A stretch of DNA of 61,445 nt, filler included, from Porpidia crustulata (taxonomy: Eukaryota): the NCBI GenBank assembly GCA_964255105.1. It is 5 parts of 5 records of this genome, joined end to end, with 100 filler letters (N's around TTAATTAATTAA, not from the genome) between each part and the next. Parts side by side here need not be neighbours in the genome. Positions count along the whole stretch, not along the records: positions 36,962 to 49,159 come from CAXUWE010000560.1; 4 more parts are not named here. The stretch is one strand, 5' to 3'. Each line of letters begins with the position of its first letter. The stretch's first letter is position 1. Under the pieces are notes generated by a model. It saw nothing but the letters and a program-made list of their open reading frames with translations, did not search any database and was not told where the DNA came from. Shown here piece by piece: positions 1 to 61,445 of the stretch. The translations under genes were made by a program, and so were the position numbers.

Positions 1-2025
1 GTGGTAGAATTTCGAGAGATCGGGGGAGGAGGCGGGGAAGGTGCGGTCGAGGACCGAGATGATTTGTGTGGCGGGAAGGCGGACGCAGAAATATTCAAGT
101 TTCGGGGCTTTGGCGGGAGTTGGGCCAGTTCCAGAGGTGCCGTTGGCCTGGAACGGTGGTTTTTGAGCTTTGGATTTATGACTCTTGAAACTGAGGTCGT
201 GCTTGATATCTGGCTGGTAGTCTTTCAAGGCTACGTCGATGGCGGCGTCAAGATCCTCCTTGCTGGGAAGTTCTTCGATTATTTTGGGGTATGCAGCGTG
301 GAGGGCTTTAACGACCGTCTCGAGATTTTCGCGGGATGATACACCAACATCAAGGTCAATGACCTCGTCAAAGCCATCGTCTGGTACGGCACTTTCATCG
401 ACAGGCTCGAAGCGGGAGAGAAAGCCATCCATAATGCCAATGATTTCCGATGAAGACTTTGAACCTGCTTGGATTGTCTGGTGGTTATCTCCTCGAGCTA
501 GGACCCTCTCCTGGGTTACTTTGCGGATCATAGGAAGCATGCTAGACTTGGGATGGTGTACGTAGTGTAAGGCAACGAATCTAGCATCTGGAACCACCTG
601 GTGTACATCTTTAAGAATCTGCTCCCGTTCTCGTTTCTGGTGATTGTTCCTATCTGCAATCAAGACAGGATGAGCAGCTAAAGAGTTGCACACCTGAGTG
701 GCGAACTGCTTTGGTCGGTTCTGCTTTCCAGTAATGTTGTCGTTTTGAACATGTCCCCAATCAAAGAGCTTAGTCAAGGCAATGGCGACTGTCGTCTTAC
801 CACACCCGATGCTAGCAACAGGTAGAAGCACAATGTTCCGATCGATTCCATCTGTCGACCCATCCCCATCAGCTTCCTCTTGTCTGATGATGTCGGAACC
901 CTTAAGACCTCGTTCCTGCAGAAAGCCGTCTCGCATTGCAATGATGCCATGGTTTGCATTGTAAGCCTTTGCGAGTTTAGGATCTTTGGCCAGTTGACGA
1001 CGAGCGTATAGGAGGTATTCTTCGGTGATCTTCTTGTGCTTTTTGAACCTTGGCGCTCGCCCTGCGATGACGGCTTTAGTAGCCTCTCGCCATTGACGAT
1101 ACATTAGATATGGTTCTTCGAATTTGTACTTGAAGAACCAATCCTGGAAGATACCGTCAATTCCACCTTGTTTCCTCTGACATCGTATCACAAAACCCTC
1201 CGTGTCTCGACCATTGTAGGACCCAGTCTCAGCGCAGGTCGCGAGGAAAGTTTTCATGCTTTCGACATCGTCCTTGACTAAGTATTCCGCCTTTCTGAAG
1301 CCCCAATCATCTGCAAACTTGTGGACCAGCTCACTAGGGTAAGTGGTAAAATCAGGTAGGTTCAGGTTTACTCCATGTAGATACAAGCCTGCAGACTTTT
1401 GATCGTAAGCTAGGACATGTTCCTCAAATGTATCGTCACAGAGCTCAGCAACAGCAGTAGCGTTTCGCTTCCTCAGTTCTCTGGCTAGGTCGCGCCGAGT
1501 TTTACCTATGCTTGCCAAATGTTGGTCTATCCATTTCTCTCCCGCGCTTGCATGGCTCAATGCAACATCCTGTCTGGCTCCGGTCGAATGCTTGCTACAG
1601 ACAAGTAATCTATCACCTTCCAAGCCCCCAATAAATATGATACATCCGTTTTCCTTTACACTGAGCTCGTAGGGACCTCTAGTTCTTTCTTCAACATTAG
1701 GCCACCCAGTTTCGTTAACCTCCCCTACATTGAAGAATTTATCGTAACCACGTATCGCAATCTCAGGCGAATTGTCGATCTTTTTGTAGGTAAAGAGACC
1801 GCGGGCGTATGTGGGTAGGTCTCGTCGTTTGTAATCCCACTCCATGAAGCGCCATGAATCCACTGCTAGCCCCTCGGTCTCTTGTATTTGGAAAGTTGTC
1901 CTTTTACAGTTCATGACTTTCTTGCCTCCACCCGTTTTCTTAATACTTGACTCAAGGCCATTTAGCATCACACTGACTGCGTGTACGTCTTGAGGGGCGT
2001 AGGGCGTTTTATATTGGGTAGCCAT
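1..2025 (-). CDS. TRL1: Fungal tRNA ligase Trl1 (ligase/kinase/CPDase), 3'-truncated at window start
   Basis: Manual translation from ATG at 2025: MATQYKTPYAPQD...DSWRFMEWDYKRRDLPTYARGLFT...IRGYDKFFN...GPYELSVKENGCIIFI...CSKHS. Includes the ligase KxNG motif and the later kinase P-loop IAAIGCGKTT-like segment (IASIGCGKTT). Missing from the ORF track because no stop lies in the window. Confidence 0.95.
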   Translation of the reverse strand, partial: MATQYKTPYAPQDVHAVSVMLNGLESSIKKTGGGKKVMNCKRTTFQIQETEGLAVDSWRFMEWDYKRRDLPTYARGLFTYKKIDNSPEIAIRGYDKFFNVGEVNETGWPNVEERTRGPYELSVKENGCIIFIGGLEGDRLLVCSKHSTGARQDVALSHASAGEKWIDQHLASIGKTRRDLARELRKRNATAVAELCDDTFEEHVLAYDQKSAGLYLHGVNLNLPDFTTYPSELVHKFADDWGFRKAEYLVKDDVESMKTFLATCAETGSYNGRDTEGFVIRCQRKQGGIDGIFQDWFFKYKFEEPYLMYRQWREATKAVIAGRAPRFKKHKKITEEYLLYARRQLAKDPKLAKAYNANHGIIAMRDGFLQERGLKGSDIIRQEEADGDGSTDGIDRNIVLLPVASIGCGKTTVAIALTKLFDWGHVQNDNITGKQNRPKQFATQVCNSLAAHPVLIADRNNHQKREREQILKDVHQVVPDARFVALHYVHHPKSSMLPMIRKVTQERVLARGDNHQTIQAGSKSSSEIIGIMDGFLSRFEPVDESAVPDDGFDEVIDLDVGVSSRENLETVVKALHAAYPKIIEELPSKEDLDAAIDVALKDYQPDIKHDLSFKSHKSKAQKPPFQANGTSGTGPTPAKAPKLEYFCVRLPATQIISVLDRTFPASSPDLSKFYH

Positions 2026-2508
2026 GGCTCTTAGTTGAAAAGGAAATTTGGAATGAGCAGACAATTGGAGACAGTTCAGCGTAGTTGCGCGCAGAGAAAG
2101 AGAACTCGAAAATGTGAAATGGGGCCTCGAAAGTCCGAATGTTGCCTTAATTCCTTTCTGGATCATCTGATCCAGTGTACACAGAGATTACAGTATGACT
2201 CCTTCCCCAGGAATCATACACATGAGTCAAGTACTTTCTAGTAAGAAAGGCCACACAAGCGAACGAGCCATTGAATCTCGTAGCAAGGATCTTTATTGGC
2301 TTACACAGGCTGACTGTTTGTACGCTGAGCTCATACGTGATCAGAGTCTAAATTATCTACTCACAGTTGACAGGAAGGTGACTTGGAAACCGATAATACT
2401 AAATGTGTTAAGGAATGGCGGAATACAGTTCCGCGTTAGACATGGTGGGGGTGCAATTCATTGGAATTTGACACTACAGGAAAAGTGCAGAAGGCTACAT
2501 TCTCCGCG

Positions 2509-3189
2509 ATGGCACATCAAAATCCACTGATACTCGCCGCTGACAATAATCCATCGCTTCTTCCATTGCTACGTGAAAATACCTCTCTCGCCTCTACACA
2601 AGACGAGCATGGCTACTCGATTCTCCATGCTGCGGCGTCTTACAATCACCTCGACCTTTTGCGGACTGTCGTCAGTGAACTTCAGGTAGATCCCAACATC
2701 AAGGACGAAGACGGGGAGACACCGCTTTTTGTTGTTGAGACTGTTGAGGCTGCACAGATCCTGATCGACGAGCTAGGGGCAGACCCACAAATAAGGAATC
2801 ATGAAGGCATGACAGCCGAAGAAAAGATACAGGCTGAAGGTGATTTTGTGACGATTGCAGACTTTCTGCGAGAATCGAGAACACGGGGTATTTCTAGTGC
2901 TCTGGGTGCACCAAATGGTACGCATGGAGCGCAATGGACAGATGATACATTATCACATCCGCCGCCGCTTCCGCCAAATGTGAGTGTGAATGTTGGAACC
3001 ATGGAAGAACAGCTTCCAGCAGAGGTGGAAGCCGACCCTCATTTTAGAGCGAGAATTGAAGAATTGGCTGCTAGGGAAGACTTCCAGGGGGAAGAAGGGC
3101 AGCGCCAGCTGAGAGATCTGATCACGGACGCCGTTCGAGGTGTAAGCGCCGACGAAAATGGAAGAGATGTAAGAAGACGGCTTGAATAA
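2509..3189 (+). CDS. Ankyrin-repeat protein (yeast YCR051W-like)
   Basis: DEHGYSILHAAASYNHLDLL and DEDGETPLFVVE ankyrin repeats; likely start MAHQNP at 2509. Confidence 0.85.
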   Translation: MAHQNPLILAADNNPSLLPLLRENTSLASTQDEHGYSILHAAASYNHLDLLRTVVSELQVDPNIKDEDGETPLFVVETVEAAQILIDELGADPQIRNHEGMTAEEKIQAEGDFVTIADFLRESRTRGISSALGAPNGTHGAQWTDDTLSHPPPLPPNVSVNVGTMEEQLPAEVEADPHFRARIEELAAREDFQGEEGQRQLRDLITDAVRGVSADENGRDVRRRLE

Positions 3190-3568
3190 GCCTCTCCAGA
3201 GTAATAAGACATCACCTAAGGACATGGAGAAATCTCGAGGTGATAAAATCATCGACTTTAGTCGGATTGTTTACCTAGTAAGTACCTTGCAGAGAGGGCC
3301 GTACTTGAAAATCAACGAATGTGCATTCTTAAGGATTGTTCCTGCATTAGCAGTGTCTCAATTCGGCGTTCGAAAACTTGTGCGATAATAAGGATCAGTT
3401 CCAAAAACCGATGAAACTGGTTATTGCGATACGACCACACTTAAAATACCATACAGTATGATGCCATTTGGCATAATAGACTTTGGAAATCCTGATATAC
3501 ACCTCCTTTTTAGGTCTAGGTTACATATCCATGCCTATATCTTCTTGTTTCCAATACAGGTATAAATT

Positions 3569-4690
3569 CTATACATCCCCTCGCATGTTTCGGAAGAAGT
3601 CCATGACGCCAGTAAATACAACGAGCAGGATTCCACCACCTGGACCTAGTCGTAATACCTTTGGCAAAAAGCCCTTGTACAGTGCCGAAAATCCTTCCTC
3701 CTTCATGACCGTACCCACAGCCGGCCAAGCCCAGTTATATTTCGGTATCGATCCCACTACCTTTGGCGAATTTTGTATTCTGGATTTGACGACATCCATA
3801 GGTGTGTTCAGGATTGTCCCAATAGTTCCTCCAGTGGCTCCTGCAAGAAGATCGTTGCGCATTTGCGAGCTCTTGTCCTTGGCCGCAGGTAAAAGTTCTC
3901 GGACCTGGAAGATGCATCCAAAGTATCCCGCATTCCACAGGATATGTCTCCAGAGGGTGCTCTCGAGACCGTTATATAACGCCAGAGGTCCCTCGGCTTT
4001 CACAGTCTTAACGACGCAGTCTATTGCTCCAGTATATTTTCCTGCAGAAGCACGATCCTGAAGTCTGATTTTGATGAGCTCGAAAGGCACTACCACGAAA
4101 GCTTCCGTAGCACCAGCGGAAGCCCCAGTCAAAATCGAAAGCTGTTGATTCATTTTGCTGATGCCAAAGATACCGCGCCAGTATTTTCCCCATGCGTCAT
4201 TCGCAGCGAACTTGGTGGCTCTATGCCGGTTGTCAGCATCAATAAGCTATCCGGATTTGATTGAGCCTGACCTTTTAGGGGCTTCCATCATAATTGGCGC
4301 AGATATGCCCCGGTATAGCCGCGAGAAGCCTTCATTCTTGATAATTTTACGGAAGCAGTCGACCATGCCATTGTAACCCTCGTCTCCTAGACCTTTTCCT
4401 TGTTGAAGTTGTCTGCAAATCTTTTAGTAGGGAATTTTGCAATTACCAGGAGGTCTACAGGACTGACACTCGAGTCTTAACTACGTCTAAAGGGTACCTA
4501 TTGATTCCATCAGTCATTTGCGTGCAGCGCCTTTTTGAGTATCGCCGTGATCCTACATCACCAAGATCTACCCAAAATCCATCAAGTTAACGGCGCACTT
4601 AACGGAGGAGCGAACACTCACCTCGCTCACTCCCGCCACTGCTCCTGCCGCAAATTGGTAGATAAACGGTAGAGGCTTGTCTTGCGACAT
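3569..4690 (-). CDS. ODC1: Mitochondrial 2-oxodicarboxylate carrier (ODC1/2-like), multi-exon with micro-exons
   Basis: Exon 1 MSQDKPLPFIYQFAAGAVAGVSE followed by a GTGAGT donor; carrier signatures PFELIKIRLQ and PMDVVKSRIQ; C-terminal KGFLPKVLRLGPGGGILLVVF. Confidence 0.92.
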
Positions 4691-4813
4691 GGCAGCGGTT
4701 CTATCGATTGAAGATTATTTTAAAGTGAATGTTAGTCGATAATCCTCTGGAGGCTCAAGCTTGGCGAGAGTTTACCTTAGCGGCGGAGACAATGAAAGGT
4801 AGCTCCGGGCCGG

Positions 4814-4954
4814 TATTCGTATCCACCCCTCCTTTGATTACACCCCTAGTTCGAACACAGAACCTAGGGTTAGGGCTAAAGACCCCACTGAGCCCTGACC
4901 CTAGGTGCTGTGTTCGAACTAGGGGTGTAATCGAAGGAGGGATGGCTACGAGTA
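4814..4954. repeat. Long inverted repeat / MITE-like hairpin (copy A)
   Basis: 64-bp arms at 4814-4877 and 4891-4954 are reverse complements with 6 mismatches and a 13-bp loop; contains CCTAGGGTTAGGG; TA at both outer ends. Confidence 0.9.
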
Positions 4955-6505
4955 ATGTGAATGCGCATCTCCCGAGTACCTATCCTAAGGTAACTTCAAC
5001 TTCGATTATTCGACAAATAGACCATCACATTACGAGAGCTTTCAAAGGGGTGTTGAATATTCCATTACGCTAAACCTCCCTAGTTGCTATCTCTTGTGCT
5101 AAGCTAGCAGTCATGATTTCTTTGCCTCGAATCAGAACCGTTGCGCTGTCACGCCGTCTTTAATGAATACTAAAAACCGATTATAACATCTGAATCTAAT
5201 AAACGCTAGTGGCCTAGGCCTATCTAATGGCCTGTAAACATCTCTTTCGACCATTGAATTATTCGAAGGTGGCCACGATGATCTAGTAGCAGCGGGTCTT
5301 GGAGTTACGGCGTCACTAAAATCCGCCCTCAAAGGCTTCCTCTAGGGCATCTTGGATGAGCATATTCAAGTATACGAAAAACGGTCTCATAAACGGCTGA
5401 AGAAGCTCGCGATGTCATGGATGGCAATCATTCAACAAGCCGAAGGTTTGGGCCTTGTGAGCGGTCCCAAAGACGGTCTCTACACGCTGGAAGAAGGTGG
5501 TCTCATTTGGAGTAATATATCTGTCATGGTGCGGAGACGGGCATTCGCCGATTGCTGCCAGCTGCACTCCAAGCAACGCTACCTGGGTCTCTTTCGCAAG
5601 ATAGAAAAACCAAAATATCTTGTTAGCAAGTAACATTACGCATGAAACAGCCATCAAGCCTAGACAATGGGCCTTATTGGTTAGAATACCATCAATCTCT
5701 TCCATTGGCACCTGGAAAACAGTGTGACGACACACAATTAAGTGACCGTACCAAATCTAAACTTAAGCTCTTACCACAATTCAAGTCGGAGAAACTCATC
5801 GCCAATCGAGACTCTTTGCAGCAGATTATCACCCCGACTCGGACAAGAAGGAAGCCCCCTTTGATCTTCTCAAAAGTGAGGGAATGAGGAGTGGTCGGAG
5901 GAGCTGGACTTCCAAGGCGGAGACCCTCGAGGCTGAAATCTCGAAAGCGGAAACCTCCAAGGCGCTCAATGTGAAGGCCTCGAAGTCCTGGGAAAAGATG
6001 AAGATCATGAAGATGGAAGCCTCCTCGAAAGCGGCCAAGGCAGAGACGTCAAAGGAGGAGGCGGAAATCTTAGAATGGGAAGCGAATATAGAAATAATCT
6101 CAATAGCTATGACTTCGATACCGAATAAGATGGTCTATTGCCGATCTTGAAAACTGCGTAGTGAAAGACAGAAAATCACTCATACCTCACACACTGACGA
6201 TGCTACTACGCGGACAGATTAGCATATTCGTCTTTCCGACTATGCTTGTAAGTACATTAGAACAACATTCCCCAATGCAAGATGTACATTTTACAAATTC
6301 ATGCGGATGATTGTGACGAGACTGGGGTTTCCGCTTTGTATTTCAATTCTCGATCTGGATTCCAGCACTCTAATGAACAGGGATCGAAGTCCCAATAGTG
6401 TCGCCATATGATGATTCTCCACTAATTCATGCCGAAGAATCAACCCATAACCTTGATTGATTCCTCCCTATATCTTTTGTGATCCTTCCTTGCATCTTTG
6501 GTATC

Positions 6506-6835
6506 TTATCTCAGACGTCTAGCTTCGCGTTCGGACTCGAGTAAGCAAAGAATATCGTCCTCACGGACTGTGAATCAATAAGTTAGCCAATTGTGCCCTG
6601 ATCCCATGAAGAACAAAGCATACCGGGCCCTTTGACATTCCGAATGATGGATCGACTTTGATCGTCCATGAACTCAACACGCACTTGAGTCACGCCGCCG
6701 CGAGAGCCTACCCTCATTTAGTTGCCATCGCCGAGAAGCAATTTCTTTGCTTCAGGTGGGGGAACATTTCATACCTGTTCGGCCGAGGACTCTAACCACC
6801 TTGACAAGCTTAACGGGAACTTTGGAGGAATCCAT
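6506..6835 (-). CDS. RPS28: 40S ribosomal protein S28 (3 exons: 6835-6775, 6707-6624, 6567-6506)
   Basis: Spliced translation [68 protein letters not shown]; canonical GT-AG introns; absent from the ORF track. Confidence 0.97.
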
Positions 6836-7364
6836 TGCAAGTGTATTGTTGTCTTGCTGCGATTTGCGATGGATCAAAGTGGAGGACGTGGTGTAGTAGA
6901 TAATATAAAAAGTTATCTGAAATATGGATGACTTTGGTGCGCCTCGGCAGCAAACGGGCCGAAACAGCCGATTGCCGGATGACGGAATTCAACCGCACTT
7001 TGAGATAGAAATGTCCCTTCAATCCACAAGTTATACCTCATCCATTGACCTCGTCTTGCCATCCGTACGGACATGCGCCTTAGAACAATCGACTACAACC
7101 CTCCTAGCATCTCACTTCGCATCGTCTAGTTTGAACTTCAAGACACAGTGAAGTAGATGGAACTGACAGCATTCATACCTATCACGATGAGCAAAGCGTG
7201 GGCCGTTGAAGACGTGACCAGGGAGACGGCTCGAAGTCCACGGACGATTACATATAAATCGCATGACAGTAATTTTCTTGAGTGCCTGTAGAAAATCGTT
7301 TTTCGCGAACTTTCCCTCTGCATTGCCCCTGCAGTGCTTCATGGCCACTGTGAGCAATATCAAC

Positions 7365-7480
7365 AATACTCCTTCCCACCCTGATCGGACCACCTCACCT
7401 AGGGTTAGGGTCAGATCTACTGATCTTGGTGAGATGGTCCGTCGAGGGGTGTAATTTGGTGAGGAGCAGGAGCGAGTATT
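7365..7480. repeat. Degenerate hairpin element (copy B) in the RPS28/DNA2 divergent intergenic region
   Basis: Ends AATACTC...GAGTATT; inner stem CGGACCACCTCACC / GGTGAGATGGTCCG; shares CCTAGGGTTAGGG, AGGGGTGTAAT and terminal CGAGTA with copy A. Confidence 0.7.
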
Positions 7481-7519
7481 ATTAAATCATGCATGGATGA
7501 AGCGGCGCAAGATCATTAG

Positions 7520-7563
7520 ACGCGACATCAACATATCCGCGTGGACATCGCGTTTCGACGCGA
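7520..7563. promoter_or_regulatory. Cluster of four CGCG-core MCB-like boxes upstream of DNA2
   Basis: ACGCGA, CCGCGT, TCGCGT and ACGCGA within 45 bp, about 85-130 bp upstream of the predicted DNA2 ATG; fits MBF (G1/S) regulation of replication genes. Confidence 0.55.
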
Positions 7564-7646
7564 ACAAAAACAAGTCCTTAGTGGGGTCCATAGGGTCCAA
7601 TCCGTCTTTTCACCAATCATCTAGGGGACTAATTTAATGTTGCTCG

Positions 7647-10600
7647 ATGGCAAGCCGTCAGAAGTCCTTCTTTGATCAGAAGGTGTGTCACCGTCACTAG
7701 CCCTGGGCAAGAGTGCTTCTAACAGTTAAGACTCGGCAATGGCATTCTCCACGAAATAGTAGCCTCTTCAATCGTGCTTCCGGGCAACCTACCAAACCTG
7801 CAGTGACCATGGCACCTATTCTCCCGTCCTCGGAATCAAAGTCGAAGCTTAGAGTGTTTCAGTACGATCACGCCAGTAGAGCGGACGACGAGGAGCCTAA
7901 AGCTGAGGACATCGAAGCTGAGAAAGAGAATACGAGTAACTTGTGCAATGCATCCAAATCTACAGCCGCGCAAATTCTGCCCCGCACTCAGACTATGTCT
8001 CGCAAGTCCGCAGTCAAGGAGAATCGAGAATGCCCGCAGACACCTGTTGGAAGGCTTGCACTGGCAGAGCTTATCGCTAGTGGAGAGGATTTGAACCAGC
8101 AACGCTTCGACTTGACCCCTGTAGAGAGAGTTCTCTGGAACCAGTCCCCTCGCGGCTCTAATCCTACAGCTTCTACGATCTCACATAAGGGCAGGAAGAG
8201 AGCCAACAGCTCCTCCCCTTCTTCGTCGGCGCACAATGAAACATCAAATCACTTCTCCACGGTCAAACCATCCTTGGATCTACAATCACTAGACAAGTGC
8301 CTCAAGACTCCGAAAGCAGACCCGGCGAACGATCTCTGGAGCCGTTACTCTATTACCAATGAGAGGAAATCGCCAACAGAGAGAAGTGGCCAGCCATTCG
8401 CTCATTTACTAGATTCTTCGTCACCACAAACTCCCGCAGCTTACTTACGAGTAAAAGAAAGCGGAGGACTCAGGAGATCCATTAGTTGTACTACAGAATG
8501 GCCTACCTCCATCACGAAGAGACGAAAATTGGACCATAGCCGTGCTCATGAGGAAGCTGAGATGGCTTTTACTTCAGAGAAAAGCACGCACAGCGAGCAT
8601 ACTAAATCGAAGAGATCGAGAGTTAGCCTGCTTGTAGATAGACTGCACGATGAACTTGCGGCGTCAAGAAGAGCTAGCTGCAATGATGTTGGTGGTCCGT
8701 CCAGTTCATCACCTCTCCCAGAGAAGGGTCGAATCTCTCGGATTGCTCTCAGTAATACACTGCGGTCATCGCAGACCGATGAAAATGATCGTTCATCTAT
8801 CACAAGTGAGGTTCGGGATTGTGAAGTTGTCTCGACCACCCCACAGTTGGTTCAACACTTGAAGGCCAATGCGGGACTAGAACACCAGAAGTGTATGGAA
8901 TCGGATTCGTCGTCAGATTTCGGAGACGATGATCTTGACATCGAGATGCTCAGAGCTGTGGATGCGAGTGTTGAAGAGGACTCCTCAACCGCAATGTTAG
9001 AGGCTACTCAACTACTCGATCTCCCAAGTGGGTCTAGGCTCACTGATGGTCGGCCGCAAGAGAGCCCTATAGTGACGACGCCCAGGCCACCAGAGTGCCA
9101 TGGTGCTAGATCCAACATCGCGAATATTGACTCGATTCTGAAGGTCAGTGGCAAGTCTTCGTCCGAAGCGGCGCAAGTGAAGTCCCCACAGGCGACCACC
9201 GCAAGTAGATATGATGAATTTGATGAGGACGATAACGACGTCTCCGCAGCTGAGCTGGAAGATGCAGTCGCTATGTATGACCTACAGCCCCAGACTATAA
9301 CTCTAGAAGGGTATCAGCCCAGCCTGAGCGATGGATTGCCCAATGGACACAATCGCGTGAGCGCTGCAGCCAACATTGGTTCTGGCGCGTACGAATTTGT
9401 TCCTGGCGATGTCGAGGCCGCCGTAATTGATTTATCTTCTGATGATGAGTTTGGTGGCGCTCTTGATTTTGAACAGATAATCGCTGAGTGTACGGAAGTA
9501 AAGCAACTGCCCCAGGTAGCTTCGCAGCCCCATTCTTCTGTATGTATCAAATATTTCGGCCAATCTAGGTAGTGAACTAAATTTTGCAAGCATGACAATA
9601 GATTCTCTACCATCCGACGTTATCTGATCGTGACTGTTGCTGAAGGACAATATGAGACAAGTAGAGGATTACAACCGGAAAAGGTACTCAAAAATCGCTC
9701 TGCCCCTGTCTTGTCACCTACTGATCAAATAAAGGTGTTACTAGTCCAGGATGAAAAAGCTAAACAGGAGAAAGCCATCATGGCTCGCCAATCATGGTAT
9801 GACAGTCCTTATTCGCCTGGATCATACGTCCATCTTATTGGGGAATTCGACCACACTGGCCAGTGTGTGGTAGACGAGGCTCAAAACCTCCTAATTCTGC
9901 ATCCTGATCATCTCATATCAGCGACAGTAGTAGCAGACTCATTCTCGTGTACACGACGAGCAGTCTTACAGGATCGCGTCAAGGCCACAAGTAAATCAAA
10001 CGAACCACAAATCTACGGCCACATACTTCATGAGATTTTCCAGGAGGCAATGAAGGCTAACAGATGGGAGACCGAATGGCTCACTATGGTTGTTGAGAGC
10101 GTTGCTACGAGGTATCTCGAAACCTTGTTCGAGATCAACGTCGAGATGGTAAAGGCGGTCGACCATCTAATGAGCAAGGTCACATATCTACAATCGTGGG
10201 CTGAGATATTTGTCACGGCAAGGCCAAAGGTGAGTCTTACTGATTATAATGATGAAGTCATTGCTAATTACTAATGATTTAAAGTCGAATGCTCTGGTCC
10301 AAGATCGGAATGGAACTCGCACAATGATGAGTATCAATAAGCTCTTGGAGGTCGAAGAAAAAGTATGGTCGCCCATGTATGGTCTGAAAGGAAATGTCGA
10401 CGCTACAGTACAGATTTTGATCGAGGATGGCATCAAGGAGAAGACGCTGGTAGTGCCGTTTGAGCTAAAAACCGGGAAGCATGCCAATCCATCGCATAAA
10501 GCGCAGACTGCGCTCTACACGCTTCTGCTATCTGATAGATACGGTTCGTGATTTATTTGTCATAGTTTGGCATTGAAGACAGGACTGACTCCCCGGTGCA

Positions 10601-12237
10601 GACGTTGAGATCGCGTGCGGCATTTTGTACTATATGGAAACCTCGGAAATCTCACGCATACCTGCGATACGCCATGAACTCATTCATATGCTTATACAGC
10701 GAAACAAAGTAGCATCGTATGTTCGCCAACGCCTCGAACTACCGCCGATGCTGAAGAGCGTCCATCTATGCAATAAATGCTACGCCCAGACCCCGTGTTT
10801 TGTGTATCATAAACTACTCGACGATGGCAATGGTGAGACGAGTGGAATGAATGAGAAATTCGACGAGGTTGTGAAGCATTTGAATTCCAGTCATCAGGAG
10901 TTCTTCGTCAAATGGGATGACTTATTGACCAAGGAAGAGAAGGACATAGTAAAGTTCCGCAGAGAGCTCTGGACAATGCAAAGTTCTGAACGTGAGAAGC
11001 TGGGTCGTTGTTTTGGCAACGTCATCATCGAGGTAGGGTCCTTTGAAGAGATCAAGGACGCTCCGAAGATCAATCGCTACCGCTATACGTTCTTGAAACA
11101 AAAGACATCACCTGGCTCTTCTTTCACGGAATCGCAAATCACTACTGGGGAGCCTATTGTGATATCAGACGAGAAGGGGCACTTCGCTCTCGCTAATGGC
11201 TACGTTACTTCTGTACGAAAGCAAAAGATTCAAGTGGTTATTGACAGGCAACTTCACAATGCCCGGTCCAGGAGCATTCACTTTGACGCGAATAGGAATC
11301 AAAACTTTGTTGGAATCATGGAAGTTCTCGGGGATGGTGATCAATCGACGACGTCAATGCTACCTCAGCCCGAAAAGGTAGTCTCGTATCGCCTAGATAA
11401 GGATGAATTCAGCAATGGGATGGCTATGGTTCGTAATAACCTGGTTGCCCTCATGGATAAAGACATGTTCGGTGCTCAAGCACTGCGGAGGTTGATTATC
11501 GAAGATGTAGCTCCATTTTTCAGGCCCCTAGCAACACCATACGATCTTACCCATACTGCTAGTCAAGCCAAACTCAACGTGGACCAAAAATGTGCTATCG
11601 AAAAAGTTATGCATGCCAAAGATTATGCACTTGTACTTGGTATGCCAGGCACAGGAAAGACAACCACAATTGCCCATATCATTCGAGCTCTGACAGCTCA
11701 GGGGAAAAGTGTATTGCTCACCTCGTACACGCATACTGCAGTCGACAATATTTTGCTCAAGATTCGCAACGACAACATTGGCATCTTCCGCCTTGGCGCC
11801 GTGGCGAAAGTCCACCCTGAAATACATGAATTCGCAGACTTAGCTGGCATTCCAATGAAGACTGTGGAAGAAATTAAGAGGGCATATGGTCGTCAGGTCG
11901 TTGCAACGACTTGTCTTGGAATCAATCATCCATTATTCACTCAGCGAATCTTCGACTACTGCATCGTCGACGAAGCCTCCCAAATCACGCTCCCTGTCTG
12001 CTTAGGGCCCATTCGAATGGCACGTACCTTCATCCTAGTAGGTGACCATTACCAGCTACCTCCTCTCGTCCAGAATAAGGAAGCATTAGTCGGCGGTCTC
12101 GACATCAGCCTCTTCAAAGTTCTTTCGGAGAACCATCCCTCCTCCGTTGTCAACCTCGAGCATCAATACCGTATGTGCTCAGATATCATGGCCCTCAGCA
12201 ACACGCTTATATACAACGGCCGCCTCAAATGTGGCAC
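7647..12237 (+). CDS. DNA2: DNA replication helicase/nuclease Dna2, 3'-truncated at contig end
   Basis: Nuclease motifs (ISATVVADSFSCTRRAVL, GHILHEIFQ, WSPMYGLKGNVDAT, PFELKTG) and SF1 helicase motifs (GMPGTGKTT, VDEASQ, LVGDHYQLPP, QYRM); several introns; start inferred from the short exon MASRQKSFFDQK. Confidence 0.95.
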
Positions 12238-12337
12238 NNNNNNNNNNNNNNNNNNNNNNNNNNNNNNNNNNNNNNNNNNNNTTAATTAATTAANNNNNNN
12301 NNNNNNNNNNNNNNNNNNNNNNNNNNNNNNNNNNNNN
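12238..12337. other. Artificial contig spacer (N44-TTAATTAATTAA-N44)
   Basis: Six-frame stop linker flanked by Ns. Confidence 0.98.
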
Positions 12338-12936
12338 CCAATCCCAGCGTCCCCTTTCTCTCCATATCTCACACCTCTCCCTCTGACGTATCAAAACCAA
12401 AGCTCCAAAAATGGCTTATAGGAGGAAAGGTTGTGTTTTGAGCAGTGTTTCGCTTTCGCTTTCGCTTTCGTCTATGGATTTCGGGGGTTTGTCGTTGCGA
12501 TGCCGGTGATGAAAGTAAGAGCAGGATGAGTACTTGCGGGAATGGAGATTTGAGGATGAGGGTTTGGGCTTGATGGTATTGTGTTTCTACATTAAGCGTT
12601 GGGGCGTGAGAAATCCACAGGTGGCAGCATTGATTTCCATTCAAAGGATCATTAAACGAGAATTTCTATTCAGCTGAAATCCTTTGCACTAGATAATCTC
12701 TATCGGCTCACCAACAACTAACAGCAAAGCCCACATAAGATTTACGAGCTTTCGATGAAGTTCTTTTACAAACATTTTGAAATCTGACATCGAGATCTTA
12801 TCTCTCGTTGCGATACTCTTTATTACAGGGACTGATCTGTTCATTGGAAAAATGAAAACCATGGAACTTATACTGGTCTTTCCTCCCCAGCTGTGTGACC
12901 GTAAAGTTATCCGAACGAAATTCCGGTCATCTACAA

Positions 12937-14360
12937 TGACCTCTGACTTGATGAAGTACTGGAGTGGCCGGACTCTATACAACTTGTTCTTCCATCCTTT
13001 GGCCTTATACAAGGGCCCACTTCTCTGGACATGCTTTCGATTTCCCTTCATCAAATCCATGCTGAGCGGTGAGCTACCTCACGATATCAAGAGGTTCCAT
13101 GAGCAATATGGCGAAGTCGTGCGCGTTGGCCCAAATGAGCTATCTTTCACACGTCCCGCGGCCTGGAAGGATATATACACGGGGATTTGAGCGGCCCTAC
13201 GAGTACAAAGATAAATCACCTGGGAAAGATGCCGAGAACTTGATTTCCGCCAGCGAATCGGATCACTTTCGGTTTCGCAGAGTCCTTGCTCCTGCCTTTT
13301 CGTTGACAATGGAGCAAGAGTCTATCGTCCAAGCTTCCGTTGACTTGCTTATAACCAAGCTTCAACAAAGAATTGCAGCTGACGCGCCTGGAGAATCAAC
13401 GATTGTAGACATACTACAGTGGCTCAACTACACAACCTTTGACACAATTGGCAGTCTTCTCTGGGGATTTTCATTCGGTTGTCTCGAGAACGTAAGATCC
13501 CACCCCTGAATCGAAGTCATTGCACAGTTCAAAACTGCCATGATAGTGGGCTCAACCAAGCTCTATCCTCCTTTGGACCGTACCTCTTGATGATTACGCC
13601 CAAATCTGCCATGGTCGATTTAATGCAGATATGGCAAACAACGGAGAAAGCGTCTGGAGAAAGGCTCGTCGCACAAGGACCTGAATATGGTCTCTGATAG
13701 GGGTGCTTCGTTAACTCCGAAAGATAGCAGTCTTTTTTGGAAGTGGAGATTAACTCGATGTTGATAGTCGTTGCCGGAAGCGAATCAGTCACCACAGCAC
13801 TTGTCGGAACCATCAACTATCTGTTACGTAACCCAGTAATACTCAAAGCTCTTACGGATGAAGTTCGTTCAACCTTTGCGAGGGAGAAGAGCATAACTGC
13901 AAATGCTGCCAGCCAACAATCATACCTCAACGCAGTCCTCCACGAAGGCCTTCGCTTATGTCCTACCATCCCCGACGGAATGCGACGCCAAATCCCAAAA
14001 GGCGCCACCATCATCGCCGGCCGCTTCCTACCCCAAGGCACCGTTGTCTCCATTCCCCAATGGGCCACCTACTATCCCCAACCAACTTCACTCTCTAACC
14101 CACTTCGGCCCCGAGCGTTGGCTACCGAAAACACCAGACTCCAAATTCATTGGCGACCGCAAAGAAGCTATCCAACCCTTTTCTCTCGGCGCACATAATC
14201 GTCCAGGCAGAAGTCTTGCATACCTGGAACTGCGCCTAATACTGGCAAGGCTGGTGTGGAATTTTGATATGAAAGCGGTAAGGGGATGGATTTGGTGGAG
14301 TGGAGTGAGCGAAAAACCTATTGGTTTTGGGAGAAGCAACCGACGTGCGTTAGGATCAGC
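12937..14360 (+). pseudogene. Cytochrome P450 pseudogene
   Basis: P450 motifs are spread over several frames: HEQYGEVVRVGPNELSF, AGSESVTT, LHEGLRL, PERW. In-frame TGA at 13507. The heme motif reads FSLGAHNRPG, so the ligating Cys is replaced by Arg. Boundaries approximate. Confidence 0.85.
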
Positions 14361-16105
14361 GTACGGTAGAATAAACTCCTTACTGGTGTGGGTTGTTATC
14401 TGGGATCGGGTTTCGAGCAAGTATGAAAGATTTGAATGAGATAGATTGAAGTATATCTCCACGAAGTAAAAGATGAAGTAAATCATCCCACAACTGAAGA
14501 TTTTGAACAAAATGATTGCTACCTTATGGAACGAGCATTGGGCAACAAGAACACATCCTGCCCGTTCAGTCACGAAAGATACTTCCCAGAATCGAAAAAC
14601 CCGACATCATTACAACGAGATACAACCGTCCACCCCAACGACGTTACCGAAATAATAATAAAAATATCACACCTAAAAAAAGAGATAAAACACACCATCA
14701 AATCCTCCACCAGACCAGTCGAAATCCACCCCCAACTCACCACCTTCACAAAACATCTATTCCCCTCTTCCCCCCAAAAACATCACAGAATCATCTCGAA
14801 ATATTAATTAACAGTCTCGCGACTTCGCCATTTCAAGACAAGGCGACAAAGATGTTGAAAACCTTCTTCTTTTTCCACTGACTGTTTATCCCTTCAGCTG
14901 GTCACCACACCTAGAGGGGTAACCACTATATCTATATTAGGTAACTCCTCTTATGGACGAAGGCTTGCGGATATAGGTATAGCCTCAGGGTTAGGGTAAG
15001 CCCGTACGAGTGGGTATGGTGCCCAATAATCCTGGTGGCACACCGTCCAAAATTGATGCAACAGTCCGACCGTTCTTTGCGCTGCTAAATCACGACTTTT
15101 CTAGATGTCGATAAAGCCCCTTTTATTCAGCGAATATTCGAAGCGAATTACGCAAATCTCGTCGAGGGGTCCGGTTTCTTCTTATCTAAATATGAACATT
15201 GATATCCATCGACTTGTCTCGTAGTCTACTCGCCGACTTCATGAGAGGAATAGAAAGCAATTGGTTTGCGTATGTGTGGTTCGTGGTCGGGTTTTAGTCT
15301 CTGGGATTCGCTTTCGAGTTTTAATGATTTTTAGTATGGCAAGGTTTCGTTTCCGTCTGGGCGATGAGTGCAGTAGAGACGGCGCGGGTGTGATTATCGA
15401 CTATTCTCCACCATCTTCCACATTGTTCCACCCTTTCGCATCACTCTCTCTTTCCCAAGCATATCAGCGGTTAAGACGTATAAAAGGAGAATGATTTAAA
15501 TTAAATGCTGTTCTCCACCCCACACTGGCATGTTTCAAAGCTGTCGACCGTCCGCTTTTGCCTAGGTTTTATTGAAATCAATCAGTCTCAGAGTACCTGG
15601 AAGGTTGAAATATACGACTCGTATCTATGTCGAAGTAGCTGATTCTCACTGAGAACGGTTAGCACGGTATAAAAGTAAGATCTTTCACCTCATGAAGACA
15701 ACATGTTTGTCTACAGATGTCATGATACCGAGATTTCGAAGACCCTAGAGGGTCTTATCGCAACATATTTCTGAGATGTAGGTCTGATAGAATATGATAA
15801 CGCATTCGATTTAATATGCGCGGGACGAAGAAGATTTAAAGAGTAAATTACTTATCCGATCGTGACAATTGTTCGTAATCATTTTTCATGAGCAAATGTT
15901 TCGCTGCTTTTGCATCTGAGAATGTTCTTTTGTCGATTGATTGCTTCAGTTCGACGAGTGGGTAGATACGTAATTGACTGTGATGTGAGGATTAATTTTA
16001 CACACAACTAACGATAGCGGCCATTCATGTATATTAAGCGGACGATCGATCCTGTGGCATTGAAATTCGTGACGTCATTGCTTTCGGTCTTTGTTTGTGT
16101 AGTAG

Positions 16106-17685
16106 TCACGGTGGCTTCTTGATTAAATCACGAAGCCACTGCAGGACATTCTTCCTAAACCATGTCTTATACTCATGGTTACCCCATTGGATGAGAATAT
16201 GAAGGCGATAGTAGATCTGATAGATCCCATGGAGATCGCTCGTCAAGGCCATGGTGAATGGACCCATGATCACCTGTGAGAAGTAATTTCAGCAAGGACT
16301 TGGACCGAGTAAGCCGATCTTGGTCTAGTACAGATGCAATTACGTACCAAGTCTTCTTTTGCTTCGAAGAAAATGAAGTAATCCCACAAATGACCGTTGA
16401 CGGCAATGGCGGGCATAGGCATGGAGGTATCCCATCCGTGATGCAGACGTCTGCGCAAGGCGCTGGAGGCCCAGATGGCTAATTGAACTTCGGGGTCGCG
16501 GTTTGATTGTGTCTTCTTGATCTCGATGTCGAGGAAAAGGGGACACATGTGTATGTATGATGGAGACTGATTCAGGCTTTGCTCCCCACTCTTTAGGCCT
16601 GCAAATGCTTCTTTCACCAGATCTTCGTCCTCATCATCCAGATTTAGTGCCAGGCACCAGTCCACCATCATTCCGACTGTCTGACTGCTTTCTTCTGTCG
16701 TCACTGTTTGGCCGCTTAAAATCTGTGCGTCGCAGTCCAATTGCGCACTATTAGGCATCACAGGCCGCATCTCTTCGGGCTCAATCGAACATGTCTCGCT
16801 ACAAGGCAGCGGGTTAGTGATGGCTCGTACCACGAATAGGCAACAAGAGGCTACTCACGTGTTTAGTATCTTAAATCATTGCCGATCGGCCATAGCTCAA
16901 ACTCCCCGAGAAGCTTGTTGATCAGACTGCCCCACTGCTTTTCATGTGCTCGACTGTTGTGGGCCCACACAGCTTCTTTCAGCAAGCGATCGGACCGTGC
17001 CTTGAGAGAAGGTAGGAAATTTGAAGGATAGAGGGAACCTTCGAGGTAGTTGAGTGGTCTTGGCGGAATTCTTGATTTGCGAGGGGTTTGTGCATCGGTC
17101 TCATAAGCCTCCTGAAACAACTTTAGCGACGCTCATTGATAGCAAGAAATTGGTTCGGTGTCTACCTTCAGCTCTAGTGGAATGAAACCTACAGGCATGT
17201 TCTGCAGCCTGTCGTGTAGGGTCACAACGCTTTGAGGTATCTCACACGTGGCCTTGGCCGCTTGGAAGCTCTTCATCTTCACCCTTGGCTTATATAATCC
17301 AAGATATGGCATATCAATACTTGTGGGCGCTCTTAGCTGATCGATGTACCTAGCGTTCTTGCGAGGCGAGACGGACTTCCGGCGCGAGACAGGATTGCGA
17401 TTGCTTCGTCGTGGAGGGAACGAAACTTTGTGCACCGGGAATGAGTGGAGGGTTACCGAGACTGTTCTGCTCTTTTGACTGCGGAGGCCGCCCTCGACCC
17501 TGTTTTGTTGGCTTATCTATATTTATTGATAGCTTTCGCTTTCGCTTTGTACCCTCGTTGGCAACATCATGCGTGCGACTCCGGCGATTGTGGGGAATCT
17601 CGAGAAGCTGAGGGTGAAACTGTCTTTTGCACTTGGTCACCTCTCCCACCCGTTGAGTCACACGGGCGGAAGCATCGATTGGCAT
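16106..17685 (-). CDS. Fungal PD-(D/E)XK nuclease-like protein (PDDEXK_12-type), multi-exon, possible frameshift near 17390
   Basis: MVDWCLAL...SLNQ...PLFLDIEIKK...PEVQLAIW...MPAIAVNGHLW and last exon GIYQIYYRLHILIQWGNHEYKTWF match the pattern typical of this fungal family; N-terminus is basic and Ser-rich. Confidence 0.75.
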
Positions 17686-17803
17686 CCGGATATCTCTAAG
17701 AAATGAATAAGAGGAGGAAGTTGAAGTCACAATTGCGTAGTCGGAATACTTTTGGATGTAAACAAGATCTCACGCTAACTGAGGGGCGGGCCGAGACCTT
17801 AAT

Positions 17804-17920
17804 TATTGCATCCACCCCTCCTTCGGCCAAATTCCTTCTCCCTCCGCTCCGCCAAGGGTTAGGGCTACAGGATCGATTCAAAGCTAGCGTGGCCGAAGGA
17901 GGGAAAAGTGGGTACGAGTA
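17804..17920. repeat. Hairpin element (copy C)
   Basis: Left end ATCCACCCCTCCTT is identical to copy A; stem CCCTCCTTCGGCCA / TGGCCGAAGGAGGG; internal AGGGTTAGGGCTA; right end TACGAGTA as in copy A. Confidence 0.8.
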
Positions 17921-18288
17921 GCTACGGTAGCTTCCGAATAGATTTCTATCGCTCGATCATTTCCTCTATCCTCAGCTTCGATTTGATGGGATTGTGGCTC
18001 TCAATTCTGTTGAATGGTTCATGGCAAAGTGTGGAAGGAATAGGAGATCCCAATAGCAACAACAAGCCCCAATAGGAATCCAGTTTGATACACGAAGAAA
18101 GCTACAGTGGATGCAAAAAGTCATTGGACCACTCTGCTGTGAATGTCCTGCTGTCATAGTCCAATGACTTTTGGGAGCCATTTTGAGCTGACCCGCGAAA
18201 CGGCCGTCTTGGTAAGCCTAACCCACCTCCTTCAATACGAATCAAAACGCTCGAGTCGTACGTTCTCAAGACGTTTACCCCCATCTCC

Positions 18289-20075
18289 ATGTCGACAGCC
18301 GTGCCTCCCAGTAAGATGGCCCCCATGCCCGAGGCGCTCCTACAATACCTCTCCCATTACCGAGTAGTAGTCTGCACATCTTGCAAATATGCAATTCAAC
18401 CCAAGGCAATCGCACGACATCTCAAAGAGATACATCGGATTAAACGCTCGGACCGAAAATTGTTTATGCAACATATGGAGAAATTTGAGCTTGCGGAACA
18501 TGAGCTCGTGATGCGATACAGACCCGGCGAGTTTCCTGTTCCCTTGCTGCCGGTCCAAAGTGGGTTGCAGTGTAGATCCGAAAATTGCTCATATCTGTGT
18601 GTGACGGAGAAGCGTATGAAGCAACACTGGCTTGCTGTGCATGGTAGGCAAGGACTGGTGGCATGTGATTGGCAAACAGTACCTCTCCAAACTTTCTTCA
18701 AGGGAAATCTGTTGCGGTACTTCACAGGCACGCCTTTAGGAAAGCCTGTCGAGAGGATAATGACTCAAATTGCCTATCAGAATATGACCAAGGAGTGGAC
18801 AGTATATAGTATATACAACTTTCAATGAGAATCGCTAATCAGGACTGCAGGAACAGCTTCTAGGCACCAGCCTCTCTTCCCCTCCACCCTCCATTACTTG
18901 GTCAAGAACTCTCAACGAATCAGACAATTTGATAATGCGCCACTATCTCACCCATGCATGGCTAGCCCTTGCTAATGATGAGAATACGCGGCAAATGTGG
19001 CTCGTGATAGTTCCACAGCTTGCTTACCAACATGAATTTCTCATGCATGCTCTCATGGCCTGTACTGCACTTCACATGGCCCATCTCAATCCAGAACGGC
19101 TTTCAGAATTGACCATCAAAGCCAGAACACATCTGGATCATGCGATGCCGCTGTTTCGCGCGGTAGTTTCTAGCATGGAAACCGAGACTTGTGACGCAGT
19201 TTTTATATTTGCCCGCCTGGTGACAATTACTGCTTTCGCCTTGGATGAACGCTTGTTTATGGTTGGAGAAGAAAAGGACAGACTGCCAAGTTGGCTCTTC
19301 TTCATTCGAAGCGGCTGTGAGTAATTAAGCCTTCGGAGCATTTTTGTTCTTTTTCATGAGGACTCAGGAGTTATGGAGTAGTTACATCAGCTCGAGAAAA
19401 CAGTTAAAGCGCCAAGGCATCAGTTATACTCTTGAAACCTAACCAAAGAGGCACGGCTAACTTGGCGATGTTGCAGGTACCATGCTCTGTGATGTCTGGG
19501 ATCGAATCGGGACAGGGCCTGTCAGATACCTGGCAGAGTCTTGGGAAATCCTAGTTGACATATCTAAATTTCCTCATCAGCCACTGCTTGATTATCTCAT
19601 GTCGATTCCTCCTGACGACTGGCCAGAAGAGGTGCGAGTTCCCTATAATGATTCTGCTCTCGCATTAGCGCGTACCTTCTCTTGCATGTATGCGCTGGAT
19701 GAGAAAATCGCCACGTTGGATGTAGTACGCTTCTGGACGATCCGGAATTCTATCGAATATGTCGAGCTGCTTGGCAATTGGCATCCGGGCGCCTTGATTC
19801 TTCTGGCGCATTATTGCATCGTGTTACATCGAGTGAGAACGAAGAGTTGGTATCTTGAAGGTAGAGCTGCAAGCATGCTTTCTACGATCGTGCGGCGACT
19901 CGATCGCAAATGGCATCAGAATATCCAGTGGCCATTAAGCGAGGTGGGACTTCCGCCATCCACCCAACGAATGACTGATGAGTGGCCAATTGGGTCTCTT
20001 GCCATTTCCGGCAATATCACCTCCTCGCTGCATCGTGGCTTGACTATTGAGACTTCTCTTGGAACCTTTGGTTAG
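18289..20075 (+). CDS. OrsD/DUF3505-like zinc-finger N-terminus fused to an Upc2/Ecm22-like fungal transcription factor domain; 3 exons
   Basis: N-terminal YRVVVCTSCKYAI...IARHLKEIH and CRSENCSYLC...MKQHWLAVH; C-terminal MRHYL...WLVIVPQLAYQHEFLMHALMACTALH...ALILLAHYCIVLH...WPL. Confidence 0.7.
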
Positions 20076-21378
20076 TGAAGATCCAGTAGCATGGATGAGA
20101 AACTCTGTCTTCATTGCACTTTTTTATCAGTATATTTGACTGAAGAGTAACCTGCGCATTAAAAGCTGGAAACCAAAATATATCTCCATTTTAGATAACT
20201 CCATGTGGGGGTTAAGGGCGTATTCAGAGCTTGCGGCGAATAGAGAAATTGAAAGATCGAGTCAAAACAGAGACGGGATTCACCTCAAGTCAGTAGATTT
20301 CAATACATCTAATGGTTACAGAAACGCATGCTTTTGGTTGATCGGTTCTTTGTCTTGGTTCAATTTAGTACACTACTCGGTATAAAGAAGACTCAACTTT
20401 GTATCTTGCCCTCGGCGATGGTATACTCGGCGAATTCGAATTCCCAGAGACGAGAAGGCTAAATACTACTACACACCTACGGGAAAGGTATAAGATAACA
20501 ACGTCTGCATCTACGAGTAATACTTTCTCGTTCGAAAGAGCTTCACACACTTAAGAACCAAACTATTGAGCAGGTATTCAAAAGCATAGAATTTACAATC
20601 GGAGCGTTTTAGTTTCCTATTGTCTATTAGGGTTAACACACAATCCTATCATCATTTTTCATTTCTTCTTTTGTACCAAGAGGACTCTGCACAACTTCTT
20701 CACTGCCGAAATTGTATTAGCAACGCATGCTTGCTCTTTCCCTCAATTAATTCCTGCAAGGGTTGTCTACCGAAAATTCCTTATGATCCATGAATTTCGC
20801 GGGCCTAGCGCTTTCGCCAACGAATAATCTTGCTTTGCTGTTGTAACGCTAGCGCTTCTGCTGCGTTGGAGCTTGTTCAATTTACCCTGTAAGGACTTGT
20901 TTATACTTTGAAATGTTCGCTTTTAGCACTTTGTTGGTTCAACTCCACCCGACAGAAAGGAAAATAAGGTTTTTACATAACGAGAGAGCAGGTCTCGTTG
21001 TTACTCGGGAACGAGAACGAAAAAGGACATTGCCACGGACGTGGAACAGAGGGCGCAAAGGAAGTGATGCCCCAATTGCACGGTATCAGTCATAACTGGA
21101 GATTCCTGAGATCGTCAGGAACTTGATCATCAATGGACTGCAGCTGAGATCTGGAATCTTCATGAGTGAAAAATAGGTACCTTGAAGAAGAATGTCAAGG
21201 CTGAGGTGATAGATCATACTCTATAGGGCTTTTGTTGAAAGAATGGTCGGTAAGACTTGTATTTATTCTCTACTTTTGTTCTTCACTCTAAGCGAAATTT
21301 TCAGTGGACTTTTTCAACGAGGGCGTACCAGAGCACAGAAAAAATGGGATTCGCACAAGAAAGGCAGATACGCAGCCA

Positions 21379-22301
21379 TTACCACGCAGAATTTGATCCA
21401 TCATACTGGTTAAGTCCCTCGGCCTTTTCCCAACCCTTGACGAGAACCTTTGGGAATTGCCCATTCAATTTCTGCCCCGGTCTAAAGATAATATCTAATG
21501 AGGCCTTAGCACCTTCCTCGGTGGTCAAATCTGCCATCTCGCCACCGCCTAGATCGGTTTTCATCCACTAAACAACAATTTTTAGTATTCTGTGTTATAG
21601 AAAGAAGGGAAAGGGTACGGACGCCTGGGCTGAGTGCCATAAATGTAAAGCCTTCCTTTTCGTAGTCAAGGGCGTACTGGACTGTCAGGGAGTTCATGGC
21701 TGCTTTGGAGATCTTGTAGGCTGGGGCGGGAAGGGAATGGACAGAGCGGGATAGCGTAATGGAGCCTAGGGTGGTGGAACTTGTTCTTGTTGGAGCTGAG
21801 AAGGTGCTCGAGGGTGGAGTGTCGTCTTACATGTTGGCAACTTTCTTCTGGATGCCCTTCTGCAGAAGTGGGAGAAATGCTCTCGTCACCCAGTGGACGC
21901 CAAAGACATTGATGATGAAGCTCTCTTCGAGATTGTCCCTGCGTAAGGTAAGCCGATCGATCTCATGACACTTATGGCGGAAGAATAGCTCACATTGATT
22001 TGACTCCATCGAGAGCGTAATGGCATACCCCGGCATTGTTAATCAAGACATCTAAACCCTTGCCTTTCAAGTTTTCTTCGACTTCGGCTGCTGCTTGCTT
22101 GATGGATGCTTCGTTGGTGACATCAAGTTTCACAACAACGACTCGACCGGGTGACTTTTGGGCGAGCTCCTCTAGCGCGGAGACATCTCCTCGTGCAGTT
22201 GCAAAGACTTTGCTGACGTCCGAGGCTGGGTAGGACGCAAGTTGGCGGGCGAGTGCTAGTCCGAAGCCTCTGGAGGCGCCGGTGATGAGATATGAAGCCA
22301 T
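21379..22301 (-). CDS. Short-chain dehydrogenase/reductase (C-factor/sniffer-like), multi-exon
   Basis: ITGASRGFG Rossmann motif, LINNAG, catalytic YKISK, and PGWMKTDLGG across a splice. Confidence 0.88.
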
Positions 22302-22584
22302 TGTGACTGTGATATTCAAGGTCGAAATGTTTTACTTGGTATGAAAGCGAGGGCGAAGAATGAGGAGGAGTGAGAATACTCTATATATCCCACTATCACC
22401 GTATCAGCTAATTGGCCGGAAGCGAGTGGAAAGAAAAATGAACGCTGGGCATTTAATAACTAACGATTCGAAATGAGTAAGCACCGCAAGGGCCGTTTGA
22501 TGTATGATCTTTAGGCCAAAACTGATTTGTGATGGCATGGAGAATCCGACTAGGGGATCTGAATTAACTCCCCTGCAGATGTCT

Positions 22585-22650
22585 ACCAATCAAATCGAGG
22601 AACGGCACCGTCTGCAGAGATAGACCAATCAGATAGAGGGACGGCACCGT
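22585..22650 (+). promoter_or_regulatory. 27-bp direct repeat, each copy with a CCAAT box and a CGG-N2-CCG site, between two divergent SDR genes
   Basis: ACCAATCAAATCGAGGAACGGCACCGT (22585) vs ACCAATCAGATAGAGGGACGGCACCGT (22624), 3 mismatches. Confidence 0.6.
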
Positions 22651-22896
22651 TCGTTGCACCTCATACTCTAGGCCCAACAAGCATGCTCATTCCACATCCA
22701 CATCCATATTTCGAAGCTCTGTTTGTCAGCGGTTCCAATGCTGAAGCAATCCGCTGATTTCGAAATTGAGGAGTTCCCAACTGGAAATGGGCATTTCGCC
22801 GTGATATACGCTCCACCTCACTGCCACTTCCGGATTTCATCTCCCATTGCTTCTGCATGCCCGTCCTAAATAACTTGGCTACAGCCCAACCCAGCA

Positions 22897-23865
22897 ATGT
22901 CCTACACGAACACAGTCCTACTCACCGGTGGAACTAGCGGTCTAGGATACTATGCAGCCCTCAACATCGCCAGAAAACAGCCTACGTATTTGGTAATCAT
23001 CACCGGACGTAGTGACCCCAATTCCTCGGCGAAGAAAATCAACACAAAAGTCATCTAAAAGAATGTCGCCTTCCTCCCTTTCGATCTCTTTTCTCTGACC
23101 CGAGTCCGCGCCTTTGTCGGATCATGGCTTTCGAAGAACTATCCACCCATCATCTCCCTTATACTCAATGCCGGTACCCAACTCCTCGGCCCCATGGAAA
23201 CCAACGGAGAAGGCTATGAAAAAACGTTTATGATCAACCATCTCGGTCACGCATTACTATTCTACCTCCTCACTCCCTATCTCGCCCCTAATGCGCGAAT
23301 CATCGTCACCGCGTCAGGAACCCACGACCCAATATTTACATGCAAAACGGTCTCCCAGACGCCGCCTTTACCACAGCCGAAGAGCTGGCACACCCGAACC
23401 CGGAGACTGCACATCCCAAGGGAATGCAGAGATACAAGAGCAGTAAATTAGCCAACATCCTCTGGACATACGCACTGGCTCGGCATCTCGCCGACGCGAA
23501 ATCAAGCATCACGGCGAATGCTTTTACTCACGGGCTCGTGCCAGGCTCCGGACTGGCACGCGACTACAGCCCGGTTGCCAAATTCGTGTGGTTCTATATC
23601 CTGCCGTAGATTGTACCGCTTCTGCGAATGGTGGCTCCGTTCGTTCGCGCGACCGAGGGAAGTGGTGCGGGGAAGTGGTGCGGATTTGGCGTGGGTTGCT
23701 CTTGGCCCAGAGACAGCGGGCATAAATGGGAATTATTTTGACGGAAGGAAGGACGTTGAGACTAGTGCTGACAGCTATGAGATTGAGAAGCAAGAGGATC
23801 TTTGGGAGTGGAGTGTCAAGACTACGATTGGGGAGGCGGATGGGTTGGCGGGACTAAGGATGTAG
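22897..23865 (+). pseudogene. SDR (retinol dehydrogenase/WWOX-like) pseudogene
   Basis: LTGGTSGLG, LNAG, INHLGH and YKSSKLAN motifs; in-frame TAA at 23056, frameshift near 23340, TAG at 23607, and a 13-bp tandem duplication at 23658-23683. Confidence 0.85.
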
Positions 23866-24553
23866 TATTTGAGGATGCCCGTGGGGGTGGGTGGCGAGAT
23901 GTATGGGAATCCGAAGTAATGGAATGAACTGGCAAGTAGATGTTTGGCGAAGATAGTAGATAATAGAAAGAGAGGAGTGGCTTGATGGTGGAGTCTACGG
24001 GGTTAACTGGCAATCTCCGCTACAAGGAACCGAAGGCGCTAGCAAAAGTTCCCAAGACCTTTTTCCTAACAACATCGATCCACCCCTGATCCCTTCAACA
24101 CTGACAGCCCGCCCGTTCCTCGCGCTTCCGAATCCCTACGTTCCATGGAACGTCTAAATATCATCCAGCGCACACCCTTCCCCGAATCTTAAATCCACGC
24201 ACGACAGAGATCACGCCGACGACGCATCAGATAGATAATTAAACGTCTTCTTGCCCCTGTCAGAGACTACTTCCAACGATCTTTCGTAACGAGCGTCTCA
24301 GCGGATTGCTATTTTGGACACAGCAAAAGGTCGTGAATGGCGTGGATGAGTGAAAGGCAAGGGAGGCGCGGGGAGGGCGTGGGGGTATCTATTGCGATGG
24401 TGATGGAGAGAAGGAGAAGGAAATGGGTTGAATGTTAAGGGGATATGTCTTGTAAATAAGAAGATTCAATTTGGGGATTTTTATTTAATATAATTTCACG
24501 AATTGTTGAAAACAGAGCATCTAGGTCCTACGACTAGGTGTTCGGGGTGCTTA

Positions 24554-24653
24554 NNNNNNNNNNNNNNNNNNNNNNNNNNNNNNNNNNNNNNNNNNNNTTA
24601 ATTAATTAANNNNNNNNNNNNNNNNNNNNNNNNNNNNNNNNNNNNNNNNNNNN
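24554..24653. other. Artificial contig spacer
   Basis: N44-TTAATTAATTAA-N44. Confidence 0.98.
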
Positions 24654-25383
24654 CCCTCCTACAGGGACCGTCTCCTCGACCATACCCACTTCGACTCAGA
24701 TTGTCACGCCCTCTCAGAGCGGCTCTACTCCTGTCGGCGCCTCCGCGTCCACGCCTCCGGATGTGTATCTCAACGTCCCCAACCTCTCCGTCGGTCGCAT
24801 CGAACTGGAAGTCGACAACCTGCAAGCTGACATCAACCTGAATGCCAACGTCGCCGGCCTTGTATCCATCAATGCCGGTGTCGCCGTCTCCGTCCAAAAA
24901 GTAAATATTACAATCACCGACGTCTCCGCCCAGCTGGAACTGATAGTTCGTCTGAACCATCTCGTTGACATCGTCAATCGCGTCTTTCAGTCCCTGGACC
25001 TGAACCCGCTGCTTATGAGCGCTGCCAACAATTTGACCAGCATCTTACAACCCATCGTGGGCGCCGTCGACGGTCTGCTCGGCTCTATCACCCAGGGTGG
25101 GAAGACTCTCTCCTTTTTGGTGGACAATCTCGGAAATATCGTATCACAGGTGCCCGGGGTGAACGGCGGCTCGCCGGTCAACAGTATTGTAGGGAACTAC
25201 TTGACGAACATGACGGCCACGGGTGCAACGCAGCAATTGCAGAATGGACTGACCCAGAAGACGTATTCATACAGCCCGCTGAATGCTTTGGTCAACATTG
25301 TATTCAACACGGCTGGTCAGGTCGTGCAGGCTACTGTAGTCAAGCAAAGTGGCGGCGGCACCAACAGTACAGCTACTCAGTAA
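24654..25383 (+). CDS. Uncharacterised protein, 5'-truncated; Ser/Thr/Pro-rich linker followed by a PDVYLNVP...LDLNP domain
   Basis: Open frame from the contig edge; strongly C/G-ending codons. Confidence 0.75.
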
Positions 25384-25732
25384 TATAATGCCAGTCAACA
25401 AGTCAATACTTGCACTGGAACTATTAGGGCTTACGGGATACTGGATAGGCCAAAGGGAGAACTATATGGGGCACTAAAGATAATGCGTAAAGGCTCTTCA
25501 AATTTGTCTAATTCTTGTGTAAAAATTTCAGAAATCCATTTTCCCTAATGTAGATCCACCATATGACTATTATTTGATTGCTTTTGGGACAATGTGTGTT
25601 CAGTAATGGCGACCAAACGTATGTACATGTACATGGGCGTTTGTGTAGGAGACGAATAATATAAGGAAAAGTAGATACTTATTGTAGCTCCCTGTAGAAA
25701 TGAATATTTACTATACCTCGTGTAGCTTATGT

Positions 25733-26670
25733 TTACTCCCAGCGAGTGTATTCTGGGAAATAGTTGTCATGGATCCTTTACGCGTAGTCCATCACAACTG
25801 GAAAGCTCTTTACCACTTCCTGAGACTTGGGCGCGCTAACCTCGACTGTTAGCATGTCTCTCAGCCAGAAGTCGTATTGTTGGTGGGGAAGACAGACGCA
25901 TTACAAACAAGTGCCGAAGCTATAAAACCAAACAATGTTGCATCCACTTCAGATGGGCCATCACCTCCCAAGACCCAGAATATTCCATCATTCGTCCCCG
26001 TCTCTGTCTTCTTCCTTCTTGAAGCCACGAGAAGCGCATCAAAATTCTCCCAGATCTCATGTCTAAACGAGCTAATCTCTGTCGCCAATAACCTTCCGGT
26101 GCCTTGACCGTACAGAGTCTGGCTAATTTTACGGTAAGCGAGCAGACCAACAACAATCTGGACAAGGTAAGCTAGGGCTTCGAGGACCTTCGATCGCATG
26201 GTATAACAATTGTCGTGCCATCGTTTGTAATTTTAAGTGCAGTCGATCATCAGTCGCTGGCGCTAAAAAGGAAAGCATTTACTAGGCGTACCGACCTGGT
26301 AGAAATACAATTTCTCCTCCAATAGGGCTCGGAGTGCTAGATCATGGGCTTTATCTGTTGAGGAAAGTTTGGCATTGAGGTCTTCCAATAAGCCATCTTC
26401 TTTTAGATCTCCAACGATGAGCGTAGAATCCGCCAGAAGCGTAGCGTTGGCGACGGTCTGGCTGTTGGAGTCCGTCTTGAAAATCGAAATGTATGGGATC
26501 TTGCCCCTTGGAGCCTTTAACGGCGAACCAGCTTCGCTGTTGTAAGAGAGTCCGCCGAAGCGCAGCCGAGCTTCTAGTTTCGTAACAAAGGGCGACCAGA
26601 CATAGGCTCCCGACCCTTGGAAACCCCGATAAAGAGTGATTACAGGCTGGGCTCTGAGTTGAGAGACCAT
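25733..26670 (-). pseudogene. Metaxin/FAX-like glutathione S-transferase, probably disrupted
   Basis: WSPFVTKLEARLRF, APRGKIPYI and PSEVDATLFGFI motifs; premature TAA at 25780-25778 in DYA*RIHDNYFP; the first intron acceptor appears as TAA rather than TAG. Confidence 0.7.
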
Positions 26671-27052
26671 GATTTGAGACGAAGGTTAATGGAAGCCTTA
26701 AGAGCTTCGGCGCTCATTTTTATGTCGCGGGCTCGGAGTCCAAACTTATCCCGAGATCCCATCTGGCACAGCCCCTCGGGCATCTTGCTTGCCAGTGGCA
26801 AGATGCCCCGTAAATTCTATGTTCAGCATGAGTGATTCTGCTCGAATCCATAGTAGACGCAGTAGCAACTCGTTGCTATCAGTAATTCGCGCATGAAGAC
26901 AAAATGACTATAAGAAAGGAAATATAGCTAGGTATCTGATATCCAATGTGATTTCCACACTAGTAATTGAGTTAGCGCGGTGGCGCGGTAATCAATCACG
27001 AACTGAAAGACCCTCCGTTTTGCATCGTCACCATTGTCTACTCAATTTTCAC

Positions 27053-28411
27053 ATGAGTGGGTCGTCATCCGGCTGTTGCAAATCTCTTACGACGAAGACC
27101 GAATATGATGAAAATAAGGGGCATCATCGACAGGGTCAACTTATCGCCCTTCGTACTAAGCTGGAGCTGCAAGCGTCTGTGCAAACCACCTTAGCACACA
27201 TCGTCGAAATCCCTGCAAAATCTGCCAATTCAATTTTACAGTATGTTCGTTCTGTATGCTAGTAGATCATCTAATTCTCGTTCAGAGCTGTCGAGGCTGT
27301 TATTCGGTTTCACAACATCATCAATCTCCAGCATCTTCGTCGTTTCGTGAAACCTCAGCATCTACCAACCCGGCTCGTTCGACCATCTTCTTCCTCGACC
27401 GTTGAAATTTCTGCAAAGGATGCCAGTCTTTGCTCCGCTGTTTCGGATGACTTTATGCATCGTGACGTAGCTGGGGCCTCTCTCGTCGCTGCTCATAAAC
27501 CAACGCTGTATTTTCTCATATGCGCCGCTTCTGTGTTATCGTATGCAGCAGTCCTCGAGTTACTTGCCTCACTAGATCTCTGTAATCTTAGGGATACTGA
27601 GCCTCAAATCCGCACAATACCAGTTCCCCTACTTCCACCGACTTCCGAGGAGCAAGCAGAGCACTGGAGCAAGGAATATTGGCCGACTGTCTACAAGAAG
27701 AATAACCCGTATGGTCCACATCCGAGCATCATTAACCGGGTAGAGGACGAGATAAGAGATAGCGTGGGAGAATTTATGGACCTTGCAAAACTTGCTGGTG
27801 ATGAGACATTGAGTACATTCAAGGGTGAACCTGTTGGCGCAGTCATAGTGAACCGCAACGCAGCGACAGGTGCTACGCCTGCCGTTGTCGCGGGCGACGC
27901 CCGATGGAGCCATACCGATCAACAAAACCGAAGCGGTAGGGGAAACATTGCAGCCCACGCGGTAATGCGAGCTATTGGTTTGGTGGCTCGTAAAAGACGA
28001 GATCTACTCGGTCTCGAGCATAGTGCCGATGGAGTGAGAAGTTCAAATGGATTTGTTGATCATCCACTTTCAGGCTTGGAAATGGACATATACTTAAAAG
28101 AGTCTCTGGCCCCCGGCGGGTACCTTTGTCTCGATCTCGAGTTGTACGTCACCCACGAGCCATGCGTTATGTGTTCAATGGCAATTATCCACTCAAGGTT
28201 CGGGAAAATTGTATATGGCAAACGCTTGCCAAAAACTGGAGGTATTTCTGCGGACACGAATGCAGATGTTGAAAACGACGAGAGTGGGAAATTGAGGTCA
28301 GCCTATGGCCTCTTTTGGCGCCCCGAACTCAATTGGAAGCTCCTGGCATGGCAATGGCTCGACGATGCATCGCCGCCAAGCGATTTGAGCGATTTGAACA
28401 CACATGCGTAG
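27053..28411 (+). CDS. TAD3: tRNA-specific adenosine deaminase subunit Tad3
   Basis: HLRRF, WSKEYWP, HAVMRAI (pseudo-active site HAV), YLCLDLELYVTHEPCVMCSMAIIHSRF and LNW motifs; one intron. Confidence 0.92.
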
Positions 28412-30144
28412 TGTAGATTTAGACTTTGAGTAGTCGTTTCCACATCTGCCCTCCCCCAATAACCTTTTAAAATATATTGCCTCATCTCATATATAATCCA
28501 CTATGTCCCTGATCTCAACCTAGACAGTTAGAAGACTTACCTGGGTCAAGGCATCAGCGCTTCGCGACTTTCAATAGCAGCGTGCATGGGGTTCTTGGAC
28601 TACCAGGCGAGGAGTAAATTGTTGTATCAATGTCCTGGTACGTGCGCCGGAAGAGGAACAATGCCGTGTAGGGTGAGGGTTGACAATAATCTTCAATAGG
28701 CTCCCCAGGGGATATCTACAGGTGATGAGTACCTTAAACGAGGCCACCATCCGCTAGACCGCCTGATTGCGGTTGACGGCCTCTGTATTGATATGGAGCC
28801 GATGTGTGTGCAAAGCTGGTGAAGGGAGGTCAGGGTGAAGTATCGGCGTGGTTCGGGTTTAGGATTGAACGATCAAATTGGAAGGGTTGAGGATGTCCAC
28901 AGTCGTGCAAAAGTGAAGTATCACTCAGAATCATCTCTAGCAATGGTCGCTCAGGCCATTGCTCCAAGCTACCAAGTTAAGAGAACTGGACAACTGGATT
29001 GACCGCGCGTCCTCTAGAGCACTCACCGGAGCCAACCAAAAGGAAGAGATTATGTCGACGGCGTATTCCAGCAAACTCTTCGCCTCCACATCATAGGGGT
29101 TTACGATCATCGAAGCGTGAAACTATTTCCAGTCTAAATTCCGTGAAGTATCTGGTCGTTCCTCCGCAAACTGCGAGCTCATATTTTAGGCTACCGCTAT
29201 TCTATGCTGACGGGAGTAACACGCTTCAAAAACTGCACTCATGGCGAGTCGCAGTATACTTTTGCCGATGAATCAGTACGAAAGAAATACTCTCATATCG
29301 TGGTTTGATGTGGCATATGATCGAGTTGAATACAAAACAGTGGATATGAGAAAGCCGGTCCCAATTGATGAATCCGTTCCAACAGCGTCGAAAGCACGAT
29401 CCACTGATATGGCAGTATTAGCTAAAATGAGCAATGATGGTCCTCTTGTTTCTATGGTCCGATGAAATTCTCGAGAGTTCGATACAACGCGATTGACGAG
29501 TAAGATCTGATTGCAAGTTTTGAAAGACGAAAAGATTTGTGCATAGTCGCCGAGGAGGACATTTCATGTGAACCTTGCAAGCTCGAGTTTTTGATCAATG
29601 TAATGGCTGCCCTGGCCGTTGGTGGCTCTTGGCTGAAATTTTCACGTACCTACCTGATCGAGGCATCAGTTTGGACGAAGCCGTTCTCTTCGCTGTTGAT
29701 GATTCGGTATTTTGCACAGCGAAGACAAGATGCATCCAAGAAACCGGCCAAGGAGAATCATCAAGAGTATCAATACTTTGAGCTTGTCTGTCAGTGCAGT
29801 GATGCATTTGCGGTTGGTACATAAAAATACGATATTACATGTTCGACACTGCGTTAAAGGAGTAGACTTATTATAATTGAATGTAGACCTCTAGTTTTAA
29901 CTGTGCGTAAAATGGGTCGATGTTTTGCTTCGAACTGAACGATAATCTTTCGTGTACCTACGATGTGTGCTCGGTTCAAGGCGGCTTTATGTGCTTAAAT
30001 CAAAGTTACTGAGGAGACAGGTTCAATTAGCTACAAGTCGCTGATGCGCTACTGCGTCAATTTTCTTCACGTTCCATAGTATGTTTATTAAAGAGGAGAC
30101 CAAATGACGGTGTTGCTCTGCAACTCGATAATCCAGGGCCAGCA

Positions 30145-32003
30145 TCAAAGCTTCGAAGATACCCACATTCCGAGTTTCTCCAGCCCTGCAGGCCCATCAT
30201 ATATCTGCTGCTCAATGACTCGGGTGTTGACCTATGGTATATAAATTATCAGCCACAGAACTCGATATAGAGTAGAAACCATACTGACGTGCTTAATGTC
30301 CAATTCTCGGATATTGCGGGCCCCCAAAAGTCGCATAGCCGTTTCAAGCTCCTCTTTGAGGACTACCATCAACCATATCAGCAAGTGTTTCTGTCGGAAC
30401 CATATGGGTACGTTTACTCTTAAGTGTCCTCTCAACACCAGCAACTCCTCCGGCACCGAGCCCGAATAGAGCAGCCCTGCCTATTCCAACCCCCTTTGCG
30501 CCTAGACAGAGGGCCTTGACTACATCTGTACCTCGTTTGATCCCTCCGTCTACCAGTACGTCAAGCTTCTGTAGTACCTCAGGACAGTATTTACGGATTT
30601 CCAGAAGAGTGTGAACCGCTGGCGGTGCAGTGTCTAGCTGTCTCCCGCCGTGGTTGGAAAGAATGATGCCCTTGACTTGGGGGGCATACAAGGCCGCTAT
30701 GTAGGCGTCTTCGTGTGTTTGAATGCCTTTCAGAACTACGGGCAATGAGGTATGCTTTGCTAGCCATGCCAAGGTCTCTTTCCAGGTTAAGCTAGGAGAT
30801 GTTCCCCCGAACAGTTGCTTCCCAACCCCACTCTCCATGGGCTTACTGTCGGAGCTTGTTTGCAATGCTGAATGAATGGGTAAATTCGAGGCGACATTCT
30901 GCGATCTCTCATCCTCCTCTCTCTTCCCAGGTACGGGCGCATCGAGCGTAAGAACGACATACTTGATCTTGTCGGATAATTTGTTGATTCGAGCTAGCAT
31001 AGCTTCGCTTTTCCTGGGCTGAACTTGGACATAGAGCTGCCACCCAAAGACTTGACCAGGCTTGGCATCTGCCACTATCTGCTCGGGTGTCATGGATGCG
31101 TTGTTTGATATCATCTGCATTGCTCCGAAGCGAGAGCATGCTTTAGCTATGCCGGCTTCCCCCTCGGGGTTCGCCAATCGTGCCATTGCGGCAGGCGAGA
31201 CATAGATGGGGAGCCCGACATCGTAACCGAGGAGAGTAGTGGAAAGATCGCATTTCTTGCAGTCGACGAAGATACGAGGTCGGAGGATGATGGATCGATA
31301 AGCTTCAGTATTCAAATGCTTCGACTGCAGGTCATCACTGCCGGAGTAGTAATATGCCCATGCTTTCCGGCTAAGCTGCCCTTTTGCGACTTCCTCAATC
31401 TCGTCTAGGTTCAACAGAGTATCAAGAGGTGGAGGCCTGCCTTCTCTAGGATTTTTCTCCTTCCTAAGAATTTCTTTGGGTAGGTCATCCACGCTAAGCG
31501 TGCCAAGCTTGAATTTCGGCTCTAGATTTTCTTCTAGAGTTCCCGGGGGATGCACAGGGTCATATTCTTCAGTGGCATCTTTGCCAGCTAGCTGTAGTAT
31601 CTACAGCTCGTCAAAGCATTGTCAGTCGGATTTTCAAGTCTATCGTCTAGCTTCTGTCAGATCGCGTACTATTTTACTACCACCTGGGTGATTTGGGAGG
31701 AAGTCCGTGACCTGGGATTTGCTATTTAGTCAACTTCCACTATGTCCTGTAGGATGACCAACATCGTAAATATCGCCGTATAGGACAACCCAGCAGCTTT
31801 CAGGAGTATTGTGCTTCGCAACTATCGAGAAACTCCTGTAAGTACAACAATACGATGATATGGGTTTCCCGCTACCACACACTTGGGCTGTCGTATGTTG
31901 GAGGATATACCGCAACGATCAAAAAATAGCGGGTAGTCATTTACGATTGAGACATTTCTTCTGTTTTTCACTTACCTTCCGCTGCCTTATACACCTTTCC
32001 CAT
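30145..32003 (-). CDS. CYB2: Cytochrome b2 / FMN-dependent L-lactate dehydrogenase with a cytochrome b5 domain
   Basis: b5 domain [22 protein letters not shown] domain SNHGGRQLD and [18 protein letters not shown]; start exon MGKVYKAAE. Confidence 0.9.
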
Positions 32004-32355
32004 CGTTTTTGTCGTACGGGTTTCTCTGTAAAGTGCAAAGGTTCAGTGACGTATCTAACTTCAATGTTCTTACGGAATTTAGATTTCGAGACATTATATC
32101 TTGGATAGCTTGGGGCCGATTTATGATACTAATTATTACTGTGAGTGAACATGACTCTGATATCATACTTAGTACGACAGTCGAGTGCTTCCCCTCGATT
32201 ACTATCCGAGGAACTTTTGCCCGGCGTACCCGATTGCGTCTCGTGTGACCTCATTCACTACGAGTAAGTGCAGCCACCCACCATCCCACCTACAATAATT
32301 GACAAAGTCTCTACTTTGGGTTTTGTTGATATACGAAACGATAGTCTCGTTCGCA

Positions 32356-32816
32356 ATGTTCGAGGTAAGGGTTGTAGTTAACGACTGCATCGTTGACTTG
32401 CTCACTGCTAGTAGTCCAACGCCGGAGACCGATATCGCTTGCGTTTTCACCGAGCGCGATCCGTTGTGCTCACCAATGACGAGCTTGTGGAGGTACGCGC
32501 TGCGCAACGGACATTTGAGGGTGCCTACATTCGGACCGCGCTCGGCCAGTTTTCGTTTGCGTTGGTGATACTCAAGATCTTTACCTCGGAGTTCTACAGT
32601 ATCGGCGCCCTTTTTGCCATTTACGGTGCCGGAATCCTCCTCACTAGCCTACTTCGGCGGCAGCAAGGAAATCAACAATTCTTTTCAGAGATTGGAGAAG
32701 ACGGGCTGCAGCAGAAGAAATTCCGGACGAGTGGCAATGTTGTTGTAGTCTTAACAGCACTCTCGGTTGCGGCGTATGGATGTTTATTGGGTCTGACACT
32801 GAAGTTGGGCAGTTGA
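32356..32816 (+). CDS. Small membrane protein, DUF202-like
   Basis: EVRAAQRTFEGAYIRTALGQFSFALVILKIF with three hydrophobic segments; short first exon MFE. Confidence 0.75.
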
Positions 32817-33994
32817 TCCGTAAATATGAGGACCCAATGATTTGTCCGCAATGGCTTGAGAAATACAGGTCTTCGGCGTATAATTAATATATCAGAATGT
32901 TAAATGTCGTTGACCGTCGGTAATTTGACTGGGGCGCTCACTGCCCGCAACAATACCGCAGACCCTGGGACAGCACGACTTCTAGCTTGGATCTGTGCGG
33001 ACTGAATTAGGGGGTCAGGAAGCAGTGTCACTTGTTGTTATTCGTATTGGACGAAGTGCACTATTACTAGAACGCATCTTTGAACTGCTCGACAATGTCT
33101 ATCAGAGTCAATTGTGCTCGAGAATGCTGCAGCTATTGGCTACCTAAAGCTAGCATGCTGGGAGGCAGCCATGGGCACAGCAGAGTACCTTAAGTGTTGT
33201 AAACTCCCTCGACGAGATTAGGCAGTGTCAATGATAGCCGGTTCTTCGAGCTGAGTGCCCGTCGTTGACATTTTCGCGTTTATGGCAATCTTCTGGAACA
33301 CACTCTGGTTCCGCGCTTCTGCATAGGGATCAAGTAGGTACCTAATTACAGCCCTTGCGTCATCAGGGTCTTTTAAACACCGAGTACTACTAGTACATAC
33401 AACCTATCCAGGGTATCAGTTGTTAGTACGTGGCGTTTGGCTATACCCAATTCGATATCGTTTATGGCCAGTATATCTACCTTAGAATCTTGTATGTTCT
33501 CTCTCTGAATCAATAAAGGCTTGAATAGATGAGCCGAAAGTTAGATAGATAGATGGGCGATTTGAAGCAATTAATTAAATGCTTGAGCAGGTGCTTGAGC
33601 ATGTAGTTGAGTAATTGATCAAAATTTGCTGACTTAGGGGCAGAATATTCTGACATTGAGAATCAGACGCTAGCAGGGAGGCTAGTCGAGCGTACTAACA
33701 ACTGATACCCTGGATAGGTTGTAGTACTCCTCTACAGAGGTGCAGGGGTGCAGGGGTCCGTCGGCGTTGAACTTTTCTAATACCGCGTTTGCTCTGCACT
33801 CCTTCTACGCTCCTTGCCTCAATCAACCTTTCCTACGCAGCGGCAACAGAAAGGTGCCACGTCTTCTCTCCCCATTAACAGATCTCGCGCATCCTTTCGC
33901 TGACTGCCCTCGTCTTCTCGGGTAGCTGTAAAGCTCCCGTTAAGGAAAATCCACCACCTCTTACTCCCTGGATCATTGGTACAACAACATAGCT

Positions 33995-36528
33995 ATGCCA
34001 CTTTTGGGGCATGAACGACCACTCGCACCACTCCCTGTTCACCACGAAGCAGAACAAGAGAAATCTCAACCTCAACCTAGAACAGGTCCTGCGCGGAGGC
34101 AAAGTCAGCATTCAGTAATCGCTAAAACTGCCATCATGAGTAATATCAATCTTCCTCATTTCGACGGTTTACACCACCCACTCGAGCACGGAGCAATCTG
34201 GCAAGAAAAGCCATCAAAGCAGGCGTTCGACGCTTATCTTACAGCTCCCGAGCCTAAGACTGCGCCCACCCAGAGCTCAAGTTTGGGTGTTGGTGCGTGT
34301 TTGACTGATACACCTGCAACGACTGCACCAAACAGTCCTAAGAATAGCCCTAGAATGTAAGCATCTCACTATGAATTTGCTGTTTTGTTGTCCTGTCCCT
34401 CATTGTATGCAGTCCACCTCTGCGCAGGGATTCTGGCGCATCAACCCCCTCGGGTCGCAGCCGGCCCACGACCCTCGACATACCTGGCCTGACTAGGTCC
34501 AAAGTCTCTCCGGATGGGCGTATATCTCAACGCGATATCGGATCGAAGCTGATAATAGTGATGGTCGGGCTGCCGGCCAGGGGAAAGAGCTACGTTACTA
34601 AGAAGATTGCGAGGTATCTGAATTGGCTTCAACATGATACGAGGATATTTAATGTAGGCGAAAGAAGGCGCGTGGTCGCTGGAGGGCCATGTCGCAGCGC
34701 CCCGCTTGTTCAGACGCAAAGAGAGTTTCCTCAGGATCCTCCTGGATCAATGCTCACTACAACCTCGTTGAACGGCATCTTGAGTCAGAAAGAATTTCTC
34801 GGCCCGCCAGCGCTACCGACCACGATCCTTGTCAACGGAGAGCTTCCCTCTGATTCTTCGACTATCCAGGATCCTACACCATCTACTTCGGAGACAACAG
34901 ACTCTCACAGTCACCAAGCAAGACCTGTTGCAAGTGATACTTCTAGCCTATTATCGATCGAAAGCAACACTTCTGAAGATACAAGGGAGAATTCCACAAG
35001 TCAAGCCATAGAAGACACTGCGGATGCTATGGAGCAATCTGCAAATTTCTTTGACCCAAACAATGCCAAAGCCGCCCAGATTCGCGAGCAAGTCGCCATG
35101 GAGACTCTGGACGAGCTCCTAGATTATATACTTGATCAAGGTGGGTCCGTAGGCATATTCGACGCCACAAACAGTACGCTTGAGAGGCGGAAGGCTATCA
35201 TGACGAAGGTTAGAGAAAGGGCGGGACCGGAGCTTGGGGTTCTATTTCTTGAGTCCCTCTGTATCGATGAGAACGTATGTTGGCTAAGATGCATCTCAAA
35301 AAATCCTAGCTGATCGTGCGCTAGCTTTTGGAGTCAAATATGCGTCTCAAGCTTTCCGGACCTGATTACCGTGATCAGGATCCCGTGACAGCGTTGGCAG
35401 ACTTCAAGAAACGTGTAAGTCTGTATGAACAAAAATATGTGCCACTTGGCGAATATGAAGAGCGAAACAACATGCCCTATATCCAGGTAGGAGTTTTGGC
35501 GATTTTGGAGGTCGTGAGAAGGATAATTAATACTTGATAGATGATTGATGTTGGGCGGAAGGTTGTCTCGCATCAGATTCGAGGTTTCCTATCAGCCCAA
35601 ACGGTCTATTACCTGCTAAATTTCAATCTCTCACCAAGGCAGATCTGGATCACTAGACATGGCGAGTCCCTGGATAATTTGAATGGAAAAATCGGTGGTG
35701 ATTCAGACCTAAGCGAGAACGGTCAACATTACGCAAAAGCATTGATGAGGTTTATACAACATGAGCGTCAGGCTTGGGATATTCGACAGCAGGACAAGGC
35801 AGCTTCAACGCATTTTCCTCCACTGCCCGGTGATACCACACCACCAAATCCCGAGTATTCGTACCATGGAGATCAGAATAGAGATGACTGCCCCAAAAGT
35901 TTCTGTGTATGGACTTCCATGCTCAAGAGGAGTGTTCAGACCGCTCAATATTTCGATGAGGAGGAATTTGATATCAAACAAATGAAAATGCTAGACGAAC
36001 TCAATGCTGGTACGATGGAGGGTCTTACGTACGAGGAGATTCGGACTCAGTATAATGCTGAATATGAGTTGCGCAAACAAGACAAACTTCACTATCGATA
36101 TCCGGGAGCCGGTGGAGAAGGTTATCTAGATATCATCAATCGCCTGCGAGCCGTCATTGTTGAGGTGGAAAGAATGACCGACCATGTTCTTCTTGTTGGG
36201 CATCGTTCCGTCGCGCGAGTACTCCTAGCCTACTTCAAAGGCTTGAAGCGGGAGGATGTAGCCGACCTTGATGGTACGAAAATCCTAGCTATGTCACTCG
36301 GGAGTACTACTAATCTATGATTTAATGGAATATAGTTCCACTGGGTATGCTGTACATGCTCGAACCTGTAAGACTCCATGCCCGCAAATGAATATTCCAC
36401 TCTGACATACTCTTCAGAAACCATACGGAGTGGACTTCAAAGCTTATCGATACAACTCGGAAAAAGACTGGTTTGATTACGTTCCGGAATATGAGCTGCG
36501 CCGAGCGGCTTTTCAGTCATCAAATTAG
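33995..36528 (+). CDS. PFK26: 6-phosphofructo-2-kinase (Pfk26-like), multi-exon
   Basis: MVGLPARGKSY P-loop, FDATNST, RHGES phosphatase-like motif, DELNAG. Confidence 0.92.
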
Positions 36529-36861
36529 GATTGGCCATTGCATCGGGGTGTTTGAAGGCGTTATATATACCCAGCTGCTTGCATATATCCTCAAAGGGAG
36601 GAATTAGAGGTTGGTTCGGGGATTTGGGAGAATGCTTCTGCCTTGTTGTTTGGATGAGGGTCTTAGGTGACGGTGTTTACACCCCTTGTTGAAGCTCAGT
36701 ATTCTGTATTGGGATTGTAATGGTCGTTCTTCTCAAATATTAATAACGAAAAAATCACAGAACCAATGTGAGGATTCTTCATCATGTTAATGGCCTTGTA
36801 AAATTGTCAATTGATAAGATGAAAGGATGAAAGGATACTTCCATTCGTTCTGGTACAAGGA

Positions 36862-36961
36862 NNNNNNNNNNNNNNNNNNNNNNNNNNNNNNNNNNNNNNN
36901 NNNNNTTAATTAATTAANNNNNNNNNNNNNNNNNNNNNNNNNNNNNNNNNNNNNNNNNNNN
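36862..36961. other. Artificial contig spacer
   Basis: N44-TTAATTAATTAA-N44. Confidence 0.98.
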
Positions 36962-37324
36962 GAGTTGCTCGATTTGGGGGCAAATGATGTGTATAACATC
37001 AAATTACGATACTGGGTATGCTATAGCCAATTATCTAAACGAGCAGGTAGTGGCTCCATTATCAAAAGCAATGTTATCAGGATTTAATTTTTTGATTTTC
37101 CAAAACGGCCATGCGTTGCTTTTAGGTTCATTTGTTACGGAGTGCGTCCCTACCAATCTACCTACTTGGGTACGGTAAAGGTAGTTTCTTCCTGTGATGA
37201 TATTGTCTCTCCTGCGCTGCCAATGATCATCATAACACCTTTTCTGTCGGGGTCAAGTATCGTGAGTCATTGAAAAGCTCACTTTCTGGCCTCAATGCGT
37301 CAGACTCCAAGCTCCACTGTAATT

Positions 37325-40300
37325 CTAAACGCCGAAATGGATATAGGGAACCCAGTAGTAGTTGGTCGAGTCTCTTGCCTGATCCCCAAAGCCTAGCAAA
37401 GTAGCATTTCTTCCCTTTGTCTTCTCAATTCGTCCGTCACGTAGCGCTCTGACTGCTCGATGGAGTCCTTCACAAACGGCCTTGTCCGTCATGCCTTTCT
37501 CCCGTATCGTCTCGTACAGTACTCTCGCCACATCAACGCAGTGCTTATCCGAAACTTCCCAGAGCGTTCCAACAACATGCCGGAAACCTGCAAGCTGGAA
37601 GGCACTAACGAGGTGGATTCCCTCGTCCCTGAGCTTGTCTACCTCGTTTGCCCCAGTCGAACAGGCTGAGAGGAAACCGAGAAACGGCGGATTTTGTTGG
37701 AGTTTGTAGTTGCGAAGGTCCGCTACCGTTAAAGGATTGCTTTCCCAATCTTCTAAAAACAAGCAGCTTTGTGAAGGTTCCTCCGGATCCGAGTGCCCGT
37801 GACCTGCAAAATGGAATATCTTACACGCTTTCATGTTGTTAAGAACATCCTCCTTATGCCGCCTCGGTTCAATTGGCTTCAGCTCGAGCGATGGGCAAAG
37901 ATCTTTCAACATCTCTACTTCATCTGCAGCAAATGGAAGGATTCGATTCATGGTAATACCTGGCGTTTCGCGCATGGCAACCAGAAGAGCATGGTCAGAC
38001 AGAGGCCTTGAGAGGATGAAAACGTGATTTTGGCGCCCATGTATCAATGCCTTGATAGACGAGACGTATGATGACATGACTCTATCAAGTACTGTCTCAG
38101 TGGACTCTTGCGCGTGGCGTCCAGCTGCATGAAGCGGTAGTTGGCTGAGTTGTCCAGTAGGAATCCACCACACACGAGGCCATTCGTCATCCGAAATAGG
38201 TTTACCAAAACCTAGTGCCTCTAGAACCGGACGACCGAGAACATCCCAGAGCCACTCCAGCATTGGTGTTGAATGAAAAGAGGCTTCTACACGGGACGAT
38301 CGTAAATTCCGGGCCCATTTCTCGACTCCCCGTTGCGTCAAGTCGGGCAACTCCAACACGCTAATCCCATCGCGCTTGATGAGGAACGCATCACAACGAT
38401 AGGAGCTTATATTGACGACAACAATAGGGCCTAGATCTGCAGCAGCCTTCAGCTCATCTTCGGTTGGTGGAAGGAGAAAATGGTTGAATCGAGGCTGAGC
38501 ACGAATCTCCCTAATTACTTCGTGGAATCTGTCCTCTGCTTCACGACGACCTTTCGCTCGCGATTCTCGGTAAAGTCTACCTTCACCAGAGGTAAGGGAA
38601 ACCGCCTGATCGGTAGGTGAGTCTAATTCGTCTCGAAGAGATGAAAATCTCTCTGCTAACTCGGCATGCTGTTCCTCTAGGGCTGATATGTCGGTACGCA
38701 TTTCCAACAGTAAACCTGCAATAATGCCGCGACCGAGTTCGATGAGCTCTAGAGCATTATAGGCATCGTTCCCTGCGTTCAGAGAAGCGGCCGCAGCATC
38801 GGAAGCTATGCCGGCAAATTGTGATAGCATATCTTGTTTATCGGTGTGTCGTAATGATCGCGGGCTGATAGCAGGGAGAAGCTGTACAGAATCGCGCAGA
38901 AAAGTACTTGATACTGCCCAATCTAACTGAAGAGCAAAGAGGCGACCTGCTTGCCGACCCAAAGAAATACGGGACTGACGGCCGAGTGCCATGGCATTCC
39001 CAGCCTTCCTTGAAATAGGAGATGGCTCGTTTCAAGTCTTCCATCACCTTCGTCTGCCTAAACCGCTCTTGATACCAGATCCCAAGGTTATTCAACCACT
39101 CACCTCGACGAGACTGATCAAGGGAGGTAATTTGCACTGCCACTCCCGCAGCTTCGATCGCTTGGTCAAGATCTTCCATTATTTCTTCTCGCTTATATCG
39201 CTCATATAAGCAAACCCCAAGGTTGCTAAACCGGCTAGCTCGATCCAGATGGTGTTGAGAAGTGGCGTGTACGGCTATATCGGTAACCTCGATACTTCGG
39301 TCAAGATCGTCCCTTGCTTTCGTCTGTTCATATCGTAGCCCAAGCAACATCCCGAGGTTAAGAAACGACCCTGCTCGATCAGGATGATCTTGAGGCGTGG
39401 TTTTCACCGCCATAGTGCTAAATTCCAAGGCACGTCTAAGATCGTCCCTCAGTTTTGTACGCTTAAACCGTCTTCCGAGGAATGTTGCAATGTTATTGAA
39501 GATCGTAGATCGATCCCGGTCTTCAGGAGTGGTAATATTCATGGCTACGTGCGTAGCCTTAATCGCCCTGTCAATATCATCTATAGCCCCTGCTTACTCA
39601 AATCGCATGCCGAGAAATTTTCCCAAGTTGATAAGGAATAGAGCTCGATTCGGATGACCGCAGGGAGCAGCGTCAACGGCTTCTTCAGCAATCTCAACAG
39701 CATTATTAATATCATTCATTCTCCCCATCCACTCGAACCGTCCGCCGAAGCATCTCGCAAGATTGATAAGGCAGTCAGGTCGAAACTTGTGGTTTGAAGG
39801 GATAATATCTACGGCCAGTTGAGTAACCTCAAAAGCCCTATCAAGATCTTGCATCTCTCCAGTCCACTGAAACCGACATGTCAGCTTATTTCCAAGGCTA
39901 CTTACCATCGCAGCTCGATTTGGGCTGTTTGGAGAGCTAGCCTCTATGGCTGTATGATTGGCCTTAACAGCATGCTCGAGATTATCCATTATTCCTGTCT
40001 GCTCAAATCGCCGAAAGAGCAAACTTCCAAGATTAGAAAAACGGTGAGCTCGATGGGGGTAGTCAGGTCGCGTAATAGCCACTACCATCTTGGCAACCTC
40101 GACTACGCGGTTGAGGTCTTCCGAATTCCATGTCATATTCAGGACCCTGTCGCTTACCATGGTACGGTCTATTATGGCAAGTGAGGTCCCCTCCATACCG
40201 GCCTGCTGATTCACCTCCGCTAGGTACATCCTTGCTGACAACATATTAGAGACTTCAGACCGCTGTGCATGCTGCCGATGGTTATCAGGTGTCAACGTTA

Positions 40301-41812
40301 CCCATTCTTTCGCTCGTTGAACCGCTCGCTGTAGGTATTCCGTCGAGCCTGTTCTCTTGAAAACGAGGAAACATGTACAGATACATAGTTCAAATTGCAC
40401 ACTGCTCGTAGGATCTTCGTGAAGCTCTGCGAAAGAACGAAGGTCTTCATCGTCCATGTCATGGAGAGTAGAGACCATTTCCGGCTCAATTGTAAAGTGT
40501 TTCGTTATTTCAGCCATATCATGGGCACCTACCGCTGCAGCTGTCTCGACAAAATTGACTGCATGGTTGGCATCATGTGGAAGCCCTTCCCTGGATCTAA
40601 GACTTATCAAATTAATGTCATGTATTTAGCACTGATAGACGTACTCTGGCATACCGACTTTCACTGTGAATCCTCCGCCATCTGCGTTATCGATATAAAC
40701 ATTGACACCTGCCTCTTGTACTGTGGTCGTTATTTCGTCAAGATCATCCTGCAACCCTGTGCGGCAGAACTTTGTAAACATCATTTTGATCCAATCGTAT
40801 ATTCGAAACCAACGGTCAGGGTGGTCTGGAGATGTGGCTGCTACCATCTCCTGAGCACGGAAAATTGCTTCCTGAAGATCATCCTGCGAGCGTGTATGCT
40901 GATATTTCTTGACCAACATCACAATAAAGCTTTTCAAATAGGACGTGTAAAGAGGATTGTCGATCTTGATGGGCATTTGTTCTTTGGTTCGGTTAAGAGC
41001 GCGTTCAAGATCTTCCACCGCTTCGGTCTTTAAGAATATAGCATAATAGACACAGCCCATGTGTTTGTCATCCTCGGTATCCGAATTGACCTGTTCTTTT
41101 TCGCCATTCACTGCAAGATGGCGTAGCTGAACTAAGTCCATGTTTTTGAGCAACCGCGACCCAACGACCACATCCCCATCCAGCTCCCTGTAGTATAGCA
41201 AATTTGACACTTTTCCGACAAAACCAGTGCTTGCCGGATCTACTATACGGGAATGGCTGCTGCTTGGAAGTGCCTCGAGCGAGTTAGTAGAGGCAATAAG
41301 ATCGTAGGGAAGAGCATCGTGACTGTCTACGATATGGTTGCCCGCCGCAGCCTGGGATGTAGGTGAATTTGGGTTGTCGAACCCAGGTTCGGAGAGGCTC
41401 TCTGTTGTTGGTAAGCGTTGCGGCCGCTTTTCTTGGCCTTGAGATGCTGCCTGAGCTCCATCTGCTACGGTCTCTACATCGAGTTCTCGGATTCTCTTAC
41501 GGACTATTTCTACTTGTCGCTGCAAATCCCTTAGTTCCTTCTCTCTTTCTTCCAATTCTTGCAGAAAACGGGTCTTCTTTTTGTCCCAACTTTCACTAAT
41601 CTAGAACGTGTCAGTTGTTAATGTTGACTGACAGTGTAAAGTGGATCGCTTACAGTAGTATCACCATTCAAGATCCGCGCCTGACTCTGCACTCCTTCAA
41701 CGATTGAATTTAGGCGAGAGATAGTAGAAGCCTTGCAGAAACAATCCCTTTCAGACCGGTTAGCAGGCTCGCATGAATCCTGATTCGCAGTAGCCTCTCC
41801 TATGTTGGACAT
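37325..41812 (-). pseudogene. TPR-repeat + CHAT (caspase HetF-associated) protease, disrupted
   Basis: Repeated 'DLDRAI...A...P.DHPDRA...NLG' TPR-like units; CHAT motifs WWIPTG.L..LPLHAAG, FHFAGHG, LSACSTG, FQLAGF.HVVGTLW and WVPYIHFG. In-frame TAA at 39596-39594 and a +1 frameshift near 38972. 5' start approximate. Confidence 0.88.
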
Positions 41813-42600
41813 TGCGCTGGCTCGGAATGTAAATGCTCTTCAGTCTGATTGTTCTCGCTTTTAGGTAAGTCTGATGAGCTTCGCAGAACATCCTTGAGCA
41901 ATCACCTTGCAAATCGGAAATTTCTGGCATTAGTGAGTCCACATGATGCTGCTCAATTATGATGTACAAAGTTATCAAAGAGGTGAGAGCCTTTAATTAG
42001 CGAGACAGCCTTGTCCAGAGCCACGTAGAGAGCCGAGAGGTCCGAGGCCATAATCCATGCAGCTGACAGCGTGACAGTCCCGCCAGCCACCGGGCAATAG
42101 GAGCTTTAAGTAGAAGCTATTGGAGAATGGTAACCACCACAATTCCGACGAAGTGGCCGAATTTGTGATAGCACTAATCAATCTGTGAGCCTGAAAAGCT
42201 GCAGGCTGGCCTGTCATGGCTCGGAACAAGCTTGAATGCTGTAAGGTAAGCAGGTATGGAGATTAATCATCGCACTTTTACGTGGTCGAGGCTCGAGGCT
42301 GAGCAGCCAAGGACCCGAAACATGGACGCGAACTAAGGTACAAATGTAGACTGGAGCTGCTTGATATGCTGCTGGTATCACTAATGAACCATTAACAATT
42401 TTTGATATTTGGAATGACGCCGGATGGACCAGGTCGATATTTACTGCACTCGCGTAGCGTTATAACAATATATCTTTGCAGTCAGGCTTTGTTATCAACG
42501 CTTTGTTATCAACGCTTTATTTTGGGTATTCCGTCCATTTCCTTTGTTACAGTCTTCAGATCCGCGATTTGTCCGCCTGTCATTATGATCAACGGATCTG

Positions 42601-44625
42601 ATAACTACGATAAACCATTTCGCAGTTCTAATCGGAATCAATTTATACGTGAAAGATCGTCATCTCCAAGGTAGCGTGTGAGATGCAGAGATGGTCAAGC
42701 AATATCTTGAATCTGGACTAACACCCGTAGATACCGTCATTCTTACTGCGACAACACCTCCGGATCCCAGCTCTGGTCGTCCAATCGAGAACCCCGACTT
42801 GTGGCCAACGAAGTCGAACGTGGTTTCCGGGCTCAGCAGGGTGATCGAAAGAGGGAAACCACGAGATTTCGTCTACATTCATTTCTCCGGACACGGGACA
42901 CGAATCGAAAAACCAGCAGGACCCAAGCATCCGAACACTGGCGAGCTAGCTTTGGTTCTTTTCGAGAACAATGGATGCAGCTATCTCAGAGGTGAGGTTC
43001 TAGCAAACGCCCTCCGTCAGATGGTGAAGAAGGGACTCTTTGTGACGCTTGTCCTTGGCTGTTGTTTTTCCGGGAGCGCCGTACGCTACAGCGGTAACCA
43101 CGGCGTCGGCATCCGAGCCACTGAGTACGACCGTGCTTTCGATACCGAGCGCCCGCAAGAACACCAAGAGAGTTTATCTGGAATAACTGGCACTTTGCGT
43201 AACGCTCCAGTGGTGTCTAACTGGCTTGTCGATCCCGAAGGCTATGCGATCCTTTCGGCCTGCGGCCCACATAAGAAGGCATGGGAACTAGAAGTCGAGG
43301 GAGGGGGGCGAAGAGGAGCGCTCACTTACTTTCTCATTGATGCTCTCAGCACATTGAGGAACAAGGGTGTGGAACTTGCACACCAATCCCTGTATCAGTA
43401 TCTCCGCACAAGATTTCACGCATCCTGGCCGCAGCAGACTCCAATGCGATATGGAAATGGAAATTCTTCATTTTTTGGGGATTTTGGCGCTGTACTGGAT
43501 ACGACCCTTATCCCTATTTACACAACGCATGATAATCGACTGTGCTTAAGCGCAGGAGAAGCACACGGCGTACGCAAAGGTGATGAGTATGCCGCATATC
43601 CGTTTCACGAGCCGGAAAGCACCCTAAACCAAACAAGAGCAGCGCCGGTAGTGGTCAGAGTCGACACCGTTCGATGTCTTACATCAGATTTGTTGGAAGT
43701 CGTACCTGGATCTGCTGTCAAGGTAATTGAGGCAGGCTGGAAGGCAAAGCCAGTGACTAACCTCTCCCTTCGGAAGATGACCGTACGACTCATGGCGAGC
43801 GTGAGCAACCCAAATCAATGGATGGAGACTGGCAAGCAGCAGCGTTTCCTACGCCTTTCCACAGAGAATGCGAAACCGGAACCCTGCATTTTTAATCTTG
43901 TTCTCAATGAAAACAATGAATACGAACTACTTGATGGGTATAGTAAGAGTGTGATCAGCTTGCCAACCGTACCAGCAGATACAAACGGTGCGTTGAATAT
44001 CATTATGGATGTCTTGCAGCACCTTGCAAAATTCAAATACTTCGAAGGAGTGGAGAATCGAAGGCCTAGTCTAAACTTTGAACGCTCATTTTCTCTTCTT
44101 CCCTTGTCCGAAAATCGAGCATTTGGCGCTAGCGATGTAAAGCATGGCGACGTGTGGGGTTTCACGATCGAAAACTTCAGCGATAGACCATTATGTTTAG
44201 CCGTATTCGACTGTGCCCCGTCCTGGCAGATTTTAAATCTGGTATCGGTGGATGGTGGAGGGGACTTTCTGGTTTTGCCGCCGAAAAAGGAGGGGAACAA
44301 CGGCAAGCAGAAAATACAGTTACGGATGGAGGTCCCCAAGTTTCTTCTAGATCGAGGCCTGACTGAATGCGAAGACATAATCAAGATTTTCGTTACTAGC
44401 AAGCCAACCTCTTTCTCATCGGTAATTTTGCCCGAAATGCCCTTCCAAGCTAGAGATCTGCGTGGGCGTGTAGGCGGCACTGTTGATCGGCTATCCAATT
44501 TCGTCTCAGAGCTAACCGCAGGTCACAGAGGTCAAGATGATGCTATCCAGGAAGAGTGTGCAACTCGAAACTTTACAATATGCACAGCTGTGGGACTGAA
44601 AAAAAGTTGTAACGTCGCGATTTAA
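42601..44625 (+). pseudogene. Caspase/metacaspase-family (peptidase C14) protein with a long C-terminal extension, disrupted N-terminus
   Basis: HFAVLIGIN...LQGSV*D (TGA at 42679) lies in frame upstream of the 42691 ORF; HFSGHG catalytic His; VLGCCFSG catalytic Cys; ILSAC and RGALTYFL motifs. Confidence 0.88.
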
Positions 44626-45421
44626 GCCTTCCAATCAAACTTGTTTTAAGTGTTGCGTAACACCTCCCAGCATTGGATACAATTTGCTTTCTTTTTCACC
44701 CGAAAGGGTTATACAACTCCAAATCTTTCTCTTCAAAAGCCTTGTTGCCGTGAACGGCCTCCATATTTGCATCGCAGAGTATATATCGGCCATCCTTCAC
44801 AGAAGATACGGTGTATGGGCCTTCGCGTGTCTTCGTTTCAGGAACATAGAGATAAACCTCGTCGTTTGGCCGAAACTTGACGTTCTAGCAATCTTTAGTA
44901 ATAGCGACTTGACTTCCACCGTGTATCCTTACGGCAGCATATCTAGCGACATGAGGACGATCACAATCTTCGCGGAAAGAAAATTCCGGAGTGTGCATAT
45001 TTCTACAGGAGATGTTAGTGCGTCATTAAATCCATCAACGAAGAGTATTACTCTTTAGATGGATTCGGTCTCTTATTTCGTGGAGTTTGTGAAGTTGAAG
45101 ATATTGTTGCCACGATGCGAGGTACGGTGGTGTACGAGGGGCAAGTGAGAAGGAAACAAGAGGGCGCGCGAGCTTGTTGACCAAAACTCCCAGAGTCGTA
45201 TATAGATGCTGACCAATTTTATTCTTAACCTGTCACAGTGACCTATTACCCAAGGCGTGCTTTAGTTATGCCTTGCAGCCCTGCAGCCTTCCCCCACCAA
45301 CCCTCAATGTTGGGCATCATCAGTGCCCAATCATCTCCTCTAAAGTACCTAAAGTAGTCCTTTCGTTGATAGAAATAATGACTCCTGTCAACACGCACCT
45401 ACCGATTGTTATTACGGCACT

Positions 45422-46636
45422 ATGGCTCATGCGCGGGAAGTCGATATTGAACTCGATCCGCGCAGTGATTCATCTTCGGCATCCCCTTGTAACTCCAGCA
45501 GCTCGGGTACCAATTGTGTTAACAAAATCAAAGCTGCAATAGCATGCCGGACAGCAAGACCATCAAGGGATATTTCAGAAAACAAGGATTGCGATTTGCA
45601 AGTAAAGCAGAGTATCAATTGGCCTCGAGATTCGGGAATATAATGCCTTAGATGGCTGACTCTCCTCAGTCAAAGATTACCCAGCTGGATATCCCCGGTT
45701 CTCGGCACTTATTTCTTCTCATGATTCATTCCATATCTGCCGACGCTTCTCTAAGCTACGTACACGCCTCCTTCTGTTGAAACAAGACAGTTTGTCAGTG
45801 CTGGAAGAACGACTGGAGAAGATCGACCGAGAAGAGACTGTGCCTTTATGTCTCGGAAGTAGTCGAAGAGATAACAACACTGAAAGGAACTCGGTTCTTT
45901 CGGAGATCCACATTGCCCTAATGGAATATGGCGCGTCATATATGCCTTGAATCTAGAAAGAATTCATTCTGACGAGCGACAGATGAGATGATAGAAAGAA
46001 ACCACCGCATACTCGGCTTCGAAGCCGCAAGGCCGCGAGACGTGCTGAACCTGCAAAATTGGGTTAACGGGAGTGGCTGCATAGCTAGGGAGGAGACTGC
46101 ATACCTGCAAAATTGTAGAGAGCTGCTCAGCGTAAATTCTTTGGATGACCACGCCATCACATGGTTAGAAATCTTAGTAGGAGGAATCCTCGTTCAACTT
46201 TCGAAGTGTTTTGGTAAAGTATGAGGTATCTATGCGCTAGCCATTTATAGATGACCGCTAAGCCCGTTATAGCGCCATCGCCTCAACATCTCGAGAGACC
46301 CGAATGTACACATATCCTCCCGGTCATCCACTATGCGGATAGCCCGAATCATTATAACGCCACTTATACTTACTCTTCTTCTTGCTCCCGTGGTCGTCTG
46401 TAACTACTTCAGCTACTTGTCTGCTAGATTGGCCATAGTCATACTCGCAACTACTATCTTCATTACAATCTTATCTGGCTTGACCGAGGCGAAAACTGTT
46501 GAACTAGTTGTAGCAGGTACGACGTACGTACGCAGTCCTTCGTCACATCACTTGAAATGCGGATTTGCGGCTGATGTACAAACATAGGTATACAACTGTC
46601 CTAGTAATATCTGGTACAAACGTAGCTACACATTGA
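45422..46636 (+). CDS. DUF6594-like protein with C-terminal transmembrane helices, multi-exon
   Basis: DYPAGYPRFSALISSHDSFHICRRFSKLRTRLLLLKQD..LEERLEKID; LQNWV; C-terminal IITPLILTLLLAPVV...LAIVILATTIFITILS...ELVVAGTTY; one apparent GC-AG intron at 45931-45982. Confidence 0.8.
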
Positions 46637-48290
46637 TAAAAGCTTTCTATCCCGAAAAAACTATAGGAGCTAAGGAGGAACCCTACCGAAGGGTCAAATA
46701 ATTTCATGCGTAAAGAGAAAAACAGATTGAATTATAAATTAGTTGACGGTGGTAACACAATCCAGGCTTCTGTAGTCACCTTGATTCGTAATTTCGCGTT
46801 CGCCCTTTTCTGAGATTTGCCAAAACGTTCACTTGATACCTGAAGCTCTACTCATTCACAGATGCCCAAGGCAGGACGACTTCAATAAGCAGCTATATTG
46901 GGTAGAGATATCTAGGGAATTAAATCAACCATCTACGACTATAAACGCGGTAGAGACCCAGACGTCTAACAATATGGCAAAGTTTCAAGTTGAGACCAGC
47001 CTGAATTGCGAACGAGCTTCTAAAAATTCCGCAGCTCAATTAACAGCGAAAGATACTGAGATTGTCGGGAAGTCCACCCGCTTGAACCTTGACTACTTCG
47101 AGAAACTTCGTATCCTCGCTGAACCGGAAGGTAGAAGGGGAGCTCATGAGTACATAGAGTTCACCTGCTACACTGCTGCAACCTTTTTACAGTTGGCGTT
47201 GTAATGCATTAGCGCGACTGATGGGTAAGCCCCAGTAAGACCATTAATTATCGGAGTGCACTCAATTCATGCATGTGCCATACGGCTAAGAATGGTGGGG
47301 ACGATGAGGCTGAGTGGCTCTTGAGCGCAGTCTTTCGAGTTCAACGACAAGAGAGAGCGACAACAGCGATCATCCCTGAAGAACCATCGCTTGTACGCTT
47401 TGAGTCATAGCGAAGATTTCCGTTGAACGGCAAGTTGTCAGATACTTGAGTGTTGGTGATGGTTTGATGTATATTTTAGGAACGAGGCTGAAGGACTCAT
47501 CCGAGCGGGGCTTGGTCGACACGTGATCGGTCTAAATTTCATCACATCCAATTCAACAATCGACATGCGCGTCGAGGAGCAACTGCTATTGACTCACAAA
47601 GGCCTTGGACTTTGAAGAAGGAGCCATGGTATCTGGTGAGAATGCCCCATTGTAAGCTGTCAGAGATCTATCGATGCCATCGCTCAATTTTGGTACAAGA
47701 AGCTCAGATGCAAATCTGCGATCATACCTGCGGGATCAACGCCAAGGTTGTTTGGTTTCAGTATGAGATGCTAAGAAGAGAGACGCCACATAGGCTGCGA
47801 CGTCTCGCAGAGAATCAACTCAAAGATATATTATCGCTGTTCCATGCCCCAAGGGTCCCTTGCGAGCGTTTCGTCATAGATGTCGAGCTGAATGACATAT
47901 ATAAATAACATGAATCAAGCCGTTTCTTTACCATTCATCTACCGTAACGTTGAAAGCTTAATTTCCTACCTTAATTAGCAGAAACATGGGTTTCAACTAC
48001 GTGATGTACGTCAAGGGTTTTTCCACATATCGTTTTTCAGACTTTGTTTCCAAGCTGCTACACACAAAACGGCTCACCAGGTTTAAACTACTACAAGTGC
48101 TATGCAACTAGAAGAACCATATGACCCATGACGAGAACTTCGTCTCTTGATTCGGTGTCAGGAAGGAGAGCTGAGGGTGGACGGTAAGTATTTAAGTCTA
48201 CTATGGACCTGAAACGAACCACAATTCATTACACTGATATCTACCCACCGGCCTCACGTGAATTAAGCAAAGAATTTTCATTTACTTAGC

Positions 48291-49159
48291 ATGATGCAGT
48301 CAACATCTTTGTGCTTCGCTGCACTTCTTTCTCTTGCCACCGCAATACCATTTCCAAATATCCTTTCATTACGACAAGTGTGTACCCCTTCCTATACCCG
48401 TTGATCCCCCTCACCTGAACATTCTAATGATAGATATAATAGCAATGTCCAGCGACAGGCCAATGTGCAACATGCCCACCCACTACCATATTCAAAGATA
48501 CAACCCCAACAATGTCCCTAGACATCGAGGGCCCGTTGCTCGGGGTACCAGCCGCCAAGCCCGGCCAGAAATACTACGTTGCGGCCCCGGGAATGGACAA
48601 AGACGACGGCTTTTACACGGCCAACTACGACGATGACGCAGCCTACGGAGAGCAACTCCAACAGGATCCCCAGAGCGGCAAAGTGAAACGCAACGTGGGT
48701 GACCTCTTCGCTCGCGGTCAGAAACGTGCCTTCGAAGTCTCCGGCTATCGTCCGGCTTACGAGAGTTGTGTCGATACTTGGATCCTGATCGCCGATAACG
48801 GCAACCTCATCTACGTCATCAGCGATGACGAGTCGATCCGCAGTGCTGCACAGGTCGACCATCTCCTGGAGCTGAATCTTATCGAAAACTTTCTAAAAAG
48901 CCGTGCCAATGCTCCAAATGTGGCATCGATTGGAGGGGTCGCTGGTGCAATAACACGGATCCGTAACGTGAGTTTCACATTCTTGTAGCAGTTCTGTTCT
49001 ATGAGCCGCAAAAGATTGCATCACTGATAAGTTAAATGGCGGAACAGTGTCCCGATATAGTGCAGGAATTGAAGAATATAATGAACAACCCCGTGAACTT
49101 CTGGGGCGTCGATTCATGGATCAACAACATCAAGTCGAAAATCTTGCGCGTAAGTAAGC
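48291..49159 (+). CDS. Secreted protein with an HNH/His-Me-finger-like motif, 3'-truncated
   Basis: Signal peptide MMQSTSLCFAALLSLATA; phase-0 introns at 48378-48442 and 48968-49047; KR dibasic sites; QVDHLLEL ... NPVNFWGVDSWINNIK. Confidence 0.65.
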
Positions 49160-49259
49160 NNNNNNNNNNNNNNNNNNNNNNNNNNNNNNNNNNNNNNNNN
49201 NNNTTAATTAATTAANNNNNNNNNNNNNNNNNNNNNNNNNNNNNNNNNNNNNNNNNNNN
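49160..49259. other. Artificial contig spacer
   Basis: N44-TTAATTAATTAA-N44. Confidence 0.98.
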
Positions 49260-51516
49260 GGTTGATTGGGGGAGTCTGTTAGAGGGAGTGGGAGGATTGA
49301 GGGTTGTGGATTGTGTGGGGTTTGAATGTGTGGTGGGGATGGGTTGGGCTGCGAGTCTTCGCTGTGATCCTTGCTGTGTAGATCAGCTCCTTGACCTCAA
49401 ACCTAATGCGGTACCTTCATCATGACCATCATTCCGTTGGCCAGCAGCCTCGCCAATCGCATCTTCCCCAGCACACCACCAGGTCTCTCCCTCCAAAACC
49501 CCTCGGGGAGGGAAGGTCTCTCCGTTTGTAGTGCAGTACCCTCAGAGACTAGTCTTTGTTTCCTCTCCCAACCCATCAATGATAGGAGCCAGGAGGGCAG
49601 TTGTTAAACGGACAAAGGAACATCCTCAAAAACCGCTTCCATCTCCTCCTTGAAGAAAGGTGGAGGAAAATTCGTCTGACGTAAGCCGGTGAGAGCTGCG
49701 GGAGACATTTATGTCGGCGCTCACCGTCGAACCCGTGTGATGTACATACGAGGAGGTGATTGACGCGTCTGGACGGGATTCGCACGAGGCAGACTACACC
49801 TGTGGCTGGTGCCGCGGTAGGTAGGTTTTGCCAGCGAGATGATGTGGTGGAATTGGGAGTGGACATAGGGGGACGAGAATGTAAAAGACTTGTCGATGTG
49901 AAGCATACGCGTAGGACGTCTTCATCTGGGGATAGTCCGCCTTGATGACTTGCTACGCCTAGACTGTGGGTCCCTTGCTAGACCTGTGCATACTAGGAAT
50001 TGATGAAGTGTACTGATCCAAGTCCCCACGCTTTTCGTTGCCCGCACTCACCTTCTCAGACTTGATGTAGCTTCGCTGGCCTCTGCACGAAATCCAAGCT
50101 ACCCGGAGCGTGACATCCTGCCGAGAGCTCTATAAGTTCAATACAGTATAGTCGTAAGAACCAAGAGCTTGGCCACAAGATATATGCGTTTCCTTTGTGA
50201 GCAAGAGACCTCGCAGTACAAGACTATCGTTATGCTTTGGGAGCAGTGAACGGTTTCCATGGATGTAATTTTCCGGCGAGTGGGTCTCTGCTGTAGCGTA
50301 GGCATGAAAGCCTAGCTTGAAACACATATGAATTGGAACCCTTTGTAGGCCAATCACGTGAAGTGATAGGACGGCTCGTAGCTAGTTCAGACGGGCAGAG
50401 AGCGTAGATAGGCTTCGGCAAATCCAAGCTAGCAAGTGCAGGCAGTGGTGGAAAGCAGACGACAAAGGTACTCGACGACAAAGGTACTCGACAACATGGA
50501 GCATGCTTTTTAAAACGGTTTTGCAAAGACCCCCACAGTCCAGAAGCAGCGCGAACATCGAGACGAGAAAGCGCCAGACTTGAGAAGATCCTGTAGACAG
50601 CACTTCAATGAGGTGCCCGGCATATCCTACCTGATGTCTTCCAATCATTTGACCCACGCAAGCATGAACAAAACATCCCATATGTGAACAGAGCATTAGC
50701 CCAGTAGAAGGTAATGAAAGCCCGTCCCCAAATGAGTGACGGCGCGCAGTACCCTCAAATCACTATCCCAAGGGATTCTGGACGTCATCCTCCTTTAGCT
50801 CCTTCCAACCCCTTTCAGTCACATTTCCGTGACCGAAGTTGACCGGATTTGTCCAGAGCCTGCAAGAGGACGACAGCTATAACCGCGAAACTGCATTCCT
50901 TAGGAGCGCGAACCGACGAGTACTTAGGGTTAAGTTCCGAAATCCATCCTCCCCTGTGTCACCTTGGTACAGATTTTGAGGTCTGCAGCCTACGGAGCAC
51001 GATATACCAAGAACCCATGTGAGACTGCTGCGAGGCTCGAGATTGGCATTTGTACTCGGCGGGCACGTGAGAACAGAGGGGCGTTTAGACATTCCTTGCA
51101 CGAGGCTCGGAGATGAATCTCGGGAGACTGTGGGGAGGGTGCACTGCTTGTATTGTGGAGAGCTCAATTAAGAGCGAGAGACGCGGAGGAGGAAGAGACT
51201 GTGGAGGTGGTGATGGGTGTTGCCGGTTCTGATACAATCGATGGCGAGGACCGACATGACGAGCGATCCAGTCAATATGAAGAGTCTGTAGCAGGGCCGA
51301 GAGAAAGGACATTTGAGCTGCTGAAGGAGTAGGTGAGAGAGTAAGGTAGTATCGGTAAAGATAGTGGGAGGCTGGTTGACACGCATTCGCTGCTAGCGCG
51401 TTTCCTTCCGATACGCGTTTTCACGTGATGCTTATCTTATATCAAATGGTCGTTCCATCCATCTCTGTTGTTCATCACATCGCTATAAAACACACACAAA
51501 GTGTGATGTGACTGAC

Positions 51517-54500
51517 ATGGCTGCAGATGCTGAGCTTGCCATTGCAGCAGCATTTCTAGCCCCTGTGCTACAAAGAGGTAGCCTTGGGACGCGGTCGTTC
51601 TGCAAGCTCTACTGATTCAACGTCACAGAAAATATCATCGAGGCCAAAGGAAAGTCGATAGTGAGCATTTTGGATCCTGGAAAAGGAGATGCAGGCGCTA
51701 GAGACAGGGTCGTTTGTAAAGCTCTATTGATTTTCTTAAACATACATCATGCACTGGACCAAGCATCTGGTGAATCGCAGCAGTCAGATGTATCTCGGAA
51801 TCCGATTCACCGTAAGATCGTTGATGGCCTCCTAGATCTCATCTCCTTGGAGGGCATCTACCCTTGTCTCTCATCAGGCGTTGGTGTTCCGATTGAGCGA
51901 CGAGTAATGTCAGTCTTGAAGGACGGCATCATAACGAGGACATCCTCTGTAGAGGATGTCCAGGAAGCAAAAGACAAGAGGCTACTGGTCAGAATCATGG
52001 CTGACTTATATGATGTTGCATCTTGTAAAACAACTGGCCTAGTACCCGCACTCAGAGAAAGAACGATGGTAGATGTTATTGCTGGCCTAGGTGAGCTGGC
52101 TTACAATCCAGTGTACATTAATGACATATCCGGGGCGAAACATGTTGAACTACTTGAAGCTTTGCTCGAAACGTATGTAGCAATCTATTACTTATCGCCA
52201 TCAACGCTATCGATGAAAACTTGACATTTGAACGCCACTCATGTAAGCTAATTGGGTACTCAGGGTCCCGACTTCGACTCTACTTCCAACTTTGACTTCC
52301 CTCATTAGACCCACTACCCCATCATGGCTTTCTTCTCATCTATCTACCTTTTTGTCTCTGCTTCCGTTACGCTCTAATGGCGTGCAGCAGACTATCGGCT
52401 TCATTGCTAGCACCGTACCTCAAGAGCACTATCATTCTGAGAAGCAGAGCTTTACTCCTGATGGCAAGTCTCGCGATTCAATTTTTTCTCTAGAGATCCT
52501 CGACCGAGTCTCGAAGCTCTTAGTGGCGGTCCCAAGCACTTTGACGGCACATGCATACTTCTCTGCGCTGGGACCTCAACTTCTCCAATTGCTTGATGGT
52601 CAAGATATTGGTATGAAACGAGCGGCCGCTTACATCATTGGCAACGGTATCCTTGGACGGCGCAAATATGGATCGTCTGGAACTGTTGGATGGGAGGTCT
52701 TCGCCCAGCCGATTATTGGAGCAATTGACCCGGAACGAAATGGGATAAGGGCATCGAAGAGTCCAGAGGGCCGTGGTAAAAAGCAAGGCAGTACTGTAAT
52801 TGTGTCCGAACCTTCACTCAGTCGAGCTTTAAACCGGTTGTCTTCCTTACTACTGCTACATCCTAATCCGGGCTTAACAAAGAGGCTTATTACGTCCCTT
52901 TTGCTTCCAATGTGGGGTCTTTGGTGTTACTCGAAAGAAGCTAGAAGATCCAAATGGGCTGATGAAATCTACGAATTGTTCTGTATTTACTTCAAGACTG
53001 CCGCAGGGGTGGAGCAATTTATTTGCTTGATCGACCAATTGCGGTGGGATGGAGGTATACTATGGACGTATGGGGCCGGTCCAGACGGTGGTATCGAGAT
53101 TCGTGAACGTTTAGAGGCTTCGTATGAGGGTCCAAACGTCGTTGCAATTGTAGAGAATATTGATCGCCGTTTGCATGAAGTAACGCGATTGCTGGCAGCG
53201 CAAGTGCTGAACGACGAGGGGATCAACACTTTGTTCCTACATGTTAGCAAGCACTGGTTACTTGGGATCCGAACAGTATCGAGTCCAAAGAGTCTGAAAA
53301 TGGACGATGAAACTATCGAAGAATCACTACTGCAAATCTTATACGCCAAGATGACCCAAAACATCCTCTCGAAATACAAAGATAAGATTGCAGCAAATCC
53401 GAATAAGATCATGGAACTCGTGGGTCAATTGCTGGCTGCATTCGCCGCCGAGAATAGAGATACTGAGCTCCAGAATTCAAAAGTGTCTAAACCTTCGATC
53501 GCCGGGCTGAGCAGTCTCTTGAATCCCGAAACAAACCGTAGCCTTGGATCAGATAGTCATCTTGTTACCAGCCCAGAAGAATCGATAGAAGTTGTTTCTC
53601 TAGCGCTTAATCTACTCCTCACAATATTACCTTCGTCCGATATTTCCCTGACTGCTGCCCTCGTTGACTTCGCTGATATGCGGCGTAATCTCAGCTACTT
53701 AATGACATCCCGCACGCTTCCAACTTCTTTGGTCTTTGCAGCCACAAGTATCCTTGCCCTGCTGGATCTAGAGAATCCGAATCCTTCATCCACGAAAATC
53801 GAGATGCCGGAATCGTTGAATCGCTTCGAAGCTGAGCGCAAGTCTCACGCTCTTGCGCTCACATACGTAGTTGACCCCCTACCTCCTGTACGAGCGCAGG
53901 GTATTGCATTGCTTACGGGACTTGTGAAGAAATCCTCTCCTGTTCTCGATGTTCCTTCGTCCGCGATCTTATTATTATCTCTCCTCCAAGACGAGGACGA
54001 ATATATCTATCTGTCAACCATACAGGCCTTGGGCTTGCTGGCATCCAAGCATCCAAAGACTGTAGTCAAGATGCTAGTGGATGACTATATAGACAATTCG
54101 GAAAGTAAAGAGCTTGACGTAAGGATCAGGGTTGGAGAGGCAATACTAAAGACTGTCAAAAATTTGGGTGGGGATTTGACAGGGGAGCCAGCTAGTCTGA
54201 TTGGTGAAGGGATGATCGCCATGGCGGGAAGGAGAGGTCAACGAGTTAAAGAAAGGGAGGCAAAAGCGAAAAGATCGCAACGGTATGCGAAAGCCAGAAA
54301 AGAGGTTAGTGACGCATGGGGCGGTCATGTACCATCACTTGGTGATGAAGTCGAAGATGAGATGATTCAAGGGCTAGCAAATAATGTGGAAGGCTGGGAA
54401 GGAAGTCAGGGGGAAGAAGACGTGCGGATGAGGGCTTCTTCCCTTTCCATTCTTGGGGTGGCTATAGAGACGAATGTTGCGGGGATAGGTCCCACAATTG

Positions 54501-54913
54501 TTTCTACAGCCTTGGATCTTGTACTTTCCATACTGAAGCTCGAAACCATCAACACAAAGGCGATACTCAGAAGAGCGGCCGTCCTGGTAATCATGAGCCT
54601 AATCAAAGCACTGGACACAGTAGACGAGAGAGGCAGCGATATCAGCCCTGGAATGGCGGGAGAGAATCTCTTGGAAGTGATATCGGTCTTGCGATACGTA
54701 GAGGCAACGGACTCTGATGAGCTAGTGGTTGGGCACGTCAGAGTAGTGATCGAAAGTCTGGAGACGTGGCAGTCAGAGTCAATACTCGGCATGCCTCGGT
54801 CGATCCTGGACTCCAACCCAAGGGTCAGCGTCAAGAGAGGGCAGCTGGCGGGCCTATCAGTGGTTCCGGAAGTATCAATAGCATCTCGGCCTAGCATTGA
54901 AGAGATTGGATAG
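51517..54913 (+). CDS. RTP1: RNA polymerase II assembly/import factor Rtp1 (TANGO6-like HEAT protein)
   Basis: LLDLISLEGIYPCLSSGVGVP, DPLPPVRAQG, LQDEDEYIYL, RIRVGEA, DVRMRASSLSI and LRRAA motifs. Confidence 0.85.
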
Positions 54914-55123
54914 ACAAAATTTTGCCTTTATTCAGATCGGGTATCTCAACGTTCCTCTGTTACATGTTGTCTGAGCTATGTGGTTGAAAATGTGTATGCT
55001 TGGCTTTTCCTGATCGCATGAGATCAAGCGCCTGAGCGCTATGCTCGAGCCGAGATATCAGGTTCAGTCTTGAAGGCGTTTCTAGCCATGTAGGGCTCCC
55101 AAAATCACTTCCCTCTCCATAAT

Positions 55124-55525
55124 TCATGAACCATCCATCTTAGTATCCTCCTGCTTCGCACCCTTTGCACCGGAGATCCATAGCACATTATTACATCTGT
55201 GTCAAATCAAACGGTTAGTAATCCATGAGACCAGCTGGAAAGCCGAATCATGACGAAACCCGTATTGCTAACCGTATCAGCACCTGACCTAAGCTCCCCG
55301 TGCTCTTGCCGTCAATAAATTCCTCCGTATTTGAAAGCTGAATATTCATATACGAATCCACGCTTATAAGCCGCCCTTTATATTCTGTCTGACCCCATTT
55401 CAATCGGATGATGACTTCCTCATTGACAAGCGACTGTAGCATAGGCCGCGGGTTTAAGGGAATAAACTATTGCAAACCGTTAGTAGGGCTTTCAGACGAT
55501 AGATTGGGAGGACACAAACACTCAT
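55124..55525 (-). CDS. SMX3: Small nuclear ribonucleoprotein SmF (3 exons)
   Basis: [46 protein letters not shown]...[13 protein letters not shown]. Confidence 0.93.
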
Positions 55526-55831
55526 GGTAAACGAGCGACGCCGGTCTTAGAATTTAGAGAGGACCACAAGTAATGTGGTCTTTGGCAACTGATAGTAACC
55601 CGAGGTCTTCAAAAATCCGTAAATCGAAATATGAAGGATAAACAATCCGCCGTGTCGTAAGGCTCAGGATTTGACGCGCGTGTATCATTGCGGCGGAAGG
55701 CATCCCACATTACCATTCGGGCCTCTCTGCAATTATAGCGGACATGATTCAATCTTTACCAACTGCTACCTGATTGATTGCGTACACCTTCCTGTGGTCT
55801 CTATGCCTGGCTAGCATACTAGACTGCGACC

Positions 55832-57426
55832 ATGGCTAACCAAACTCCTGCCGTTGTCATGGACAAGTATGTGACCATCTCCCCTCATAAGCTCCCCGCT
55901 GCCTAGGCTTACCTTCAGCTAACATTGAATAGCGGTACAGGATTCTCAAAGCTAGGTGCGTAGAGACTTGTTATGCCAAGACTATGAATTGCTGCAATTG
56001 ACGACCCCTAGGTTTCGCGGGCAATGATTCCCCTTCGTTCGTTTTCCCCACGGCAATAGCAACGAAAGGAGGGCCAGGAGGAAGTGGTGGTTCAGGGTCT
56101 GGGAGACCGGCGGTCGCGAACAAGCCGTCGTATCTTACCGGGGGTGCAGGGTCTGGGGGTTCTGTATCGATGAAAAGAGGGACCGAGGACTTGGATTTCT
56201 TCATTGGAGACGAGGCGCTGGCTGCTGCAACCGGACCTGGTAAAAGTGGCTGCGGAGCTAGGAAAAGCATGTGAGCTGATACTGGAACAGGCTATGGCAT
56301 ACATTATCCCGTGCGCCATGGACAGGTGGAGAACTGGGCAAGTTCACAAATGCTATGCACAGCCAGTCAATTTTGTGCTAATCCTTATAGGATCACATGG
56401 AACGATTTTGGTCAAATTCGATTTTCAAGTATCTCAGAGTCGAACCCGAAGATCATTACTTCCTTCTTACTGAACCTGTGCGTAAGGAAACTATGCACTC
56501 TAATACCCAATTGACCTCTTTGACAGCCATTGAATCCTCCAGAAAACCGTGAGAATACCGCTGAGATCATGTTCGAATCCTTCAATTGCGCTGGACTCTA
56601 CATCGCCGTACAAGCCGTCCTTGCGCTAGCAGCATCATGGACATCCTCCAAAGTATCCGATCGCTCTTTGACCGGTACAGTCATAGACTCCGGAGATGGT
56701 GTAACACACGTCATACCGGTCGCTGAAGGCTATGTTATCGGTAGCTCCATCAAAAGTATTCCTATAGCTGGCCGGGATATAACATACTTTGTCCAATCTC
56801 TACTTCGAGATCGAGGGGAACCAGACAGCAGTCTTAAAACAGCTGAGCGGGTCAAAGAAGAATACTGCTATGTGTGTCCAGACATGGTAAAAGAATTTGC
56901 GAGATTCGATAGAGAACCTGATCGATTTATGAAGCACACAGTCACTTCGCCGAATGGGCGAAGAGTCACTGTAGATGTCGGATATGAACGGTTCCTAGCT
57001 CCTGAGATCTTCTTCAATCCCGAGATTTACTCGTCGGACTTTCTAACGCCACTGCCTACGGTCGTTGATGGTGTCATCCAGTCATCGCCCATTGACGTGC
57101 GAAGAGGACTTTACAAGAACATTGTACTTTCTGGTGGATCAACGCTTTACAAAGATTTTGGGCGACGCTTGGGACGTGATATCAGACATTTAGTAGATGC
57201 TAGAATCCGCGCCTCAGAAGCCCGGAGCGGAGGGGCCAAGAGTGGAGGCCTAGAGGTTCAGGTAGTGACACATAAACGGCAAAGACATGGCCCGTGGTTT
57301 GGAGGAAGTCTCCTTGGGCAAACACCTGAGTTCAGGAGTTATTGTCATACGAAGGCGGAGTATGATGAGATTGGTCCAAGTATTGTCAGACGCTTTGCAC
57401 TTCTGGGCGGACCCGGGAGTACATGA
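55832..57426 (+). CDS. ARP3: Actin-related protein 3 (Arp2/3 complex)
   Basis: [12 protein letters not shown]...[13 protein letters not shown]...[18 protein letters not shown]...[18 protein letters not shown]; multiple 5' introns. Confidence 0.97.
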
Positions 57427-58141
57427 ACTGTACAATATATATGCAGATCAACATCTTCAAGATGCAAAATCAAGCGCCTTTCCAAGCAATTACATCGCGG
57501 CCGAGGGGCGGACCATACCCCGTTGGAGGGGTAAGGCGCACTGGACGGCTTACCATTCCATTTCTTGTAATCAAAAAGAGGCAGCCGATGCTTATGATGA
57601 CTTCGTGCTCTATGTACTGAGAGTTGTAAGCACCGAGCATTTGTTTATAGTCTCGACTAGATCGCGAAGTAGAAAGTCTTGCGAGTGTCAATATTGACTT
57701 GCCTAAAGTAGCTACTGCGGAACTTGCCACCGCGAAGCCGACCTTTTACTCCTGTTGCTATTGTAAGCCCCACCTCTTTCGAGACCCCTTCTCCGTAAAA
57801 GCTTGGCGCTCGGGGAAGGAGAGCTCTTTTCATAAAATTGTTACGAGTATGCCAATTAAAAATGAACAAATTTCTTGTTGACAGTCAAACACCAAGGGCA
57901 GCCATAATTCCCTTTGACTTTTAGAGAGCTTCCTAGTTATCTCCTGTGCTAAGGGTACTGAGGCTCAGGTCGACCACATAGGACTCAGCCGTCATGACGG
58001 CCATAATGCTTTGACCATCTTACGCCACTGAAGCTCACTTTCTACGTTCACGACAATTGATCTTGACAGGTTTGGCCCAAATTCGGATCGAAGCATGCCA
58101 ATAGCATGACACAGCTACTCGCGTCCTCGAATTCGTCAGCC

Positions 58142-60237
58142 ATGCCTTCAGCAGAGAAGCGGAACTTCTCCGGCTTGTCTACTGCTTCGAAACAGACCAA
58201 TGGCTCCAACCATTTCCCGCAGAGACTCAAGAACTTCTTTAGGATCAACAGTCTGGGTAACAGTCCCAACGCGAATGCTGACACCCCAAAGTCGGAGAGC
58301 AAGTCATCCTTTCGGCAATCCCGTTTCCTTGGTGGTATAACTCGAAACCGATCCACAACAGTGGCTAGTGAAGGCAATCCGTTAGAAGATGGGATATCCC
58401 CTACCGCGTTTGCGAACCCCTATTTTGCACATCAGGGACCACCAACATTGAGACATCATAACGATGGAAGTGTGCCGCCTTCACCTCCGGATACACCCCT
58501 CACAAAGGTTCAAGCAGTGAGTGGAGCAAATGATCAGGCTACGGCAGCCAGCAAAGAAGAGTTGGCACGGAAATTGAGACGTGTGGCATCGGCTCCGAAC
58601 GCTCAAGGCTTGTTCCAAGTTCCGGACCCGGAGAAAAGACCAGGCACTGCTGAAATGGGCAAGCAGCCTTTAGCACAACATCCCGACGATGCTACATTGA
58701 GTATGGTCGAAGCGGACGGTATGAAGGGGCATATGCTATCAATCCCTAATAATATTGGTATTCCTTCGCCTGGACAGATTCGAAACTCTATAGCGTTCAG
58801 AAGAACGTATAGTTCAAATTCAATCAAGGTTAGGAATGTCGAAGTTGGGCCAGGAAGCTTCGATAAAATCAAGTTGATTGGAAAAGGAGATGTTGGGAAG
58901 GTATATCTGGTTCGAGAAAAGAAGTCGAGTAGATTATATGCTATGAAAGGTAGTTCATATGCCAGTATTCCGTTGAGTAGGAGCTTACACATACGTAGTT
59001 CTAAGCAAAAAGGAAATGATTAAAAGAAATAAGATAAAGCGAGCCCTTGCAGAGCAAGAGATACTGGCTACTAGCAATCATCCGTTTATAGTCACTCTAT
59101 ATCACTCGTTCCAATCGGAGGATCACCTGTATCTCTGCATGGAGTACTGCAGTGGAGGGGAGTTCTTCAGAGGTGTGTCAGGAAGCCAATTTCCCCTGTC
59201 TTCCGCTAACGCTCGTAGCACTTCAAACTCGTCCCGGAAAATGTATCCCCGAAGATGATGCAAGGTTTTATGCGGCGGAGGTAACAGCAGCACTAGAATA
59301 TCTGCATCTGATGGGCTTCATCTACCGAGATCTGAAGCCAGAAAGTAAGGCCAGTTATGGCTTCTATGAGAGCTCCAAGCTGATTCTAAAAGATATTCTC
59401 TTACATCAATCTGGCCATATAATGTTGTCAGATTTCGATCTCTCCAAACAGTCAGATCCCGGTGGAGCACCCACAATGATAGTCGGCCGCAACGGCGCAA
59501 CTCCTACCTCACTACCTACTATTGATACAAGATCTTGCATTGCTAATTTCCGCACAAACTCATTTGTTGGAACCGAGGAATACATTGCCCCAGAAGTCAT
59601 CAAAGGGAATGGTCATACAAGTGCAGTGGACTGGTGGACACTGGGTATTCTCGTGTATGAAATGTTATTTGGGACCACACCATTCAAGGGTAAGAACCGA
59701 AACAACACATTCGCCAACATTCTCCGCGATGATGTCCCTTTTCCCGAGGGCTCCGGTTCTCCTCAAATATCCAAGTACGTCCAATCTGATACTCGCTCGC
59801 TTGCTGTCCAAGCTGACCTAACGTACGCTTCAAGCCTTTGCAAATCTCTCATCCGCAAACTTCTCATCAAAGATGAACTTCGTCGCATCGGTTCCCGCGC
59901 CGGCGCCTCCGATGTCAAGACACATCCTTTCTTCCGCTCTACCTCGTGGGCTCTCCTACGACATATGAAGCCGCCAATGATACCACACCAAGGGCGCGCC
60001 ATTGACACCGTGAATTTCCGCAATGTCAAGGAAAGTATGAGTAGCGTAGACATAGGCAATGGGAAGAGTGTTTTGGAGAAGGCGGGGGGCCTCAGTGCAG
60101 CGAAAGGAGTGCCACTGGATAGTGGGTTAGCAACGCCGGCTGGGGAGCTGGCAGATCCGTTTGAGGAGTTTAACAGTGTCACTTTACATCATGATGGGGA
60201 GGATGGAGGGGGTGTACAGGACCATGGAGAGAGATGA
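58142..60237 (+). CDS. nrc-2: AGC Ser/Thr kinase nrc-2 / Fpk1-Kin82 family
   Basis: [42 protein letters not shown] and [14 protein letters not shown] motifs; alternative in-frame ATG at 58106. Confidence 0.92.
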
Positions 60238-61056
60238 TCTTAGGCAGAGCTTGTGGCTTTCTCAAAAATTTTGTACCAAAAAACCCCTTTCATGATGGTC
60301 AAGTGGGACGGCGTGTCTGGAGCGGTGGGCGGCGTTCAGCATGACAGCATCGATTTAGCTGCACGGTGTTTGATGAAATGGAAGCGCTGTGGCTTCTTCG
60401 CAAGGAGCGATGATGTATGCCCAATTGCGGTTGCACCGTCTCGGCTGTATCAAATGTGTTTCACCAGTGAGTAGTAAGAGTAATTGTAGCACCTCAGTAA
60501 GACTACTGTGTGAGAATGCTGCAATGATCTTTTGCAATCCCTGGTGCTTGAAAGTCGATATATTCTTTTCTGTTGGCGTCGGTAAACCCTAAATCCCGTG
60601 ATCGTCGTTGCCTGCATCTCCGCCACGAAACTATCTATCCTCTTACGCCTTACTCCATTATGTATGATAGATGCTATGAGTGGCGCTACACAGATGTCCT
60701 TCTTGAACATATTTGACAGCCTCCAGCTTCCGTCTTGAATCTTTGAATATTTGTCTTTTTTATTTCTCATAGCGCCGTCTACTTCTGTAGTCCATATCAT
60801 TTGATTTAGCTCAGATTCGTAAAAAACTTCATGTTATTTTTGAGCACTTTCCACACCAAGACGGTCATTGAGCCAGTCATTCTTGTAAATGTTCAAATCG
60901 ACTTAGTTGCACTGTACAGAAGGAGGTATTTAGGATTCTGGTCCGAAACTATTTGAGCAACACCTCTGAGTAGGATTTCTTGGCCAGGCTTTTTCTCCAA
61001 ATTATCTCAGTCAAATTGCATCTCCAGAAATTGTTATTTTCCATACCCGCACAACG

Positions 61057-61445
61057 ATGGATCCCCTTTCTATAACTCTCGGCGCTCTCACCTTGGCTCA
61101 AACCGGCACAACCCTCACCACCATACTCTTCGACCTTGGCAAAGACATTAAATCTGCCTCCGCTGCCATGGCCGAAGTCGCCTCTGACGTCCAACTCACT
61201 TCCACTCTGCTGACCGATCTCGCACACAAGCTGGAAACAAATGCCGACGGCTACTCCGACAATTTCCTTGTCAGCGCCAAGAATATGTGCGATCAATGCA
61301 AGGCGGTATTTGACGACCTTGAAGGCCTCGTTGGGAGGGACAGGGGCGTGGAGAGGATGGAGTGGCTGAAGAGGGTCGGATGGGCAGTCAAGGGGAAGAA
61401 GGGGGTTGGGGAGAAGCAAGAGAGGTTGAGGAAGCTGCAATTCAT
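61057..61445 (+). CDS. Fungal HeLo-like (HELL / STAND N-terminal) domain protein, 3'-truncated
   Basis: MDPLSITLGALTLA...IKSASAAMAEVASDV...L...C..VFDDLE...WLKRVGWAV...KQERLRKL; open to the window end and absent from the ORF track. Confidence 0.75.
   Translation, partial: MDPLSITLGALTLAQTGTTLTTILFDLGKDIKSASAAMAEVASDVQLTSTLLTDLAHKLETNADGYSDNFLVSAKNMCDQCKAVFDDLEGLVGRDRGVERMEWLKRVGWAVKGKKGVGEKQERLRKLQF

Follow-up and report, generated by a model that had tools for sequence, protein, structure and literature searches.

Disrupted TPR-CHAT and C14 protease genes in Porpidia crustulata and the recurring fungal gene cluster they point to

Introduction

The main current explanations of regulated cell death in fungi are HeLo/HELL, gasdermin and NLR pathways; what fungal metacaspase-like proteins do is disputed. 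To our knowledge, only animals and, more recently, one bacterial CRISPR-linked system have so far been shown to have a pair of initiator and executioner proteases. A locus of Porpidia crustulata in which a TPR-CHAT protease gene and a C14 caspase-family gene diverge from each other raises the question of whether these proteases and their neighbors form such a cascade, and whether it could operate in this genome. The locus lies at positions 37325 to 46636 of the stretch of DNA analyzed here (61,445 nucleotides, filler included; hereafter, the window).

Results

Gene content and layout of the locus

The three genes first named in a sequence-only reading of the window (TPR-CHAT, C14 and DUF6594) are all present, and each is matched by Pfam (Table 1). 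The divergent orientation of the protease pair was upheld, with a spacing of approximately 984 nt from the end of the CHAT frame (41600) to the C14 ATG (42585-42587), rather than the approximately 0.8 kb first proposed. Similarly, DUF6594 does lie downstream of C14 and on the same strand, but it does not follow immediately, since a conserved gene encoding 84 aa intervenes. The contig had also been described as lacking recognizable housekeeping genes, which is wrong: as judged from the gene content of the window, it does carry some. Present in the window are genes for a tRNA ligase, a mitochondrial carrier, Dna2, an FMN dehydrogenase, a 6-phosphofructo-2-kinase, RTP1, a member of the actin family and a protein kinase. 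Neither the 84-aa gene nor the disruption of both protease genes described below featured in the earlier reading.

Table 1. Features of the locus, in positions of the window.
Feature	Position	Strand	Details
TPR-CHAT protease gene, disrupted (pseudogene)	37325..41600	-	5' end and start codon undefined
CHAT catalytic domain	37331..38266	-	Pfam stretch 256-567 of frame 37325-39031
Candidate CHAT dyad	His 37799-37801, Cys 37661-37663	-	H411 and C457 of frame
Extra C in run of three C	38971..38973	-	Shifts frame between TPR part and CHAT part
In-frame TAA within TPR repeat (RFE*AGAIDDIDRAI)	39594..39596	-	Same frame open on both sides
Probable 48-nt intron (GTACGT...TTAG)	40597..40644	-	Holds stop 40626-40628; read from sequence
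Long metacaspase-like C14 gene, 5' end disrupted	42585..44625	+	Pfam C14 and homologues
Extra C after codon 10	42615..42616	+	ATG out of frame with conserved HFAVLIGINLY
In-frame TGA	42679..42681	+	Homologues have R or Q (GSV[RQ]DVE)
C14 catalytic residues	42892..43065	+	His (SGHG) 42892-42894; Cys-Cys 43060-43065
Small conserved gene, 84 aa, apparently intact	44696..44998	-	tblastx/tblastn conservation, local HMM
Small gene, exon model	exon 1 44933-44998; 48-nt intron 44885-44932; exon 2 44696-44884	-	Model fits full-length relatives
DUF6594 gene, apparently intact	45422..46636	+	Pfam, three exons
DUF6594, exon model	exon 1 45422-45611; intron 45612-45669	+	Further exons to stop 46634-46636

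Both protease genes are disrupted

Pfam matched both CHAT and TPR_10 on the minus strand within 37325-40625, the CHAT match (PF12770) covering profile positions 2-288 of 289 at 124.9 bits, where the cut-off is 24 (E = 5.6e-36). H411 and C457 do not vary across an alignment of 16 CHAT domains from bacteria and fungi, and they were designated as the candidate dyad because their spacing resembles that of H375/C422 in SAVED-CHAT. The CHAT half shows 58% identity to the intact homologue in locus L015 and 56% to that in L005; the closest CHAT relative among the matches listed (P0172) reaches 75%. The reading frame is interrupted by the extra C at 38971-38973 and by the TAA at 39594-39596. The former changes the frame at ...TRPSV / RISLGRQAG..., a point at which the homologues in L015 and L005 are uninterrupted. 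The latter aligns opposite the R of RFERTG in L015, and none of the introns looked for in the sequence that would remove it fits. The segment holding the further stop is probably an intron, as predicted from its being in frame and having canonical ends. No NACHT or NB-ARC NTPase domain was matched by Pfam in the four frames of this gene; an NTPase domain is present in some CHAT relatives, such as P0181 and P0275.

For the second protease gene, the plus-strand frame 42682-44625 matched Peptidase_C14 with 30.7 bits against a cut-off of 21.4 (E = 3.2e-07). Homologues of about 670 aa occur across Pezizomycotina, the best showing 73% identity among the matches listed, and a profile built from 40 C14 relatives matches solved metacaspases (E = 6e-24). 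The metacaspase fold belongs to the homologue P0002 (73% identical, and not the window protein itself), which aligns with 8a53_A over 241 residues (Z 24.8, rmsd 2.7); its residues 8-303 superpose on Arabidopsis MC9 (8a53), MC4 (6w8r) and yeast Yca1 (4f6p), with Z scores of 24.8, 24.0 and 18.2, respectively. The family resembles metacaspases also in keeping the His-Cys dyad, but unlike classical metacaspases it adds approximately 370 residues of beta-rich C-terminal domains, for which the fold search with P0002 matched only generic beta folds. The long C14 differs further in being found in a cluster with the small gene, CHAT and DUF6594, and the copy in the window has no intact 5' end. Two loops of the C14 model have low confidence, at 193-216 (the p20/p10 linker) and 631-658, and processing could occur there.

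In the 5' region of the gene the window encodes MINGSDNYDK and HFAVLIG where P0002 has MTNGSNTATKHWAILIG. The extra C and the TGA both fall within the first 33 codons, and the first usable Met, at 42691, lies after both. An intact C14 gene with its first beta strand (HWAVLIGIN) is thus missing from the window, and its C14 may be a pseudogene or may begin only at Met 42691, with a truncated N-terminus. The CHAT and C14 alignments show a conserved catalytic His and Cys in both protease families; among 33 C14 sequences H68, C124 and C125 are invariant and D123 nearly so, and the window has Gly (43057-43059) in place of the Asp that precedes the two Cys. Overall, the window C14 departs from the family at 5 of 129 highly conserved columns, within the range of 0 to 23 seen in homologues. 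Given this lack of excess changes, either decay set in recently or the remainder of the frame is still in use.

In total, the locus carries four defects, one extra C and one in-frame stop per protease gene. Both protease genes are inactivated here; the other two, the 84-aa gene and DUF6594, appear to be intact.

The small gene and DUF6594

The model of the small gene agrees with full-length relatives such as P0294, and the gene is conserved beside C14 in other loci (tblastx, tblastn). With a local HMM, 15 of the 26 fungal-like loci proved to contain it and none of the 133 prokaryote loci did, and its protein matched no Pfam family. The Pfam-matched exons of DUF6594 (PF20237) lie within 45660-46587 and cover profile positions 1-234 of 238; two score above the cut-off of 30 bits (73.1 and 48.3) and one below it (25.5), and a local HMM identified the gene with an E value of 3.8e-48. 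Exon 1, once spliced, gives QIKDYPAGYPRF, which fits both the QIEDYPxGYPRF consensus of the family and the D[IV]ELG motif at the N-terminus, and intron 2 has a GC donor, as it does in L001 and L019. The protein consists of a soluble helical N-terminal part followed by three hydrophobic C-terminal helices, with no known fold in fold searches and no DNA-binding or other known domain in Pfam. A literature search found no paper naming DUF6594 or the four-gene cluster.

The four-gene cluster recurs in fungi

Recurrence was assessed in 26 fungal-like metagenome loci fetched through the C14 protein, by counting neighbors within 10 kb of C14 relatives. The proposal that these genes form a conserved unit was borne out: DUF6594 was found in 15, CHAT in 13 and the small gene in 15 of the 26 loci, with the CHAT, C14 and DUF6594 domains confirmed by Pfam. 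All four genes occur together in 10/26 loci, or in 8/22 after collapsing four near-duplicate pairs. Gene order and strand differ from locus to locus, and some loci contain two C14 or two CHAT genes. Linkage is also apparent in the lists of relatives, where 17 of 53 DUF6594 relatives and 22 of 120 listed CHAT relatives sit on a contig of equal size to one with a listed C14 relative, and where C14-DUF6594 fusions are annotated in 5 of 120 listed C14 relatives. Named genomes provide consecutive locus tags (DL768_005585/005586, Trco_008002/008003, A0O28_0005680/0005690, K449DRAFT_387313/4, BDZ99DRAFT_451574/5). The four-gene cluster is real and occurs in many filamentous fungi; its recurrence beside C14 relatives in independent loci exceeds what chance would give.

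Neither CHAT nor DUF6594 was present in 9 of the 26 loci, five of which (L003, L011, L012, L038, L073) have several kb of flank, and hence C14 also exists without both. The check for congruent partner trees put forward with the earlier reading yielded no signal: pairwise identities of C14 showed no co-variation with those of CHAT (Mantel r 0.12-0.20, p 0.2-0.3, 9 units), so that either the partners have been reshuffled or the sample is too small. In line with the earlier reading, Pfam gave no gasdermin, HeLo or NACHT match for the frames of the window or for 100 frames from nine fungal loci. Gasdermin was likewise not among the fold-search matches for the C14 homologue or DUF6594, a listing that does not exclude it.

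Bacterial relatives

A CHAT gene was detected by HMM beside the long C14 in 15 of 53 bacterial-like metagenome loci, and in 13 of 80 genome loci of long-C14 relatives. Between TPR-CHAT and the long C14, 4 of 10 bacterial loci scanned carry ECF sigma and anti-sigma genes, giving the operon order TPR-CHAT, ECF sigma, anti-sigma (zf-HC2), C14. Many bacterial long-C14 relatives instead adjoin caspase-STAND-WD40, CHAT-NACHT, lysozyme or lipase genes.

This order invites comparison to Haliangium ochraceum's type III-B CRISPR locus. In the available part of the preprint by Steens et al. (10.1101/2023.06.23.546230), the locus runs CHAT, sigma, PCi, kinase (PCk) and caspase, and experiments show that cA3-activated SAVED-CHAT cleaves and activates PCaspase, which in turn cuts a sigma factor and the small inhibitor PCi. 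By our comparison, the bacterial long-C14 gene order is that of the SAVED-CHAT to PCaspase cascade, with PCaspase, Hoch_1323, likened to the long C14 by gene order; Haliangium loci are absent from the 80 genome loci, and no solved PCaspase chain is among the profile matches.

Discussion

Comparison with known systems

As far as the available part of that preprint describes the system, the fungal cluster shares with it a sensor-fused CHAT encoded with a separate C14 caspase-like enzyme, both clan-CD proteases, and genes for a small partner protein and a regulator that lie between these two or next to them. It differs in that its sensor is a TPR array rather than SAVED, with no CRISPR or CBASS context, in encoding DUF6594 and an 84-aa protein in place of sigma, PCi and kinase, and in being known from genes alone, whereas SAVED-CHAT and PCaspase are known from biochemistry. 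Craspase (Cas7-11, TPR-CHAT Csx29, Csx30/Csx31/sigma), as portrayed in the part of its literature available, is likewise a bacterial TPR-CHAT protease tied to a sigma-factor module, but it is RNA-guided and operates without a second protease, and nothing CRISPR-like occurs in the window. The fungal precedent is the pairing of the Podospora anserina TPR-CHAT Q2L-6 with the gasdermin Q1-6 (Clave et al. 2022, PMC8851545). In the available portion of that article, Q2L-6 has TPR at the N-terminus and CHAT at the C-terminus, as here, and HET-Q2-like/gasdermin clusters, of two or three genes, similarly place a fungal TPR-CHAT beside the protein presumed to be its target; unlike in those clusters, the neighbors here are a second protease and two proteins without a known family.

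Proposed mechanism and alternatives

With confidence just short of even, we read the stretch as a decayed version of a four-gene cluster that is conserved in filamentous ascomycetes and would be of the cascade type in its intact copies. The module cannot run in the window, because both proteases are pseudogenes. For intact copies a cascade is proposed because bacterial SAVED-CHAT and PCaspase offer an analogy, and the gene neighborhood, its only basis, supports it. The TPR-CHAT protein would be sensor and initiator and would cleave the long C14 zymogen; the activated C14 would then act on partners encoded nearby, the 84-aa protein being a possible regulator or inhibitor and DUF6594 a possible membrane-anchored target or effector, with a stress, immune or cell-death output that would dispense with gasdermin. 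The roles given to DUF6594 and the small protein are guesses, because neither matches a known fold or family. A broader reading, possible but doubtful, sees here a widespread and as yet undescribed pathway of filamentous ascomycetes for cell death or immunity, independent of gasdermin and descended from bacteria (TPR-CHAT initiator, long metacaspase-like executioner, 84-aa restraint, DUF6594 membrane output), which would correspond in eukaryotes to the CHAT-sigma/anti-sigma-PCaspase cassettes that multicellular bacteria carry and, as happens with other immune loci, would often be lost by pseudogenization, as in the window.

The genes could also be linked for proteolytic signaling rather than cell death, with DUF6594 as a membrane-tethered regulator in the anti-sigma/sigma position whose soluble N-terminal part is freed by the proteases, altering gene expression or membrane function. 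The ECF sigma and zf-HC2 anti-sigma factors between bacterial TPR-CHAT and long C14, the domain layout of DUF6594 and the sigma factor among PCaspase substrates in the available part of the preprint all point this way. Against it, DUF6594 contains no DNA-binding or other known domain and showed no anti-sigma similarity in searches other than profile comparison, and in the bacterial precedent an abortive-infection phenotype is reported upon activation; we regard signaling as unlikely.

Another arrangement would involve no cascade, the proteases acting in parallel or in reverse order, for instance if sensing or scaffolding fell to the beta-rich C14 domains and a common substrate were cleaved by CHAT or by both enzymes. 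The absence of co-variation between C14 and CHAT identities, the loci with two C14 or two CHAT genes, the unassigned role of the approximately 370 extra residues and the bacterial relatives in which the long C14 is paired with other proteases that carry a sensor (caspase-nSTAND1-WD40 and CHAT-NACHT) are in keeping with it. However, the sole tested CHAT-caspase gene pair in the available part of the preprint runs from CHAT to caspase, and a recognizable ligand-binding repeat is found in CHAT (the TPR array) and not in the long C14, which leaves this arrangement quite improbable.

That the protease genes are not truly broken, the defects being assembly errors at low depth or isolate-private changes and the module functional in the species, is very unlikely. 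Both frameshifts do sit in short C runs, the remaining C14 frame has no excess of damaging changes, and the only public run containing the stretch is probably the window's own source. Yet the independent Logan assembly of that run, a contig of 12,123 nt, is identical over 37325-46636, with 0 differing letters, 0 gaps and a word depth of 10; base substitutions account for two of the four defects; and the sole other in-frame stop checked, in the neighboring Dna2 gene, falls inside a canonical intron and needs no error. Finally, it is highly improbable that the genes are neighbors without shared function, as fast-evolving, often duplicated families gathering in the same variable genome regions: CHAT and DUF6594 are indeed large fungal families (1469 and 53 matches) and copies elsewhere are also decayed (the L017 CHAT has six in-frame stops), but the same four families adjoin in loci with only 22-56% C14 identity and differing gene order, the protease pair is linked in bacteria too, and random placement would need approximately one CHAT gene per 29 kb to put CHAT within 10 kb in 13/26 loci.

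Significance

The window itself contributes only a dead copy, and its value lies in the cluster to which it points. The makeup of this cluster, two caspase-like proteases alongside a tiny protein and a membrane protein, is similar to that of a bacterial immune protease cascade. If the cascade reading is true, a sensor-bearing CHAT and a second caspase-type protease would constitute a true initiator/executioner pair for fungi, DUF6594 and a small protein family without a Pfam model would gain their first functional context, and a testable link would be drawn between bacterial and fungal immunity.

Gene content of the window and of the cluster

A Pfam scan of the window, which is ascomycete chromosomal DNA, identified, outside the cluster, tRNA ligase, Dna2, 6-phosphofructo-2-kinase, RTP1 and actin-family genes, together with a mitochondrial carrier, a P450, an FMN dehydrogenase and a protein kinase, so the claim of the sequence-only reading that housekeeping genes are lacking was wrong. 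Its three domain calls at the cluster were borne out, namely a CHAT protease on the minus strand (Pfam CHAT E 5.6e-36, plus TPR_10), a C14 caspase-family gene (Peptidase_C14 30.7 bits against a cut-off of 21.4, plus frame 42682-44625) and a plus-strand DUF6594 gene, in which Pfam DUF6594 was matched across three exons. It had overlooked an 84-aa gene lying between C14 and DUF6594. Gene models at the cluster were built on homology and splice signals alone. The window also contains N runs, each exactly 44 letters long, eight in all and grouped as four pairs about 12.3 kb apart; this regular spacing suggests masking or stitching, not ordinary assembly gaps, and no such run touches the cluster genes. 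Frames of the PD-(D/E)XK nuclease family PDDEXK_12 are found in the window and at 16156-16842 in the metagenome locus L017, a few kb from its cluster.

Coordinates of genes, defects and other features in the window
Feature	Position	Strand	Remarks
tRNA ligase	1-2187		Pfam
Dna2	7701-12289		Pfam
Paired 44-N runs	12238-12337; 24554-24653; 36862-36961; 49160-49259		
PDDEXK_12 frame	16270-16854	-	
6-phosphofructo-2-kinase	34375-36320		Pfam
TPR-CHAT gene	37325-41600	-	
Extra base in TPR-CHAT	38971-38973	-	in run of three C; frame shift
In-frame TAA in TPR-CHAT	39594-39596	-	inside TPR unit RFE*AGAIDDIDRAI
Probable intron in TPR-CHAT	around stop 40626-40628	-	48 nt, GTACGT...TTAG
C14 gene	42585-44625	+	
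Extra C in C14	42615-42616	+	frame shifted ahead of conserved HFAVLIGINLY
TGA in C14	42679-42681	+	R or Q in relatives
84-aa gene	44696-44998	-	exon 1 44933-44998, intron 44885-44932 (48 nt), exon 2 44696-44884
DUF6594 gene	45422-46636	+	ATG 45422, 58-nt intron 45612-45669; begins MAHAREVDIELD...
RTP1	51616-54913		Pfam

Both protease genes are disrupted in the window

The TPR-CHAT gene can be read in a single frame from 41600 to approximately 38975, where it switches to another frame. The in-frame TAA falls opposite R in the RFERTG of the homologue from metagenome locus L015, which is intact, with both sides in the same frame, and at the frame change ...TRPSV is followed by RISLGRQAG... in the next frame, the homologues in L015 and L005 being uninterrupted. 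Decayed CHAT copies are also seen in other clusters, with six in-frame stops in L017 (566-2227) and one in the upstream copy of L060 (1925-4846). The C14 gene starts at an ATG, and MxNGS....K is common to the window C14 and its closest relatives; the protein proposed by the gene caller, P0001, begins at Met 42691 and is devoid of the first strand of the fold. The window C14 has Gly in place of the Asp preceding the catalytic Cys pair, and alignments indicate that catalytic residues are retained in both protease genes. Of 129 highly conserved columns, 5 are changed in its frame, a number inside the 0-23 span observed across 32 relatives, and the frame hence reveals no excess damage; with so few conserved columns changed, the decay of C14 looks recent.

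The stretch is carried by a single public run, the Logan contig of which is identical across 9312 bases at a word depth of 10, and the stop in the neighbouring Dna2 gene is located in a canonical intron. Error is a rather improbable source of the four defects in the two protease genes, which are taken as real for the sequenced isolate. In the cluster CHAT family, pseudogenisation may be a common route of loss.

The 84-aa and DUF6594 genes

The 84-aa protein has a conserved C-terminal domain with consensus KFRPGDKVYL...REGPY...GKYTLCDENG..., and a profile of its C-terminal 55 residues matched 355 representative clusters (E <= 1e-3) among 1.84 billion proteins, mostly of 60-150 aa. It had no Pfam match at E <= 0.05, and its atlas look-up scored below 0.9.

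The window DUF6594 gene looks intact. The 58-nt intron splices the start exon to ...QIKDYPAGYPRF, yielding a sequence that agrees with the family in both its N-terminal D[IV]ELG motif and its QIEDYPxGYPRF consensus. A start at MADSPQS (45653) was rejected in favor of the upstream exon, and the GC donor of intron 2 was rejected as a defect, since GC is also found in loci L001 and L019. The predicted model (pLDDT 70.7, pTM 0.50) has a disordered N-terminus, then a long helical hairpin and, at the C-terminal end, three hydrophobic helices; Foldseek returned nothing at E <= 0.001, and the VIA matches were confined to generic helical hairpins, the best of them with Z 9.1, below the level the tool deems meaningful for helical proteins. 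The predicted complex between the Biscogniauxia C14 P0052 and the soluble residues 50-245 of its DUF6594 neighbor P0121 scored 0.00, which is uninformative either way. The lichen fungus protein P0159 (1366 aa) combines DUF6594 on one chain with ankyrin repeats and a protein kinase, an architecture that hints at DUF6594 serving as the membrane end of other signaling proteins.

The long C14 protein is metacaspase-like, with additional domains

In a model (pLDDT 74.7, pTM 0.74) of P0002, a C14 homologue 73% identical to that of the window, residues 8-303 adopt a metacaspase fold, matching AtMC9 (Z 24.8), AtMC4 (Z 24.0) and GSU0716 (Z 23.4) in structure comparison and also identified by Foldseek; the C14 sequence profile likewise supports the metacaspase relationship (E 6e-24). 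Beyond this fold the model shows a small beta-barrel and then a beta-sandwich, for which structure comparison gave only weak generic beta-barrel or beta-sandwich matches (Z about 8). Loops 193-216 and 631-658 are of low confidence.

The cluster recurs in fungi in varying arrangements

An alignment of 33 C14 relatives was used to fetch flanking DNA from metagenome contigs, resulting in 79 loci, 26 of which were classed as fungal-like by hand, judged by identity, by how far the long frame was covered and, subsequently, by Pfam context. These include four near-duplicate pairs (97-99.9% identity), leaving 22 distinct loci. Using local HMMs and tblastn, DUF6594 was found beside C14 at 15 of the 26 loci (12/22 distinct), CHAT at 13 (10/22), a small 84-aa-type gene at 15 (12/22) and all four genes at 10 (8/22). 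Neither CHAT nor DUF6594 was present at nine fungal-like loci, four of them contigs under 5.1 kb. Pfam verified the cluster domains in nine fungal loci, and the same scan gave no match to gasdermin, HeLo or NACHT. By our own arithmetic, random placement would put CHAT within 10 kb at 13/26 loci only if a CHAT gene occurred about every 29 kb. Gene order and strand vary among the fungal loci and their C14 proteins are just 22-56% identical, which argues that the linkage is old and has been maintained.

In named genomes, the tables of relatives, as read here, place 17 of the 53 DUF6594 relatives on a contig of the same length as that of a listed C14 relative, and likewise 22 of the 120 listed CHAT relatives, and consecutive locus tags occur in Monosporascus sp. 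mg162, Trichoderma cornu-damae, T. guizhouense, Hypoxylon sp. EC38 and Mytilinidion resinicola. Five of the 120 listed C14 relatives (P0036, P0053, P0084, P0115 and P0120) are annotated as C14-DUF6594 fusions. Given the short first exon of DUF6594 and the small gene between C14 and DUF6594 in several loci, these may be merged gene models, not true fusions. The three closest relatives of the window C14 (68-73% identity) and of its CHAT (69-75%) are all full length and occur together on contigs of 31,966, 54,699 and 10,869 nt, and therefore intact orthologous clusters exist. The congruence of partner trees on which the proposed cascade was to be judged did not emerge, a Mantel test of C14 versus CHAT identity being not significant. 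This lack of co-variation, and the fact that some C14 genes stand without partners, count against a tight cascade.

Bacterial relatives share the protease pair

The other 53 of the 79 metagenome loci, classed as bacterial-like, carry C14 relatives that are full length and 25-30% identical, with a CHAT gene in the flank at 15 of them. Four of ten scanned bacterial loci present TPR-CHAT, an ECF sigma factor, a zf-HC2 anti-sigma factor and the long C14 in that order, and in some of the others TPR-CHAT directly follows C14. Loci without TPR-CHAT often contain, in this order, a lysozyme-PG_binding gene, a VanY or C39 peptidase, the long C14, a caspase-nSTAND1-WD40 or CHAT-NACHT gene and an LCAT-type lipase. 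A cyanobacteria-like version, running from a phage-type lysozyme with PG_binding_1 to the LCAT-like lipase, with PG_binding_1 also on the peptidase, recurs in L025, L033, L034, L054, L059, L066, L068, L072, L074, L076 and other loci, and resembles a cell-death or immunity island with several proteases. Among species genomes, filamentous cyanobacteria, Acidobacteriota and Chloroflexota carry the long C14 most often, and a local HMM detected CHAT in 13 of 80 of these loci. The PADLOC model PDLC02987, named only 'caspase', is matched along its whole length by bacterial long C14 proteins (E about 1e-36 to 1e-38). Local HMMs found DUF6594 and the small gene near the long C14 at none of 133 prokaryotic loci.

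Relation to known systems and possible function

Fungal TPR-CHAT and gasdermin clusters are already known, as reported in PMC8851545, and so are bacterial CHAT-to-caspase cascades. According to 10.1101/2023.06.23.546230, the Haliangium type III-B locus is ordered SAVED-CHAT, sigma, PCi, kinase and PCaspase; PCaspase (Hoch_1323) is switched on through cleavage by activated CHAT and then cuts two partners in turn, the sigma factor and PCi, a small inhibitor. Searches of one literature library retrieved no paper naming DUF6594 or PF20237 and, by title and abstract, no description of a C14-CHAT cluster in fungi; C14 and metacaspase have 0 occurrences in a 2025 review (PMC12881547). The four-gene cluster is conserved in fungi, its protease pair is shared with bacteria, and the copy in the window is dead. 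In intact clusters, TPR-CHAT would act as sensor and initiator and the long C14 as the second protease, the 84-aa protein may regulate the long C14 in a manner comparable to PCi, and DUF6594 would be the membrane target or effector.
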